Assembly: GCA_963782915.1 (NCBI GenBank)
Contig: CAWALK010000025.1
Location: forward strand, 64,001 to 128,000
Origin: an uncultured archaeon
GTDB taxonomy: Archaea; Thermoproteota; Bathyarchaeia; Bathyarchaeales; Bathycorpusculaceae
Direction of reading: 5' to 3'
Length of the DNA stretch: 64,000 nucleotides
Position numbers and translations under genes: made by a program. Positions 1 through 64,000 of this stretch are shown here, one piece after another. The notes under the pieces are model-generated. The model saw only the letters and a list, made by a program, of their open reading frames with translations, had not been told where the DNA came from and made no database searches. The stretch's first letter is position 1. Each line of letters begins with the position of its first letter.

Positions 1-168
1 TTGTTGTTGAAATAAGAGGGGCCCACAGCAACAACTAACAAACAAAAAACAGTCCCGATTGTTAATCGCCAATCCAGATTATCTGTCAATTGTTTTACGC
101 ACAAGTCTTAATCCCTTTTCAGAGGCACTCTACTAACTAAACCGTTAACATGCAAAGAGGATACCCCA

Positions 169-999
169 TTGAGAAAAAGTCAACAAATACTCAGAAAGCT
201 TTGGCGATCAAAATATGCCATAGCTTTGCCTGTGACTTTTCTCATCCTCTTCGTATCCACACTTGGCATCGTCGCCGTCACCTATTACTTCTCAGTTGAA
301 CGCATCGGCGCACAAGGCACCACACTCAAAGTTTCCACCGCAAAACAAAACCTCCTCGCCCTAGACGACGCCGTTGTTTCGACGCTTTGGCAACCCGGCT
401 CATGCAGTACCTACGAGTTGAAGGATTCAGGCGGCAAACTCAACATTGAACCCCAAAACAACACCCTAACCGTAAGCATCAACGCCACCAGAAATCCAAG
501 ACACCCTCTACAACTCAACAGTCGGCAAAGTAGTCTACGAATTACCCTACTCAAGTTCATCACAGACAGGTCTCTACCTTAAAGGCGACGGCAGAACCAT
601 AGCCAACCAAAGCGGCCAATCCATGAGCCAAATCTGCATCGAAGACGGCGAAGAGCACCCGGAGATTCAGATGCGTTATCGGCCAAGCGTAACTTATGCA
701 GCCGCTGGGTTAGAGAACGGTAAAACAGTTAACAACATCCGCCTCTACATTGCCAACCTCAACACCTCAGATGCGCTCTCGCTGTATGGCATGTTGCCTC
801 TCCAAGTGTCCTGCAAAACAACCCAGCTAACCACACACACCTACACTGTATCCTCAGATGTCCAGAGTCTATTGGTCACAGCGGTTTTGGATGGCTCAAC
901 CGGAAGCGTATCCATCCCAATTTCAAGTACCGCCCAGGGCGCAGTAATCCATTGGAAACAGTCATCTGTAACGTAGCAATCGAGAGGTGGATCCGTTAA
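169..999 (+). CDS. Pilin-like secreted protein of Tad/T4P locus (split by apparent frameshifts near 490 and 950)
   Basis: Basic N-terminus RKLWRSKYA then a hydrophobic helix (class III signal peptide-like); ORFs 169-582 and 623-976 read as one protein ending at TAA 997-999, abutting the next GTG. Confidence 0.55.
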
Positions 1000-1444
1000 G
1001 TGCCCTCCATTATTCCGAGCTATGTCTACTCGATTTTCGCCGCGATAATTGTAGGCACAATCGTAGTGTACAGCTGCAGCGTTGCAACAGCAAACATGCG
1101 CTCAGACGCTAATAACCAGCAACTCATGCAACATCGAACAGTACGTTGCTGCACAGGGTCTAACATTGCTATCCCAGACCACCCAGGACAACATGAACAC
1201 CACACAATACCTGGATATTCCCTCCCAGATTGGAAACCAAAGATTCACCATATGCATAGCAAACGATTCGCAGAGCGCCTGGGTAGAATCCGGTTTCGGA
1301 GTCAACATAACCTCCCCTGATATGCATGTTGGGTTGCCTGCGAAGGTTGCAGCGTCAGGCAGCTTTGTAAGCGGTTCAGGAAGACCCCTGCTTCAATGCC
1401 ACTACGAGAACCAAATTGCAACATTAACATTAACACAAGAGTGA
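1000..1444 (+). CDS. Small pilin-like membrane-anchored protein (frameshift near 1127)
   Basis: N-terminal hydrophobic helix in ORF 1000-1320 continues in ORF 1082-1444; directly upstream of the secretion ATPase. Confidence 0.55.
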
Positions 1445-1451
1445 GTATGAA

Positions 1452-3032
1452 ATGCCGAAAATTGGAAAGAAAAAACAAGAAGAAATTCAAGTTAAGCTGG
1501 AAACTCCCGATGAAGAATTGATAGCGTACCTTGGCATTCAAGGGTTTCAGGTGCCGGAAGGCTACAGTCAAATTGAGAGTTACCCGCTTAATCCGCCGTT
1601 TTCTTACGCTTGGATTTTCCAAGATGACTCTGAAGGCAGCTTCTTCTATGTAGTTGACGAGTTACCAATGTCACGGGCTGAACGGGAATCTTACAAGCAA
1701 CTAAAAGGCATCTTGGAATTCGAATTAAAAGCTCCCCATTTAGATGAGACACTAATCGATTCTTTCCACAGGCAACTTCCACCAATCATGGATAACCACA
1801 AAGAAATTCTAGGCTCCACAAACGCCATTGGCGTACGAAAAATCAATTATTACCTAGAAAAAGACTTAATCGGATACGGAAAAATCGATGGTTTAATCCG
1901 TGACCCATTCATTGAAGACATAAGTTGCTTAGGCATAAACAAACCCGTCTACATTTACCACAGAAAATACTCTAACGCCCGAACAAACATCGTCTACACT
2001 GACGAAGAAGAACTCGATGACTTCATAACACGCATCGTTCACAGACAAGGCAAACACGTAAGCATCGCCCACCCCATCGTCGACTTAACCCTGCCCGGCA
2101 AACACCGTCTCGCAGTGTCTTTTGGAAAAGAAACCACCCCTGCAGGCAGCAGCTTCACCATCAGAAAATTCAAAGATGACCCCTTAACCATCGTCGATTT
2201 GATCCTAAACGAAACCATCGATGAATCCATCGCAGCGTATCTTTGGATGCTTATGGAAAACAAGATGTCCGTTATGGTTGTTGGACCCACAGGAGCCGGC
2301 AAAACCACCGCACTCAACGCCATCGCCTGCTTAGTACGCCCCGACTTCAAAATGATTTCGGTGGAAGAAGTTCAAGAAATCAATTTGCCCCAAGAAAACT
2401 GGGTATCAACCATCGCCAGAACCGGCTTCGGCGGAGACGGAGACGGCGAAGTCACACTCTACGACCTAATCAAATCAGCAGTACGACACCGCCCAACCTT
2501 GATCCTAGTAGGCGAAATCAGAGGAGAAGAAGCATACGTACTATTCCAGGCTTTGGCAACAGGTCACGGTGGCTTATGCACCATGCACGCCGACGACGTA
2601 GAAACAGTCGTTAAAAGATTAACTCAGCCACCCATGAACATTCCCCAAAACATCCTCTCACTAATGAACTGCGTAATCGTCGTAAAACAAGTCAAAAACA
2701 CCAGCTTTAACCCACATGAAAGAAAAGGCTCAAGCCGCAAATTCACCAAAATCGCCGAAATCGATAGCGGCGGCATGGCTCAAGAAGTCTTCAACTGGAA
2801 CCTCTCAACAGACACCTTCCAAAGCAAACTAGATAAAAGCTACCTATTCGCAAAAATCGCCAAAACAGTCGATGTCCCAGTTAGCGTTGTATTGCAAGAG
2901 TTTGAACGCCGCAAAAAGATTTTGCTAAGCATGGTGGAGCAGAACCTACGTGACTTCCGAAGCGTACACAAGGCATTAAACAGTTCATTAAACCTCGATG
3001 AATTAAACAAAGCAGCCGCCGAGGTACAATAA
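1452..3032 (+). CDS. Type II/IV secretion system ATPase (TadA/CpaF/FlaI family)
   Basis: Walker A GPTGAGKTT, Asp box SVEEVQEI, Walker B ILVGEIRGEE, His box TGHGGLCTMHA. Confidence 0.95.
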   Translation: MPKIGKKKQEEIQVKLETPDEELIAYLGIQGFQVPEGYSQIESYPLNPPFSYAWIFQDDSEGSFFYVVDELPMSRAERESYKQLKGILEFELKAPHLDETLIDSFHRQLPPIMDNHKEILGSTNAIGVRKINYYLEKDLIGYGKIDGLIRDPFIEDISCLGINKPVYIYHRKYSNARTNIVYTDEEELDDFITRIVHRQGKHVSIAHPIVDLTLPGKHRLAVSFGKETTPAGSSFTIRKFKDDPLTIVDLILNETIDESIAAYLWMLMENKMSVMVVGPTGAGKTTALNAIACLVRPDFKMISVEEVQEINLPQENWVSTIARTGFGGDGDGEVTLYDLIKSAVRHRPTLILVGEIRGEEAYVLFQALATGHGGLCTMHADDVETVVKRLTQPPMNIPQNILSLMNCVIVVKQVKNTSFNPHERKGSSRKFTKIAEIDSGGMAQEVFNWNLSTDTFQSKLDKSYLFAKIAKTVDVPVSVVLQEFERRKKILLSMVEQNLRDFRSVHKALNSSLNLDELNKAAAEVQ

Positions 3033-3035
3033 TAG

Positions 3036-4584
3036 ATGAAAGCTAAAGGCGGTCCCTTAGGCAAAATCTTCGGTTTCCTCAACACAGCATCTAGCGAAGA
3101 GAGAGAGAAAACCGAGACAGAGTTGCCTTTCGCAGTCATGATTTTCACTTTGATGGCTGCAAGCGGGATTTCGCCTTATGATAGCTGGAAGAAAATGCGT
3201 AAGATGACTTTTCTGCCCTTCTTCAAGAAGGAAGCAGATGAAGTCATACGACAAGTTGAGGTCCTCGGAAAGGATCCACTGACCGTTATGATTCAGCGAG
3301 CCGAAGAAACGTCGTCAAAGTTGTACCGTAACTTTCTTGGCGGCTTCGTGTCTTCGGTACGAAGCGGAGGCAAATTAGTCGATTACATGAAAAGCCAGCT
3401 TAAATCAATCTTTGAATTACGCTACATCAACCTTAACCGCTCAATCGATAAAATCGCTGCGTTGGTTGAAGCCTACTCAGTCATGCTCATCGTAGTATTG
3501 TGCGTTTACATACTCTTCGTTATCTTTTCGTCCTCAAGCGTTATGGATTTGCTTGCCAGCACTTCCATCTCGATTTCGCCAAGCATCTCCTACATCATAG
3601 CTTTCGTAGCCATGCCGGTTATGTCTTGTATTTTCATCCTCATGGCGCATAACATGCAGAAAAGCGCTTTCCCAAACCTAAAAGACGTCTACAAAAAAGC
3701 AATCATCTTCATAGTTCCCGCATTCGTAGTCATCGGCGTTTTCGGCATGATTGGTTCACTCACCGAAGCAATTAAACCACTTGGGCTTCCAGAAATCGCT
3801 ACCATCGCCCTCGTTGGCTCAACAATACCCGGTGCCATACAATACTATCGTATATCAAAAATCAACTATAACGCTGAAGAATCCATCCCCAGCTTCATCC
3901 GAGATATAACGGAATCCCAAAAAACTGGTCTTTCACCCGAAAAAAGCATAGTGCAAGCTACAAAACGCAAGGGTTATGGGTCATTCACAAAGTTTCTAGA
4001 TTTGATTCGAAGCCAAATAGAGTGGGGTATACCGCTTAGGAAAACTTTTGAAAACCTCCAAAAGGAAATCCGAAGCTGGTTTGTCGTCGTAAACTTTGCC
4101 ATGATGGTTGAAACCCTTGAAATCGGCGGCAACTCTATTCAATCACTTGAAATTCTCTCTGAATACAGCGAAAAAGAACGCGAAATACAAATCAACCGCC
4201 GAACACTCCTCAAGCCCTATATTATTTTGGCTTTCATGTGGAGCGCCTTAATCGCTGTTACAACAACAATCGTTGCCCTAACTACTACTATGATGACTGG
4301 CATGGTTAGTACTGATATCTCCGCAATGGCTACGATGGCTATGCAGAGATCAACTCCAAGTCTTCTCAGTCGGAATCATTATTCAATGCTGGATTTCAGG
4401 GTTCTTTATTGGAAAAATAAGCGAAGGGAACTTTGGAGCAGGCTTTAGAAACGCAGCTATGCTTGCAGCAACCGCATATCTGTCATTGGTGCTCTCGCAA
4501 TATCTACTGCAGGGAACATTCACTATGATTACGCCGCCAACCAGTAGTGGAGGGTCTCCCATAACTGCCTTCCAGTTCCTTTGA
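3036..4584 (+). CDS. Type II secretion system F family (TadB/TadC/FlaJ-like) membrane platform protein; frameshift near 4345, end approximate
   Basis: Two T2SSF-like repeats (ELPFAVMIFTLMAASGISP; SIPSFIRDITESQKTGLSP) and multiple TM helices; C-terminal ISGFFIGKISEGNFGAG lies in the shifted frame. Confidence 0.85.
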
Positions 4585-5602
4585 TACCTTCTTTGCTTGT
4601 ACCATCATCGTAGCAGCGGCGCTCATAGCTACGGCTTTTTTGGGCACAACCCTGCAGGCTAGAATCGCTAGCACAGATGATGTCAACAAGGATAGTTACC
4701 TCACAGCTATAGCTGACCGCATAGTAACCTACCCAGGAAGCCCCAACGATTGGGGAAAACGCCAAGATGTGCCCCAAGATTTCGGTTTAGCCGCCAGTGC
4801 ATCAAATGGCGCAAACGAGTTGGATATAGATAAGATCAGTCGGCTTAGCAGCCAAAACAGGTATGCATTAGGGTATGTTGAGTTGGTAAATGCTGCTCAA
4901 CTAAACGATATGGCTTTGGGAATCACGGTTTCACAGGTTATGACCCTCACTATTGAGCAATCCAGTAGTCATACCGTTGGCAGCGAAACCTATTCTACAG
5001 TGCATGTTTGGTCGAGCATTAACTCAAAGCCAACCGGCGCGAATTTGCATTGTTATCTTATTGCGGATAATTATGTAGATAACCTTACTGCGGTGATCCC
5101 TGAGTCAGGAACCTATACCTTAACTGTGCATCTTCCCAGCGCACTAGTTGATGATGCTTTGCTTGTAGTGTTTGCGAGGGCACCCTTTGATGACAGAATT
5201 ACCTCATACGCAACCTATAACTTATCGAGTGGAATCCAGCAAACAACACCCAACGGCACAACCCTATCAATGAGCCCACAGGATTATACACTTAGTTTCA
5301 ACCAATCAAGCGTCACAATTGGAAACGTTTACGCCTTAACCTATTCTTACATGCAAAACGTAACCTCAATCCAAACCTCAACTTGCGCAATCCCCAGATT
5401 AATCGATAACAGCCCATTTGTTCTGGTTGCCTGTGCAGGGAACGGCGCCAATTATGTCGAAGAGTGGACAGCTTATCCCCAAGTTCCCCTAAACGCGGGT
5501 TCCAGTTTTGAAGGTTCAGAACGCAATGTCTTCAGTTACTTAGTTACCGTTGATGGGGTGCTCTATCGGCTTGAGGTAAGCTTGGGAGATGTTAACCATT
5601 GA
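4565..5602 (+). CDS. Secreted/pilin-like protein of Tad/T4P locus
   Basis: Frame open from CTG 4565 (LPSSSFDTFFACTIIVAAALIATAF hydrophobic helix) into ORF 4640-5602; overlaps next gene by 4 nt. Confidence 0.65.
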   Translation: MPSSSFDTFFACTIIVAAALIATAFLGTTLQARIASTDDVNKDSYLTAIADRIVTYPGSPNDWGKRQDVPQDFGLAASASNGANELDIDKISRLSSQNRYALGYVELVNAAQLNDMALGITVSQVMTLTIEQSSSHTVGSETYSTVHVWSSINSKPTGANLHCYLIADNYVDNLTAVIPESGTYTLTVHLPSALVDDALLVVFARAPFDDRITSYATYNLSSGIQQTTPNGTTLSMSPQDYTLSFNQSSVTIGNVYALTYSYMQNVTSIQTSTCAIPRLIDNSPFVLVACAGNGANYVEEWTAYPQVPLNAGSSFEGSERNVFSYLVTVDGVLYRLEVSLGDVNH

Positions 5603-6024
5603 GGCGACTAATTAAAGACCAGAAGGGGCAAGTGCGCGTGATAGAAGCCTTCTTTGCTTCGATGCTGATTCTGTCCTGTTTGACGCTTATTCCAGCCCAA
5701 ACAACGGTGGATAGTCCTGATGACAACTTGGCATCTAAAGCTGAGAATGTCCTTGTAAGCCTTGATGGCAACGGGCAGTTAGGGCGGCTTATTGATAGCC
5801 GTGATTGGGTTGGGCTTGGCAATTGCTTGGAATCTGCTTTACCGCTTATGCTGTGGTTTAACTTAACAGTTTACGATGCAGATCAAAACTGCCTAAACTC
5901 CTATCCGATATGTAATGGCGGCGCTGTTAGCAACGAGGTTTCATCAATTACCTATGTTTGTGCCAGCCAAAACAGTACGTTTGCTGTGTATGTTTTGCAG
6001 TTGCAGCTGGCGAGGGTGGACTAA
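5599..6024 (+). CDS. Archaeal pilin-like protein with class III signal peptide
   Basis: KDQKG|QVRVIEAFFASMLILSCL processing motif plus hydrophobic stretch. Confidence 0.75.
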   Translation: MRRLIKDQKGQVRVIEAFFASMLILSCLTLIPAQTTVDSPDDNLASKAENVLVSLDGNGQLGRLIDSRDWVGLGNCLESALPLMLWFNLTVYDADQNCLNSYPICNGGAVSNEVSSITYVCASQNSTFAVYVLQLQLARVD

Positions 6025-6025
6025 A

Positions 6026-6829
6026 ATGGCTCGTCGAAGTTTTAGGCGTGACTGTCGCGGCCAAGTTATCATTGTTAGCGCCTTGTTGGTGGCTTTGATT
6101 TTGCTTTCAACCGCAATCTATGTTATCGATATCCAAAAAGATGTGCCCATGGTCGAGACTGAAAATAGCGGCGGCTCAGTCAACGCGTATAAATCAAGTG
6201 TCAGGAATGCCTTGATTAGTGCTTTGGCAAACGTTACTGGTGGCGGCAGCTCAGCGATTTTAACATCTGATTTGGCGGAATTGAAGGCTGCTATTCTTGA
6301 GCATTCTTACCAATCCCTTACGCGGATGGATTATACTCTGCGGGACGGCGGCGTCTATTCGGATGGGGTTTGGGTTTCATGGGGCAACAGCGGCGATGGA
6401 GTGTCGAGTGCATATGTTTCCGTAACGATTAGTTCTAAAAGTTCCTCTGGCGGCTCAGAGGTGGCATATGCATTGAATGTGACGTCCCGTGTGCATGTAA
6501 GCGGCAGCTATGTGCAGCTTAATGAAACGCATAAGCAAGTCAATTTAACAGTGAACTATTACAGTGAATCAGGCGATGCGTTAGCACAAAACTTGGTTTT
6601 CAGCTACCAAAACGCTTCCAGTTGGGTAGCTGCAGAATCGCCCACAATAATCAACTATGGAAACGGCACATACACAGCCTCTTTCTATGCACAAACCAGC
6701 CAAGTTAGTGAGCCGTTGGATGTTTCAACATTATGTTTAGACACGAGAGGTATATCTGTAGGAGCAAACTTGACATGCAGTACGCATAACGTAATAGACA
6801 CTTTACTGGCAGGTTGGTTTGATGAATAA
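6026..6829 (+). CDS. Archaeal pilin-like protein with class III signal peptide
   Basis: ATG 6026; MARRSFRRDCRG|QVIIVSALLVALILL motif. Confidence 0.75.
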   Translation: MARRSFRRDCRGQVIIVSALLVALILLSTAIYVIDIQKDVPMVETENSGGSVNAYKSSVRNALISALANVTGGGSSAILTSDLAELKAAILEHSYQSLTRMDYTLRDGGVYSDGVWVSWGNSGDGVSSAYVSVTISSKSSSGGSEVAYALNVTSRVHVSGSYVQLNETHKQVNLTVNYYSESGDALAQNLVFSYQNASSWVAAESPTIINYGNGTYTASFYAQTSQVSEPLDVSTLCLDTRGISVGANLTCSTHNVIDTLLAGWFDE

Positions 6830-8144
6830 ATCCATTAAAGCTATAGTTGCGTTGATGATTGTTGCGATAGTTTTAACCATCGTTAGCATGGCGCAGACGT
6901 CTCAGCCTCTGAGTGTGGATGATGGTTCATTTTTGACTGTGTCTGAAGGCAAAGCTGTTTGGGCTCAAGCTTACGGTGGCTCAGCAGATGACCGCGCATT
7001 ATATGCCTTGCCGGTAGGCGATGGGTTTTTGGTTGTTGGTTCAACCCGCTCAGTTGTGAATGCAACGGTCGGGTGGGCTCTAATGCTTGACAGCCAAGGC
7101 AACCAACTTTGGAATCGTACTTATCTTGATGGGGCAGGAACCGAAATCCGCTGTGTAGCCAACACAAGCGATGGTTATTTGCTGGTTGGGAACCAGTTTG
7201 CGGCTTCCGGCGACATCAACGGCTACGTTGCAAAAGTTGACTTAGCGGGTGCCGTGGTTTGGCAAACAGTTGTCGGCGGCACAAAAATCGACAAACTCTT
7301 TAGCGGCGTCGTTGCAAGTGACGGGTTTGTTGTTTGCGGCTTAAGCTACTCCTATGGCAGCGGTGATGCGGAGTCTTGGGCAGTGAAACTGGATGGCAAG
7401 GGCGTAGTGGTTTGGAATAATGTTTACGGCGGCTACGTTGACGCTGCATTACGCTCAGCTGTGGTCGCTTCGGATGGCGGCTTCATTACGGCAGGTTATG
7501 TGGATGAGGGCGAGGGCAACTATGATTTTTACCTCCTAAAACTCGCCGATGATGGTAGCCGCGTATGGAATCACACTTACGGCGGATTTGACAGCGAGAA
7601 AGCTTACTCTATCACCCGAGCCCAGAACGGCTACGTAGTTGTGGGTGACGCGGCTTCAACCGCAACCAATACAGACGCTTGGGTCCTCAAAGTAGATTCT
7701 CAAGGCGCTCAGGTGTGGAGTAAAACGGTAGGGGGAAACAGCGCTGATTCAGCAGCCTACGTCACAGCCGCCAAATCCGGAGGCTACCTAATCTGCGGCT
7801 TCACATTCTCATTCGGCGAGGGCCAAAGGGATTTCTGGCTATTTAACATAAGCGAAGAAGGACAAGTAGGATTCAGCTGTACATTTGGTAACTCTGCATT
7901 CCAGGAAGCCTACGCCGTCATCGATGCAGGCGCAGGCGAATATGTCTTGGTTGGTTGGACTGATCCATTGGGGCAGCCTGAGTTGGTCGGCCGCGCCACC
8001 TACGACTTCTATGTAGTAAAACTTAGTCAAGGCGAAGTTGCCAGTAGTTTCTCTACGGTAACCCTAGTTTTGACTTTGGTTATCTTTGCGCTTTTAGCGG
8101 TAATTTTGGTTTTGCTGTTTCGGATGCGGGGAAACAAAAAATAG
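6819..8144 (+). CDS. Secreted beta-propeller repeat protein with C-terminal membrane anchor
   Basis: Signal peptide; repeated LD/VDxxGxxxWxxxYGG units; C-terminal TM with basic tail. Confidence 0.8.
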   Translation: MMNKSIKAIVALMIVAIVLTIVSMAQTSQPLSVDDGSFLTVSEGKAVWAQAYGGSADDRALYALPVGDGFLVVGSTRSVVNATVGWALMLDSQGNQLWNRTYLDGAGTEIRCVANTSDGYLLVGNQFAASGDINGYVAKVDLAGAVVWQTVVGGTKIDKLFSGVVASDGFVVCGLSYSYGSGDAESWAVKLDGKGVVVWNNVYGGYVDAALRSAVVASDGGFITAGYVDEGEGNYDFYLLKLADDGSRVWNHTYGGFDSEKAYSITRAQNGYVVVGDAASTATNTDAWVLKVDSQGAQVWSKTVGGNSADSAAYVTAAKSGGYLICGFTFSFGEGQRDFWLFNISEEGQVGFSCTFGNSAFQEAYAVIDAGAGEYVLVGWTDPLGQPELVGRATYDFYVVKLSQGEVASSFSTVTLVLTLVIFALLAVILVLLFRMRGNKK

Positions 8145-8182
8145 TTCAGCCAAAAAGGCTGTTTTTAGCCCAAAAGGGCTGT

Positions 8183-9065
8183 TTATTCTTCTGTTAGTTT
8201 GGAGAAGAGAATTTGCAATGTGTTTACGAGTGCTTTGTAGTTGGTCCAAATTGCTGCGGTGCGGAACTTCTTTTTAACGTCGTCTGTGTCGTCGTTGTCT
8301 TTTTCGTGGAATGTGATTAGGACTTCTTTTTTGTCTGCGATCATGAAGCATGGTAAGTTTTCTTCGTTGTTGCTGATTCGGTGTTGGCCGCTTAGCCAGG
8401 TCATTTCGCCTAGGAAGTATGCACTTTTGAGGCTGGTGTCTGTGATGACTGTTACGTTGACTTTGTCTGCTTGGGTTTTGAGTTTGTCGCTGAAGTCGTT
8501 GTAGTAGAGTTCGCTGAGGTAGTCTGCGGATGCGTAGATTTGGAAGGTTTCTACGCTGCGTTCGAGGAGTTCGTTGGCTTTCATCAGCACCTGTTGTTCG
8601 CCTTCTAGCATTTGGAAGAGTTCTTTTTTGGCGGTTTCCTGTTTTGCTTGGGGCATAGATTGCCAGAGTTCGACGAGGCTTGGTTTTTCTTGTTCGAGTA
8701 GTTTGATTTTGATTTTCTGTGCGTCAACGAGTAAGTCGATGGCTTTGTCTAGGGCTACTGCGGTGAATTTGAGTGGTTTTTCGAAGATTGAAAATACGAT
8801 GCCTTTCTTTTCTAGGTCGCGTAGGATGCGGTAGGTTTCTGTGCGGTGCAGTGCGATGGCTTCTGCGATTTCGCCGGCTTTCTTTTCGCCTGCGCGGGCA
8901 AGGTAGAGATATACACGGATCTCGTTTTTGAGTAGCCCAAATCTTGCGAGTGTTTCCTCGATTGATGCTAACTGCTTGACTACTGTTTGGTCTTTCTTGA
9001 CAAGTTTGTAACCATCCGATTGCTTGTTGTAGACCTTCATCACGTTTTCCATTGCAAGTGCCATA
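8183..9065 (-). CDS. TrmB family transcriptional regulator
   Basis: FGLLKNEIRVYLYL...AGEIAEAIALHRTETYRILRDLEKKG HTH plus C-terminal effector-like domain; start approximate. Confidence 0.85.
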
Positions 9066-9137
9066 TAGATTAAATCCTGTTTGGGGGTATTGCATCTCAA
9101 TTTAGACTGTTAATATATAATATCGTTGCGACTTAGC

Positions 9138-9160
9138 AATATGAATTGGTAATTCATATT
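9138..9160. promoter_or_regulatory. Perfect palindrome, candidate operator upstream of the TrmB gene
   Basis: AATATGAATT-GGT-AATTCATATT, about 20 bp upstream of a minus-strand TTATATA box (9114-9120). Confidence 0.5.
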
Positions 9161-9656
9161 CGAAATATCGTTTATTTGCATGATTAAATATTGCAAATGA
9201 AATAAGTTAGCGTTTGAAATGTTGAATGCTGTACAGTTTGGTGTTTGACCAATCCTGACACACAGAACTGTTTGTCACCGACCACACACCTACAACCATT
9301 AAAGCAGTAAGCCCCCGCAGGACAATTTCTCTGATAAATCTAACCTTGATAGGAATATTTCGCCAATTTGCTCTGCAAACGTGCCATCAAGCATTAAAAT
9401 AACAGAAAAACACATTGAGTAACTGGGGATAGTCAGATTTTGAGTAATAATAATGAAGGATACAAAAAACAACATAAAACCTCAAAACAGAACAAGCCCG
9501 ATATAACCGCCAAACTCTCACGTGTTAACCTAGACGAACAAACAAATAAGGGCCAACAATGTTTAAACGCTCTAACAAAACAATCAACAAGTAAATTGCC
9601 CGACGGAAAAGACCACAGCTAACAAAGCGGTTGATACATCAAAAAAGAGATTATCA

Positions 9657-10049
9657 TTAGGCCTCTGTCTGTATCGGTAATTGAATTATGAATTTTGTAC
9701 CCATTCCTTCTTTACTTTCAAAACCGATAGTTCCATTTAATGCTTCTATTAACCGTTTTACAACGGCTAATCCCAACCCTTGACCTTTAGCTTTGGTTGT
9801 TGTCATCGGCGTAAATAGCCTATTTTTAACTTCTTCAGGGATACCCATACCCGTGTCAGAAACAGTAATGTAAACTTGGGTTTCACTATGGTAGCATGCT
9901 ACGCCCAATCTTCCTCCATCTGGCATGGCTTGAATTGCGTTAGTAACTAGATTTGTTAGTGCTCGTCTGATAAACAGCGGGTCAGTTTTTAGTGGTGGGC
10001 AGTTATTTACTTCGATTGAAAGTTTTATTGACACTAGCTCCTCTGCCAT
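9657..10049 (-). CDS. Isolated histidine-kinase-type ATPase (HATPase_c) domain, probably truncated
   Basis: N box NLVTNAIQA, G1 DTGMGI, G2 GQGLGL; no HisKA or sensor domain. Confidence 0.75.
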   Translation of the reverse strand: MAEELVSIKLSIEVNNCPPLKTDPLFIRRALTNLVTNAIQAMPDGGRLGVACYHSETQVYITVSDTGMGIPEEVKNRLFTPMTTTKAKGQGLGLAVVKRLIEALNGTIGFESKEGMGTKFIIQLPIQTEA

Positions 10050-10389
10050 GTTCTATATGTGATAAATAAACGCTAACTTTAGTGCATAAGAAAAATAGCC
10101 ATTAATTGATAGGTAAGGGCAGGCCTAAAATATTGGATTTATTAACTTCTAATTTTTCGCCTTTGTTGTTGTTGGTTGAAATCACAAGCTTTTAAATTAC
10201 CTATTGACCCTCAAATTGAATGAGGTCGTTAACATTTTATTATTTTTAACTCTAAGAAGACAGCGTAGCATACATCCTCAGCTTTTTTCACTTAGGAGTT
10301 TTTCCCTGTAAAATCCTATTGTAGAGTAGATAGATAGCAGTTAGAAGCGAGCCGATTCATGAGTTGTTTAAGAGAAAAACAAAGAATAT

Positions 10390-11646
10390 TTGGAGATCAG
10401 CGAAATGTTAATCGAACTTCTATTTGCGGTGAATATGATCTCGTTAGTTGTACTCATAACCTATGCCGCTAGACAGTACCTTTTTGTCTTCGCTGCTTTG
10501 AGGCATACTGAACCAAATTACCAATCGGACAATCAACCAGGTTATACTGTCACTATACTAATTCCTGCTAGAAACGAAGAAAAAGTAATCGGGCGAACCT
10601 TAGAATGTATGAGTCGACTCGATTATCCGCTTGATAAATTGGAAATTGTGGTTTTAAACGATGCATCAACAGATAATACGTCAAAAATCGCTCACCAATG
10701 GGCTGATAACTTCTCCGCGATAAAGGTTATCGATAGGCCTTTGGGCGGTTTAGGCAAAGGCGATGTTTTAAATCAAGGCATAAGAGAAACTAAAAATGAG
10801 ATTATTTTTATTTTTGACGCTGACTACACCCCTGCTCCTGATACAATAAAAAGGCTCATACGATGGTTCGATGACCCTCAAATTGGCTTGGTTCAAGGAA
10901 AAATTCAAGTTGATAATAAAGACGAGAATAATCTAACCAAAATGGTTCATACTGAGAGATGTGCGGGGTTTCTTTGTGACCTTTTAGCGCGAGACAAGCT
11001 AAAGGTTACCAACCAATTTGGCGGAACAGCTGGCGGTTTTAGAAGATCCCTCATTAGCCAAGTTGGGGAATGGGCGCCCAAAACGTTTTGTGAAGATACT
11101 GATTTGACTTGCCGTACTTTACTGGCGGGGTTTAAGGTAAAATATGATGCTTCTGTGAGTTGTGGCGAAGATGCCCCAGATAGGTTGAAGGTGTATTATA
11201 AACAGCGGTACCGCTGGATAAGGGGGCATGTTATTTGCGGATTAATGTATACGGCTAAATTCATTCGATCGCCTTTTTTATCTCTTCGAGAGAAAGTCGA
11301 TGGCGTACTTTGGTTAAATTTAAACTGTATTCCAATTTTTATTACAATCGGAACACTTGTTGGTTTTATAAGTCTATTATTGGCCCCAGTCGAATTAATA
11401 CCTCAGCCGTTCTCTGTTGCTCTCATTATTTTTGGAGCTGGAGCTACGTTTGCCACAGTTTTCACTGGTCTATATAGAGTTAAACAGGTAAGATACCTAA
11501 AGTTTGCTTTCTTGATGATGTTGAATAGTTACGTCATGTGTTTTGTGATTTGTTTGAAGGTTTATCTTGACATTATAACCAACCGAGCGTTTAGCTGGGA
11601 AAAGACCGAGAGAAGCCAAAAAGCGTTTAAACCCATTAGAACTTAA
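10390..11646 (+). CDS. GT2 family processive glycosyltransferase (cellulose synthase/PgaC-like)
   Basis: IPARNEE, DAD, EDTDL and KQRYRW (QxxRW) motifs plus TM helices. Confidence 0.9.
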   Translation: MEISEMLIELLFAVNMISLVVLITYAARQYLFVFAALRHTEPNYQSDNQPGYTVTILIPARNEEKVIGRTLECMSRLDYPLDKLEIVVLNDASTDNTSKIAHQWADNFSAIKVIDRPLGGLGKGDVLNQGIRETKNEIIFIFDADYTPAPDTIKRLIRWFDDPQIGLVQGKIQVDNKDENNLTKMVHTERCAGFLCDLLARDKLKVTNQFGGTAGGFRRSLISQVGEWAPKTFCEDTDLTCRTLLAGFKVKYDASVSCGEDAPDRLKVYYKQRYRWIRGHVICGLMYTAKFIRSPFLSLREKVDGVLWLNLNCIPIFITIGTLVGFISLLLAPVELIPQPFSVALIIFGAGATFATVFTGLYRVKQVRYLKFAFLMMLNSYVMCFVICLKVYLDIITNRAFSWEKTERSQKAFKPIRT

Positions 11647-11711
11647 AAAAAAGAACAAATAGGGATATTGTCCAAAATTGTAGCTGAATTTTCAATTTTA
11701 GGCATTAGAGA

Positions 11712-12068
11712 TTAATATCGTGTTTGGTGGCGTTCTCTTTCAGTTTCAGGGATAAATGTTTCTGGTCTATTAGTTTCTGTTCTGGGTTCCTCGGGCGATC
11801 TTATTTCTGGTCTAATTGCTTCTCGTCTATAGTTTCCTTCGGCTCTTTGTATGTCTTCATCTAGCCTTCTTAGCTCTAAATCTACTTGTTCGTTTACTTG
11901 TTCAGTAGTCCATCGGTCCTCTACTCTATCTTCAACGCGTTCAGCTACTTCTACGGCTACTCGTTCTGGGAGACCTGCCGCTTTTAATGTGTCTTCGATG
12001 TCTTTGCTATCAAACTTTATTTCCTCGCCTGAGCGGGTAATTATTTTTGGTGAACCTATCTTTACCAA
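11712..12068 (-). CDS. Stand-alone ATP-cone domain protein
   Basis: IITRSGEEIKFDSKDI...TTEQVNEQVDLEL resembles an ATP-cone; charged low-complexity tail. Confidence 0.65.
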   Translation of the reverse strand: MVKIGSPKIITRSGEEIKFDSKDIEDTLKAAGLPERVAVEVAERVEDRVEDRWTTEQVNEQVDLELRRLDEDIQRAEGNYRREAIRPEIRSPEEPRTETNRPETFIPETERERHQTRY

Positions 12069-12630
12069 AAAATCACCTCCTTACCTGTCTATAAATTGCT
12101 GCTCTACCAATGCCAGCCGTGTTTCTCTTCTTTCTTACTTTTAGCAAAAAGGCTTAATCCGATTGCAGCCGCAGCGGCTCCAATGCTTGCGATGGCTATA
12201 TACTTCTTATAGTGATGCAAAATCATTTCTCCTAAGGTAGCCATGGAAAAAAAATTAATAAAGTTGTGTTGTTACCAGATTGAAATACAAAAGCAGCAGA
12301 CATCATTAGTTAGTGTGTGTCCCAGTTGATGTAGCGGTAAAAATTGAACCAACCGTTTGCTAAACTGATGCGGTTCAGTATTGTATAGCGGCAGTTTATT
12401 GTTAAACTATTCCCGATATTCGCTGACTATCCTGAAGCGAATAAAGTTAGGTATCTATGACTTATCAAATTAGTCGTCGCCAGTTTGAGTTGCACTAAGG
12501 ATTAGTTGCAGCATCTATAGTGGGTGTGTTCGGTTGCTTTTCTAATGGGGAATGATGGTTTGAAACGCAACAGCGTTTTTTTGGCTACGAATAGAGGCTG
12601 GTCTGAATTTAAAAATTAATAGAGAAGTAG

Positions 12631-12749
12631 GCTGCCAGCTTTCCCAGGTTCACGTGGCCTAAGACCACACTACAGCTGGGAACGGAACACGGTTTAACTT
12701 CTGAGTTCGGTATGGGATCAGGTGGAACCCGTGCCCTTTGACCGGCAAA
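12631..12749 (-). rRNA. rrf: 5S ribosomal RNA (not linked to 16S/23S in this window)
   Basis: Reverse strand reads CCTGATCCCATACCGAACTCAGAAGTTAAACCG, with pairing termini TGCCGG/TGGCAGC; TATA-like CTTATAAG about 25 nt upstream. Confidence 0.95.
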
Positions 12750-12825
12750 CCCACCTCTACGTATCATCTTCTCCTTATAAGTGTTGTTTTTTTGTTTATA
12801 CTTTCCCAATTGATCTCTTGTTTGC

Positions 12826-12930
12826 CAAAATTGCTTATAGGCGGCGGCTGGGGCTGGTTGCTGTTGACTGGCCGACTATTCCTGTATGGTTCAGGCTAGC
12901 GCCCGACTGTATTGTGCTGTTCAATGCTGC
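12826..12930 (+). repeat. Intergenic repeat block P, copy 1
   Basis: CAAAATTGCTTATAGGCrGCGGCTGGG matches 46850 onward at 26/27; weaker similarity continues for about 100 bp. Confidence 0.75.
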
Positions 12931-12945
12931 TCGTTGTTTGCAGTC

Positions 12946-13048
12946 AGTCTTTATATAAGGGAGGGGGAGGGTCTTCTGAGGTAGGTAGGTCTAGTCTTTT
13001 TGTGCTTTTAATAGGGGTAGGGGGTCGTTGGCAAAGCAGCAAACCCTC
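12946..13048 (+). repeat. ~100-bp G-rich repeat Q, copy 1 (left inverted-repeat arm)
   Basis: AGTCTTTATATAAGGGAGGGGGAGGGTCTTCTGAGGTAGGTAGGTC matches the reverse complement of 16857-16959. Confidence 0.9.
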
Positions 13049-13164
13049 CAACACCAAAACATGCCCTTCCCTGTTGCATTTCAAACCCTTCAACGTATAT
13101 ACCTGCATGTTAGCAACAAATAAAAGCGCATGATGCTGTATCGGCTACTAAGAGGATATTAACT

Positions 13165-13815
13165 ATGTCTGAACGATTTGCTAAGAAATGGGAAGCTAAA
13201 AAAGAAGGAGAGTCACTTTCAACATCAATCAAAAACAGCGTTAAAGCTCCTCCACCGCTAAAACCTGCCTTGGATGCAGCTACTCGCAAACTTGATATGC
13301 AAATCAGCAAACTCGATCAAGCTAATGAGCGTTTTACACAAAAAGACAAAGCCCTATTCGCCAAACTCGTTGACTCATATACCAAGCATGACCAAGCACA
13401 CGCAAACATTTACGCAACAGAATTAGCTGAACTGCGTAAAATGAGCAAACTCATCATGAACGCACGGCTCGCACTCGACCAAGTCGCACTCAGAATAAGA
13501 ACCGTATCAGAATTAGGCGACGTTGTCTCAGCATTAGGTCCATGCATCGGCGTACTGCGCAGCGTATCCAGCGGACTAGGCGGCGTACTCCCAGAAGCAG
13601 AAGGCGAACTCGGCGACATCGGCAACATGCTAAGCGGCTTAATGTTCGAAGCAGGCAGCTCAAGCGGTATGTCACTAAACTTCGACAACGTAAACGAAGA
13701 CGCATCAAAAATCTTAGCCGAAGCAGCCACCGTTGCAGAACAGAAAGTCAGCGCCAACTTCCCAGACCTTCCACCCGGAATGCCTGGAACAGCAAAAGCT
13801 AAAAGCCAACAATAG
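13165..13815 (+). CDS. ESCRT-III/Snf7 family protein (CdvB paralogue)
   Basis: Helical Snf7 core (ANIYATELAELRK...ALDQVALRIRTV), EDASKILAEA helix, proline-rich MIM2-like tail FPDLPPG. Confidence 0.85.
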   Translation: MSERFAKKWEAKKEGESLSTSIKNSVKAPPPLKPALDAATRKLDMQISKLDQANERFTQKDKALFAKLVDSYTKHDQAHANIYATELAELRKMSKLIMNARLALDQVALRIRTVSELGDVVSALGPCIGVLRSVSSGLGGVLPEAEGELGDIGNMLSGLMFEAGSSSGMSLNFDNVNEDASKILAEAATVAEQKVSANFPDLPPGMPGTAKAKSQQ

Positions 13816-13904
13816 AATAAACTTCCCAACCTTTCCTTTTTTGTTTTCTTTTTTTGCAGCAACACATATATCCCTAAAACATCGCTAACAATTCTGGTGT
13901 AAAC

Positions 13905-14036
13905 TTGGATTCACCTCATCTGTGCCCAGAATGCTATGTGGAAATGAAACCAAAATGCGACAGCACTGGCCGACTGATTTATCATCAATGCCCCAAATGT
14001 GGTATGCTAATTTTATTCACCCACTCCGGACACTAA
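13905..14036 (+). CDS. 43-aa CPxCG-type zinc-finger microprotein (not in ORF track)
   Basis: TTG start after GGTG SD-like motif; MDSPHLCPECYVEMKPKCDSTGRLIYHQCPKCGMLILFTHSGH. Confidence 0.65.
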   Translation: MDSPHLCPECYVEMKPKCDSTGRLIYHQCPKCGMLILFTHSGH

Positions 14037-14135
14037 AACCTGTTTTGCTATGGTTGTATCCTGCCGGAACAGGCTGTTCTAAAGCTTGGACTTATATGTA
14101 GCTGCCCATGATACTTCGGGGAGGGCATCAACCGG

Positions 14136-14582
14136 TTGAACACCAACAGCGAAACGGAGTTAGAATACGCTCTACGCGGCAAAGCTTGGAAAGTATATTG
14201 GTTTCTGCTAAAAAACGGTGCCCCAGCAGGCGTGCGCGAAGTTCAACGTGCCCTACATTTCAGTAGCCCAAGCATCGCCTTTCACCACCTCGAACAACTC
14301 AGGGAGTTGGGGTTGGTTGAGAAGCAAGAAGTCGGCGGACATTACGTTTTGGTTGGCCAAGTTAAAATCGGTGTACTCAAACATTACGTGAAACTTGGCA
14401 AACTACTCTTTCCGCGTTACTTCTTCTATGCGCTGTTCTCAACGCTATTCTACGGTTTGTATTTGGCGTTGATGGTTCACAGTTTCACCCGCGACAACCT
14501 CTTCATCATCACTTTTGGCGCGATTGTCTGCGGAATCTTTTGGTATGAAGCTTACCGCATTTGGGGTATGAGGCCATTCTAA
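14136..14582 (+). CDS. Membrane-anchored winged-HTH regulator
   Basis: GVREVQRALHFSSPSIAFHHLEQLRELGLV HTH followed by two TM helices. Confidence 0.8.
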   Translation: MNTNSETELEYALRGKAWKVYWFLLKNGAPAGVREVQRALHFSSPSIAFHHLEQLRELGLVEKQEVGGHYVLVGQVKIGVLKHYVKLGKLLFPRYFFYALFSTLFYGLYLALMVHSFTRDNLFIITFGAIVCGIFWYEAYRIWGMRPF

Positions 14583-14657
14583 TTAGTAGTACAGCATGTT
14601 CGTGGGCTTAGCATCAAATAAAAACATGCCTAATGATGAAAGTGGAGAAAAAGGTAT

Positions 14658-16648
14658 ATGGTTCAAAAAGAAGTCAAAAAGAAAACTGGCATTTACGCAT
14701 TAGTAGCTGTGCTTTCGGCTGTTGTTTTAGTTTCTATGGTTTATTCATTGGGTTCTTACCCGGCGCTTTCGCCCGTCGCTCAATTGCCTGCGGTTTCGGG
14801 CATGAAAACTTTTTCGTCAGTGGATGAAATAAAAAATTATTTGAATTCAAACTCGCTTAATTCGCCTTTAGTATCTTCACCTAACGAATATTGGGCGCGA
14901 CCCGATGCGGCATTTACTTCGGGCTCAACCGATAAGGGTACCTACGGAGTAACTACTGATTACTCAACCACAAACATACAGGTTGCAGGAGTAGATGAGG
15001 CAGACACCGTAAAAACAGACGGCCAATACATCTACACCCTATCCAGCAAACAATCTATCAGTCCATACTACTCATACGATTCCTTTTCTCAGGCAAGCAA
15101 CAACATCTACATAGTAAGCGCTAACCCACAAAACCCCTGATGTTATATCCAAAATTGTCTTAGACAAACAATCTACTCCAATGGGGATTGTTTCTAAGCT
15201 CCGATAGCAAAAAACTGGTTGTATTCGAAAGCAAATACCAAAGTTCCCCCTATGGTTCAAGAGAAATAACGATTATGCCCTACTACAGCAGCCAATTCAC
15301 CGCCATCTACGTCTATGATATCTCAAACAAAGCATACCCCACTTTAGCTCGCAACTTAACTGTGACTGGAAACTATTTCAATTCACGTATGATCGGCAAC
15401 TATGTTTACGCGGTAACAAGCCAAAGCGCCTACATCTATGACGATGTTGTGCCGGTTCCAGCCCTCTACAACGGCGGTACCGTTTCTGCCTCTTCCCCTT
15501 CAAGTATCTACTACGCAGACATGAACCAATCCAGTAGTTACTCCTTCACAAGCTTCTACGGATTAGACCTATCAAACGATTTGGAGCAACCCGCCAAAAT
15601 GACCGTGCTCATGAGCGGCGCCAGTACAATGTATGTTTCCCCAGATAACATCTATGTCGCTTACCCCAACTGGGTAAACGGCTCCGGCGTAACCGCCATT
15701 TACAGAGTAAAAATCGACGGTTTACAGTTAACCCTTCAAGCACAAGGCAATGTTCCCGGCTACACGATTAATCAGTATGCCATTGACGAATACAGCGGTA
15801 ACCTGCGAATAGCCACTAATCTCTGGCAGTACACTGCTCAAAGCGATGTTTTCGGTGGACAGCAGGGTGCACAAATCAACAACGTCTATGTCCTCGACCA
15901 GAATCTCACCATTATCGGTAGACTTGAGGGTTTAGCAGTCGGCGAAAACCTCCATTCCGTTCGATTCATGGGTGAACGGGGCTATTTGGTCACGTTTAAA
16001 ACGACTGATCCTCTCTTTGTCATCGACTTAAGTCAACCCAGTAACCCAACGGTGCTAGGCGAACTCGTAATCCCAGGCTACTCGGATTATCTGCACCCAT
16101 ATGACGCGACACATTTGATCGGTGTGGGAAAAGAAGCTGTTGACTCAGGCCATGACTTCGCTTATTACCAAGGCGTCAAGTTAGCGCTCTTTGACGTTAG
16201 CAACGTAAACAATCCAATTCAGGTAGCGAACTATGTCATCGGCGACAGAGGCACCGACTCAGCGGTTCTAAATGACCCCAAAGCTTTCCTCTTCGACAAA
16301 ACCAAAGACCTGCTTGTAATGCCCATTAGTTTGGCGTTGGTAAGTGAAGAAAATCGGCAGCAACAAGGCAGCGCTGCTTATGGCCAAACCGTTTGGCAAG
16401 GCGCATACGTCTTTAGCGTTTCAGCAAACGGCAACTTTACACTAAAAGGCACCGTAACACACCTAGACGCTTCATTGCTAAACAGCACAGGATACCTAAA
16501 CGACAGCAACAACTACTACACAACCCAAAACCAGTGGATAACACGCTCACTCTACATCGACAACACACTCTACACCATCTCAAACTCCGAAGTCAAACTC
16601 AACAGCCTAACCAACCTCTCAGAAATCGCCACAGTGCACCTATCATAA
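14658..16648 (+). CDS. Secreted beta-propeller domain protein (Beta_propel-like); frameshift near 15130-15190
   Basis: Family motifs YSTTNIQVAGVDEADTVKTDG, SVRFMGERGYLVTFKTTDPLFVIDL, ELVIPGYSDYLHP. Confidence 0.85.
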
Positions 16649-16856
16649 AACATCTTAATTCTTCCTTTTTTTCTTGTCAGAGCTCAACTGCATTTTTTTC
16701 TCTATCCCCCTTATTTATAGGCTCAACAAGTGTAGGCTCAAAGTCAAATGGGCAATGCATCCATTAGGGAAAGTATTGCGTTCAGCAGGCGTTTGTTGGT
16801 TAACCACTGATTATTTGATGCATTTGCAATTTAAGCCTGCTCAGCTTGCGGTGCCC

Positions 16857-16959
16857 GAGCTTTTGTTGCTCTGCCAAGACCGCCCTATCCCCTACAAAAA
16901 GCATCAAAAGAAGGGACCTACCTACCTCAGAAGACCTCCCCCTCCCTTATATAAAGACT
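16857..16959 (-). repeat. Repeat Q, copy 2 (right inverted-repeat arm)
   Basis: Reverse complement of 12946-13048; first 46 nt identical except for a 1-nt gap. Confidence 0.9.
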
Positions 16960-17156
16960 CAATATCTGTTGGCTAAGCTGATGCCTGCATGCACATGCGT
17001 TAAGATGTTCCATATTCTGTTGGGCGACTGTGGGGTTAGGCTGGTTTTCTGTGAGCGTTTGCCGCAGTCCTGCAAGCGCAAAGGGCAAACAGTCGCCGAT
17101 AAAGCATCCACCGCAAGTCGCAGGGTAGCCCGATTAGCCGAATGCCACAAATACAG

Positions 17157-17189
17157 AAGGCGGGTTACAACCAATACACCACCCAATTA
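17157..17189 (+). repeat. Direct repeat R1, copy 1
   Basis: AAGGCGGGTTACAACCAATACACCACCCAATTA. Confidence 0.85.
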
Positions 17190-17338
17190 ACTGCCGCAGA
17201 AACAATTAATTTCCGCTTCGCTCCTTTATAGCGAGTAGCTCTGCTTCTGCGCTTTCTTTGGGAAAAAAAGTTGCAAAATCTTCTATGCCTTCCGCTGATC
17301 AAATATTGATCTATTTTTTACGAAAAGAACTGCGTTTT

Positions 17339-17611
17339 CTAAAGCATATTTACTGCTTCTTGTCGGGGTATCGCTACAAGTGTTTCGGTTGTTACCCATT
17401 TGGAAATGCCCATTGCAGTTTTTAGAGCTTCCTTTTCGTTTGCTGCCTCAAAAATAAATACAACATCATATTGTCCCAGTGTCCAATACCAATTTAGCAC
17501 TTTTATTCCCTTTTTCTTGTACTCCTCAATTAGTTGTGTGGCGTCTCCTGCTGTTTCTTTTGTGGGGGTTATTATGAATTTGTTTAGGCTTACAAAAATC
17601 AAATCATTCAC
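17339..17611 (-). CDS. GYD domain protein
   Basis: YWTLGQYDVVFIFEA...TTETLVAIP signature. Confidence 0.85.
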   Translation of the reverse strand: MNDLIFVSLNKFIITPTKETAGDATQLIEEYKKKGIKVLNWYWTLGQYDVVFIFEAANEKEALKTAMGISKWVTTETLVAIPRQEAVNML

Positions 17612-17758
17612 CTCCGGCCCATAGAAAACTCCAAGAAAAATTCATTTGAATCTAATTAAATAACGTTATTTCAAGCCTTTCTTTGAATCTGCCTGAACCA
17701 ATCAGGCTCAATCCTCAAATTCAACCCCCAGTTTCTTCCATGTATAGAGCTAAACCTC

Positions 17759-17792
17759 TAAGGTGGGTTACAACCAATACCCGACCCAATTA
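17759..17792 (+). repeat. Direct repeat R1, copy 2
   Basis: TAAGGTGGGTTACAACCAATACCCGACCCAATTA. Confidence 0.85.
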
Positions 17793-18009
17793 GTTAACCT
17801 CCATGCAAGTAGGAATCCGTTTTTCGTTGACAGGCAATTATAAAACACGAAATAAAAGAAAGAGAGATTTCGTTGACGATTTACCGCATAAAACTTGCGT
17901 TATACCATCGGTTAAACGCATGGGCTAATTTTTTAGCCACTGCTCTCAACACCAGTCTCAATCGTCTCGGTCTCTTCGGGTGAAGCTGTACGCATTTGTT
18001 TTTTGCTTT

Positions 18010-18645
18010 TTATCTTTTGCTCCTTTGCCCTTTACTTCTTCTTCTGTTAATGTGGTTTCTATCGGTACTTTTTCCTTCGAAGCCCCGACATAATGCATCT
18101 GCTACTTCTAGGAGTTTTAGTATGGCTTGCTCGGAAAACATTCCACTAGTCCTGATAATCCTGCAATTACAACCACATTTAATGCCATAACTGCTGCGCC
18201 AATCGTTAATAACCCTCCTCGAATTAAAAGATAGAAAATAAAGGCTACCCCCGCTCCGAGAAGTGGTCGAACAGCATACCATGATCTGTACCGCACATAA
18301 TCAAAATCGTTCTCTCTACCTAAATGGTGAGACGCTGCCCAGAGGAAAAAAGGCATGCACTCTATGGCGCCTGAAACCATCATAACAACAACAAGCAGAG
18401 TTTCATGCGACCCACAAACGATAGAACCGAACGTGTGAAAAGGAAATTATCCGATTGTAGTGTTAATATCGTTAATTTGATTAAAAGCAGGTAAGTTGTA
18501 TGATTGAATGTGCTTGTAGCATTGAGATCCGGAATCTTCTGTGGCAGCAGGCCAAGCACCTATCATACAAATATGCCGGATAACGAGAAGTATTACGAGT
18601 TGAATATATTATCAGATAGACGTGCTCCCTTTCGGTCAGAATCAT
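18010..18645 (-). pseudogene. Degraded membrane protein gene; 5' limit approximate
   Basis: WYAVRPLLGAGVAFIFYLLIRGG...GLVGMFSEQAILKL spread over two frames; in-frame TAA near 18448 as well as frameshifts. Confidence 0.55.
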
Positions 18646-18780
18646 CTGTTTGATGTACCATAAATTTAACCTATAATTCAATTAACAGGTCTAAGTATTT
18701 AAGACTTAATAAAATGACCATATATAGCTTGCAATAATGAACATATGGCGATGGATTGGTTATAGAAAATTACTGATCCT

Positions 18781-18807
18781 TAAGGCGGGTTACAACCAAT
18801 ACACCAC
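18781..18807 (+). repeat. Direct repeat R1, copy 3
   Basis: TAAGGCGGGTTACAACCAATACACCAC. Confidence 0.85.
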
Positions 18808-18974
18808 ACCACTTCTTTACCTTTTTAGCGTATCTTCCAGAAAGCAAGGGCTCTGTTCTTGCAATACGATATTAGTTCTAAGATAATTTGAATAATTGAG
18901 AATAGTAAAAGAGGCGTAACTGGCAACTAACTGGCTTTGCAATTTTTCGTCTGCTAAGGTCCTATAGCCCTTAT

Positions 18975-19662
18975 TTATAGTACTGAAGTTAGGATGATGA
19001 CCAAAGCTAAGATAAAGAGCGCTAAAGCAGCGTAGTATAGGCCATATTTTAGTTTCTTTGCGAAGGACGGGGCTCTCCTCAACCCATAAACCGATGCTGA
19101 ACATTAGGATTACGGCTATTATCCATGACAAGTAGAGTGCTGTTTGGATGTAGAGCCCAAACAATCCTAGGATTATCGGCACCAATATTACAAATGCTGC
19201 CCCACCATTCAAACCCATATCAGCCAAAATTATCGTGGCGCTTTCTTTGTAGGGTGGATGTTTCTCTTGCTCACTTTGGGCAAGGTTAGCGACCACATTA
19301 TCAATGATTTTCTTCTTGTCCTCATCATTTACTACATTGAAGACTGAATCCTCAAGGTCTTCCTCCACCATGCCACGGCTTAGTCTTCGCTTTTCCTCTG
19401 ACTTCGCATAATCGATCATAGCGTTCTTCCTCTTGGCAGTGTGGTAGTTTTCGAATACGTAAAAGATTCCATCAGCAAAACCCCAAATGAGGCAATAGCC
19501 CATAGAAGAAGCGATTACGTAGATGACTGCGATGTCAGTTATAATTGGGCTTCCCCATATTACGGGGTTTCTAAGAGTAGCGGTCAGGGCTAATGTCATT
19601 ATGACTCCAAAGATGGGTTCAGACGAGAACCAGAACCGTCCGAAATAATCCGATAGCCCCAA
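18975..19662 (-). CDS. VIT1/CCC1-like membrane protein (frameshift near 19050)
   Basis: SEPIFGVIMTLALT, WGFADGIFY, several TM helices; final helix continues in shifted frame to TAA 18975. Confidence 0.55.
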
Positions 19663-19817
19663 AAACAGTTCCTCATGATGTTAAGCAAAATAGGGCACTT
19701 AACAATTTGTGGCTTCATAACAATGCCAACAGACATCTAAAGGCTTATAACTAGAGCGTAACGAAGGATGATCAGTGTTTAAAATTGAGTGAAGATAATA
19801 AGAAATTACTAAGCCCA

Positions 19818-19841
19818 AAGGCGGATTACAACCAGCAAACC
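19818..19841 (+). repeat. Direct repeat R1, degenerate copy 4
   Basis: AAGGCGGATTACAACCAGCAAACC; shares upstream AAATTACT with copy 3. Confidence 0.65.
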
Positions 19842-19947
19842 TGTCGGTCATCTGGACAGAACCTGCCGCCAATAGTAACCTGAAAAACTCATAATTCAGA
19901 CTACTTTTTAGAAAGACTTGAGTACCCAAAAGTGCACTGTTTGAGTA

Positions 19948-20538
19948 GTGACCTTTATGGCAGACAAAATTTCTTTGGGCGCTAATTCTTTTGCCCCAGT
20001 AACCCCCGTTTGGGTAGTCGGCACATATGACCATGCTGGAAAACCGAATGCTATGACGGCTGCATGGGCAGGGGTTTGCTGCTCTAAACCTCCATGCGTT
20101 TATGTTTCACTAAGAAAAGCTACCTACACATACGGCAACCTCATGGAGCGTAAGGCGTTTACTGTTAGTTTTCCCTCGGAGGCTTATGTTAAAGAAGCTG
20201 ACTATTTTGGGATGGCTTCGGGGAGAGATTCTGACAAGTTCGCAGTTACTAAGCTTACGCCTGTGAAAAGTGATCTTGTGGATGCACCGTACGTGGGGGA
20301 ATTTCCAGTAATCTTGGAGTGCAAGGTAATCAATATAGTTGAAATCGGGTTGCATACGATGTTTATCGGCGAAGTCCTCGATGTTAAAGCCGACAAGAGC
20401 GTGCTAGGTGAGAATGGGATGCCTGATGTTGAGAAAGTGAAGCCGCTGATCTGGAGTATGGCAAACATGTCCTATCGCAAGGTCGGAGGGCACGTGGGGA
20501 AATCGTTCTCGGTTGGCAAGGATGTAAGCAAATCTTAG
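19948..20538 (+). CDS. Flavin reductase family protein (flavoredoxin-like)
   Basis: PNAMTAAWAG, ADYFGMASGRDSDK, LECKV...GLHTMFIGEV. Confidence 0.9.
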   Translation: MTFMADKISLGANSFAPVTPVWVVGTYDHAGKPNAMTAAWAGVCCSKPPCVYVSLRKATYTYGNLMERKAFTVSFPSEAYVKEADYFGMASGRDSDKFAVTKLTPVKSDLVDAPYVGEFPVILECKVINIVEIGLHTMFIGEVLDVKADKSVLGENGMPDVEKVKPLIWSMANMSYRKVGGHVGKSFSVGKDVSKS

Positions 20539-20582
20539 TTATCAAATAGTTCACCTTGCAAAAGCTACTGCTTCATTCCTAA

Positions 20583-20632
20583 TTTTGACCCCTAAACTCC
20601 TCTTCCCTATCTTAAGGCATATAAGGAGACTT
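20583..20632 (+). repeat. Dispersed repeat R2, copy 1
   Basis: TTTTGACCCCTAAACTCCTCTTCCCTATCTTAAGGCATATAAGGAGACTT. Confidence 0.8.
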
Positions 20633-20733
20633 GACAGCAAAAATTCAGCAAGCCAGCATACGGTTGATAAGCGTACAAGATACGGATAATGTATTTATTA
20701 ATCGTGAAACAGATTGATACTTAGGTGTTTTAA

Positions 20734-21021
20734 GTGATAAGTTTTGAAAATTTAATTGGTTATAAAGTGTTAACTTCTGAAGCTTTTTCTTTGGGCGTTG
20801 TTAAAGGAGCGTTAGTTGACACTGAGAAATGGACCATAACATATTTGCATGTAAAAATAAACGATGAAGCAGCAACAAGGCTTGGATTCAAGAAGCGGTT
20901 TAGAAGTTCTACCATATGCCTGCCCGTCAGTATGGTTAAGGCTATTGGAGATTACGTTACAATTGGCAGATCCTTAGACGAGTTAAGCGAATCTCAAGAG
21001 ATTACTGAGTGCAACGAATAA
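20734..21021 (+). CDS. PRC-barrel domain protein
   Basis: LIGYKVLTSEAFSLGVVKGALVD...LPVSMVKAIGDYV. Confidence 0.8.
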   Translation: MISFENLIGYKVLTSEAFSLGVVKGALVDTEKWTITYLHVKINDEAATRLGFKKRFRSSTICLPVSMVKAIGDYVTIGRSLDELSESQEITECNE

Positions 21022-21083
21022 GCAGGCAAAAGTGCTATAGTTCTCGAGAATATGGGTAAAGAGACGTTAAAAAAAGGGTTTAG

Positions 21084-21248
21084 TTAGAGTTTTCTTTTGG
21101 CTTTGCCGACGTCTTCTTGGATTTTTCCTTGTACTTTTTCTGCTTCGCCCTTGATTATTTGACCAGTGTTGCCAGTAGCTTTGCCCGTGCCTACGCGGAT
21201 TTTGCCTTCTTCCTGTTTGAGTTTACCTTTAACTTCGTCTTTGCTCAT
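21084..21248 (-). CDS. CsbD-like small protein (54 aa, not in ORF track)
   Basis: MSKDEVKGKLKQEEGKIRVGTGKATGNTGQIIKGEAEKVQGKIQEDVGKAKRKL. Confidence 0.75.
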   Translation of the reverse strand: MSKDEVKGKLKQEEGKIRVGTGKATGNTGQIIKGEAEKVQGKIQEDVGKAKRKL

Positions 21249-21568
21249 AAAATTTCACTAACAGACTGGTGTCTCCACGATTGTATAAGCATATGTGACT
21301 GCTAACAGGCACTAACAAGCAACAAGCCATCGCAAATTCTTTTTTGTTGTTAAAGGATCTATTTAGAGATTGGGGTGAGATGGTTTCTTGAAAACCGTTT
21401 GATTGGTCGAATGCAGTCACGAGAGCACGTTGTTTCTTGTTTTTCTTCGTCTTTCTTGCCGAATTTCGTTTTTTGTTAGTTCCCGTAAATAATATACGCA
21501 TGAAATAATCTCAAACCTTCTTTACGCCAATTATTAGTAACTTTTCTCCACAGATAGGGCATGTTTGC

Positions 21569-21911
21569 TTAGGAGAATACGAAGCCAATGACAAAACCCA
21601 CGACTAGTCCTAAACCAAGTGGCAGAATGCCCATGAGAAGTACCCCATATTGAACTACAATAGGGACCATAAGTGTCTGCAATGCTTTGCAAGGCACCAA
21701 GACTTAAGCCGAAAAACCCAAAATAGGCGACCACGACCAATATAATGGCAGCTATAATCGCAATTTTTAGTACCTTGTGGAATAGGTAGCCGACGATAAG
21801 GCCAATGACAAATGGAATAATCATCAAAACTAATGGTGGAATACCCCCTATGCTTCCAGAAGTGATAAAATTAATGACTTGGTCTATGGCACTCAAAATA
21901 AGCGACTCCAA
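21569..21911 (-). CDS. FUN14-like small membrane protein (frameshift near 21660)
   Basis: PFVIGLIVGYLFHKVLKIA; shifted frame ends LPLGLGLVVGFVIGFVFS. Confidence 0.6.
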
Positions 21912-22130
21912 ACAAGTAAGGGGGTGATTACAGAGGCTATTAAACGCACGTTGTTGCAGTCACGCAGTCACAAGGTTTGGATATCCCTAAAGGGCATTCT
22001 CCCAGCAAGCAATGGCTCTGTCTTGCAACAATAATCCGATAATCTGAAATTCATTAAAAAATGTAAAGAGCGCATAGTAAAAGTCCTTATTCTGGCAAAA
22101 CAGAGAATAAACCAATCTTAGGTGTTTTGA

Positions 22131-22361
22131 ATGAGCGAAAAACAACAAGGCAAACTTTTTGACAAAATGTGGGAACTACTTGGCTCTAAAATGATTGATT
22201 CAGGAAAACAAAACGTAGCAGAAGTGGAGAAACTTTTCAAAACGGTACTATACGAGGCAAAAACAGATTTCCCCAGAATAACCGAATACGGTAGCTTCTT
22301 TTACGCTGACGGCGAGAAAGAAGCCATCATATGGTATAAAAAATGGTTTGGCGCTCCCTAA
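22131..22361 (+). CDS. Hypothetical protein
   Basis: ATG preceded by AGGTG SD-like motif; protein-like composition. Confidence 0.6.
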   Translation: MSEKQQGKLFDKMWELLGSKMIDSGKQNVAEVEKLFKTVLYEAKTDFPRITEYGSFFYADGEKEAIIWYKKWFGAP

Positions 22362-22617
22362 CACCGAGTTAGCCGTCAATACATCTTCTGTCAATTTCAG
22401 AAAATGGGGTCGTTCCCCACTCTCAATTGTAAGAACCCCTCCGCTTTGCTGTGCTACCGGTACAACAACACATCTTTTTTAAAGAATTACATCTTCCCTC
22501 TTAGCGGATGTCACATTTTGAATAAGGCAGAAGCCACAAATCTGCTCAGACAAATAATTTCATTTTGAAGGATTAAGCGCAGAAACAGAAATTTTTTTTC
22601 TTTGAGCACCAAATAAG

Positions 22618-22998
22618 TTGAAGCTTCTAGGTGATTTTTTGGATAAAAATCAAGCACTTAAATTGTTAGAGGAGATAAAACTGAACTGTCCACGGATTGA
22701 CGAAAAAACGGTGTCTTTGAATGAATCAAATGCTTTGGATGTAGCTTCAAGAGGTTTTCAGATATTTGTCGGTGGAATAGACAAAGATGATCGTACATGT
22801 ATCAGAAAAGCAATAGGCCAATACGATTATCTCATCAAGGAAGGTCCCGACCGTATGATCATCTATGACCCTGCAGAGTTGAAGTGTCCCGAATGCGGCA
22901 AAATATTTGAAACAACAAGGGAACTAAAGACACACATAACAGGGGTACATTATAGCAAGGAATTTGAACAAACCGAGATGCCAACCGGCGAAATGTAA
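22618..22998 (+). CDS. C2H2 zinc-finger-containing protein
   Basis: CPECGKIFETTRELKTHITGVH. Confidence 0.7.
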   Translation: MKLLGDFLDKNQALKLLEEIKLNCPRIDEKTVSLNESNALDVASRGFQIFVGGIDKDDRTCIRKAIGQYDYLIKEGPDRMIIYDPAELKCPECGKIFETTRELKTHITGVHYSKEFEQTEMPTGEM

Positions 22999-23492
22999 CT
23001 CTCGGATTCCTTACTGCCGGTGATTACCCAGTAATGCAATCTTGCCTTTGAGCAACCATAGGCAACAAGCGTATGAAAAACAATCTCGACTAAACACATG
23101 GATATTGAGGAGCCCTTATGCTTAAGGGGCAAACTATTATGGCATCCATAACATTGTTATTGCTTAACAATGGGTGGATGGCAAAGACTTGTGTACTTTT
23201 GCCCAATCGTGCACACTTCCCCTCCCTTCCACCCATTGCGGTTTACCCCTAAAGCAGCAAAGCTCTGCTCCGAAACCGTTCGAGGGGCCTGCAAAAAGAG
23301 CCGTTTTTTGGTATTTTGGGCAGCCGTAGAGGGAAATGCAAAATGTATCCTGAAGTATGAATTGAAGTTACAAATTGTATTCTCACTCTGTTGCTAACGG
23401 ATGTTAAATACTACTTGCACTCACAGGCAAATTAAGCGAACACACGAAAGCTAGTGTTTTCGCTAAAAAATTATTTAGAGGAAAAACAGCGA

Positions 23493-26173
23493 ATGAAAAT
23501 ACAAAATAAAAGAATAACAACAATGTTTTCATTGATATTGATACTTTCAATCGCAGCCTCAATGGCACTATCACCAACAATAAAGGGACAAGTCTATCCC
23601 CCCTCAGGCACACACATACCAACTTATTCTTTCATCAACGTCTACCCTAACCCCGCAGGAATCGGCCAAACAGTCACGGTGAACTTCTTCCTTTCCACGC
23701 CTCCAGAAAACGGAGCCCAAGGCGGAGTACCCACAAACATGTCGGTGCTCGTCACCTATCCGGACGGCTCAGTTAAATCTCTGGGAAACGGCAACTTTAC
23801 AGGAGACCAAACAGGCGGAACATTCACAACCTTCACCCCAACCGCAACCGGCAACTATTCATTCAAATTCGTTTACGGCGGCCAAACACTCGGCGGCGTA
23901 CGCTCAGCAACCAACTATGCAAACCTAATCCTTGACCCAAGCGAAAGCAAACCCGTCATACTCAGTGTACAAGAAGAACCCGTCATGGAAACCTCTTGGC
24001 CAGTAACACCGCTTCCAACAGAATATTGGCAAACACCGGTATCCGCACAGAACGTCCAAGAATGGTACAAAATCATGGGACCCTGGCTTGGACTGGGCGC
24101 AAACACATTTGCACAAACAGGCGCTTACAACTCCACAAGCTACACTAACCCCTACACTACATCAGTAAACAGCGGCCACGTAATGTGGACCAAAGTTTGG
24201 GCAGCAGGCGGTATAGCAGGCGGAGACTTAGGCGGAAACGAAATCGACAGCAGCTACTGGGCAACCAGACAATACCAACCACAATATGCACCGGTCGTCA
24301 TCAACGGCATCATGTACTCAACACAGTTCCCCGATGACATGGGCACAAACATGGCATACGGCCTCCTCGCAACTGATTTGTACACTGGAAAAACGATGTG
24401 GACACTCAACACAACCAACCCACTACGGTGCGGTATGGTCATGAGTTATAAACACATTAACCAGTACGGCGCTATCGGACCATTCCTATGGACCACAGGC
24501 ACCCTACCGGCATCTGACACAGGCGGCAGCTTAATCCCAAACAGCGGCACCCAATGGAACATGTACGACGCCTTAACAGGCATGTACGTCTTAAGCATAA
24601 CCAACGGCACAACCATGACACTGCGCACCGACGAAAGCGGCGGCCTAATCGGCTACTACGTCAACAACACAGTCGGAGCATGGAGCGAAATGACACATCC
24701 AACACCTGGCCAAAACGTAATAGCAAACGGCACAGGCCCACACTTAACATGCGTAAACATGACTATGGCTATTGGACAAACAGGCGGCTCATGGCAAGTA
24801 GGTAAAAACACAGTACGTGCAATGAACACCGGCGAAATGTGGTCAGTACAATTACCGTCAAACATTTCAGGTGCTCAAATCAGCCCCGCCCTATCACTCA
24901 GCGGCATAACCGGCGACGCAGTCGTCTTGAACTCAGGATGGGTTCACGGCGCAGGAACCGGCGGCGAAATGGCAGGCTGGTTAGTCATGGTAAGCATAGA
25001 CCAAAACGACGGACACCTACTCTACTCAGCAAACTTAACCTACGCCCAAGGATACAAAACCCTACTCCCATACACTAGAACCAACAGTGCATTCGGCGAC
25101 GGCAAACTCTTCATAGAAAACGAAGCAAGCTACGGAGTCGAAGCCATCGACGTACGCACAGGCGCACTAGTCTGGTCTAAAACATTCACAGGCGACAACG
25201 GCGCAGCACCAAACATTTACGACAACTTCGGCTTAAAACACTACATCTCAAACGGCAAACTCATCACCGAAGGCTTAGGAGGCGACGTATGGTGCCAAAG
25301 CACAGCCACAGGCGAATTCCTATGGTACACCAACACAACCAAACTCATTGGTTCACCGGGAATCGAAACACCCTATGGCATCTGGCCACTCTGGGTCTTC
25401 AACTGTGCAGCATTCACAAACGACGTAGCATACCTCCCAGTCGGACACGAATATAACCCACCACTATTCCACGGCGCACAAATGATCGCAGTCAACCTAA
25501 CCGACGGCAGCTTAGTCTGGAGCGAACTCGGCATGTACATCCGATCCACAGAAGTCAGCTACGGCATCATGCTATCACTAAACGCATACGACAACCAAAT
25601 CTACGCATACGGTAAAGGACCAACCCAAACAACCATCGCAGCCCCAAACATGGGAGTAACCACTGCAACCCCAATCACCATCACAGGCTCAGTAACCGAC
25701 ATCTCAGCAGGCACACAACAAAACGAAATCGCCCTAAGATTCCCCAACGGAGTACCAGCAGTCTCTGATGCAAGCCAAAGCAGATACATGGAATACATCT
25801 ACCAGAAACAAGCCGCACCCAGCGACGTACAAGGCGTACCAGTCACATTAAACGTAGTTGATGCAAACGGCAACACAAGAACCATCGGCATGACCACAAC
25901 AAACTCTATGGGCACATTCGGCTTCAACTGGACCCCCGACATTGCAGGCGCATACACCATAACAGCAAGCTTCGGCGGCTCCGAATCATACTATAAATCA
26001 CAAGCCTCAACAGTGCTCTATGCAGCTGAATCAGCAACCACAGCACCAACCACCACAACACAAACAGGTTAGCAACAACAGCTGATTTAATGCTCTACAT
26101 GGCAGTCGGCGTAGTTGCAATCATCATTGCAATTGCAATCCTTGGTCTGCTCATCCTAAGAAAACACGCATAA
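23493..26173 (+). CDS. Large surface protein with PQQ-like beta-propeller and Ig-like domains, Thr-rich linker and C-terminal TM anchor (frameshift near 26065)
   Basis: Signal peptide; repeated DxxTGxxxW units, NAYDNQIYAYGKGP; anchor LMLYMAVGVVAIIIAIAILGLLILRKHA in shifted frame. Confidence 0.8.
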
Positions 26174-26225
26174 ACAACCAATCAAACTCTTTCCCTTTTC
26201 CTTTTTTTGAAGCTTAGTTTTTAGT

Positions 26226-26268
26226 TAGTAGTTGTTGCCAAAAACCCCCTATACACAACCACAACCAA
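26226..26268 (+). repeat. Intergenic repeat R4, copy 1
   Basis: 37/43 match to the reverse complement of 60083-60125. Confidence 0.75.
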
Positions 26269-26340
26269 TAGCATCTGAGAACGTTTTTGTGAGTTGCGTT
26301 TGATTAAAAAGTTTAAAGGCTGTTCTGTTCTTAGTTTTAT

Positions 26341-28732
26341 TTGGCGATTGTTCCAGTGAAACTTGTTTTTTGGCTGCTTGACATTAACCCAAAAGTGGAC
26401 GGTGACAAAGTGGAGTTGTGGCTCTGGGGCATCGACCAAACGGGCAACCGAGTGCTTTTTGTTGAGCGCAACTTTACCGCCTACTTCTATGCGGTGCTGC
26501 ATGGGGGCGCTGACGGAGCGGCAGTATCAGAAACAATCCTGCTCAATTGCGCTTCCACCGTAGCCAAAGCCGAAGTTGTTCCCCGACGCTTCTTCGGCAA
26601 ACCCGTAACCGCCATCAAAGTCAGCCTTAAAGATGCCACCCAAACCAGCAAAGTAGCCCGCCAAATACGCAAAATCGACGGAGTCTCCGACTGCTACGAA
26701 GACGACATACGCGCCGCCATGCGCTACCTAATAGACAACGGCGTCGTGCCCTGTAGTTGGCATGAAGTAGACGCTATCAGAAACAGAAAACACACAAGCG
26801 GTGAGGGCAGCTAAGGTTTACTTGATTACTTCCCCGCCTAAACCCCTCGAGACCACTCTGGTAGCGCCGCCTTTGCGGCTTCTTGCTTTTTCGATGATAT
26901 GCTACAGCCGCGAAGGCTCCCCTAAACCCGACAGAAACCCCATCATCCTACTCTCAACAGTAGCAAGCAATGGCGAAGAAAAACAGTTCACCGCCGGTGA
27001 GGATAAAGATGACAAACCAATCATCAAAGCCTTCATGGAATACATCCGCAGCTTCGACCCCGACGTCATCGTAAGCTACGGCGCAAACACAACCGACTGG
27101 AATTATCTACTGCAAAGAAGCCACCAATACGGTTTACTTCTGGATTTTGATAGAGCCGCCTTTGAACCTCATACCAGCGTGTATGGGCATGTTTCAGCCA
27201 CCGGCATCGTCAACGTCGATTTAGCAGATTTCACCAGTATGTTTCCAGAAGTTAAGGTAAAGACGCTCTCCAACTTTGCTGACCATTTAGGTTTAGCTGG
27301 CGAAGCTGGGGCTGTGGTTGAGGCTGTGCTGTTTGCCCAGTACTGGGATAATCCAGAAAAACGCGGCGAATTGCAAAAGTTTGCCTTAGATAGTGCCCAT
27401 AGAGTGCTGGGGGTGGCGGGTTTGCTACTGGATTTTGCCATTCAACTCTCAAGCTTAACCAGCCTGCCACTGGACCACGTTATGGCGGCTGCAACTGGTT
27501 TCCGTGTAGAGTGGTACCTGATTAAGCAGGCGCAGAGAATCGGTGAAATCGTTCCCCGACGAGTCGAGCAACCCTACATACCCTACACAGGCGGCTTGGT
27601 GCTGTCTCCGCAGCCCGGTTTGCACGAAAACATCGCCGTTTTAGACTTCAAATCCATGTACCCCAACATCATGATAACCTACAACCTCTCCCCCGACACC
27701 TACATACAAACAGGCGACCCTGAACCATCCGAAGGCGTTTACATAGCGCCGGAGGTTAAGCATCGTTTCCGTAAGCAGCCGCCGGGATTCTACAAAGAAG
27801 CCCTCACATACCTAATTGAAGTAAGGGCTACAGTTCGCAAACAAATGAAGCTGCTGAAGCCTAAAACGGTTGAGTACCAAGTTTTGGATGCCCGTCAGAA
27901 AGCCGTAAAAATCCTCACCAACGCCGCTTATGGCTACGCAGGCTGGGTAGGCGCAAGATGGTACATTAAACCCGTCGCCGAAGCCGCCTCCGCATGGGGA
28001 CGACACATCATTTTGACTGCTTCACAGATGGCACAAAAAGCTGGCATCGAAGTAATTTATGGGGACACAGACAGCCTATTCATCAAATACGACGCAGCCA
28101 AAGCAGAGCAGCTACAGCAAGACATCCAAGCGGAATTCAAGTTAGACGTGGAAATCGGCGAAGTCTATGTGCGCATCTTTTTTACTGAAGCCAAAAAACG
28201 CTATGCAGGCTTACGCAAAGACGGCAGCTTGGATATTGTGGGCTTAGAAGTTATTCGCGGCGACTGGGCAGAAGTAGCTAAAAAAGTGCAGGAGCATGTC
28301 CTCGAAATTATCCTCAAGGAACAGTCACCCAAAAAAGCCGTCGAATACGTGCGCTCAACGGTTTCTGATTTGCGCCATAAACGGTTGCCCTTGACTGATT
28401 TGATTATTTGGAAGACACTCACTAAGCCGCCGGAGCAGTATGCAATTAGGGCTCCCCATGTGGAAGCAGCAAAAATGCTCCTTGCGAGGGGTTGGCGTTT
28501 AAGTGGCGGCGACAAAGTTGGCTATGTTGTTTTAGCTGGCAAGGGCGCTCTGTATTTGCGTGTGATGCCCTATGTCTTCGCTAAAACTGAAGATGTGGAC
28601 GTTGATTATTATGTTACAAATCAAGTGTTGCCAGCGGCAGCGCGTATACTGAGCTTTTTTAATGTAACACAAAAAGAGCTTGAATTAATTACAAAAGAAG
28701 AAAAAACTAAGAGCCTAACTGATTATTTTTAG
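26341..28732 (+). CDS. polB: Family B DNA polymerase (PolB3-like); frameshift near 26780
   Basis: Motif A LDFKSMYPNIM, B KILTNAAYGY, C YGDTDS; N-terminal YEDDIR..MRYLID; PIP-box-like KSLTDYF. Confidence 0.93.
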
Positions 28733-29937
28733 GCTTGGTCTTTGGGGATGACGGTTTGGAACGTCATCAATTCAACGTTGAGTGCTGGCTTCACTGCTTC
28801 AGATACGCGTGAGGCAACGATGCGTTTGATGCTTTTGGTTGCTGCGATGTCAACGATGCGTTGTGTAATGATGCCGTCAAAGACTACTGTGTCGACGTCT
28901 GCCATTTGTGAAAGCTTCTCTGCGAGTTGGCTGACTGGTAGGCGTTCGATTAATTCGAGTTTGTCGTTTAATAGGACTGCTTCGAGTGTGCCGATGAGTG
29001 CTTTTGCTGCTTGAACGATTGTCTCTGGAACTTCGACTTTAACGCGTTCAGGAATCACTAGTGCGGGTGCTGCTGGTGCTTGGGGCATTGGCTTCTTTAT
29101 TGGTGGTGTTGGTTTGCCCATGAGTTCGCTGACTGGTATACGGCCTTCGATGGCTTCTGCGATTTCTTTGCAGTTGCATTCCTCGATTTCTTTGCCTCTT
29201 GGTGCGCGGCCGACGTATTTGACGTTGGTTACTTGGAGGAGTTCTTTTTGGATTAAGTCTCCGCCTCTGTCGCCGTCGAGTAGTGCTGTTGCGTTGCGTT
29301 CTTTGGTGATTTTCTTGATTGAATCGGGAACTTTTGCGCCTTCGAGTGCAACGGTGTTAAAGATTCCGCATCGCATCAAATTGATTACGTCTGCTCTGCC
29401 TTCGACTACATAGATGTCTTTGCTGCCTTCTAAGCCGGGGCCTGCTGGTAGGTCTTCGGGACCGTACTTTTCGACTTTGCCGACTTTCATGGTGTCGCTG
29501 ATTTCTTTGTATACTTCGTCTACGCTTGGCATTGATTCGATGTTCCATTTGTGCAGGATTTCTTTGGCGCGGTCGATGATGATCTTTCGGCGTGCTTCAC
29601 GGATGTCTTCTATGCGTTCAAGGAAAACTTTTGCGCTGCATGGTCCGACGCGGTTTATGCTCTCAACGCTTGCTGCGATGAGTGCAGTGGAAACGCGGTC
29701 GAGGCTGGTAGGTATGGTTATTGAGCCTGTTGTGCGGTCGTTTTTAGAATGTAAGTCGATTTCTATTCTGCCGATGCGCCCGGTTTTTTGCAGTTCTCTT
29801 AAATCGAGTTCGGGACCGAAAAGTCCTTCTGTTTGCCCGAAAACTGCGCCGATGACATCGGGTTTTTCAACGACTCCTTCAATTTCAAATCTAGCGTGTA
29901 CAACGTACTTTATCGTAAAGGTTTGGGATGTTCCCGT
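28729..29937 (-). CDS. dnaG: Archaeal DnaG (TOPRIM primase-like, exosome-associated)
   Basis: Continuous frame with GVVEKPDVIGAVFGQTEGLFG, VVEGRADV, DGDRGG; ORF track starts at an internal Met. Confidence 0.93.
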   Translation of the reverse strand, partial: TGTSQTFTIKYVVHARFEIEGVVEKPDVIGAVFGQTEGLFGPELDLRELQKTGRIGRIEIDLHSKNDRTTGSITIPTSLDRVSTALIAASVESINRVGPCSAKVFLERIEDIREARRKIIIDRAKEILHKWNIESMPSVDEVYKEISDTMKVGKVEKYGPEDLPAGPGLEGSKDIYVVEGRADVINLMRCGIFNTVALEGAKVPDSIKKITKERNATALLDGDRGGDLIQKELLQVTNVKYVGRAPRGKEIEECNCKEIAEAIEGRIPVSELMGKPTPPIKKPMPQAPAAPALVIPERVKVEVPETIVQAAKALIGTLEAVLLNDKLELIERLPVSQLAEKLSQMADVDTVVFDGIITQRIVDIAATKSIKRIVASRVSEAVKPALNVELMTFQTVIPKDQA

Positions 29938-30189
29938 AAATATGCAACTCCTGTAAAGATTTTATTATATTATGTGTTAATCGCACTATGCAAGTTATTC
30001 TCGCATTGATGAGATTTTGATCTACTGATTAAGAATTTAGGTGCAAGCCGTCTAATAATACTTGTGGTGTCATGATTCAGTCGTCTAATTAGCTAAAAAG
30101 CCCAAGTCTGGGGCTAATCCACACCAAAACAGCGACCTTTACCCTTCAACTTAAATAATCATAACTACAAAAGAGAATACGATACCCAA

Positions 30190-30985
30190 ATGAGCCTGCA
30201 CCTTAACCCAGAATACGACAGCCTCCTGCCCCGAATGTCAGAGGAAGAATTCGCTGAACTAAAAAAATCCATACAAAGCGAAGGCCAACACTACCCCATT
30301 ATAGTTAACGAAAACCTCGAAGTCCTCGACGGACACCACCGCTTCCGCGCCTGCACTAGAACTCGGCTTAGACCCAGACTTCGAAGTCAAACAATTCGAC
30401 GACAAACTGCTTGAAAAAAAATTCGTCATAGAAGCTAACCTACGGCGACGGCACCTAAACAACTTCCAACTCGTCGAATTGGCCGTGCCACTGCTCGAAA
30501 TCGAAAGGGCTCTGGCTAAGCAGAGGCAATCTAAGGGCGGAAAAAACGGTCGCGACTTCCAATTAGGCTTAAACACAGATGGGTTAGCGCCTGAAGACGC
30601 AGAGCCTACTCCGGAGGCTGCGGGAAAAGCCACGGAAGTAGTTGCTAAAAGAGCAGGCGTTTCAACCCGAACCCTTGAGCGGGGCAAAAGAATCCTCGAA
30701 GAAGCCAGCGAAGACGATAAGCAGAAACTTAGGGAAGGCAAAACAAGCATCTCTAAGGTTTATCAGGAAATAGTCGGCGAAAGCAAACCTCAGCCTGCGC
30801 CAGAGCCAGTGAAAATGGATTCCGAACGTGACTTACACAACAAAGAGGAGCTCTTAGCCATTTTGGAGCGGTTCATAGATGAGGAACTGTATTGTCCTTC
30901 CTGCGGAAACACTATGTTTGAATGCAGCAAATGCCACCGAACACTCAGAGAGTTACTCGCCAAGTACAAAGCAGACAAACTCTAA
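30190..30985 (+). CDS. ParB/Srx N-terminal domain protein with HTH and C-terminal Cys4 motif (frameshift near 30355)
   Basis: LKKSIQSEGQHYPIIV...LDGHHRFRA, ANLRRRHL, AKRAGVSTRT, CPSC..CSKC. Confidence 0.8.
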
Positions 30986-31059
30986 TCTCACTTTATTTAG
31001 GGTTTTTTGTAGTCAACCGCCGGAAAACTTGAATAGAACCTCCCTACCTTGAGCACTCA

Positions 31060-31251
31060 ATGAAAGCTCTCATAGACCCAAACAAGTGCAGCCACTGCGA
31101 AAAATGCGCTGTCGCCAAAGAATGTCCCATTAAAGCTGTTTTTCGCATAAGCGATGACGAATCAGCAGTGGTAGACATGGGTATTTGTCATGGTTGCGGG
31201 TTGTGTGTGGCTAAGTGCCCTGCACATGCCGTCCTTATGCGAGAAGGCTAA
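31060..31251 (+). CDS. 4Fe-4S dicluster ferredoxin-like protein
   Basis: CSHCEKC...CP and CHGCGLCVAKCP. Confidence 0.88.
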   Translation: MKALIDPNKCSHCEKCAVAKECPIKAVFRISDDESAVVDMGICHGCGLCVAKCPAHAVLMREG

Positions 31252-31253
31252 GT

Positions 31254-31976
31254 TTACTGGACTCTGTTTTCGATTATTTGCTTAATCAGCCGCTGCTCCG
31301 CTTTACGCAGGTGCTCCACAACAGTAGAATCCACAAGCTTGAGTTTCTTACCCAACTCTTCGGAAGTGATTTTTCTCGGAATATCATAATAGCCCAGCTT
31401 GTATGCCATGAGCAAAACTTCCTGTTGCTTCTCCGTCAATTGGCTAAGGGGCGAAATGGGCGAAAAGTTTGCATCCGCCAACAGCACCACTCGATAGTGG
31501 ATTGCTATTGCGTCCAATTTTTCCATGAAATCCTTGATTTGTGATTCGCTGCCCAAAAAAGAAAACTTTACTTTACCATCCGCAATGCCTAAGGGCGGAA
31601 ACAAGTAGCCGGCGTCAATGCCGATATAGTTTAAAACGGATGATAAGCCGGGTGCTCCGCTGCGAGTGAAAAGGATGTAGGCGCCGTTTTTTTCTTTCTC
31701 TATGATTTGGGCGTCGAAGAGTAAGGTGTTTTTTATTAGGTCTTCGACTTTTGAGGTTGGGTCTTTGAATTCTACGCGGGATATTGCTGCGAATTCTGTG
31801 TCGTCTTGTCGTAGGAAGTATAGGAGTTCGAGTGATTTGATTTTTTTAAGTGGCGGTAGTTCGATGCCTGCTTTGCCTAATTCTTTTTCGTGGACTTCAA
31901 GGATTAGTCGACGCATACCTAAACGTGGGTTATTTACCCTATATGTCTTTTGAAGACCCGAGCCCACTCGGTACAA
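31254..31976 (-). CDS. HTH_10 (Bat-type) transcriptional regulator
   Basis: LTEKQQEVLLMAYKLGYYDIPRKITSEELG...HLRKAE; start uncertain. Confidence 0.88.
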   Translation of the reverse strand: MYRVGSGLQKTYRVNNPRLGMRRLILEVHEKELGKAGIELPPLKKIKSLELLYFLRQDDTEFAAISRVEFKDPTSKVEDLIKNTLLFDAQIIEKEKNGAYILFTRSGAPGLSSVLNYIGIDAGYLFPPLGIADGKVKFSFLGSESQIKDFMEKLDAIAIHYRVVLLADANFSPISPLSQLTEKQQEVLLMAYKLGYYDIPRKITSEELGKKLKLVDSTVVEHLRKAEQRLIKQIIENRVQ

Positions 31977-32056
31977 TCTATAAGAGCAGCCGAGCTGTCC
32001 ATAAAGAAGTCAAAATTTACATTAAACTGATCAAATTACAGGAAGTAAACTAAGAA

Positions 32057-35000
32057 ATGACTCATGGAAAACTCAACTCCTTCGGAAAGCTCGGCCACTT
32101 AATTACAAAGCGCAAGTGGAGCATTATCGCTGTTTGGATATTGCTTTTGGCAATAATTGTGCCGGTAGTTATGACTGCAACAGGTGTTACTTCGCTCACT
32201 ATGGATTCGTCTTCTGGAGCCGACCTTGAATCCTCCAAAGCAGGCGACATAATCACTGCACAATTCCAAAAATCCGTATCCAACGATTCACTAGCCATAA
32301 TAATATCAACCAGAGATGCCTCGTCAATAGCAACACAGCGCTTCATTGACGAATTAACAAGGCAAATAAACGAAACTTCCAGCATCACCGGACTGGAAAA
32401 TATAACCAGCGTATACTCAATTCTAATCCCCGCCCTCAACCAAACAAACCAGGGCGTCTACCTCGCTTATAACGGCGGCAACTTAACCTACAATTTACTC
32501 TACAGCGTCCCAACAATCTACTCCAACGTATGGTACAACGCATACAACACCACCAAATACGGCCAATTGGTTCCAGGACTTAACCAAACCGCCCAAGGAG
32601 TCTACACCGTCCAAGAAAACGCCAACATGACCTACAACCTACTCTACAGTGTACCCGCAATATACCTCAACGTCTGGGGACAAACCTATCAAGCCACACA
32701 AAACCTAGACCAAGCAAATCAAGCCGCTTACCAGCAAACCGCCGGCATCCTATCCCAAGCAGACCCCGCAGCCTACGCACAATACACTTCACATTTACTC
32801 AACGCTTTCAACACAACTTGGGTACTGAGCTTCCAAGACCCATCCACCCAAACATTATACACCACAACAACGCGCTTCACTGGCAGCTAACATCACCAAC
32901 CAACAATACATCAATAACTTCTTAGCCTCAAACGCTACAATGCAAGCCTTCGCCACATCCCTAACACAGACATTCTCCCTTGACAACTACTTAACAAACA
33001 CACCCGACCAGAACAATGCACAACTCCAGGATTTCTCAATCAGATACATCGCTAACCAGTCAGGTTCATCTGTTGCTTTCGTTAAAGCCGCCTACGACTT
33101 AGGCAAAACACCCTCAACCACTGCCCTATCCTCCTTAGCGGATAACATAATCTGGAACTCCAAAAACTACGGCATGGACAGCTTCGTCACATTATTCAAC
33201 AAAATCTCCTACGACCAAACCAAAACTATACTAAAAGACATCGACCAAACCGCCTACAACGACTACACTTCACATTTGCTAAATTACTTTAACGCTTCCT
33301 GGGCAACAAGAGTTCCAAGTCAACCTCTTCCAACTGCGTGGATAAATCAAACCGCAGGCATCGCAGCCGACGCAGCCAACGCCCAATTTATCCCTGCTTA
33401 CCTAAACGACAGCCAAGGCTTAGCCGAACAAGTTGCCTCCTCTCTTAAACTCCAAGACTACCTCAACGCCAACACCACATCCTCAAACAGCAAACTCAAA
33501 ACTCTAACAATAAACTATGTTGCAAACCAATCCAGCCTATCTCCAGAGTTAATCACTGCCATTTACAACATGGGCGAAAACGCAACCAACACTGCACTAG
33601 AAACGCTCGCCTCAAACATCGTTTCCAACCCAGATGCCTACAACGTCGGCGAACAATTCAACTCATTAATCACTTCGTTTGTTTCGCCCTCCAAAGATGT
33701 AACGCTCATCTCAATCACCTTTGACAAATCAGATGACGCTAACCTCTTAGCAATAAGAAACATCATCGCCCAAAAATTAGCTCAACATCCCGCCGACATC
33801 AATTCAGCCGAAGTAACAGGCAACGATGCTTTAAACTACGATTTCGGGCAATCAACCAACAAAGACCTAGAACTTATCTTACCAATCACTATAGCTCTGC
33901 TAGTTATAGCCACAGCATTGTTCTTCCGATCCATCGTTACCCCAATAATCACTTTGGGCACGATAGGAGTGGGGCTTGGTGTTTCACAGATATTCCCCTA
34001 CTTGATAGGCACCTACATCAACCCAGTGGACTACACCGTATCAACAGTGCTCTTAACAGTGCTAATTGGCGTAGGCACAGACTACAGCATCTTTATAATT
34101 GCTCGTCACCGAGAAGAAAGAATCCACAACCTGCCCGTGTTTGAAGCCATCAAACAATCCATCACTTGGGCAGGCGAAAGCATCGTAACCAGCGGCGCCA
34201 CAGTCATCATATCCTTCCTTGCGCTTGTCAGCAACTTCGATGGTTATGCTTCAAACCATGGGCTTAGTCGTCGGTTTAGGCGTCATCGTTACCTTGCTGG
34301 CTTCTTTGACGTTTGCACCTGCGTTAACAGCGATTTTAGGCGACAGAATCTTCTGGCCTAACTCAGGAAAACGATTCGAACGATACTCACAAGGTATTAT
34401 TGAGAAAAACAAACGCAGAGGCGGCTACTTCGCAAAAAGCGGCGCATTCTCAGTAAAACATGGCAAAGTAATCATCCTCATCGCTGTCTTAGTTACCTTG
34501 CCTACCTTCTACATCTATGCAACAACAACACCCACCTACAACATGATAAGCGGCGCGTCGAACAGTATTGAATCAATCTCTGCATCCAATACCCTCACGG
34601 ATTCCTTTGGCGGCGGCAGATTGATGCCCTCATACGTTGTAGTAACGTTTTCGCAGCCCCTCGTGGATAGTAATGGCACCTTTAACAAGGGTGAAATGGC
34701 GACACTGCAAAGCATGTCTTCCATGATTGCCAATCATGAAGGCGTACAAAAAATAACAGGACCCACAATGCCCTATGGCGAAGCAGTAGATTACCAAACA
34801 ATCACCAACGATTCCGACGCAACCGCCTACAGCGGCATGCTCAGCGCCATCGGAGCAGACAACCAATCAGCCCTAATAACCGTACAATTCCACGTAGACC
34901 CATACTCTACTGAAGCCATCAACTACGCTCAAGACATACGAACCACTCTACACCAAAACTATGACAGCGCCGCTAACGTAACAGGCATCTATTTAGGCGG

Positions 35001-35628
35001 AACCACAGGCGGCACATTGGATACTAAAACAGTCTTTGAAGGCCAATTCACCGCGATTCTTCCAATCGTCGCATTAGGCGTCGGCATAGTATTATTCATC
35101 GTCTTGGGTTCACTGATACTGCCAGTATTCGCCATCCTATCAGTGCTCATGAGTATTGTGTGGACTTTGGCAGTTACAGTGCTAGTCTTCCAATCGGCTT
35201 TCAGCTACGGATTGCTATTCATAACACCGCTGATTCTCTTCGTGCTGCTGCTGGGCTTAGGCATGGACTACAACATATTCATCCTCACCCGCATACGTGA
35301 AGAAGCAGCCAAAGGACAACACCTAAACGACGCAATCATACATGCCATTCAACAAACAGGCGGAATCATCACTGCTGCAGCCATAATCTTGGCAGGTTCA
35401 CTTGGGGCACTGGTCCTCTCAAGTAACATGATGCTAAAAGAAATGGGCTTCGCCTTTGCCTTTAGCATCCTAATCGATGCATTGGTTGTGCGAACCTACA
35501 TAGTGCCTGCAGTGATGTCAACGTTTGGCAAATGGAACTGGTACAACCCAATCAAACGCCTACAACGAATCAAAGACATAGACGACACCAAAGAAGACCA
35601 AACCAACGCCGAACAGAAAACAGAATAA
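32057..35628 (+). CDS. MMPL/RND family transporter with large extracellular insert (frameshifts near 32860 and 34225)
   Basis: GVGTDYSIFIIARHREE and GLGMDYNIFILTRIREE motifs; three consecutive ORFs. Confidence 0.88.
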
Positions 35629-35719
35629 ACCCATTTGGGAACCAACGTGTTCCCCAACAATCTTTTTATAACTCATTTTACCCATTCCGTAAAACTTTGT
35701 TAAATAATTTGTGTAGCTG

Positions 35720-37393
35720 ATGACGTTCATGGTACAGTATAAATGGGTTGCATTATCCAACACTACTCTTGGCACTTTGATGGCATCAATCGACATGACC
35801 ATCGTTTTAATTGCTTTGCCCTCGATTTTTAGAGGCATACAAATCGACCCCTTCACGAGTTTCCAGTATCTGCTCTGGGTGATGTTTGGCTACAGCATCG
35901 TAACCGCTGTCCTTCTTGTCACTTTTGGCAGATTATCAGACATCTACGGTCGAGTTAAACTCTACAACTTGGGCTTTCTGATATTCACTATAGGCTCAAT
36001 TCTGCTGTTTCTAACGCCTAATACGGGCGACGCTGGAGCCATAGAACTGATAGTTTTCCGCATAGTCCAAGGTGTCGGCGCTGCTTTCCTCTTCTCTAAC
36101 AGTGCAGCAATCATAACAGATGCCTTCCCAGAAAACGAACGCGGCAAAGCACTAGGCATAAACGGCTTAGCTTTCCTTGCTGGTTCACTGATTGGTTTGG
36201 TTTTAGGCGGCGTCTTAGCCGTTTACGACTGGCGATTGGTCTTCTTAGTGAGTGTTCCAGTCGGCATAATGGGCACGGCATGGTCATACTGGAAACTCAA
36301 AGAGCAACATATCATTAGGAAAAAAGCGAAAATCGACATTTTCGGCAACCTTTCCTTCGGCGGAGGCTTAATTCTGCTTCTGGTATCCATAACTTATGGT
36401 TTAACACCTTACGGGTCTTCGCCGATGGGTTGGGGTAACCCTTGGGTGATAGCTTCCCTTGTCGGCGGTGCAGCATTGCTTATTGCGTTTCCATTCATAG
36501 AACGCAAAGTAGCTGACCCAATGTTTGACTTGAACCTATTCAAGAACCGAAGTTTCGCTGCTGGAAGCATCGCTACTTTCCTAAGCTCCATGGCCCGAGG
36601 CGGAGTCATGATAATGCTCGTAGTGCTACTGCAGGGCATTTGGCTTCCACTCAATGGATACAGTTTTGAGGATGCACCGTTTTGGGCAGGAATCTACATG
36701 ATTCCAATGTCAATCGGAGTAGCCATCACGGGTCCGCTGAGCGGTTGGTTATCTGACAAACATGGCGCACGTTTACTAGCAACTGCAGGCATGATAATAA
36801 CTGGCATCGCATTCTTAGCGTTCACGTTTTTAGGCGCAAACTTTGCGTATTTGCCATTCGCACTGATACTGTTGGTTATGGGCATCGGAAACGGCATCTT
36901 CAACTCTCCCAACATGGCTTCAGTCATGAACTCTTGCCCCGCCGAAAACCGAGGCGCAGCATCAGGCATGCGCTCAACACTACAAAACTGCGGCCAAACC
37001 ATCAGCCAAGCAATATTCTTCACCATAATCATAATCTCCCTAAACGCCACCTTACCCGTAGCACTTTCAACTGCAGTCTCCAACGCAGGCGCATCAACAC
37101 AAGTTGCCTCAGCATTCAGCCAAGTTCCAGCTGCAGGCGCACTCTTCGCTGCTTTCCTAGGATACAACCCAATCGGCACATTACTGCACTCAATGGGTCC
37201 CATCGCTGCAAGCTTACCACAAGCAACACTAACCACCTTACAGGGCACAACATTTTTCCCCAACACCATAGCCACACCATTCATGACTGCATTAACACAA
37301 GCCTTCATCATCGGCGCAATTCTCTGCTTCATAGCAGCCATATGCTCAGCACTAAGAGGCTCCAAAAAAGCCCAAGCTTGCACAAGCAAATAA
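35720..37393 (+). CDS. MFS transporter, DHA2/EmrB-like
   Basis: GRLSDIYGR motif A, about 14 TM helices, DAFPENERGKALG. Confidence 0.92.
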   Translation: MTFMVQYKWVALSNTTLGTLMASIDMTIVLIALPSIFRGIQIDPFTSFQYLLWVMFGYSIVTAVLLVTFGRLSDIYGRVKLYNLGFLIFTIGSILLFLTPNTGDAGAIELIVFRIVQGVGAAFLFSNSAAIITDAFPENERGKALGINGLAFLAGSLIGLVLGGVLAVYDWRLVFLVSVPVGIMGTAWSYWKLKEQHIIRKKAKIDIFGNLSFGGGLILLLVSITYGLTPYGSSPMGWGNPWVIASLVGGAALLIAFPFIERKVADPMFDLNLFKNRSFAAGSIATFLSSMARGGVMIMLVVLLQGIWLPLNGYSFEDAPFWAGIYMIPMSIGVAITGPLSGWLSDKHGARLLATAGMIITGIAFLAFTFLGANFAYLPFALILLVMGIGNGIFNSPNMASVMNSCPAENRGAASGMRSTLQNCGQTISQAIFFTIIIISLNATLPVALSTAVSNAGASTQVASAFSQVPAAGALFAAFLGYNPIGTLLHSMGPIAASLPQATLTTLQGTTFFPNTIATPFMTALTQAFIIGAILCFIAAICSALRGSKKAQACTSK

Positions 37394-37410
37394 ACCTAAA
37401 TTTTCCTTTT

Positions 37411-39247
37411 TTATTTTTGTTTTCTTTTAACAAATAAAACCAAGATTGCTGCACAGAAAATCGCTGCGAACATAGAGATTTCTGGTCCTTCAGGTACTGG
37501 GTTAGGGATTGCATAGAATGTTAAATCGAAACTGAAATCGCATGTGCCATCATTGATTGTGACGGTGTGGGTTTCAGTAATTGAAGCTGAAGCCGTAATA
37601 GTTGCCGTAAATCTGCCTGTTGCATCTATTGTTGTGGTACCCAAGTTTTCTGTGTTATCCCACGTCATTGTTGCTGTGCCAGGTTTGAACCATTTACCTG
37701 TAATTGTGAATGTTTGCTCGTCTACACCTGAAATAATTGTGGATAAGTCGCTGTTTGGTCCAAATATTCCCGTTGCTGCTGCAGTAGCCTACTTGAGTTA
37801 ATCCTCGTCGCCATTCCTTGTAGGGAACAGCTGTGGTGACGGTTCGGCTGTTACTGTTATCGGTTGCTCTGTACACAATATTGTCATAGAGCGCGGAGTG
37901 GTCGCCTGCAGCGTTGTTTTGTTGTAAGGTCAGGTGCAGTTGTCGTATAAGTAAAGTCTTCAGGTTGCGATTGGTAAGTTGTTAACTACTGAAACCCATG
38001 TGGAGCTCTGGGGGTTTAAGTATTCAATTTTTACTGTGCTGCCTGCTGTGAAGTCTGTTCCGCTTATTGTAATAGCGCCGTTTCCTGTGCCTTGGCTTGG
38101 GGAAACGTGAGTGCGAAATCAAAGTTAGTGTTATTGGGCTGCCGAATCCAGTGACATAATCATAGCCTGTGCCTGCGCTATAGCCGTTGTTAGCCAGTAG
38201 TTATGTCCCGAAAAGACGAAGTCATAAGCAGTTTTTGCGCTCTGGTAGATGTTACCCAGCGTTGCAGATTGTCTAGTGCATGGATTGCTGCCCACTGTGG
38301 TGCACCGTTGCTTGTACCTCTGATTCAGTCCATCCATTGTTACTGTAAACTGGAAGGTGGCTTGCAGAATATGAGACGTCTGGAACGATACGTTTGGTGC
38401 CTGGTAACCCATAGTTTGACTGGTAAGCAGGCATATCCTCGTAAGCGCTTACTCCTCCGCCGCTTTTACCCCATGCATTTTCCGAATTTACAGTGCCGTC
38501 AGCGTTTAGATCAAGTAGTGTTCCTCCGACAGCTATTACATAAGGTGAACAGGCGGGCCATAAAGCACCATTGTGCGCCGCTATCTCCAGAAGATGCAAA
38601 ATATGCAATTCCCGGTATTGTGAAAATCGAATCATAATATGTAAACCATGAACCAACTGGCCCTCTTCAAATCCTGCGCTTATTGAGACTGCTACTACAT
38701 CTGATCGACTTGTAGCGTAATCGATGGCTTGCTCGAATTGGCTTAAGCGGCTATCAACTGCTTCAACTAACAATATTTTTGCTTGTGGCGCAATTGCATG
38801 AGCCCATTCAACGTCTAAACATGCTTCCGATGACCATTTCCCAGTGGGGTCAACGATGGTAAGCTGGTTATCATTTTGTGGACTTCAAAATTGCTGGCGT
38901 CTGGTAGAGGTAAAGAGAATTCTGTGGCAAAACACATTCAAGGTAAGTCTCTATATTGGGCGTGTCATAGGCAACTATTATTGCTATCGTGGCTCCGCTG
39001 CCTCCTGAAGATGGCAGATTGTACGCTGTTTTCATCTGGCTTGGTGTATAACCATAACCCGCTGAACCGCCACCTAAAGGTTCCATAGTGGACAAAGGTT
39101 CTAGGGTCAATTGCTCAACTTGCTCAAACGAAAGAGTTGGTGGCGTTTGTACTATTATGGGCGGTTGATAGTACGCAGTAATTAGAAATGAACAGGTTAG
39201 TAGCACCGCTAGAATCTTCGATAGCCAAGTATGCTTCGTTTGTTCAT
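37411..39247 (-). CDS. S53 (sedolisin-like) peptidase, membrane-anchored, copy 1; multiple frameshifts
   Basis: YTPSQMKTAYNLP, EACLDVEWAHAIAP, WPACSPYVIAVGGT, VPDVSY, GTSNGAPQWAA across frames; C-terminal VPE-TM-basic tail. Confidence 0.75.
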
Positions 39248-39353
39248 CTCCTTTCTTAGTATGTACTGACTAATCGAGTTACGCAGTGAATTGCTTATTA
39301 TGCTTTATGCCCAATAGCAAAATACAAGAATGTGTTTTCCTCTAACCAAAAAT

Positions 39354-41831
39354 TCAAGAGCGATTAATGATTATTATAGTTTTTTTCTTCAAAAATAGTG
39401 CTATCAACATAACCGTTGAAGCAGCAAGCAAAAGCAGAACCATACCCATCTGCTGTTCAGGTACTATGGGTGTGGGTGAAGGTTGATTTGTCGGCGTAGT
39501 TTGAGTCGGCGCTGCAGTTGCCGTCGGTGTAGGCTCAGTAGATGAGAGCGGAGTCGGAGCAGTCTGCGGCGTTTGAAGCGTCACTACACAAGTGTATGTT
39601 GACACTAACCCCGCGTTGTCCCGGAATTGGACAAAAACGGTTTTTGCGCCGTCATACCCATGCAGCGTCCACGCTTTCGTGGCTGCATAGGTTTCCCAGC
39701 TGGTCCAGTCGCCGTTCTGGTGGGCAAAATGCATCTCGGAGACCCCTGAAGTGTCATTATTTGCGTTAAGATAGAGGGTGATGTCTGGGGTTTGGGTGAG
39801 GCTGTTTGACATGATTGAGCCTAAAGGAGCGGTTTTATCGAGTTTGATTCCACCTGCGATTCTATGGGGTGTTTCTATGAGTGTTGATCCGTCGGGGCTC
39901 CATGTGCTCCAGTACTCGACTGTATTGTTAGCGGCTTCCGCAGTTGATTAGGGGTTGACCGTTTGCCGTAACATTCTGTATTTCGCCGCCGTTTATTCGA
40001 TAGAAAGTCTCGTTTACAGGGTAGTCAGGCACCAAATTTACAGTATAATCAGCTGTATACCAGCCGTCGGTGTAATCGGTAGCTACTGAAGGATAACGTG
40101 AGATGTTAACGCAGAAATTGGTCGCTGAATCCCGGATGGTTAGTGTATGTTGCCCAACAGAGGAGGCTGGTACAATTATGCTTGTGTTGAATTGCCCTGC
40201 TCCATCGATTGTTGTGGTGCTTATGTTTGTGTTATCCCAGAGCAGGGTTGCTGTGCCGGGGCTAAACCATCTGCCTCCAATAGTGAGGGCATCGCCGTTT
40301 TGGATGAAAACTGTGTTTGCCAAATTAGTGTTATTGCCATATAGCCCTTGGGCGGTTGAGTTGCCAACCTGGGTTAAGCCTCGGCGATATTGTTGTAAGG
40401 GAACTGTTGAGGTGTTGTATGAGCGGCCGTTGCTGTTGTCGGCTGCACTAAAAACTATGCTGTCAAAGCTCTGCGGGTTGTCGCCTGCTGGGTTGGTTTG
40501 CATAAGATCGGGTGCAGTAGTCGGCAGTGAGAAGCTTCCGGAGGTCCGTGGCTGTGTTGTTGCTCACGAAACCCATATAGTTGTTTAGAGGGTTGAGGTA
40601 AGAAATATTTGACTGAACCGCCCGCTAAGCCGATACCGCTCAACGTTAATGTGTTTCCCGCTGCTCCCGAAATCAGGTGAAACGGCCAGTTGAAGCGCCG
40701 AAGTTGAAGGTTAATGGGCTGCCTAACCCTGTCACGTAATCATAACCGATCCGAGCATTGTAACCTCCGTTCGACCCGGAAATAATATCCCGGAAATAGC
40801 TGCTATAGTCTAATTTTGCTTTTTGGTAGATGTTAATGTTTGATGCTGAGGCGACTAAAGCGTGTATTGCTGCCCACTGCGGCGCACCTGCGCTGGTGCC
40901 GCCGAATTTATACCAGTTGCCATTATAGTAGACGGGTACGCCTGTTGAAGGGTTTCCGTTATAGGAGACATCTGGAACACACCGTTTTGACCCAGTAAGG
41001 CCATAGTTTGCTTGATAAGTGGGCATTTTTTCGTATGAGGCAAATTCCTCCTCCGCTTCCGCTCCAGGCAGTCTCCGAAATGACTGTGCCGTCAGCATTC
41101 AAATTAAGTGTGGTTCCTCCAACACCGACTACGTTAACGGAGACTTGCAGGCCAACATATGTCTGAGCACCATCATCTCCTGAAGATGCAAAAAAACGGC
41201 GCCATAACTGCTCGTCAGTTTATTTGTCGAAGTATTGGTTGGGTTGAGTGGTTCATTGCCGCCCCAACTCATGGAAACAGCAACAACATCTGGGCGGCTT
41301 TTGGCGTATTCGATTGCATCGAGCAAAGTGGTTTGGCTGTTGAAACACCTTGCTTCAACAAGTAAGTATCTTTGCTTCTGGGGCGATGGCGTGTGCCCAC
41401 TCAACATCTAAGGCTGGTTTCTTGTGCCCAACCACTGTCAGTAGTGATGAGTATCTGCCATTTTGTGGATTTCAAAGTTGCTCTGTTGGCGCTGGGCAGG
41501 TTGAATTGGCTGCAGAAAACCGTGAAATCGGCTAATAATTGTTGGGGCATCGAAGGCGTCTATTATGGCTATTGTGGTTCCGTTTCCGCCGGATGAGGGT
41601 AGGTTGTATGCGGTTTTTATTTGGGTTGGAGTATACCCTGAAGTGTACTGCAAAGGGTTCGATTTGTTGAGCGATATGCATGGGTTCCACATCCCACTGA
41701 GTTCTTGTCTGTGCAGAAATCGTTTGCTGCTGGAAAAGCGAAAGCTGCAATTAACAGTAAACAAGTGGCGAATAACACAGTTTACGATGGCTCTTTAACT
41801 GTTGGCTATTTTGGTAATTGCGGGTACCCAC
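39354..41831 (-). CDS. S53 (sedolisin-like) peptidase, copy 2; multiple frameshifts, start approximate
   Basis: YTPTQIKTAYNLP, LDVEWAHAIAP, VPDVSYNG, GGTSAGAPQWAA, YDYVTGLGSP; VPE-TM-KKK tail. Confidence 0.78.
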
Positions 41832-41995
41832 GTCTAGACAACTTGTCTAGTTCGACCCCTGTTTTTTTGTTTGCCCTAACCCTTCCCCTAACTGCCTAAC
41901 CATCAACTATGTTAGCGCCCGCATTTTTTTAGGTTACGCCGCAACCGCAACCAATATAGCACCATACACAGCAACATTAAGCACAGTGAAAAGTT

Positions 41996-43219
41996 ATGCA
42001 GCGGTCCTACTCACGATTACTCGGTGTAGTCGGAAAACCAAACACCGGCAAATCCACCTTCTTTAGCGCCGCAACCTTAGCTGCGGCTGAAATCGCAAAT
42101 TACCCATTCACAACCATCAAACCCAACCGTGGCGTCGGCTACGTCCAAAGCCCCTGCGTCCACGTGGACTTTAAAGTCCAAGATAACCCCAAAAACAGCG
42201 TCTGCCAAAACGGCACCCGCTTTGTCCCCGTCGAATTAGTCGACATAGCGGGCATCGTGCCGGGCGCTTGGGAAGGCAAGGGTTTGGGCAACCAGTTTCT
42301 CGACGAAATCCGCCGAGCCGATGCGCTGATACACGTTGTTGACGCTTCGGGCGGAACCGACTGCGAAGGTAAAAGCTGCAAACCCGGCGAACACGACCCG
42401 CTTGAGGACGTGGCGTTTCTGGAAAAAGAAATCAACATGTGGATGTTAACTATCCTCAAGAAAGACTGGTCAAAAATTTCAAGAACGGTAGAAACGGACA
42501 AAAAAGGCCTCGCCTTCCATTTGGAAGACCGTTTAGCAGGTTTAAGCATTAAACGCCAATTTGTCGCTGAGGCAGTTCGAAGATCCAACTTAAACCTTGA
42601 CCGTCCTGTCTCTTGGTCGGATGATGATTTTTACCGTTTCATAGACAATTTAAGGCGAATAGCTAAGCCGATGCTTATTGTTGCAAACAAGGTTGATTTG
42701 CCAACCGCCAAAGCTAACATAGAGCGCCTCAAAAAACTGGATTACATCGTTATCCCAGTCAGCGCAGAAGCAGAGCTGGTGCTACGGCGTGCGGCTGAGA
42801 AAGGCTTGATCGACTATAAACCCGGCGACAAAGACTTTAAAATCATTGCCCCCGAAAAGTTGTCGGCTGGGCAAATCAGGGCGCTTGAGCAGGTGAAAGA
42901 AAAAATCTTGCAAACCAACGGCTCCACCGGCGTCCAAGACGCACTCAACACAGCCTACTTCAAACTCTTAGACATGATAACCGTTTACCCAGTAGAAGAC
43001 ATGGAGCACCTCACAGACCACGACGGGCGTGTCTTACCCGACGCATACCTCGTACCCAAAGGCACAACCGCCCACCTATTCGCCTACGTTATCCACAGTG
43101 AACTAGGAGAAAACTTCCTCTACGCTATAAACGCCCGCGATAAACGCAGAATCGGCGAAGACGCCATCCTAAAAGACCGCGACGTCATTAGCATAGTGAG
43201 CGCTAAAAGCCGGGCTTAG
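41996..43219 (+). CDS. ychF: Obg-family ATPase/GTPase YchF
   Basis: GKPNTGKST, YPFTTI, DIAG, NKVD, C-terminal TGS domain. Confidence 0.92.
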   Translation: MQRSYSRLLGVVGKPNTGKSTFFSAATLAAAEIANYPFTTIKPNRGVGYVQSPCVHVDFKVQDNPKNSVCQNGTRFVPVELVDIAGIVPGAWEGKGLGNQFLDEIRRADALIHVVDASGGTDCEGKSCKPGEHDPLEDVAFLEKEINMWMLTILKKDWSKISRTVETDKKGLAFHLEDRLAGLSIKRQFVAEAVRRSNLNLDRPVSWSDDDFYRFIDNLRRIAKPMLIVANKVDLPTAKANIERLKKLDYIVIPVSAEAELVLRRAAEKGLIDYKPGDKDFKIIAPEKLSAGQIRALEQVKEKILQTNGSTGVQDALNTAYFKLLDMITVYPVEDMEHLTDHDGRVLPDAYLVPKGTTAHLFAYVIHSELGENFLYAINARDKRRIGEDAILKDRDVISIVSAKSRA

Positions 43220-43286
43220 CCACCCATCTTTTCTTTTAGGCTTGAACCTGACAGAATTCAGATGATACTGGATACCGCTTAAGTGC

Positions 43287-43322
43287 AGGGATGATGTCGC
43301 CGTTCCAGCCTTAGGGCAAAGT
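43287..43322 (-). repeat. Dispersed repeat R5, copy 1
   Basis: ACTTTGCCCTAAGGCTGGAACGGCGACATCATCCCT on minus strand; 34/36 match to 59100-59135. Confidence 0.88.
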
Positions 43323-43360
43323 TAGGACTAAATTACTGAAACGGTCTTCTTTTCTTCTAG

Positions 43361-44152
43361 TTATAAGTCTTTACACATTTTTCTCTTCTTAACAATAAAA
43401 AAGGCAATCAAAGGGATTACTGCAAACAAAGGCAATATGGATAGTAAAGAGAATTCTGGAACTGAAGGAGATGGGTTTGGAGAGGCAGTGACTGAACCAT
43501 CAGTTAAGTTTAGTGTTTGGGTGTTGCTCCAATCGCTTGTTTGTCCAGTAAATATCCATCCGCCCCCAGGAATTGCGCTAACTTCTCTGTGAACGAACCC
43601 TATCATTGCTTGAACTTGGAAATCAAGTTGAGAATTAGGAGGGAAGGTTCTATACATTCCCTGAGTAGCCATCTTTAGTCCCTCTGTTGATGAGTATTCG
43701 CCTTGGGGCGCAAATACTGTTTCAGGACTCCCTGAATCGCTACCAAAATAACCATCAGAAGCTCCAAAGAGGTTATGCCACTCAGTCTCAAAGTGCCCTT
43801 TCCAACGAATGTCATAACTAAGTCCTGCCGTCCAATTAGAAGTACCTAATTTAACCTCAAAAGGCGTAACCGCTTCATTTTTTATTCGTATTTCGATAGT
43901 TCTCGCTTCGATATGCTCGCTTGGTTGCGTTATTGTCTGTCCCGTATATGGGTCTATAGAGGTAGATGCTGGAATATCATAGGACGAATCTATTAGACTA
44001 ACAGTAAATTGAGGTACAGCAGGTTTAGGTATTTCAGGGTAAGGTGTAGGATAAGGTGTCGTTTGAGCATCAGAGAGTTTCACCATCCACAGGCTAGATG
44101 CTAATAAGATTACGACTAAGCTTAACGAGAGGTACTTACCCAATCTATCCAT
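43361..44152 (-). CDS. Exported protein with PEF-CTERM-like anchor
   Basis: Signal peptide; C-terminal VPEFSLLSILPLFAVIPLIAFFIVKKRK; paralogue of 45809-46696. Confidence 0.8.
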   Translation of the reverse strand: MDRLGKYLSLSLVVILLASSLWMVKLSDAQTTPYPTPYPEIPKPAVPQFTVSLIDSSYDIPASTSIDPYTGQTITQPSEHIEARTIEIRIKNEAVTPFEVKLGTSNWTAGLSYDIRWKGHFETEWHNLFGASDGYFGSDSGSPETVFAPQGEYSSTEGLKMATQGMYRTFPPNSQLDFQVQAMIGFVHREVSAIPGGGWIFTGQTSDWSNTQTLNLTDGSVTASPNPSPSVPEFSLLSILPLFAVIPLIAFFIVKKRKMCKDL

Positions 44153-44201
44153 AATGGGACTTAATGCTTGTTTGGTTATATAATTTACTTATTAGACATA
44201 T

Positions 44202-44250
44202 AGTCCGCTGTGTTCCTAAGATAGGGAAAAGATGATTTAGGGGTCAAATT
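44202..44250 (-). repeat. Dispersed repeat R2, copy 2
   Basis: Minus strand AATTTGACCCCTAAATCATCTTTTCCCTATCTTAGGAACACAGCGGACT, starting right after the stop of 44252-45463. Confidence 0.85.
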
Positions 44251-44251
44251 C

Positions 44252-45463
44252 TTAATGCTGCCGTTTTTTGAATACAAAAAAGGCAACTATAACTGTGGCT
44301 CCAACTAAAACAACTGCAATTGTGATAATAATTGGCACAGGCACCGAAGTTACGGTGTTCGGTGTTGGGGCAGGTAGAGCCGTATCAATTGGTTGGGTAA
44401 CTGGGTGATTATCCCTATTGTTTTGGTCAATAACGTACGCTCCATAGCCGTTGAAATCGCTCCAGTAATTCCCCGCAGCACCATTATCCCAAACAACAAT
44501 GTCTGTGCCGTTTCCAGTATCACCCTCCACAGCATTAGCCGCAAAAACTCCTCCATAGCTAACAAACACTGAAACCGTATTGTTTTCTATATTGTTCCAG
44601 TTGACCTGATTGTTTGCTCCAGCAGACTTTATCCCCGAAGGGTTAAAAATATAGTTGGAAAGGTAGAACCCAAAGTGGTTACCCCCAATACTGTTGCCAG
44701 TTACGTCTGCGTTGTTGGTGCCTTCACCGAATTCTACTCCAAACCCCAAATTGTTACTGATAGTGTTGCCTTTAACGGTGAATGGGCCATTCCACTTTAA
44801 AATTAAGCCCCCAGTAAAATTTTGGTAAATAGCATTGCCGTTGTTAAAAATTTTGTTTTGGCTTATCGTTACGTTTTCGCAGGAATCCACGATTATGCCT
44901 GCATATTTGTTGTTGCTTAAGCTGTTGTTGGAGATGATGCTGTTGTTTGCAGTCATGTATATGCCAAAAACCTGGTTGTTATCAAAGTTGTTTCTTGAAA
45001 TAACCTGGTTAGCTCCGCCGATGTCTAAGCCGTTGTTGATGCCGTTTACGATGTTGTTGTCTGTGATTTTGCAGTTTGAACCGCTCACTTTAATGTTGGT
45101 AACGCTTCCAGAAATTTTAAATCCTGAAATAGTTACGCCATCTGCTAAAGCCTTTATCCCTGCATCGCTGCCCCTGTAAAGGTGCTGAGTGAGAACTGTG
45201 TTTTCTTTATTTTCCCCTACAAGCGATATTGACTTGTTGATTGTTAATCCATCGGGGTAGTCTTCCAGAGTATAATGTCCCGATTTTACGAATATGGTGT
45301 CTCCATCGTTTGCGTTGTCAATGGCATCTTGTATGTTCCTGTATTGGTTAGGTACTGTGATTGTTTTGTTTTGGGCGAATACTGTCGACGGTTGAAAGAG
45401 AAATAGAGCGATAAGAAAAATAACGATTGATAGTATGGCTACGGTTCTGCTGGTTTTTCGCAT
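44252..45463 (-). CDS. NosD/right-handed parallel beta-helix surface protein
   Basis: IQDAIDNANDGDTIFVKSG, Asn-rich PbH repeats, GNYWSD, C-terminal TM. Confidence 0.85.
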   Translation of the reverse strand: MRKTSRTVAILSIVIFLIALFLFQPSTVFAQNKTITVPNQYRNIQDAIDNANDGDTIFVKSGHYTLEDYPDGLTINKSISLVGENKENTVLTQHLYRGSDAGIKALADGVTISGFKISGSVTNIKVSGSNCKITDNNIVNGINNGLDIGGANQVISRNNFDNNQVFGIYMTANNSIISNNSLSNNKYAGIIVDSCENVTISQNKIFNNGNAIYQNFTGGLILKWNGPFTVKGNTISNNLGFGVEFGEGTNNADVTGNSIGGNHFGFYLSNYIFNPSGIKSAGANNQVNWNNIENNTVSVFVSYGGVFAANAVEGDTGNGTDIVVWDNGAAGNYWSDFNGYGAYVIDQNNRDNHPVTQPIDTALPAPTPNTVTSVPVPIIITIAVVLVGATVIVAFFVFKKRQH

Positions 45464-45485
45464 AACCTCTCTTGCTATTTTGGGC

Positions 45486-45529
45486 GTTAAAAGCGTTCTT
45501 GTAAAGAAACGTTGACTAACGCTTGTCGA
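45486..45529 (-). promoter_or_regulatory. Palindrome-BRE-TATA promoter, copy 1
   Basis: TCGACAAGCGTTAGTCAA-N8-TACAAGAACGCTTTTAAC, ending about 22 nt before ATG 45463. Confidence 0.65.
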
Positions 45530-45743
45530 TATTTCTGGACTAAATCTATCAGTTTGCAGTGATAAGGAAATCGATGTCAGGCTCTTGCGGAACGTTCGAC
45601 AAGGGTCAAGCGGAGCGACGTTCCTTCCAACTTTCGTATTGATTGGTTTAGTAGGGCTTTTTTTTGGTAATTGTTTGTGGGGTTTTTTGGTGTAGGGTTG
45701 GTTTGGTGGTTGGGTGGGGGTAGGATGGTTGGGTCAAGGAACG

Positions 45744-45787
45744 TTGACTGGGCTTAGTCAAGAAACCTATACAAGAAGCCTTTAAAG
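45744..45787 (+). promoter_or_regulatory. Palindrome-BRE-TATA promoter, copy 2
   Basis: TTGACTGGGCTTAGTCAA-N8-TACAAGAAGCCTTTAAAG. Confidence 0.65.
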
Positions 45788-45808
45788 GCAAACCCAAGCA
45801 CAGGTTCA

Positions 45809-46696
45809 GTGGTAGCAGACATGAACAGAATAATCATCATAACACTCATAGCGATTCTCGCAGCCCCAAGCTTAACTGTCATCCAATTAGCATCAGCCGC
45901 TTCAACACCATCCGTACCTCAATTTACAGTAAAACAGGTCGATCGTTCATACGATGTTCCAGCAACATATGACATTGACCCCTATACTGGAAAAACAGTT
46001 ATGACACAAGAGGGGTACCATGTCCAGAACAATTCGGTTGAAGTTATTATTAAAAATCAACCCTATACATCCTACCGCAACGAAAATGGCTCCCTTGTTT
46101 GGCTATACTATCGCATCGTCTTTAAAGGGCATTTTGAAAGTTGGGACATCGAAAGATGGGATAGCGGTGCCATAAGCATGAAAATCTATGATTCATACCC
46201 TACTGGCTACTGTGTTCCCAGTTCTCAATCAGGAAATACGGTTGTAGCGTACGGTATAGCTGGTGATAACGCTACCTATCCTTACTTCAACCATACAATA
46301 GATAACATAACAGTTGGCGGTCAAATTGACTTTAAAATGCAAGCAATAATCGGCTACTCCACACGTATCAATGAAACAGATTTTTGGGGCGTTCCATTTG
46401 GTGAACCTGGTGAAACTCCACATTACTACATCTTCAGCGGACAAATCAGCGACTGGAGTGACACCAAAACAGTAACTATTGGCAGCCCCGAAGTCACAAC
46501 AACAGAACCACAATCGTCAACGCCGACTCCAATGATAGCAACCTCGCCTACACAGTCCCCGCAAGGTTCACAGCCCCCTCAGACAAGTTTTCTAAGCTTT
46601 GATTGGGAGAAAGTAGCGATTGTTGGGTTGGTGGTGGCGGTCGCTGTTTTGGGAGTCGCTGTGGCGGTGCTTTGGCGCAGGAAGGCTCTAAAGTAG
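45809..46696 (+). CDS. Exported membrane-anchored protein
   Basis: PSVPQFTVKQVDRSYDVP..IDPYTG, FKGHF, SGQISDWSDTKT shared with 43361-44152; C-terminal TM. Confidence 0.8.
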   Translation: MVADMNRIIIITLIAILAAPSLTVIQLASAASTPSVPQFTVKQVDRSYDVPATYDIDPYTGKTVMTQEGYHVQNNSVEVIIKNQPYTSYRNENGSLVWLYYRIVFKGHFESWDIERWDSGAISMKIYDSYPTGYCVPSSQSGNTVVAYGIAGDNATYPYFNHTIDNITVGGQIDFKMQAIIGYSTRINETDFWGVPFGEPGETPHYYIFSGQISDWSDTKTVTIGSPEVTTTEPQSSTPTPMIATSPTQSPQGSQPPQTSFLSFDWEKVAIVGLVVAVAVLGVAVAVLWRRKALK

Positions 46697-46704
46697 TTTT
46701 TGCC

Positions 46705-46950
46705 TTTTTATAGGGGGAGGGGGGTCTGTGCAGAGCAGCTAACGCGGCTTCTATGTTGCTATTTATAGAGGGGGGTCTAGTCGCAAGAGCAAGCGCTTGA
46801 GGCTGTTCTCCTGTTTGATTATGCTTTTTCTTTACTGCTTTTTATGGCACAAAATTGCTTATAGGCAGCGGCTGGGTTGGGTGCACTGGGCGGTTAAGTC
46901 CGAATGGGCCATGCCGGTTACCCGACATACATTGCCCTGTCCATTGCTGT
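46705..46950 (+). repeat. Partial copies of repeat Q followed by block P copy 2 (46850-46950)
   Basis: TTTTTATAGGGGGAGGGGGGTCTGTGCAGAGCAGC resembles the distal half of Q; CAAAATTGCTTATAGGCAGCGGCTGGG matches 12826. Confidence 0.65.
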
Positions 46951-47148
46951 CTTGAGAATTCAAAAGAAGACTCAACATACTTCCACAACCACAAACAACC
47001 AAACCAACATAGTTGTGACAAAAAAACCTCGATCCCCACAACCCAACAGGCTCAAAAAAACAAGCTGAATACAAAACAGAGCCGCCTCCTCAAACAGACC
47101 TCTGGAAAATTTAAAACCGCCACAACCACACAAAGAAAAAAAAGCTCT

Positions 47149-47946
47149 TTAGGTTCCGAAGCGGCGTTTACGGCGCTGAAAAACCCTGATGGCTCTTAGT
47201 AAGTCGATGCGGCGGAAATCTGGCCAGTAAACATCCAAGAAGAACAGTTCACTGTACGCGGCTTGCCAAATGAGAAATCCGCTGAGCCTCTCCTCGCCTG
47301 AAGTGCGTATGATCATGTCGGGGTCTTGTTTAATCATGTGCGAAGTGTAGAGGTATTTTTCGAATGTGCCTTCAGTGATGTCGTCGATTTGCAGTTGGTT
47401 ATCCTGCACTTTTTTAGCAATTCTTTTGGTTGCATCCACGATTTCTGCTCTGCCGCCGTAGGCAAAAGCGAAATTCCAAAAGTAACAATCATAATCCACC
47501 GTGGCTTGTTCAAGCTCGGTGATTATCGCTTGCAAACTGTCGGGCAACATGTTAATTCTGCCAAGAACCTTCACATGAACCTTATCTCGATGAACCCTCT
47601 CATCAGTCAAAAGTTTACGGAATCTTTCCTCAGCAATCCGCATAATCTGATTAACTTCATCAGAATGCCGACCGAAATTTTCCGTAGAAAACGTGTAGAG
47701 CGTAACGTTTCTCACGCCGATTGAGTGGCACCAATCCAGAAGCTGCTCCACCGTATCTGCCCCTTCTCCGTGACCCCACTTATCTTTACGCAGCAACGGA
47801 TGAATTTCCTGCTCATTTGCCCACCGACGGTTTCCATCCAAAATAATCGCAATGTGCTCAGGCTGAACGCCGTTTTTAACTTGCTGCCACAGCCACTTTT
47901 CATAGATCCTATAAATTCCAAGGACAGATAGAACTCTTTTAAGCAC
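47149..47946 (-). CDS. uppS: cis-Polyprenyl diphosphate synthase
   Basis: HIAIILDGNRRWA, FSTENF, YGGRAEI, IRTSGEERLSGFL. Confidence 0.95.
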   Translation of the reverse strand: MLKRVLSVLGIYRIYEKWLWQQVKNGVQPEHIAIILDGNRRWANEQEIHPLLRKDKWGHGEGADTVEQLLDWCHSIGVRNVTLYTFSTENFGRHSDEVNQIMRIAEERFRKLLTDERVHRDKVHVKVLGRINMLPDSLQAIITELEQATVDYDCYFWNFAFAYGGRAEIVDATKRIAKKVQDNQLQIDDITEGTFEKYLYTSHMIKQDPDMIIRTSGEERLSGFLIWQAAYSELFFLDVYWPDFRRIDLLRAIRVFQRRKRRFGT

Positions 47947-48058
47947 TCATAGATCCTCTTGTAGTCAATTATTGGGCGTAATCTTAACGGTCTACAGGTT
48001 AATCCCCGACTGTTTCAATTAAACATTACTCAAATCAGCCAAAACAAAGCCCTGAAAT

Positions 48059-49285
48059 TTAGAGCTCTTCAGGTTTTTCTTCTTTCTTAAAGAAGCCTTT
48101 CGCTGACCTATTCACGATGTATATTAGCAGCACTGAGGCGACACCGATAAGGATACCCACAATTATCGTGAAGAGGAATCCCGCGAAAATTTCGTTGCCA
48201 ATATTAACTTGAGTTGAATCTCCACGCGCATATGAGAGTATAAGTCCTCCGGTACTGTAGAGGATTCTGTTAAACCATGCAACCGTAACAATCAACGCTA
48301 CGTTTCTTAGCAGTTTTGAATCACGTTCAAGATATAATCGTATGCTGCGTCCTAAGAGAACGATGCATATGCCCACTATCATTAGGTCTGCTACGCCTAA
48401 CACGAAGTAAGCCGCTATTATTGGGATCGCACCCAACCAGGCAGTTAACTCTGTTGGAAATGGCTGTGCACTGATGTTAACGTTTGTGATTCCTAAGTAA
48501 ACGCTAACAGCAATACATAGAATGCCCGCGATAACGGTGTAATTTGAAATTTGAATCGGCAACGCCGGGGGCTCATAGGTTCTAGCCCAATTATAAAAGT
48601 CCTTAGTGGCCCTATCAACGCCAAAGCCTTTAAGCAGCAAGAAACCGCCTACAACGATGACTATGGCTATGCCGTACATGTAGATGGCACCTGGAATAAA
48701 ATAGTTAATCCCCCAAAGAATACCAAAAATCAGTACAAGTATTCCCGGTAAACCCAGTGCTATACGTGAATATCGGGGGTTATCAACGAGTAATCGGACA
48801 TATTTTGTGAAGACTGCCGCTGTTTCTTCGATGGATTCACTGTGCTTTATAACTATGCGTCGAACGGAAGAAACTGGCACTCTGGATTGCACCAGCGGCA
48901 GAACTGCTTCGTCGGAGAAACCATCTGAAACCAGTATAACCTCGTTAGCGTTGAAGGATTCCTGTAGACTGTTGAGTTCCCCGACTAATTTGCGGTCAGC
49001 GTTAACGCTGCCTAAGTCGGTTCCGGAGATGGTTGCAACTTCGAAGACTTCGTCGGGTTGCCTCTCACTGTATAATCGGTCATATAACCTGACGGCTTCA
49101 AACATTGCGTTGGCATCGGGTTCCTCAGGATCCTTAAGGGCAAGCGCAACTGCACCGTCAAGATTGGCGGGTCTGCCCAAAAGCGGGGTTTTAATACCTG
49201 CTTTAGTTTCAAGATCGCCATCTCTATCGACACATAAAATGAGGATACGCTTTTGCGTCTGCTGATGCGTTTCCCGCTTAGCCAT
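48059..49285 (-). CDS. DUF373 family membrane protein
   Basis: LILCVDRDGDL, DPEEPDANA, SDGFSDE motifs; usual neighbour of uppS in archaea. Confidence 0.85.
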   Translation of the reverse strand: MAKRETHQQTQKRILILCVDRDGDLETKAGIKTPLLGRPANLDGAVALALKDPEEPDANAMFEAVRLYDRLYSERQPDEVFEVATISGTDLGSVNADRKLVGELNSLQESFNANEVILVSDGFSDEAVLPLVQSRVPVSSVRRIVIKHSESIEETAAVFTKYVRLLVDNPRYSRIALGLPGILVLIFGILWGINYFIPGAIYMYGIAIVIVVGGFLLLKGFGVDRATKDFYNWARTYEPPALPIQISNYTVIAGILCIAVSVYLGITNVNISAQPFPTELTAWLGAIPIIAAYFVLGVADLMIVGICIVLLGRSIRLYLERDSKLLRNVALIVTVAWFNRILYSTGGLILSYARGDSTQVNIGNEIFAGFLFTIIVGILIGVASVLLIYIVNRSAKGFFKKEEKPEEL

Positions 49286-49321
49286 CGAAATCTCTATCTC
49301 TTTTAATACAGGTACTTAACT

Positions 49322-50269
49322 TTAAGCTTGCGTTTCAGCCTCGTCATCTTCGTCATCGCCGGCCATCATTGCAAAGTCTTCCCAGTTGACTTTTTCGCCG
49401 CGGCTTAATTTTTCTCGGGCTTCGCCGCCGATTTTTTCTTTGATTTCTTTCTCTTTAAGCGCGCGTTCGGCTTGTTCCTGTTTGCGTCGTTCTTCTTGGT
49501 CTTTGCGTCTGACATCTTCATCTTTTCTTCTAGTCTGGTATTGTTCACGCATTGTAGTTCTAAGGCCAGTGCCTTGGCTGATTAATAGGCGAATCTGTTC
49601 ATAGACAAGGTTGTTTTGGTCCTTGGCTTTGAGGAATGATTGATGTAGACTGTCTGCTTCTTCGCGATCTCTTTTCATGGCGTTGACTTTTTCCATTAAG
49701 ACAGCATGCAAGTCTTGGCTTTTCTTAGCTAACTCTGTTAATTCTTTATGGTAAACATCTGCTTGAGCATCAAAGGTTTTGCGGTGTTCAAGGAGTTCCT
49801 TGATTTTCTTGTGTTGGTTATCAATTTTTTTGTAGCCGCTGAGTTGAATTTCAAGTTCTTTGACTTGCTCGATGAGTCTTTTCTCTTCTTGTATGTCCAC
49901 CGTAGTTGTGGCGATTTTGAATTCGAGTTCCTCAAGATCCTTCTTTGTTTCTCTATAGTTAATGTTAGGGAGATTCTTTTTGAGGGTGTCGATTTTTTCG
50001 TTTAAAGCGTTAACTTCCGCCATTATGGGTGCTACGTTAACCCTGACGGCGTCGCGTTGCTGTTTTAGCTGCTTAACCTTCTCGTTTAAGGCGTCCCGCT
50101 CAGCTTTCATTGCATTTACTTCTTCACGGGTCTTGCGGACCTTCTCGTGAAGCATGTCCCGTTTTTCGATGAACTTTTTAATTTGAGCGTTTGTATCCTG
50201 AGTTTGCTCTTTTAGTCTATCGATCTGGACGTTGATGTTTGATATTTGGCTCGGGTTTTTCTCGGTCAA
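49322..50269 (-). CDS. Archaeal coiled-coil protein (COG1340-like)
   Basis: Long heptad pattern; C-terminal AREKLSRGEKVNWEDF. Confidence 0.75.
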   Translation of the reverse strand: MTEKNPSQISNINVQIDRLKEQTQDTNAQIKKFIEKRDMLHEKVRKTREEVNAMKAERDALNEKVKQLKQQRDAVRVNVAPIMAEVNALNEKIDTLKKNLPNINYRETKKDLEELEFKIATTTVDIQEEKRLIEQVKELEIQLSGYKKIDNQHKKIKELLEHRKTFDAQADVYHKELTELAKKSQDLHAVLMEKVNAMKRDREEADSLHQSFLKAKDQNNLVYEQIRLLISQGTGLRTTMREQYQTRRKDEDVRRKDQEERRKQEQAERALKEKEIKEKIGGEAREKLSRGEKVNWEDFAMMAGDDEDDEAETQA

Positions 50270-50436
50270 ACGTTAGCCTTCTGAAGTGAGTAGTAGTTAC
50301 CTACGATGTACCTTTCCAATTTATAATTGTTACTTAAAATCAACCATTAAAACCCATCGGAAAGCCCGTTTCTAGCATTATTTCTATTATAATTCTTAAA
50401 TATGTGCTTGGACCATCTTTGGTGTGAAGTGTAAAC

Positions 50437-50847
50437 ATGACCTTCAATTACGATGATCTGCTTAAACGTGCGTCAGAACAAATGCCAGAAGTTCAAGCTA
50501 AAAAGGAACGCTTAGAACTACCCAGAATCCAGATTCAAACAGTTGGCATGCGCACAACAATCGCAAACTTCAAAGAAATCGCTGACGCCCTCGACCGTGA
50601 CCCCCAGCACGTCATAAAATTCTTAACTCGCGAAATGGCAACCGCCGCCACATTCCATGATTCACGCGCTATCTTCCAAGGAAAATTCCGATCAGACAGC
50701 TTCGAGCGACTAATAACGAGATACCTTGACGCCTATGTTGTATGTCCAGTATGCAAAAGGCCCGATACAAAAATCGTTAAAGAAAAACGCTTAGCCTTCC
50801 TAGTTTGCAATGCATGCGGTGCAAAATCATCGATTAAACAATTATAG
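50437..50847 (+). CDS. eif2b: Translation initiation factor aIF-2 beta subunit
   Basis: NFKEIADALDRDPQH, YVVCPVCKRPDT, CNACGA. Confidence 0.95.
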   Translation: MTFNYDDLLKRASEQMPEVQAKKERLELPRIQIQTVGMRTTIANFKEIADALDRDPQHVIKFLTREMATAATFHDSRAIFQGKFRSDSFERLITRYLDAYVVCPVCKRPDTKIVKEKRLAFLVCNACGAKSSIKQL

Positions 50848-50848
50848 G

Positions 50849-51157
50849 ATGAAACCGAGTTTGGATGTTTACCTAAACGTTAAAAAAGTTGGACAAAACG
50901 TGGTCTTAGCAGTCTGTGACTGTGACCTCTTAGGTAAAACGCTTAGGGAAGGAAAAATCGTTTTCCACATCAAAAACGAATTCTACAACGGTAGAAAAGC
51001 CTCCCTTGACGAAGCAGTGGGCTTAATCGGGCACTCTACAATCGTGAATTTGGTGGGCAAGAACTGCGTGGAGGAAGCTATCTCACAGGGTTATGTTCAT
51101 CCTGAAGCGGTTATAAGGATTGAAGGCGTTCCCCACGCCCAAATCATGAAGTTCTAA
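50849..51157 (+). CDS. DUF424 family protein
   Basis: LAVCDCDLLGK, FYNG, NLVG, IEGVPHAQ. Confidence 0.85.
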   Translation: MKPSLDVYLNVKKVGQNVVLAVCDCDLLGKTLREGKIVFHIKNEFYNGRKASLDEAVGLIGHSTIVNLVGKNCVEEAISQGYVHPEAVIRIEGVPHAQIMKF

Positions 51158-51906
51158 ACTGCTTCTGCTTCTTGAACAATTAAGGGCTTAATAACGCCTG
51201 TTTCAACGGACTTTTTTGTTTCAATTATGCCCCCTTTTAGGAGTATATCTTTAGCTTTGGGGCCTTCGTTGAAGAGCAAATCAATAATTGACATGTTAGG
51301 TTCAAAGCCGCTGAAACATTGATTGTACGTTGGGTGTTCATAACTGTGCCATTGCACGTTAATGTTGGCTTCGGTGAATTGGTTCTCTTTGACATAGTTT
51401 TTGCCTCCTGAACCAGAGAGGTAGGAGTCTGCACCGAGGAATTTGCACATGGAAACTAATTTCTCGTTTTTCTCTGTACCCGCATAGGGGAACTCGGAGG
51501 AGCGCATCATCTGAACTTTTATATCTAAGAATTCAGCGATTGCTTTAATGAAATGCAGGTTTAACCCGATTAATAGTTCATGGTTAGAGTTTATTGCATC
51601 TTTTATGAGCGGATAGTATTCTTTGAAGTAGGGGGTTTTTTGGTAGTGGAACTGGATGCTGTTTAGTTGTTTGTTTTTCCACTGCTCACCCGCGATTTTT
51701 ACGTCTTTGATTGTTTGGGGGTGACCATGGGTGATGGGGATAGTGAGCCATTCCCAGCCTCTGGCGGTTCGGATGCGGTTTCTGTTATGGAATCCGCCAT
51801 GCTGGTATTGGGCATCATCGTAGATGACATATGTATCGCATCTGGCTAGCTTGTCGAAGAAGCCCAGCCATGGTATGTATTCGGGTTGGTGGACAAAAAC
51901 TATCAT
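51154..51906 (-). CDS. WbqC-like protein
   Basis: HQPEYIPWLGFFDK, NRNRI, WLTIP, YLSGSGGKNY, SIIDLLFNEG. Confidence 0.9.
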   Translation of the reverse strand: MIVFVHQPEYIPWLGFFDKLARCDTYVIYDDAQYQHGGFHNRNRIRTARGWEWLTIPITHGHPQTIKDVKIAGEQWKNKQLNSIQFHYQKTPYFKEYYPLIKDAINSNHELLIGLNLHFIKAIAEFLDIKVQMMRSSEFPYAGTEKNEKLVSMCKFLGADSYLSGSGGKNYVKENQFTEANINVQWHSYEHPTYNQCFSGFEPNMSIIDLLFNEGPKAKDILLKGGIIETKKSVETGVIKPLIVQEAEAV

Positions 51907-52138
51907 TGCTACTCCTCAAATGGGGAAGCTGCAATGTCTTTTACAAGGGAAACTGCCTCAGAGCAATATTGTTGGCATGCAAGGGATTTGATAGGGATAG
52001 CTCAAAAGGTGTTTGTTTATGCGACATTTTTGATTGCTTTTGAAATTGTCTTCAAAAACAAAACAGCCTCTGCTATAATTGATCAAAATCGTTTTTATAA
52101 GGACTAGTTGTACCCATCTGATATCACAATGGTCACTG

Positions 52139-53287
52139 CTACTGTAGGCTAGCGGCGGCTTCTGCTAGCAGTTTACGTACTGGCAGATGTTGGGGGCAAA
52201 TGTTTTCGCATTGGCCGCAGTGGATGCAGTTGTTTGCTCTGCGCTCAAAGGGTACGGCTTGTGCGTATTGCTGTTTTATTCGTTCTTGTTCTGATGGTTC
52301 TCGGCGTTTGGTTGCGTACTCGTTTAGGAAGGCCAGTGTTACTGGTATGTCGATGCTTTGTGGGCATTTGCTGCAGTAGTGGCATTTGCTGCATCCGATG
52401 TAGCCGCATTTCTGGAAGAGTTCCCGCGATTTCGATAAGGCGTCGATTTCTATTTGGGTGAGTGTGTTTGGTCCCGAATTGTTTGCGCTCTTAAGGTTCT
52501 GCTCGACTTGTGCCATCGAGTTCATGCCGCTCAAAGCCAATGCGACTTCAGGCTGGTTCCAGACCCATTGCAACCCCCAATCGGCAGGCGCCCGTTTTAT
52601 GCCTGTTTTGTCCCATTCCTGCTGAATTTCCTCCGGAGGCTTAACTGCCAATAATCCGCCTGCAAGAGGCTCCATAACTATGACGGCTAAACCTTTTTGA
52701 GCTGCATACTTCAAGCCGGCTACTCCCGCTTGATAGTGCTCGTCAAGATAGTTGTATTGGATTTGGCAAAACGTCCAATCCTTGTAGCCATCCAGTATCT
52801 CTTTGAATACGTCGTATTCGTCGTGGAAGCTAAAGCCCAAATAGCCAATTTTGCCTTCAGCTATTTGATGTTCGGCCCAATCGATGATGTCGAGTTCTTT
52901 TACTTTGTCCCATGTAGGCTTCATCAACGCGTGTAGCAGGTAGAAGTCAATGCAGTCGGTTTTTAGCCGCTTGAGTTGAGTTTCAAAAATTCCGTCAAGG
53001 TCTTCCTTGTTTTGAACGGAGAAAACCGGCATTTTAGTGGCGATTTTAACTTTGCTGCGGTACCCGTCTTCTAAGGCTTTGCCGAGAACTACTTCGCTGT
53101 TGCCTTCATGGTAAACGTAGGCTGAATCGACATAGTTTACGCCTGCGTCGATGGCGTAGCGTATGAGTTTGATGGCTTCAGGTTCGTTTATGGCTGATTG
53201 GTCTGTGCCATTGATTGGGAGGCGCATGGTTCCGAAGCCTAATGCGGAGGCTTTCCAGTCGAGTTTGCCGAAGGGACGATATTGCAA
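52139..53287 (-). CDS. Aldo/keto reductase with C-terminal Fe-S motifs
   Basis: LGFGTMRLP, DSAYVY, DFYLLH, QIQYNYLD, CIHCGQCENICPQ. Confidence 0.92.
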   Translation of the reverse strand: MQYRPFGKLDWKASALGFGTMRLPINGTDQSAINEPEAIKLIRYAIDAGVNYVDSAYVYHEGNSEVVLGKALEDGYRSKVKIATKMPVFSVQNKEDLDGIFETQLKRLKTDCIDFYLLHALMKPTWDKVKELDIIDWAEHQIAEGKIGYLGFSFHDEYDVFKEILDGYKDWTFCQIQYNYLDEHYQAGVAGLKYAAQKGLAVIVMEPLAGGLLAVKPPEEIQQEWDKTGIKRAPADWGLQWVWNQPEVALALSGMNSMAQVEQNLKSANNSGPNTLTQIEIDALSKSRELFQKCGYIGCSKCHYCSKCPQSIDIPVTLAFLNEYATKRREPSEQERIKQQYAQAVPFERRANNCIHCGQCENICPQHLPVRKLLAEAAASLQ

Positions 53288-53714
53288 TAAAACACCATTT
53301 GAACTACGGGTTATATGTGATTAATAGGTTTGGTGTTGTCAAGTGGCAACTATGAAATGCGTTTTTGTTGCTTTTATTTTCGGTCTTTAATGTAATTTAT
53401 CCATTGTTTATGTCTTTGTGCGGTTATTTTTACCTGTTTTCATAACTTTTATGAACAAATCTTAACTACCTTTAAATTTGCTGCATAACCATTCAAACCA
53501 AAGCTCAGTCAGAATAAAAGGCGAAACAACAATGGCCCAAAAAGTAATTCAAACAGGAAAATATTCGAGATTCAAATCAGCGCCCGGAACCAAACATACC
53601 CATAGGTTTCGCAATCGGAAAAAATAAAATACTTCAATTACCTAAGAAGGCTATTGAGTTGTCCACCTAATCAACCATTTTCATTATCATTGAGCATCAC
53701 TTGAGGTTTAAATC

Positions 53715-55389
53715 ATGTGTGGAATCGTAGGAATAACAAACATCACAGAGCCAATTCCCCAGGCAAGAAGCAAAGCCCTGAAAATGGCTACCAAACTACG
53801 GCATCGCGGACCCGACTGGAGCGGCATATTCAGCGACGAGAAAGCAATCCTTGCCCATGAGCGGCTCTCAATCGTCGACGTGGAACATGGCGCACAACCA
53901 TTGTTTGATAAGCAAAACGGCAACGTCTTGGCCGTTAACGGTGAAATCTATAACCATATTGCCCTTCGCAGCCAACTGAGAAAAGAGCATCTGTGGCAGA
54001 CAAAATCTGACTGCGAAGTAATCCTCTACCTCTACGACGAATACGGCCCAGAATTCCTAAACATGCTAAACGGCATGTTCGCATTCATACTCTACGACAA
54101 AAGCAGAGGCGTATTCTTCGTTGCCAGAGACCACATAGGCATCATACCACTCTACATCGGTTGGGATGACAACGGAACCTTCTATGTAGCCAGCGAAATG
54201 AAAGCCCTAAACGATTACTGCACAACCGTCAAAGAGTTCCCGCCTGGGCATTACCTGATGGGTACCGGCGGGGAAGACTTTGTTAAATGGTACAAACCCC
54301 AATGGGCTGAGACGATACCGACAAAAAAGCTTGACCTCTCAGAGTTGCGGGATGCCTTGGAGAAATCCGTGAAAGGCCAAATGATGTCCGATGTGCCCTA
54401 TGGCGTTCTAATCTCAGGCGGCTTAGACTCGTCGCTCATAGCGGCTATTGCTTCAAAGTACCGCAAGAAACGGGTTGAATCAGGCGACCAAGAAGAAGCA
54501 TGGTGGCCAAGGCTGCACTCATTCTCAGTGGGCTTAGCAGATTCCCCTGACATGAAATATGCAAGGAAAGTCGCCCAATACATCGGAACCGTACACCACG
54601 AAATCGTCTTCACAATCCAGGAAGGCTTCGATGCCATACGAGACGTAATCTATCATTTAGAAACCTTCGATGTAACAACCATCCGAGCTGCAACACCGAT
54701 GTATCTTATGGCCCGAAAAATCAAATCCATGGGCATAAAAATGGTCCTATCCGGCGAAGGCGCAGACGAAGTCTTCGGAGGTTACCTCTACTTCCACAAA
54801 GCCCCCAACAAACAGGAATTCTACGAAGAAACAGTCCGCAAACTCCAGATGCTAAGCAAATACGATTGCCTGCGTGCCAACAAAGCTACTGCCGCTTGGG
54901 GCGTTGAAACCCGAGTGCCCTTTTTGGATAAGGAGTTTCTGGATTTTGCTATGAGCTTTGACCCTGAAGAAAAAATGTGCTGCGACAAAATCGAGAAGTA
55001 TGTACTACGAAAAGCCTTTGAGGGCTATATTCCTGAGGAGATACTGTGGCGCCAAAAAGAGCAGTTCAGCGACGGCGTCGGCTACGGCTGGATAGACTAC
55101 CTCAAAGCTCATGCCGAGGGCTGCAGTGACTGATGAAATGATGGCGAGAGCAAAAACCCGTTTCCCCATACAGACACCGAACTCTAAAGAAGAATATTAT
55201 TACCGCCAAATCTTCGACAGCTATTTCACTTGCCCAACAGCGGCGTTAACGGTGCCAGTGGGGCCGACGATTGCATGTTCGACTCCGACGGCGTTTAGGT
55301 GGAGCAAGGAATTCGCCAAACATGCGGACCCTTCGGGACGCTCGATTAAGGCGCATGAGCACACGGTAGACAAGGTAGCGTCGAAATAG
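53715..55389 (+). CDS. asnB: Asparagine synthase B, glutamine-hydrolysing (frameshift near 55120)
   Basis: MCGI N-terminus, HRGPDWSG, NGEIYNH, SGGLDSS, SGEGADE, WRQKEQFSDGVG; tail in ORF 55111-55389. Confidence 0.93.
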
Positions 55390-55431
55390 CTTTTATCTTT
55401 TTTCTTTTTTTATTACCTGTTTGGAGCTTTT

Positions 55432-55682
55432 TTAGGGCCCTGAAAATATATCAGAATACCCTTCGAGGAATCCGAATGCGATTCCAAGAATATACGCAGC
55501 AAACAAAAATAGCACACCAAAAATCGCAAGACCAGGACCACTGCCTTCGCCAAATCCGTAAATTGAAAATATGACGCCAAGAACAAGTAAAATCGCACCG
55601 ACAACGGCAAAACCCACAACCAAAAAAGGTTTAAGCGAACGGTATTAACATTGGGTTTCCCAAAAAATGTATCTTCGGGCAT
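55432..55682 (-). CDS. Small two-TM membrane protein (probable frameshift near 55625)
   Basis: Two hydrophobic helices in ORF 55432-55623; likely ATG at 55682. Confidence 0.45.
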
Positions 55683-55753
55683 TATTGTTTCTGCAGCACT
55701 ATAAGTATTTAGCATTTGCTAAACATGCAATATTTACAATGGATTATCGCACA

Positions 55754-55801
55754 TTCGACCCCTAAATCTCCTTTTCCCCTGTAGTAGATAATAGGTGACT
55801 T
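55754..55801 (+). repeat. Dispersed repeat R2, copy 3
   Basis: TTCGACCCCTAAATCTCCTTTTCCCCTGTAGTAGATAATAGGTGACTT. Confidence 0.8.
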
Positions 55802-55824
55802 GAGGTCGATTTAGTCAAGAAACT

Positions 55825-55868
55825 TTAACTTGTGTTAGTCAAGAGATGTGTACAAGAAACCTTTTATT
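55825..55868 (+). promoter_or_regulatory. Palindrome-BRE-TATA promoter, copy 3
   Basis: TTAACTTGTGTTAGTCAA-N8-TACAAGAAACCTTTTATT. Confidence 0.65.
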
Positions 55869-55899
55869 TGTAACATTTAAGCAAGAGTATGATGGAACG

Positions 55900-56994
55900 A
55901 TGAAAAGAAAAACTATTTCATTGGCGCTAATCGCGTTGCTTTCCTTCTGGACTTTAGCGTCTTTAACGCTTGATTGCCTAAGTACAGCTAATCCCTATAT
56001 CCAATCGTTACCTCAAGCGCTCGCAACGGAACACGCCTACATAAGGGCTAATGGCACAATAGAACCCTCTACTCTACCTATTCAGCGGGAAGGTAACTTC
56101 TACAAGTTAACTGATAACATCCTAAACTACACTTTTGATGTACAACGGGACAACATAGTGATTGATGGAAACAACTTTACCTTATCACTGCCTTCCTACG
56201 GAGAAATAGACGGTAACCATAATGTAAAAATTCCTTCAGCGATCTTCTCAATCTTCAACGGAACTAACATAGTTCTAGTAAATCTTAATCTATCAATGTA
56301 TTCCTATGCAGTCGAAATCCAGAACTCCTCAAACATCTTAATCCTTCGAAACAATATCATAAACGGCAACAATGGCATTTACATGCAAAACAGCGCCAAC
56401 TGTAGCATAGTAGCCAATCAAATAATCAACAATCCCCTTCACGCATTATTCATTCGAGATTGCTTATCATTCAACGTTTCCTATAATACAATCTCTGGCA
56501 GCAAAGACGCTGGAATAATGGTCGACCGAGTGTTTCAACCAGTGGATGATTCTCAAGTCTCCGTCTTTGTAAGAAACACTTTCTCTGATTACCCCGCCGA
56601 TATTTTCTTTAAAGGTCAACATACGAACAATTTAATCTTTGAAAATAACTTCTTTGGCGGCGGCATCAACTTCTGTGGGGTTGATTGTACAGGCAATTCA
56701 GTACATGATAATTACTGGAAAGACAACCAAACCAAAATATTGAACTATACCAGTCACGAACAAGACCCTTCGCCACTTGCAAACCCAATTTCAACCGAGT
56801 TCAACGGTTCACTTTTCAACTTACCCTCTTCTGTGCAGTCTCCTATACCCACTTCAACCGCTGATCCATCTGGTGTATACTTTTTGGTTGTTGGAACCTT
56901 CCTTGTTATTGTGGTAACTTTAATCCCGATTCTGTTTTATAGAGGAAAACCCCAAGCATTAAACGAGTTTAAGTTTGAGACGAATATTTTATAG
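55900..56994 (+). CDS. NosD-like beta-helix surface protein
   Basis: Signal peptide, YIRANGTIEP..PIQREGN, DNIVIDGN, PbH repeats, C-terminal TM. Confidence 0.8.
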   Translation: MKRKTISLALIALLSFWTLASLTLDCLSTANPYIQSLPQALATEHAYIRANGTIEPSTLPIQREGNFYKLTDNILNYTFDVQRDNIVIDGNNFTLSLPSYGEIDGNHNVKIPSAIFSIFNGTNIVLVNLNLSMYSYAVEIQNSSNILILRNNIINGNNGIYMQNSANCSIVANQIINNPLHALFIRDCLSFNVSYNTISGSKDAGIMVDRVFQPVDDSQVSVFVRNTFSDYPADIFFKGQHTNNLIFENNFFGGGINFCGVDCTGNSVHDNYWKDNQTKILNYTSHEQDPSPLANPISTEFNGSLFNLPSSVQSPIPTSTADPSGVYFLVVGTFLVIVVTLIPILFYRGKPQALNEFKFETNIL

Positions 56995-57382
56995 TTAACA
57001 GCGGCTTCCATTCTTCCTCTTTAACGGTTTTCTTTAAGCGAGCTATATTTTCCTCTATTTTTGCTATAATTTCTCTTCTTAGCGCTTCATCCGAAAAATA
57101 GGGTTTGATTAACCCTATGTCTTCTGCTAATTCAGAATCGCACAATAATGTTCTCATCCATCTCTGAAAGTCTCCGCGCTCAAAATGGAACCTGACGGAG
57201 CCAAGGTTGATTGAGCCCATTTTTTCGGCAAGGTCTTGGAGGCTCACCGCCGTCACTCCAGTGTAGTCTCCGATTGCTGTGTAAAAATGAAAGCCGCAAT
57301 CATAGTTAACTGTGCTTAGTGCTCGGCGTGCTTTGGCAACTTCGGTTGATTGCGGTTTTTCCACTGAGGCACTTTGGGTCAT
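56969..57382 (-). CDS. DUF5752-like protein
   Basis: FHFYTAIGDYTG..A.SL, SVRFHFERGDFQRW. Confidence 0.7.
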   Translation of the reverse strand: MTQSASVEKPQSTEVAKARRALSTVNYDCGFHFYTAIGDYTGVTAVSLQDLAEKMGSINLGSVRFHFERGDFQRWMRTLLCDSELAEDIGLIKPYFSDEALRREIIAKIEENIARLKKTVKEEEWKPLLTIKYSSQT

Positions 57383-57479
57383 AATTAACACTCGATAAAA
57401 TCTTCGTTACTATCTCTATATCCCTTTGTGATTACAGCAGACTGTTACAGAATTAGTTGTGTGCATTAATAGGCGTCCC

Positions 57480-57526
57480 TCGACCCCTAAATTCCCTTTT
57501 CCCTACCTAGAGAACACAGGGGACTT
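57480..57526 (+). repeat. Dispersed repeat R2, copy 4
   Basis: TCGACCCCTAAATTCCCTTTTCCCTACCTAGAGAACACAGGGGACTT. Confidence 0.85.
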
Positions 57527-57889
57527 ACAGAGCCCATAGAACACGTTTGGCACCTTCCTCGCACCTAAGGGTTTTGTTTTTGCACCACATACCAACAGAC
57601 CACCCTCACTTCGCGCGCGTTGTCATCCCTCATGCTCCTCAGGAAAACCAGGGAAAGAAAAGGGTCAGTTGACACTCAAACATACATTGACAGTTTTCGA
57701 AAATGCAAAATACAGGATAACAGATAAAAAATGCTTAGAAAGCGCTAAAGGATTGTTAGTTAACAGTTGATACAAGCTTTATAATGTTGAATGCTATTCA
57801 ATTATTCAGGTAGTAAATTTAATTTTTGCCCCACATATGTGTAAATTTTTTTTATTCTCAGGATTCCCATAGGGGGTGAACAAGGAAAA

Positions 57890-58417
57890 ATGGTAAAACC
57901 TGTTTATGTATATTCAAATCACGTGACTTTTCCCGCAATATGCCCTAATTGCTTAGAAGGAACTGATTTAACAACTTACAAGCAAAGGGAAGAGAAACAC
58001 AAGAGAGGTTCAAAGACTGCCCGTATAGTCGATGAGATTCCCATATGTAAAGCCTGCAAAAGAAAGTTGATGAATTCAGAGAGGAAGAAAAATGCATCAG
58101 CTTTTTTGATATTTGCACCGATATTCTGGGGGTTGTTGTATATTATTGTCGGCGTTCCCGCTATCTCAAATCCCGTTTGGAATACAGTCTTGACGGCAGG
58201 TTCACAAGGCTATAGTATTTGGTTATTGCTTCTGGTATTTGTTCTATTATTTTTAGCAGCGTTGCCTTTACTCCTTCTCTGGTACACTATAGAACCGTCT
58301 AAGCAAGTTAGTTGGCCAGTAAAACTTGAAGGCACCCATACTCTTTATTTCGTCAACGAAACCTACGCTGATTTATTTAAGACTGCAAATAATGCGCAAG
58401 TTAACATAGTACGCTAA
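57890..58417 (+). CDS. Hypothetical membrane protein with two CxxC motifs
   Basis: CPNC...CKAC and two TM helices; GGGGTGA SD-like motif. Confidence 0.7.
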   Translation: MVKPVYVYSNHVTFPAICPNCLEGTDLTTYKQREEKHKRGSKTARIVDEIPICKACKRKLMNSERKKNASAFLIFAPIFWGLLYIIVGVPAISNPVWNTVLTAGSQGYSIWLLLLVFVLLFLAALPLLLLWYTIEPSKQVSWPVKLEGTHTLYFVNETYADLFKTANNAQVNIVR

Positions 58418-58554
58418 TGTAGGTAGGCAATATATCGCACCCTTTTCTTACCCAAAGCTCTGTTTTTTGCAGAGTAGTCCGAACAAAGGTCAATAGTTCA
58501 CAAAAAATTTATTTAAAAAAGAATAATTTTCGTATAATTATGTGAGGTGAACAA

Positions 58555-58923
58555 TTGAAGAAAGCAGTAGGTGAAATATTGGTCAAAGGCCTTTCAGTAG
58601 ATGTTTCAAAAAATATACAAAATTGCATGTGGTCACATAAGATGGGACACGTTTGTGTCGAAGAAATCACAGACTCGCAAAATAAAATAAGGCTTACTGG
58701 ACAACATGGAATAAGCATGTCCTCATATGGCGAAAACCTCACAGTTGAAATAACTGAAATTGGAGACGGGTATAGTGCAGTTCAATGTGAGTCTAAATCA
58801 ATTATCCTGACCACATTATTTGATTATGGACAAAACAAGAAGAATGTTGAAGTCATATTTCATGAGCTAAATAAGGAATTCAAAGACATCTCGCACATGC
58901 AAGTTGAAGAAAGTCGATTTTGA
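58555..58923 (+). CDS. Hypothetical protein
   Basis: GAGGTGA SD then TTG; SYGENLTVEI, DYGQNKKNV. Confidence 0.65.
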   Translation: MKKAVGEILVKGLSVDVSKNIQNCMWSHKMGHVCVEEITDSQNKIRLTGQHGISMSSYGENLTVEITEIGDGYSAVQCESKSIILTTLFDYGQNKKNVEVIFHELNKEFKDISHMQVEESRF

Positions 58924-59099
58924 GTCTTGTTAATAGCTGATTCAGTTTCTTTGTTAGCTTTTGATTATTTCTTTCTAGCTATTCTTTTGCTATGTTGCTT
59001 ATAACAACTGATAAGATTCAATGCTAAAAAGGGCAGACTCTAAAAGCTTATGACTAGCCTGTGACAATAGAAATTAGGGATAAATGTCTCCGAAAAATT

Positions 59100-59135
59100 A
59101 CTTTGCCCTAAGGCTGGGAAGGCGACATCATCCCT
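59100..59135 (+). repeat. Dispersed repeat R5, copy 2
   Basis: ACTTTGCCCTAAGGCTGGGAAGGCGACATCATCCCT. Confidence 0.88.
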
Positions 59136-59332
59136 CGACAAATAAGCAGTCGCCAAAAAAACACTGGTTACAACAAATTATTCGGAACTCTATCAGTCGC
59201 TTAACGTTATTTCAACTATTTTCGTTGCTACCGCGGAACCTTTACTCAAATAACACTTATGGGTAGGGGTTGCTTGTTAGTTTTGCTGGGTGATTTGGGC
59301 TGCTGGATGGTGAGGAGTATCGGGCTAAGCTT

Positions 59333-59818
59333 GTGAGGGAGGCGCTCAAAAGAGCCAGCCACGACGAGAAACAGAAGTACATCCAGATTTTGCAGCGGAA
59401 ATCGGAAATTTCGCAGAGGCTGCAGGAGATTTGTGCAGCGCAGGAAGCGCTAAATGAAGAGGATAAGCTGAATGTTTTTCCAGAAAAGCCCAGCAGCAGT
59501 CGTGCACCTGATAAGGGCCCAAATAGAACGTTGGGTCGGTCAAGTCGGGATCCGCTGGCTCGCGGTCGGCAAGAAACCGCGGATTATGTTGCCAAACGCA
59601 AACAGTACACTGATGCGCTTGCAGTCTACCGCACCAAAAACTCTGCTATTCTCTCTGAGCGAATGAAATTGATGCAGGAATTCTTGGAGTTAAAGGCGGA
59701 GTCGGATGCGCTTGGGGAGGCGGAGAAGTGGCTGCTGCTTTCAATGGCGATAAGAAACCAGTCGAGCCTTTTGGGTTTTATGCAAGTCAGTGAAGTCAGT
59801 GATGAAAAAACAGAGTAA
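59333..59818 (+). CDS. Hypothetical helical protein; start uncertain
   Basis: 161-codon ORF, charged helical composition. Confidence 0.5.
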   Translation: MREALKRASHDEKQKYIQILQRKSEISQRLQEICAAQEALNEEDKLNVFPEKPSSSRAPDKGPNRTLGRSSRDPLARGRQETADYVAKRKQYTDALAVYRTKNSAILSERMKLMQEFLELKAESDALGEAEKWLLLSMAIRNQSSLLGFMQVSEVSDEKTE

Positions 59819-59953
59819 AAAACGATCTGCTCTGAAAATAGGTAGTGTTTCCTATCTAATTGGGTCCTATTATTCAATGTAGGCAGAAAACCCTAGTTGA
59901 GGAGATAAGGGGCTAATGGCTAAACCGCTTTTAAACCATGTTGACTTTTTACG

Positions 59954-59996
59954 CTTTATATAAGGGAGGGGGTAGGTGCTCTGAGGTAGGTAGGTC
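59954..59996 (+). repeat. Repeat Q, copy 3 (proximal half only)
   Basis: CTTTATATAAGGGAGGGGGTAGGTGCTCTGAGGTAGGTAGGTC. Confidence 0.85.
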
Positions 59997-60082
59997 CTGT
60001 TAAGTCTGAAACTGTATCTGCTTGCGGGAAACGCTGCAACTAACCTGCAACCCAAACCAAACGCATTGCTCAATAAAGTCCG

Positions 60083-60125
60083 TTGGTTGTTGTAGTGTAT
60101 AGGGGATTTTCGCCAACAACAACTA
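60083..60125 (-). repeat. Intergenic repeat R4, copy 2
   Basis: Minus strand TAGTTGTTGTTGGCGAAAATCCCCTATACACTACAACAACCAA. Confidence 0.75.
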
Positions 60126-60231
60126 TAGAAAAGCAAAGTGGCACCAACAAATTTCAAGAATCGCATGTTTTCGAAACCACAGCCCTTTAATAGAAAGAAC
60201 CCCAACTCCCTAAACACAGGTTGATACCTAA

Positions 60232-60471
60232 ATGAAAGTCGGCGTCTGCGGAATCGCATGCGAAAAATGCCCCAAAATGCAACAAAACACATGCCCAAAC
60301 GGAACCGTCGGCTGCGTAGCACGCGAAAACAAGTTCTGCGCTATCTGCAACTGCGCCCACACCAAAGGCGTCAAACTCTGCTTTGAATGCCCCGAGTTTC
60401 CCTGCGAAACCACCAAGCAAGGCCCCATAAGCTACGGTTACTGCCAGTACCTTGCGGGTAAACAGCAATAG
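60232..60471 (+). CDS. DUF3795-like Cys-rich protein
   Basis: CGIACEKC...CAICNCA...CFECPEFPC. Confidence 0.75.
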   Translation: MKVGVCGIACEKCPKMQQNTCPNGTVGCVARENKFCAICNCAHTKGVKLCFECPEFPCETTKQGPISYGYCQYLAGKQQ

Positions 60472-60513
60472 TTACTTTTAAGTGGCTCAAGATAAATCTA
60501 GAATTGAAGACAA

Positions 60514-61441
60514 ATGAGTTCTAGAGAGGTTCTAATCGAAGCAGTAGGCTTGACCAAAAAATATGATGGCTTCACCGCAGTGGACCACATCGATTTCACT
60601 AGTGCATAAGGGGGAATGCGTCGGGTTTTTGGGTCCAAACGGCGCAGGCAAAACCACCACAGTGCGCATGATGTACTGTTTTCTGATACCAACCGAGGGC
60701 AAACTCACAGTTGCAGGCTTAGATGTGCATACGCAATGCCGCGAAATCAAAGCCTTAGTCGGCGTTGCACCCCAAGAGGACAATTTGGACCCAGACTTCA
60801 CAGTCCTCAAAAACCTGACAGTTTACGCACGATACTTTGATATCCCCGCAGAGGAAGCGCTCAAACGGGCAGAGGCGCAACTCAAGTTTTTCCAGCTGGA
60901 AGAGAAACGTGATGTACCCATAATGGCGCTGTCCACGGGCATGAAGCGCAGACTCATTTTTGCAAGGGCACTGCTTAATCAGCCCCAAGTGTTGCTCCTC
61001 GATGAACCCACAACCGGCTTAGATCCTCAGGCAAGGCATCTTGTGTGGGATGAAGTGCGGCACCTCAAAAAGCAGCAAGTCACCATCATCTTAACCACCC
61101 ATTACATGGATGAAGCCCAAATCCTCTGCGACCGCATCTTAATCGTTGACCACGGCAAAATCATTGAGCAAGGCACCCCAACAGAGCTAATCAAGAAGCA
61201 TGTGGGCAGCGAAGTTTTGGAATTGGATAACGACGAAGCCTTGATTCCGGTGCTTAAAAAAGCTTTTCCGGATGCCCGAATCGAGCGATTAGGCGACCGC
61301 ATGCAAATCTTCACCGACCAACCCCACGGCGTATTCGAACGCTTCCTTGGCGAACATAAACTCCAAAACGTCACCATCCGCAACGCCAACATCGAAGACG
61401 TTTTCCTAAAATTAACCGGGCGAGGACTGCGTGAAGAATGA
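60514..61441 (+). CDS. ABC transporter ATP-binding protein (NodI-like); frameshift near 60600
   Basis: GPNGAGKTT, LSTGMKRRL, LLDEPTTGLDP, TTHYM; true N-terminus MSSREVLIEAVGLTKKY in other frame. Confidence 0.92.
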
Positions 61442-62289
61442 CCCAACCCAACCTCCGCAAATCCCCCGCACCATTCTCAATCCCCAAATTATCCTATCGG
61501 GTATGGAAGGTTTGGCGACGAAACTTTGACGTCTTTCTAAAAACTATAAAAGTCAATTTTTTACCTTCACTGTTCGAACCCATACTCTACCTCGCAGCCT
61601 TCGGATTCGCATTAGGCGGCTTCATCCCCAACATCCAAGGGCAACCCTACATCAACTTCATGGCACCCGCATTAGTAGCGATTGCCATCATGAACGGCTC
61701 ATTTTTCGAATGCACATTCGCCTCGTTTGTACGCATGTACTTCCAAAAAACCTTCGACGCCATCGTCGCCACACCTGTGAGCGTTGAGGAAGTGGTAGCC
61801 GGCGAACTACTCTGGGGCGCAACCCGCTCAACAATCAACGCCACAATCGTATTAGCTGTTATTATCGGCGCCGGATTCTTCACAGCCACACCGCTGGTTA
61901 CTTCGCCGCTGTTTATTTTGGTGCCGCTGATTGCTTTTGTCGGAGGCTTACTGTTCTCCTCAATTGCCATGTGCTTCACAGCTGCCGCGCCAAACATAGA
62001 TTTCTTCAATTACCCATCCTTCCTCTTCGTCACGCCCATGCTGTTTCTGTGCGGAACATTCTTCCCCCTGACTTCTTTGCCCATGGCAGCTCAAGGTTTT
62101 GCCCTCATAGCTCTTCCCCTAACGCCCGTTGTAAACGTGACTCGTGGGGTAGTTAGCGGCAGCGTTGAACCCATTTTAGGTTTAGGCACTGAAGCGGTTG
62201 TGCTTATCAGCGTTGGGTTGTTGGCGCTGTTCACAGTTTCATTCTTTATCTTGAGCATTAATTTGATGAAGAAACGCTTAACAGGCTAA
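61438..62289 (+). CDS. ABC-2 type permease (NodJ-like)
   Basis: LFEPILYL, YINFMAP, PMLFLCGTFFP. Confidence 0.9.
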   Translation: MTQPNLRKSPAPFSIPKLSYRVWKVWRRNFDVFLKTIKVNFLPSLFEPILYLAAFGFALGGFIPNIQGQPYINFMAPALVAIAIMNGSFFECTFASFVRMYFQKTFDAIVATPVSVEEVVAGELLWGATRSTINATIVLAVIIGAGFFTATPLVTSPLFILVPLIAFVGGLLFSSIAMCFTAAAPNIDFFNYPSFLFVTPMLFLCGTFFPLTSLPMAAQGFALIALPLTPVVNVTRGVVSGSVEPILGLGTEAVVLISVGLLALFTVSFFILSINLMKKRLTG

Positions 62290-63213
62290 ACTGTGACGCC
62301 GTTGGCTTCAGCTGCTAAAAGGTAAAACGCGGCTAAGCCACTCCAACTTCCCCATGCCTCCGCGATTTTTCGGGCTTCAGCTGCTTTAATCGGTTTGCCA
62401 CCGCAGTAATAATGCGAGATGACCCTTCTTATGCCGAAGTCGTCGGCGGGTAACACGTCGAGGCGTTGCATGCCCCGAAAGATTGTGAGTTCCGCTGTCC
62501 AAACGCCGATTCCCTTGATTTCATCCAATTCCTCGATTATTGCTTGCAGGTCTGGGTTATGTTTCATTGCTTCCAAATCCAGTTTGCCCTCGACGATCAT
62601 TTTGGCTGCGCCGTAGATGTATTCGGCTTTGCGTTGGCTCAATCCGCAGCTGCGGATGTCGGCTATGCTTGCCTCTGTAAGGTTTTGCGGTGTTGGAAAC
62701 GCATAGTAGGTTGTGCCGTTGAGTTCAAGTTTATCGCCGAATTTTTTGGCTAAGCGTTCTTCGATGGTGCGGGCGACTTTTATGGAGATTTGCTGCTCAA
62801 CGATGGAATCCACGAGTGATTCGAAGGCAGTGGCGGTTGTTGGGTATTTGAATCCGCAGAGTTGGCGGGTTATTTTGTGCATGATGGGGTCGTTTTCCGC
62901 TTGTTTGTAGAAGCGGTTGAGGTCGAAGTTTAGGTTGAAGATGTACTCGATTGTTGCTTGGGCTGCTTTTTTCGTGTCTGGCTGTTATGGGTTGGTTTGA
63001 AGCTAATTCAATACGCAGTTTAGGCTGCTCTACCGTTCCCTCCGAAGCTACCTTTACCAAAACAAGGTTACCTTCGACTCTGAGCACCTGACTAAACATG
63101 CCATCCGCAAATGTCCGAACCTGCCTGTCAAGCCCCAAAAAAATCTGCGCAGACAAACCCAAACTAAACGGCGCTGACGGTTCAACAGCAAAGGATTCAG
63201 TGAAAGCCATCAT
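62286..63213 (-). CDS. alkA: DNA-3-methyladenine glycosylase, AlkA/HhH-GPD family (frameshift near 62975)
   Basis: FESLVDSIVEQQIS, FPTP, IKGIGVWTA, LPADDFGI. Confidence 0.85.
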
Positions 63214-63306
63214 ATTTCGCCCCAAAGAATACCCTAAACTGCCGCTTGAAGGGTTTAAAGATTTTTAACCCCAAAAACACATAACAAGCCACACAGAGGA
63301 AAAAGC

Positions 63307-63981
63307 ATGCGCATCGTAGTAAGAATCGGCGGAAGCGTCGTAGCCAACCCAATCAACACCGACTTAATGGGCAAATACGCAGACATCATCAAACAAATCA
63401 AAGCAGAAGGACACGAAGTGGCGGTGGTTTTGGGCGGAGGCGCATTGGCGCGGCAGTTTATTGGTTTAGCCAAGGAGCTTGGTTTGGATATGAATGCGCA
63501 GGATGAAGTAGCCATTTCCTGTTCACGTTTGTTTGCTCAGCTTTTCCTCAAACGCTTGGGCGATGTCGGCTGCGGTAAAGTGGCGGTGTCGCTTGAAGAA
63601 GCCGAAGCTTGCATTGGCGAGGGCAAAATCGCTGTTATGGGCGGGTTGCGTCCTGGAATCACAACCGACACAGTCGCCACCTTGTTAGCTGAAAAGATCC
63701 ACGCAGAGTTGCTGCTTAAGGGCAGCGACCAAAACGGCGTCTACAACAAAGACCCAAGAAAATACCCTGACGCAGTCAAATTGGACAAACTATCTTTTGA
63801 TGAGTTAGCCAAAGTATTCGAGCACAACGAGCACAAAGCGGGAATTCACCAAATAATTGATCCAGAAGCTGTCAAAGTGCTAAAACGCAACCAAGTTAAA
63901 ACAGTTGTTGTCAGCGGGTTTGTACCTGAGAATATGTTGGCGGCGATTCGCGGAGAAAACGTGGGCACAGTCATAAGTTGA
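63307..63981 (+). CDS. pyrH: Uridylate kinase
   Basis: RIGGSV, GGGALAR, PGITTDTVA, GVYNKDP. Confidence 0.92.
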   Translation: MRIVVRIGGSVVANPINTDLMGKYADIIKQIKAEGHEVAVVLGGGALARQFIGLAKELGLDMNAQDEVAISCSRLFAQLFLKRLGDVGCGKVAVSLEEAEACIGEGKIAVMGGLRPGITTDTVATLLAEKIHAELLLKGSDQNGVYNKDPRKYPDAVKLDKLSFDELAKVFEHNEHKAGIHQIIDPEAVKVLKRNQVKTVVVSGFVPENMLAAIRGENVGTVIS

Positions 63982-64000
63982 GTTCTGTTGCGATTTTTTT

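Follow-up and report, generated by a model that had tools for sequence, protein, structure and literature searches.

A directly repeated site in a Bathyarchaeia genome matches the RNase P RNA gene's end and is very probably the attachment core of decayed integrative elements

In a stretch of 64,000 nucleotides from an uncultured archaeon of Bathyarchaeia (hereafter, the window), a short site recurs in direct orientation and separates small, co-oriented genes from each other. What is this site, and how did it come to stand between the genes? The preliminary description of this DNA regarded it as a pseudo-palindromic target of a tyrosine recombinase and the whole as an undescribed gene-cassette capture array, or alternatively as stacked scars of IS ends. 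We have addressed these readings in the window, in its source genome, which is a MAG of 25 contigs with 93.5% completeness, and in other genomes of the genus; the right side of the array is known from one assembly only.

The repeated site is the RNase P RNA gene's 3' end

The features of the array are collected in Table 1. The 16-mer GGGTTACAACCAATAC of the site was found without a mismatch on the plus strand at 17162, 17765, and 18787. When up to three mismatches were allowed, five matches were obtained against a mean of 0.51 in shuffled sequences, and five were reached in none of the 100 shuffles; the additional two, at 17382 (minus strand) and 44676 (plus strand), both have three mismatches and were taken as chance. 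The copy at 19818 was missed in this search because it carries four mismatches in the 16-mer; it is recovered by repeat finding (family D1, four copies with spacings of 603, 1022, and 1036 nt) and also by a profile made from the sites of relatives only (19734-19842, E 2.9e-21). The exact 16-mer matches, the repeat family, and this profile hence confirm the four copies described earlier, and each interval indeed contains one gene or the wreck of a gene. The copy of the core GGTTACAAC noted at 59166 has flanks unlike those of the array, and one such 9-mer beyond the three in the array compares with 0.46 expected.

Table 1. Positions in the window of the site copies, the scars around them, and the neighboring features
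Feature	Position	Strand	Evidence or remark
MITE-like dispersed repeat, outside the att system	16692-16964		Between beta-propeller gene and RNase P fragment
115-nt 3' fragment of RNase P RNA gene ('class A' arm)	17067-17182	+	91% identity to gene positions 206-320
Core copy 1	17157-17182	+	3' end of the 115-nt RNase P RNA gene fragment
Cargo gene 1: GYD-domain protein, 90 aa, apparently intact	17339-17611	-	PF08734, E 4.3e-12
Core copy 2	17760-17785	+	Bare core, 20/21 nt match, diverged beyond
Cargo gene 2: wreck of ~299-aa membrane-like protein	18000-18655	-	tblastn, two full-length homologues
Partial 'class B' arm with core copy 3	18742-18806	+	nhmmer, relatives' arm profile, positions 52-118, E 2.7e-9
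Core copy 3	18782-18806	+	25/25 nt identical to the end of the real RNase P gene; blastn
Cargo gene 3: membrane protein, unnamed 228-aa family	18978-19662	-	51 homologues, frame change near C-terminus
Full 'class B' arm with core copy 4	19734-19841	+	nhmmer E 2.9e-21, profile of 8 relatives only; alignment
Core copy 4	19818-19841	+	Degenerate; ends the full 'class B' arm

The identity of the site is given by the genome's own RNase P RNA gene (C15:218743-219046; RF00373, 184.5 bits), whose 3'-terminal 25 nt are what the array repeats: copies 1 and 3 reproduce them without a difference, and copy 2 agrees at 20 of 21 nt. This stretch comprises what we take to be the 3' strand of P4 together with the closing strands of P2 and P1. 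Six of nine positions pair in the inverted arms that had been claimed, which is about the level of chance when spacer and position are left free (hand estimate); a dyad of only this extent in a 3' strand of RNase P helices confirms the earlier remark that the site does not fit the attC rule (RYYYAAC/GTTRRRY). No tRNA gene was found in the window, where 5S rRNA was the sole match at the Rfam gathering threshold.

The four copies are embedded in different remnants. The 115-nt fragment closed by copy 1 is detected with RF00373 at a relaxed threshold only, and its 33.7 bits fall under the gathering score of 84, so that it is a fragment but not a gene. Upstream of 17067, no similarity to the 5' part of the RNase P gene was found, and fragments of the same class occur at nine further places in relatives, starting at gene positions 206-219. 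The full arm ending with copy 4 contains a promoter-like box, TCTAAAGGCTTATAACTAG, at 19736-19754; at the position of the integrase start codon (19785-19787), it has TTG where relatives have ATG, followed by about 11 codons. In one relative (G064), the box and an ATG open an intact integrase of 340 aa. The full arm is the leftover of an integrase element, namely a promoter-like box, the start of an integrase gene, and a worn core. A flavin-reductase gene is located beyond it, at 19948.

A site that is intergenic, lies between co-oriented genes, and has a MITE-like repeat 100 nt away could also serve as a box for a transcription factor, act as a terminator, or mark where an IS or a MITE ends. 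We consider this extremely unlikely, however, since the mismatch-free 16-mer is confined genome-wide to the RNase P gene and the array (one copy with a single mismatch on contig C24 is within a coding-like stretch) and since the site has neither terminal inverted repeats nor a transposase. The stacked IS-end scars offered earlier as an alternative fail on the same grounds. The ends of the MITE-like repeat are a different sequence, and the repeat, which alone among the neighboring sequences resembles a transposon, is a separate insertion with full copies at C25:127993-128266 (90%) and C18:166595-166857 (85%) and dozens of end-only matches in the genome.

RNase P tails and tyrosine integrases in related genomes

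When the last 131 nt of the RNase P gene were searched against 101 genomes of the genus, 360 matches were obtained. By a hand count among the 150 matches listed of the 360, approximately 33 of the 100 other genomes have extra 3'-terminal fragments; nearly all fragments among these listed matches end at the 3' end of the gene, and many begin exactly at AAGG. We then picked 13 RNase P loci of relatives with a second match on the same contig, and in all 13 the gene is followed downstream, on its own strand, by one to three extra copies at distances of 0.7-11 kb. The modules between the copies range from 1 to about 10 genes, which point in both directions, and include toxin-antitoxin pairs, SIR2, PLD, and restriction-modification genes (Pfam). 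Their presence and content differ among related genomes with the boundaries at the repeats; indeed, a vapBC module begins 0-5 nt from the core in three genomes (G003, G096, and G002), and the membrane-protein module ends 3-7 nt from the core in both the window and G008. The discrete modules posited from the window alone are thus supported by variation of content and order among relatives. Arrays detached from the gene with the same layout, that is, a long RNase P-like arm on the left and a promoter-type arm on the right, were also found (G000:C12, G087:C5, G096:C7, and G075:C2). The identity of modules between species is 80-87% and does not exceed the value for the RNase P gene; vertical descent with rearrangement therefore fits equally well.

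Integrase genes are located at most about 300 nt from the end of the RNase P gene or from an orphan fragment in nine genomes. Nine of the 13 picked loci were scanned with Pfam, and an integrase ORF (PF00589) abuts the end of the gene in three of them (G003, G050, and G086 (split)); that in a fourth, G076, is broken. In a scan of public genomes, furthermore, 13 loci with relatives of the integrase were found, all in MAGs of Bathyarchaeia, and a full-length RNase P RNA ends at the start of the integrase match in seven of the 13. In three of these seven occupied loci, a frame that starts with an ATG in the host RNA gene runs into the integrase. When the core is read as KAGYNQ, the frame continues into the integrase in G003, G086, and G050, and the distal core is preceded in the same frame by an ATG plus 19 codons in G003 and by an ATG plus 14 codons in G086; the N- and C-terminal frames are off by 1 nt in G050. 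At the orphan site of G096 (contig C7), an unsplit and intact integrase ORF of 331 aa crosses the core, and its 5' coding end is formed by an RNase P fragment of 'class A'. The tail is thus within the 5' end of the integrase frame, and integration therefore splits the integrase gene.

These tyrosine-integrase genes at the same core support the earlier proposal of a tyrosine-recombinase site, and arrays of variable content with linked tyrosine integrases, for which a search in relatives had been suggested as a check, were indeed found. Against XerA, the integrases of relatives score 71-80 bits, below the cut-off of 220, and otherwise match the general PF00589 only; against the model of integron integrases, they score 43-45 bits with a cut-off of 265. 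The idea that the recombinase is encoded elsewhere stands as far as 1452-37393 of the window is concerned, where the 35 ORFs include no integrase or recombinase in Pfam, but finds no counterpart in the 93.5%-complete genome, in which an intact integrase related to the RNase P-targeting ones was not found. Only broken or weak integrase matches were found in the genome, none of them within 69 kb of the array, and none of the four cores is followed by a remnant of an integrase C-terminus.

Pieces of RNase P DNA or RNA might be scattered without any site-specific recombinase, either as remnants of duplicated genes or as reverse-transcribed 3' fragments, and the common 3' end of all fragments, together with their lengths of 25-115 nt, is what abortive copying from that end would also give. 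Their lengths cluster, however, with starts at AAGG or at gene positions 206-219; the core is in frame with the adjoining integrase genes; the copies are on the same strand and bound shuffled modules; and nothing like the 5' part of the gene precedes the fragment in the window. We thus regard such scattering as very improbable.

Origin of the array

Based upon these results, the site is very probably the attachment core of integrative elements that target the RNase P RNA gene's 3' end, and the array a decayed stack of their remnants. An element with a tyrosine integrase would recombine its own 25-nt copy (attP) with the end of the gene (attB), and each integration would restore the RNA gene and leave a second core at the far end of the element. 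Newcomers would enter at the gene-proximal core and shift the older elements outward, and internal deletions would strip these of their integrase and leave modules with a core on either side. Within the main lineage, attP is located in the first 20-30 codons of the integrase gene; upon integration, the promoter and the start of the gene would stay at the distal core and the remainder beside the RNA gene, as in the SSV-type partition. The window contains four such scars in direct order, first the RNase P-like arm of 115 nt, then a bare core, next a partial arm, and last the full arm with promoter and gene start, and they enclose three small remnants: the GYD gene, the gene wreck, and a frameshifted membrane-protein gene. 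We infer that recombination made the array in the window and that the array is now inactive.

The state of the cargo genes bears on this explanation, as two of the three are broken. An orthologue of the GYD gene (confirmed in Pfam) follows the same junction in G089 with 79% nucleotide identity, and synteny with G089 stops at 17709, about 50 nt before core copy 2. In cargo gene 2, which has no family match, only residues 4-217 were recovered, spread over three frames; the gene is therefore decayed, as had been described. In cargo gene 3, the frame changes near residue 200, so that residues 1-205 and residues 194-228 are read in different frames; its 51 homologues, which are up to 91% identical, cover 73% of the ORF. 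The earlier label "VIT-like" for this protein is weak; no Pfam or NCBIfam family was matched, and only one of the 51 homologues has VIT1/CCC1 as its source name. In G107, the module with cargo gene 3 immediately follows the RNase P gene, and in G008, it comes after an island of 3.5 kb.

Several observations stand against a decayed stack. First, the RNase P gene is on contig C15 with no copy downstream, and the array is elsewhere, so that the textbook geometry is absent here. The same orphan junction (beta-propeller gene, core, and GYD gene) is present in G089, and the displacement is therefore old. Excision of a composite island with re-entry at a secondary site and chromosomal rearrangement are both candidate routes to the orphan position. 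A simple inversion relative to G089 was considered and rejected, as the comparison needs at least two nested rearrangements; given these and the MITE copies near the breakpoints, no single mechanism is assignable. Second, serial integration does not predict that the three cargo genes are co-oriented, for which the chance with three genes is about 1 in 4. The cores without an integrase C-terminus behind them, the genome in which only broken or weak integrase matches were found, and the assembly in 25 contigs also count against it.

Alternatively, the array might be a working cassette platform, analogous to an integron or mobilizable in cis, in which orphan tails are the landing pads and integrases from co-resident or visiting elements cut out and reinsert, in trans, one-gene modules that lack an integrase. 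Consistent with this, the membrane-protein module of about 1 kb is bounded by cores at three settings (G107, G008, and the array in the window), orphan arrays recur with the same layout at four other places, G096 has an intact integrase at its orphan site, and copies 1 and 3 are still identical to the end of the host gene in all 25 nt. Such a platform is nonetheless unlikely, considering the broken genes in two of the three modules, the absence of an intact integrase of this kind from the genome, and module identities not above that of the RNase P gene, with which vertical descent and rearrangement are equally compatible. An undescribed cassette-capture array, as proposed in the preliminary description, is similarly at odds with a site that is an RNase P tail, with modules of up to about 10 genes in relatives, and with the broken cargo. 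A broader possibility, to which we would give a somewhat better but still low chance, is that Bathyarchaeia keep detached tails as landing pads, where RNase P-specific integrases of visiting elements would insert, shuffle, and take out small integrase-less modules in trans, and that the RNase P gene also provides the integrated integrase with its start codon and its initial ~30 codons, and perhaps with its transcription.

Comparison with known systems

Among known systems, the integrases of SSV1/SSV2 type ("type I") in fuselloviruses of Sulfolobus are tyrosine recombinases with attP inside the integrase ORF; integration splits the integrase gene into one piece at either end of the element and restores the structural RNA gene whose downstream part serves as attB. 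The Bathyarchaeia elements are alike in all of these respects, and the SSV-type partition is seen in G003 and G086; the window retains only the remnant of the N-terminal arm. They differ in targeting the RNase P RNA gene instead of a tRNA gene, in the size of the split-off N-terminal piece (only ~15-30 codons plus promoter), and in the N-terminal codons, which are an RNase P-like sequence in one sub-lineage. The likeness is one of gene layout, while sequence matches reach the general PF00589 and sub-threshold XerA only.

Islands and proviruses stacked at tRNA or tmRNA genes and the CIMEs of streptococcal ICEs include integrase-less, att-flanked derivatives. As in the islands, direct repeats of the 3' end of an RNA gene bound the units and newcomers enter at one site, and old units without integrase persist as att-flanked remnants as in islands and CIMEs. 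Indeed, the arms in the window are remnants of an integrase promoter and gene start with no integrase ORF in the scanned part. The array differs from such islands in the RNase P target, in unusually small units of 0.6-1.0 kb with one gene, and in its detachment from the gene; the repeat is the 3' end of the gene, but neither a position downstream of the gene nor an adjoining integrase was found at the array. Integrons, which are also reported in Archaea, combine IntI, attI, and attC cassettes. While tyrosine-recombinase sites separate small modules there as well, co-oriented in our case, the sites here are copies of an RNA gene end but not folded attC palindromes, the arms have their own promoter-like box, and the modules of relatives are multi-gene in both orientations. 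As IntI, attI, and a common promoter are missing, as no integrase was found at or beside the ends of the array in 1452-37393, and as attC sites are lacking, the reading as an integron was rejected. In pdif modules, XerC/D sites resembling dif and alternating in orientation bound small gene modules of Acinetobacter plasmids; short recombinase sites bound small modules in the array as well, but are all direct and RNase P-derived.

In our full-text searches of the literature, no paper was found that names RNase P RNA genes among the targets of integrases (the supplementary integration-target tables of PMC6563490 were outside the search). The term "RNase P" is absent from two papers on archaeal mobile elements (PMC6563490 and PMC10848311), the former of which, in an excerpt, mentions archaeal arrays of tyrosine-recombinase elements; in the excerpts of papers with both "RNase P RNA gene" and "integrase," the gene serves as a phylogenetic marker only. 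In a large uncultured archaeal genus, the essential RNase P RNA gene is a hotspot of integrases, with the integrase frame crossing the attachment site. If this holds, RNase P genes would join tRNA and tmRNA genes in the mapping of archaeal islands, and detached RNase P tails would mark sites accumulating accessory and defense genes. Should the tails also act as landing pads, this would be a cassette system on the tail of an RNA gene in place of attC; together with the donation of codons, the gene of an essential ribozyme would at the same time form the 5' end of an element's recombinase gene.

With the profile of relatives' arms, a promoter-type arm was also detected in the window at 59037-59117. 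That the 9-mer at 59166 might complete a core interrupted by an insertion of 48 nt, as its second half, was considered and rejected, because the sequence after this arm (AAGGCTGGGAAGGCGACATC...) is also present at five further places in the genome; given this recurrence, AAGGCTGGGAAGGCGACATC looks like the core of a sister family of elements with a different target.

RNase P RNA origin of the repeated site

In the course of the site search, we noticed that the 16-mer GGGTTACAACCAATAC of the repeated core matched exactly at window positions 17162, 17765, and 18787; with up to three mismatches allowed, five matches were found in the window versus 0.51 expected, and five were reached in none of 100 shuffles. 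Core copy 4 is too degraded for that search but was recovered by a repeat search (family D1; spacings 603, 1022, and 1036) and also by a profile made from relatives' sites only (E 2.9e-21); the four copies of the preliminary description are thus confirmed. In a genome-wide search, the 16-mer occurred without mismatch at one other place, position 218745 of contig C15, which is the 3' end of an archaeal RNase P RNA gene (RF00373, 184.5 bits). By sequence, we therefore identify the repeated site as the last 25 nt of this gene, with an identity of 25/25 nt in core copies 1 and 3 and of 20/21 in copy 2. The long arm of copy 1 is a 115-nt 3' fragment of the gene (91% identical), upstream of which no resemblance to the 5' part of the gene was found. 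In the Rfam alignment, the site spans an unpaired ACAGAAGG..UUA stretch together with the strands that close the terminal helices, taken here as the 3' strands of helices P4, P2, and P1. The inverted arms ascribed to the site, in turn, agree at only six of nine positions, and the 9-mer at window 59166, once regarded as a recurrence of the core, has unrelated flanks.

One minus-strand gene per interval, as proposed, was seen in all three intervals. The label "VIT-like" for the third is backed by a single source name among 51 homologues, and no Pfam or NCBIfam model matches this protein.

Features of the window array, its surroundings, and the second array of the source genome (G000)
Feature	Location	Strand	Description
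Core copy 1	window 17067-17182 (with arm)		ends long RNase P-like arm
Core copy 2	window 17760		bare core
Core copy 3	window 18782		preceded by partial promoter-type arm (E 2.7e-9)
Core copy 4	window 19818		preceded by full promoter-type arm; TTG in place of ATG
Interval 1 gene		minus	GYD-domain protein
Interval 2 gene		minus	wreck of ~299-aa protein; three frames; last ~80 residues missing
Interval 3 gene		minus	membrane protein, unnamed 228-aa family; frame change near residue 200
Flavin-reductase gene	window 19948-20538	plus	starts 107 nt past worn core copy 4
MITE-like dispersed repeat	window 16692-16964		near-full copies at C25:127993-128266 (90%) and C18:166595-166857 (85%); related piece at window 12949-13043
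Beta-propeller ORFs	window 14658-15140, 15188-16648		adjacent; both PF09826 (profile positions 1-32, 58-494)
Arm with different core	window 59037-59117		arm of the same promoter-plus-gene-start kind (nhmmer E 1.1e-6), then AAGGCTGGGAAGGCGACATC...
Second orphan array	G000:C12:62778-68024 (L081:6779-12025)		~107-nt RNase P-like arm; core 2.8 kb on; promoter-type arm and worn core 2.4 kb further

Tyrosine integrases at the RNase P RNA gene

When the 3'-terminal 131 nt of the gene were searched against 101 genomes of the genus, 360 matches were obtained, and a hand count of the 150 listed gave extra 3'-terminal fragments in at least ~33 of the 100 other genomes. Among the matches listed, nearly all fragments end at the 3' end of the gene; many start precisely at AAGG, and a second group is 60-115 nt long. 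In all 13 relatives' RNase P loci selected for a second match on the same contig, one to three additional copies follow downstream in the same orientation, at spacings of 0.7-11 kb. A Pfam scan of nine of these loci (all except L077-L080) found a tyrosine-integrase ORF adjoining the gene end in the relatives G003 (12 nt), G050 (70 nt), and G086 (a split gene); a broken integrase is present in G076. Among the genes between the copies are vapBC/PIN/MazE pairs, SIR2, PLD, an Eco57I-like methylase, lipocalin, PRC-barrel, and GNAT, in both orientations.

In nine genomes, furthermore, coordinate comparison placed integrase genes within ~300 nt of either the gene end or a detached fragment, with the orientation of the RNA gene in four and convergent on it in five; the five convergent integrases are ~30% identical and therefore represent another lineage. 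When public genomes were scanned with an alignment of two integrases, 13 loci were obtained, all in Bathyarchaeia, and in seven the integrase match starts where a full-length RNase P RNA ends. From these arrangements, we regard the RNase P RNA gene as a target of RNA-gene-targeting tyrosine integrases in the genus.

In G003, G086, and G050, the core frame K-A-G-Y-N/G-Q-H/Y-T extends into the integrase. The far-end core is in the same frame and is preceded by ATG plus 19 codons in G003 and ATG plus 14 codons in G086; in G050, the frames at the two cores are one base out of register. Also, on contig C7 of G096, an unsplit 331-aa integrase ORF has its start within an RNase P-like fragment of 116 nt and reads across the core. 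The attP site therefore lies inside the integrase gene, at its 5' end, and this gene is divided on integration in the manner of SSV-type integrases. An alignment of ten sites revealed a conserved ~110-nt arm before many cores, namely a promoter-like box TCTAAAAGCTTATAACTAG, an ATG ~40 nt further, ~15 codons, and the core. In G064, an intact 340-aa integrase begins with this box and ATG and lies beside the orthologue of the window's membrane-protein gene; the first codons of this integrase (L087:4301-5420) carry a different core, the reverse complement of which seems by eye to resemble the 5' part of a tRNA. In three of the seven occupied public loci (L131, L137, and L142; ~2960-3120), an ATG-started frame begins ~85 nt inside the RNase P gene and is stop-free into the adjacent integrase, and the RNA gene may supply the first ~30 codons of the integrase.

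Probable stripped elements in an orphan array

No C-terminal part of an integrase follows any of the four window cores, nor was an integrase detected by Pfam among 35 ORFs at window 1452-37393; the genome has only broken or weak integrase relatives. The intervals are therefore considered stripped remnants of integrated elements, and the array is very probably a fossil stack of attachment sites. The cassette proposal is partly supported, in that the modules are discrete and vary in content and position among relatives; three traits that define integrons are lacking from the array, which is better described as such a stack.

In an all-versus-all comparison of arrays, shared segments start or stop within a few bases of cores. 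The vapBC module, for example, immediately follows the RNase P gene in G096:C5 but is separated from it by two elements (11 kb) in G003. The membrane-protein module of the window (83-87% identical) follows the gene directly in G107 and comes behind a 3.5-kb island in G008, and similarity ceases where the worn core ends. This placement fits newcomers entering at the gene-proximal core, by which elements would accrete in tandem. Gene partition of the SSV type and tandem accretion are shared with known RNA-gene-targeting tyrosine integrases; the apparent choice of the gene for RNase P RNA, the putative reading of its tail as an integrase N-terminus, and the detached arrays differ from the systems that we found described. 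No report of integrases targeting RNase P RNA genes was found in full-text searches of the literature, and "RNase P" is absent from the article texts of PMC6563490 and PMC10848311. The interest lies chiefly in the integrative system revealed in the genus.

The locus of the real gene on C15 shows synteny with the G089 locus as well as with the flanks that lie downstream in other relatives, and no core copy is detectable after the gene. The window array instead follows a conserved block of 5S rRNA, Snf7-like, HTH, and beta-propeller genes, which is ~100 kb from RNase P in the complete genomes G107 and G014. Detached arrays of the same layout are present on G000:C12, G087:C5, G096:C7, and G075:C2. 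Such a position could have been reached if a composite island was excised and then re-entered at a secondary site, a candidate route that would agree with the "clean" RNase P locus of the source genome; another candidate is rearrangement. The junction of the beta-propeller gene, core, and GYD gene is common to G089, which is without the 480 nt holding the MITE-like repeat and long arm in the window, and synteny with G089 stops ~50 nt before core copy 2.

Neighbouring repeats and genes

Between window ~1950-17709 and G089:C5:44173-65192, the 5S-to-GYD block and the preceding ~17 kb are rearranged by at least two nested inversions, one of the breakpoints being no more than 50 nt from core copy 2. 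The second orphan array holds multi-gene modules (NosD-like, SCP2). Dozens of end-only matches to the MITE-like repeat are scattered across the genome, and the beta-propeller gene appears to have been split, either through a frame change or through a stop.

The core AAGGCTGGGAAGGCGACATC... recurs at window 43287-43310 (minus) and at C15:40302, 116366, 122407, and 124981, one C15 copy being located 160 nt away from a broken integrase. A check of one such site found neither a tRNA nor an Rfam family; these sites probably belong to a sister family of elements that has a different target. Finally, the leftover integrase promoter and gene start (window 19736-19948 region) are oriented toward the flavin-reductase gene, which this residual promoter might now drive.
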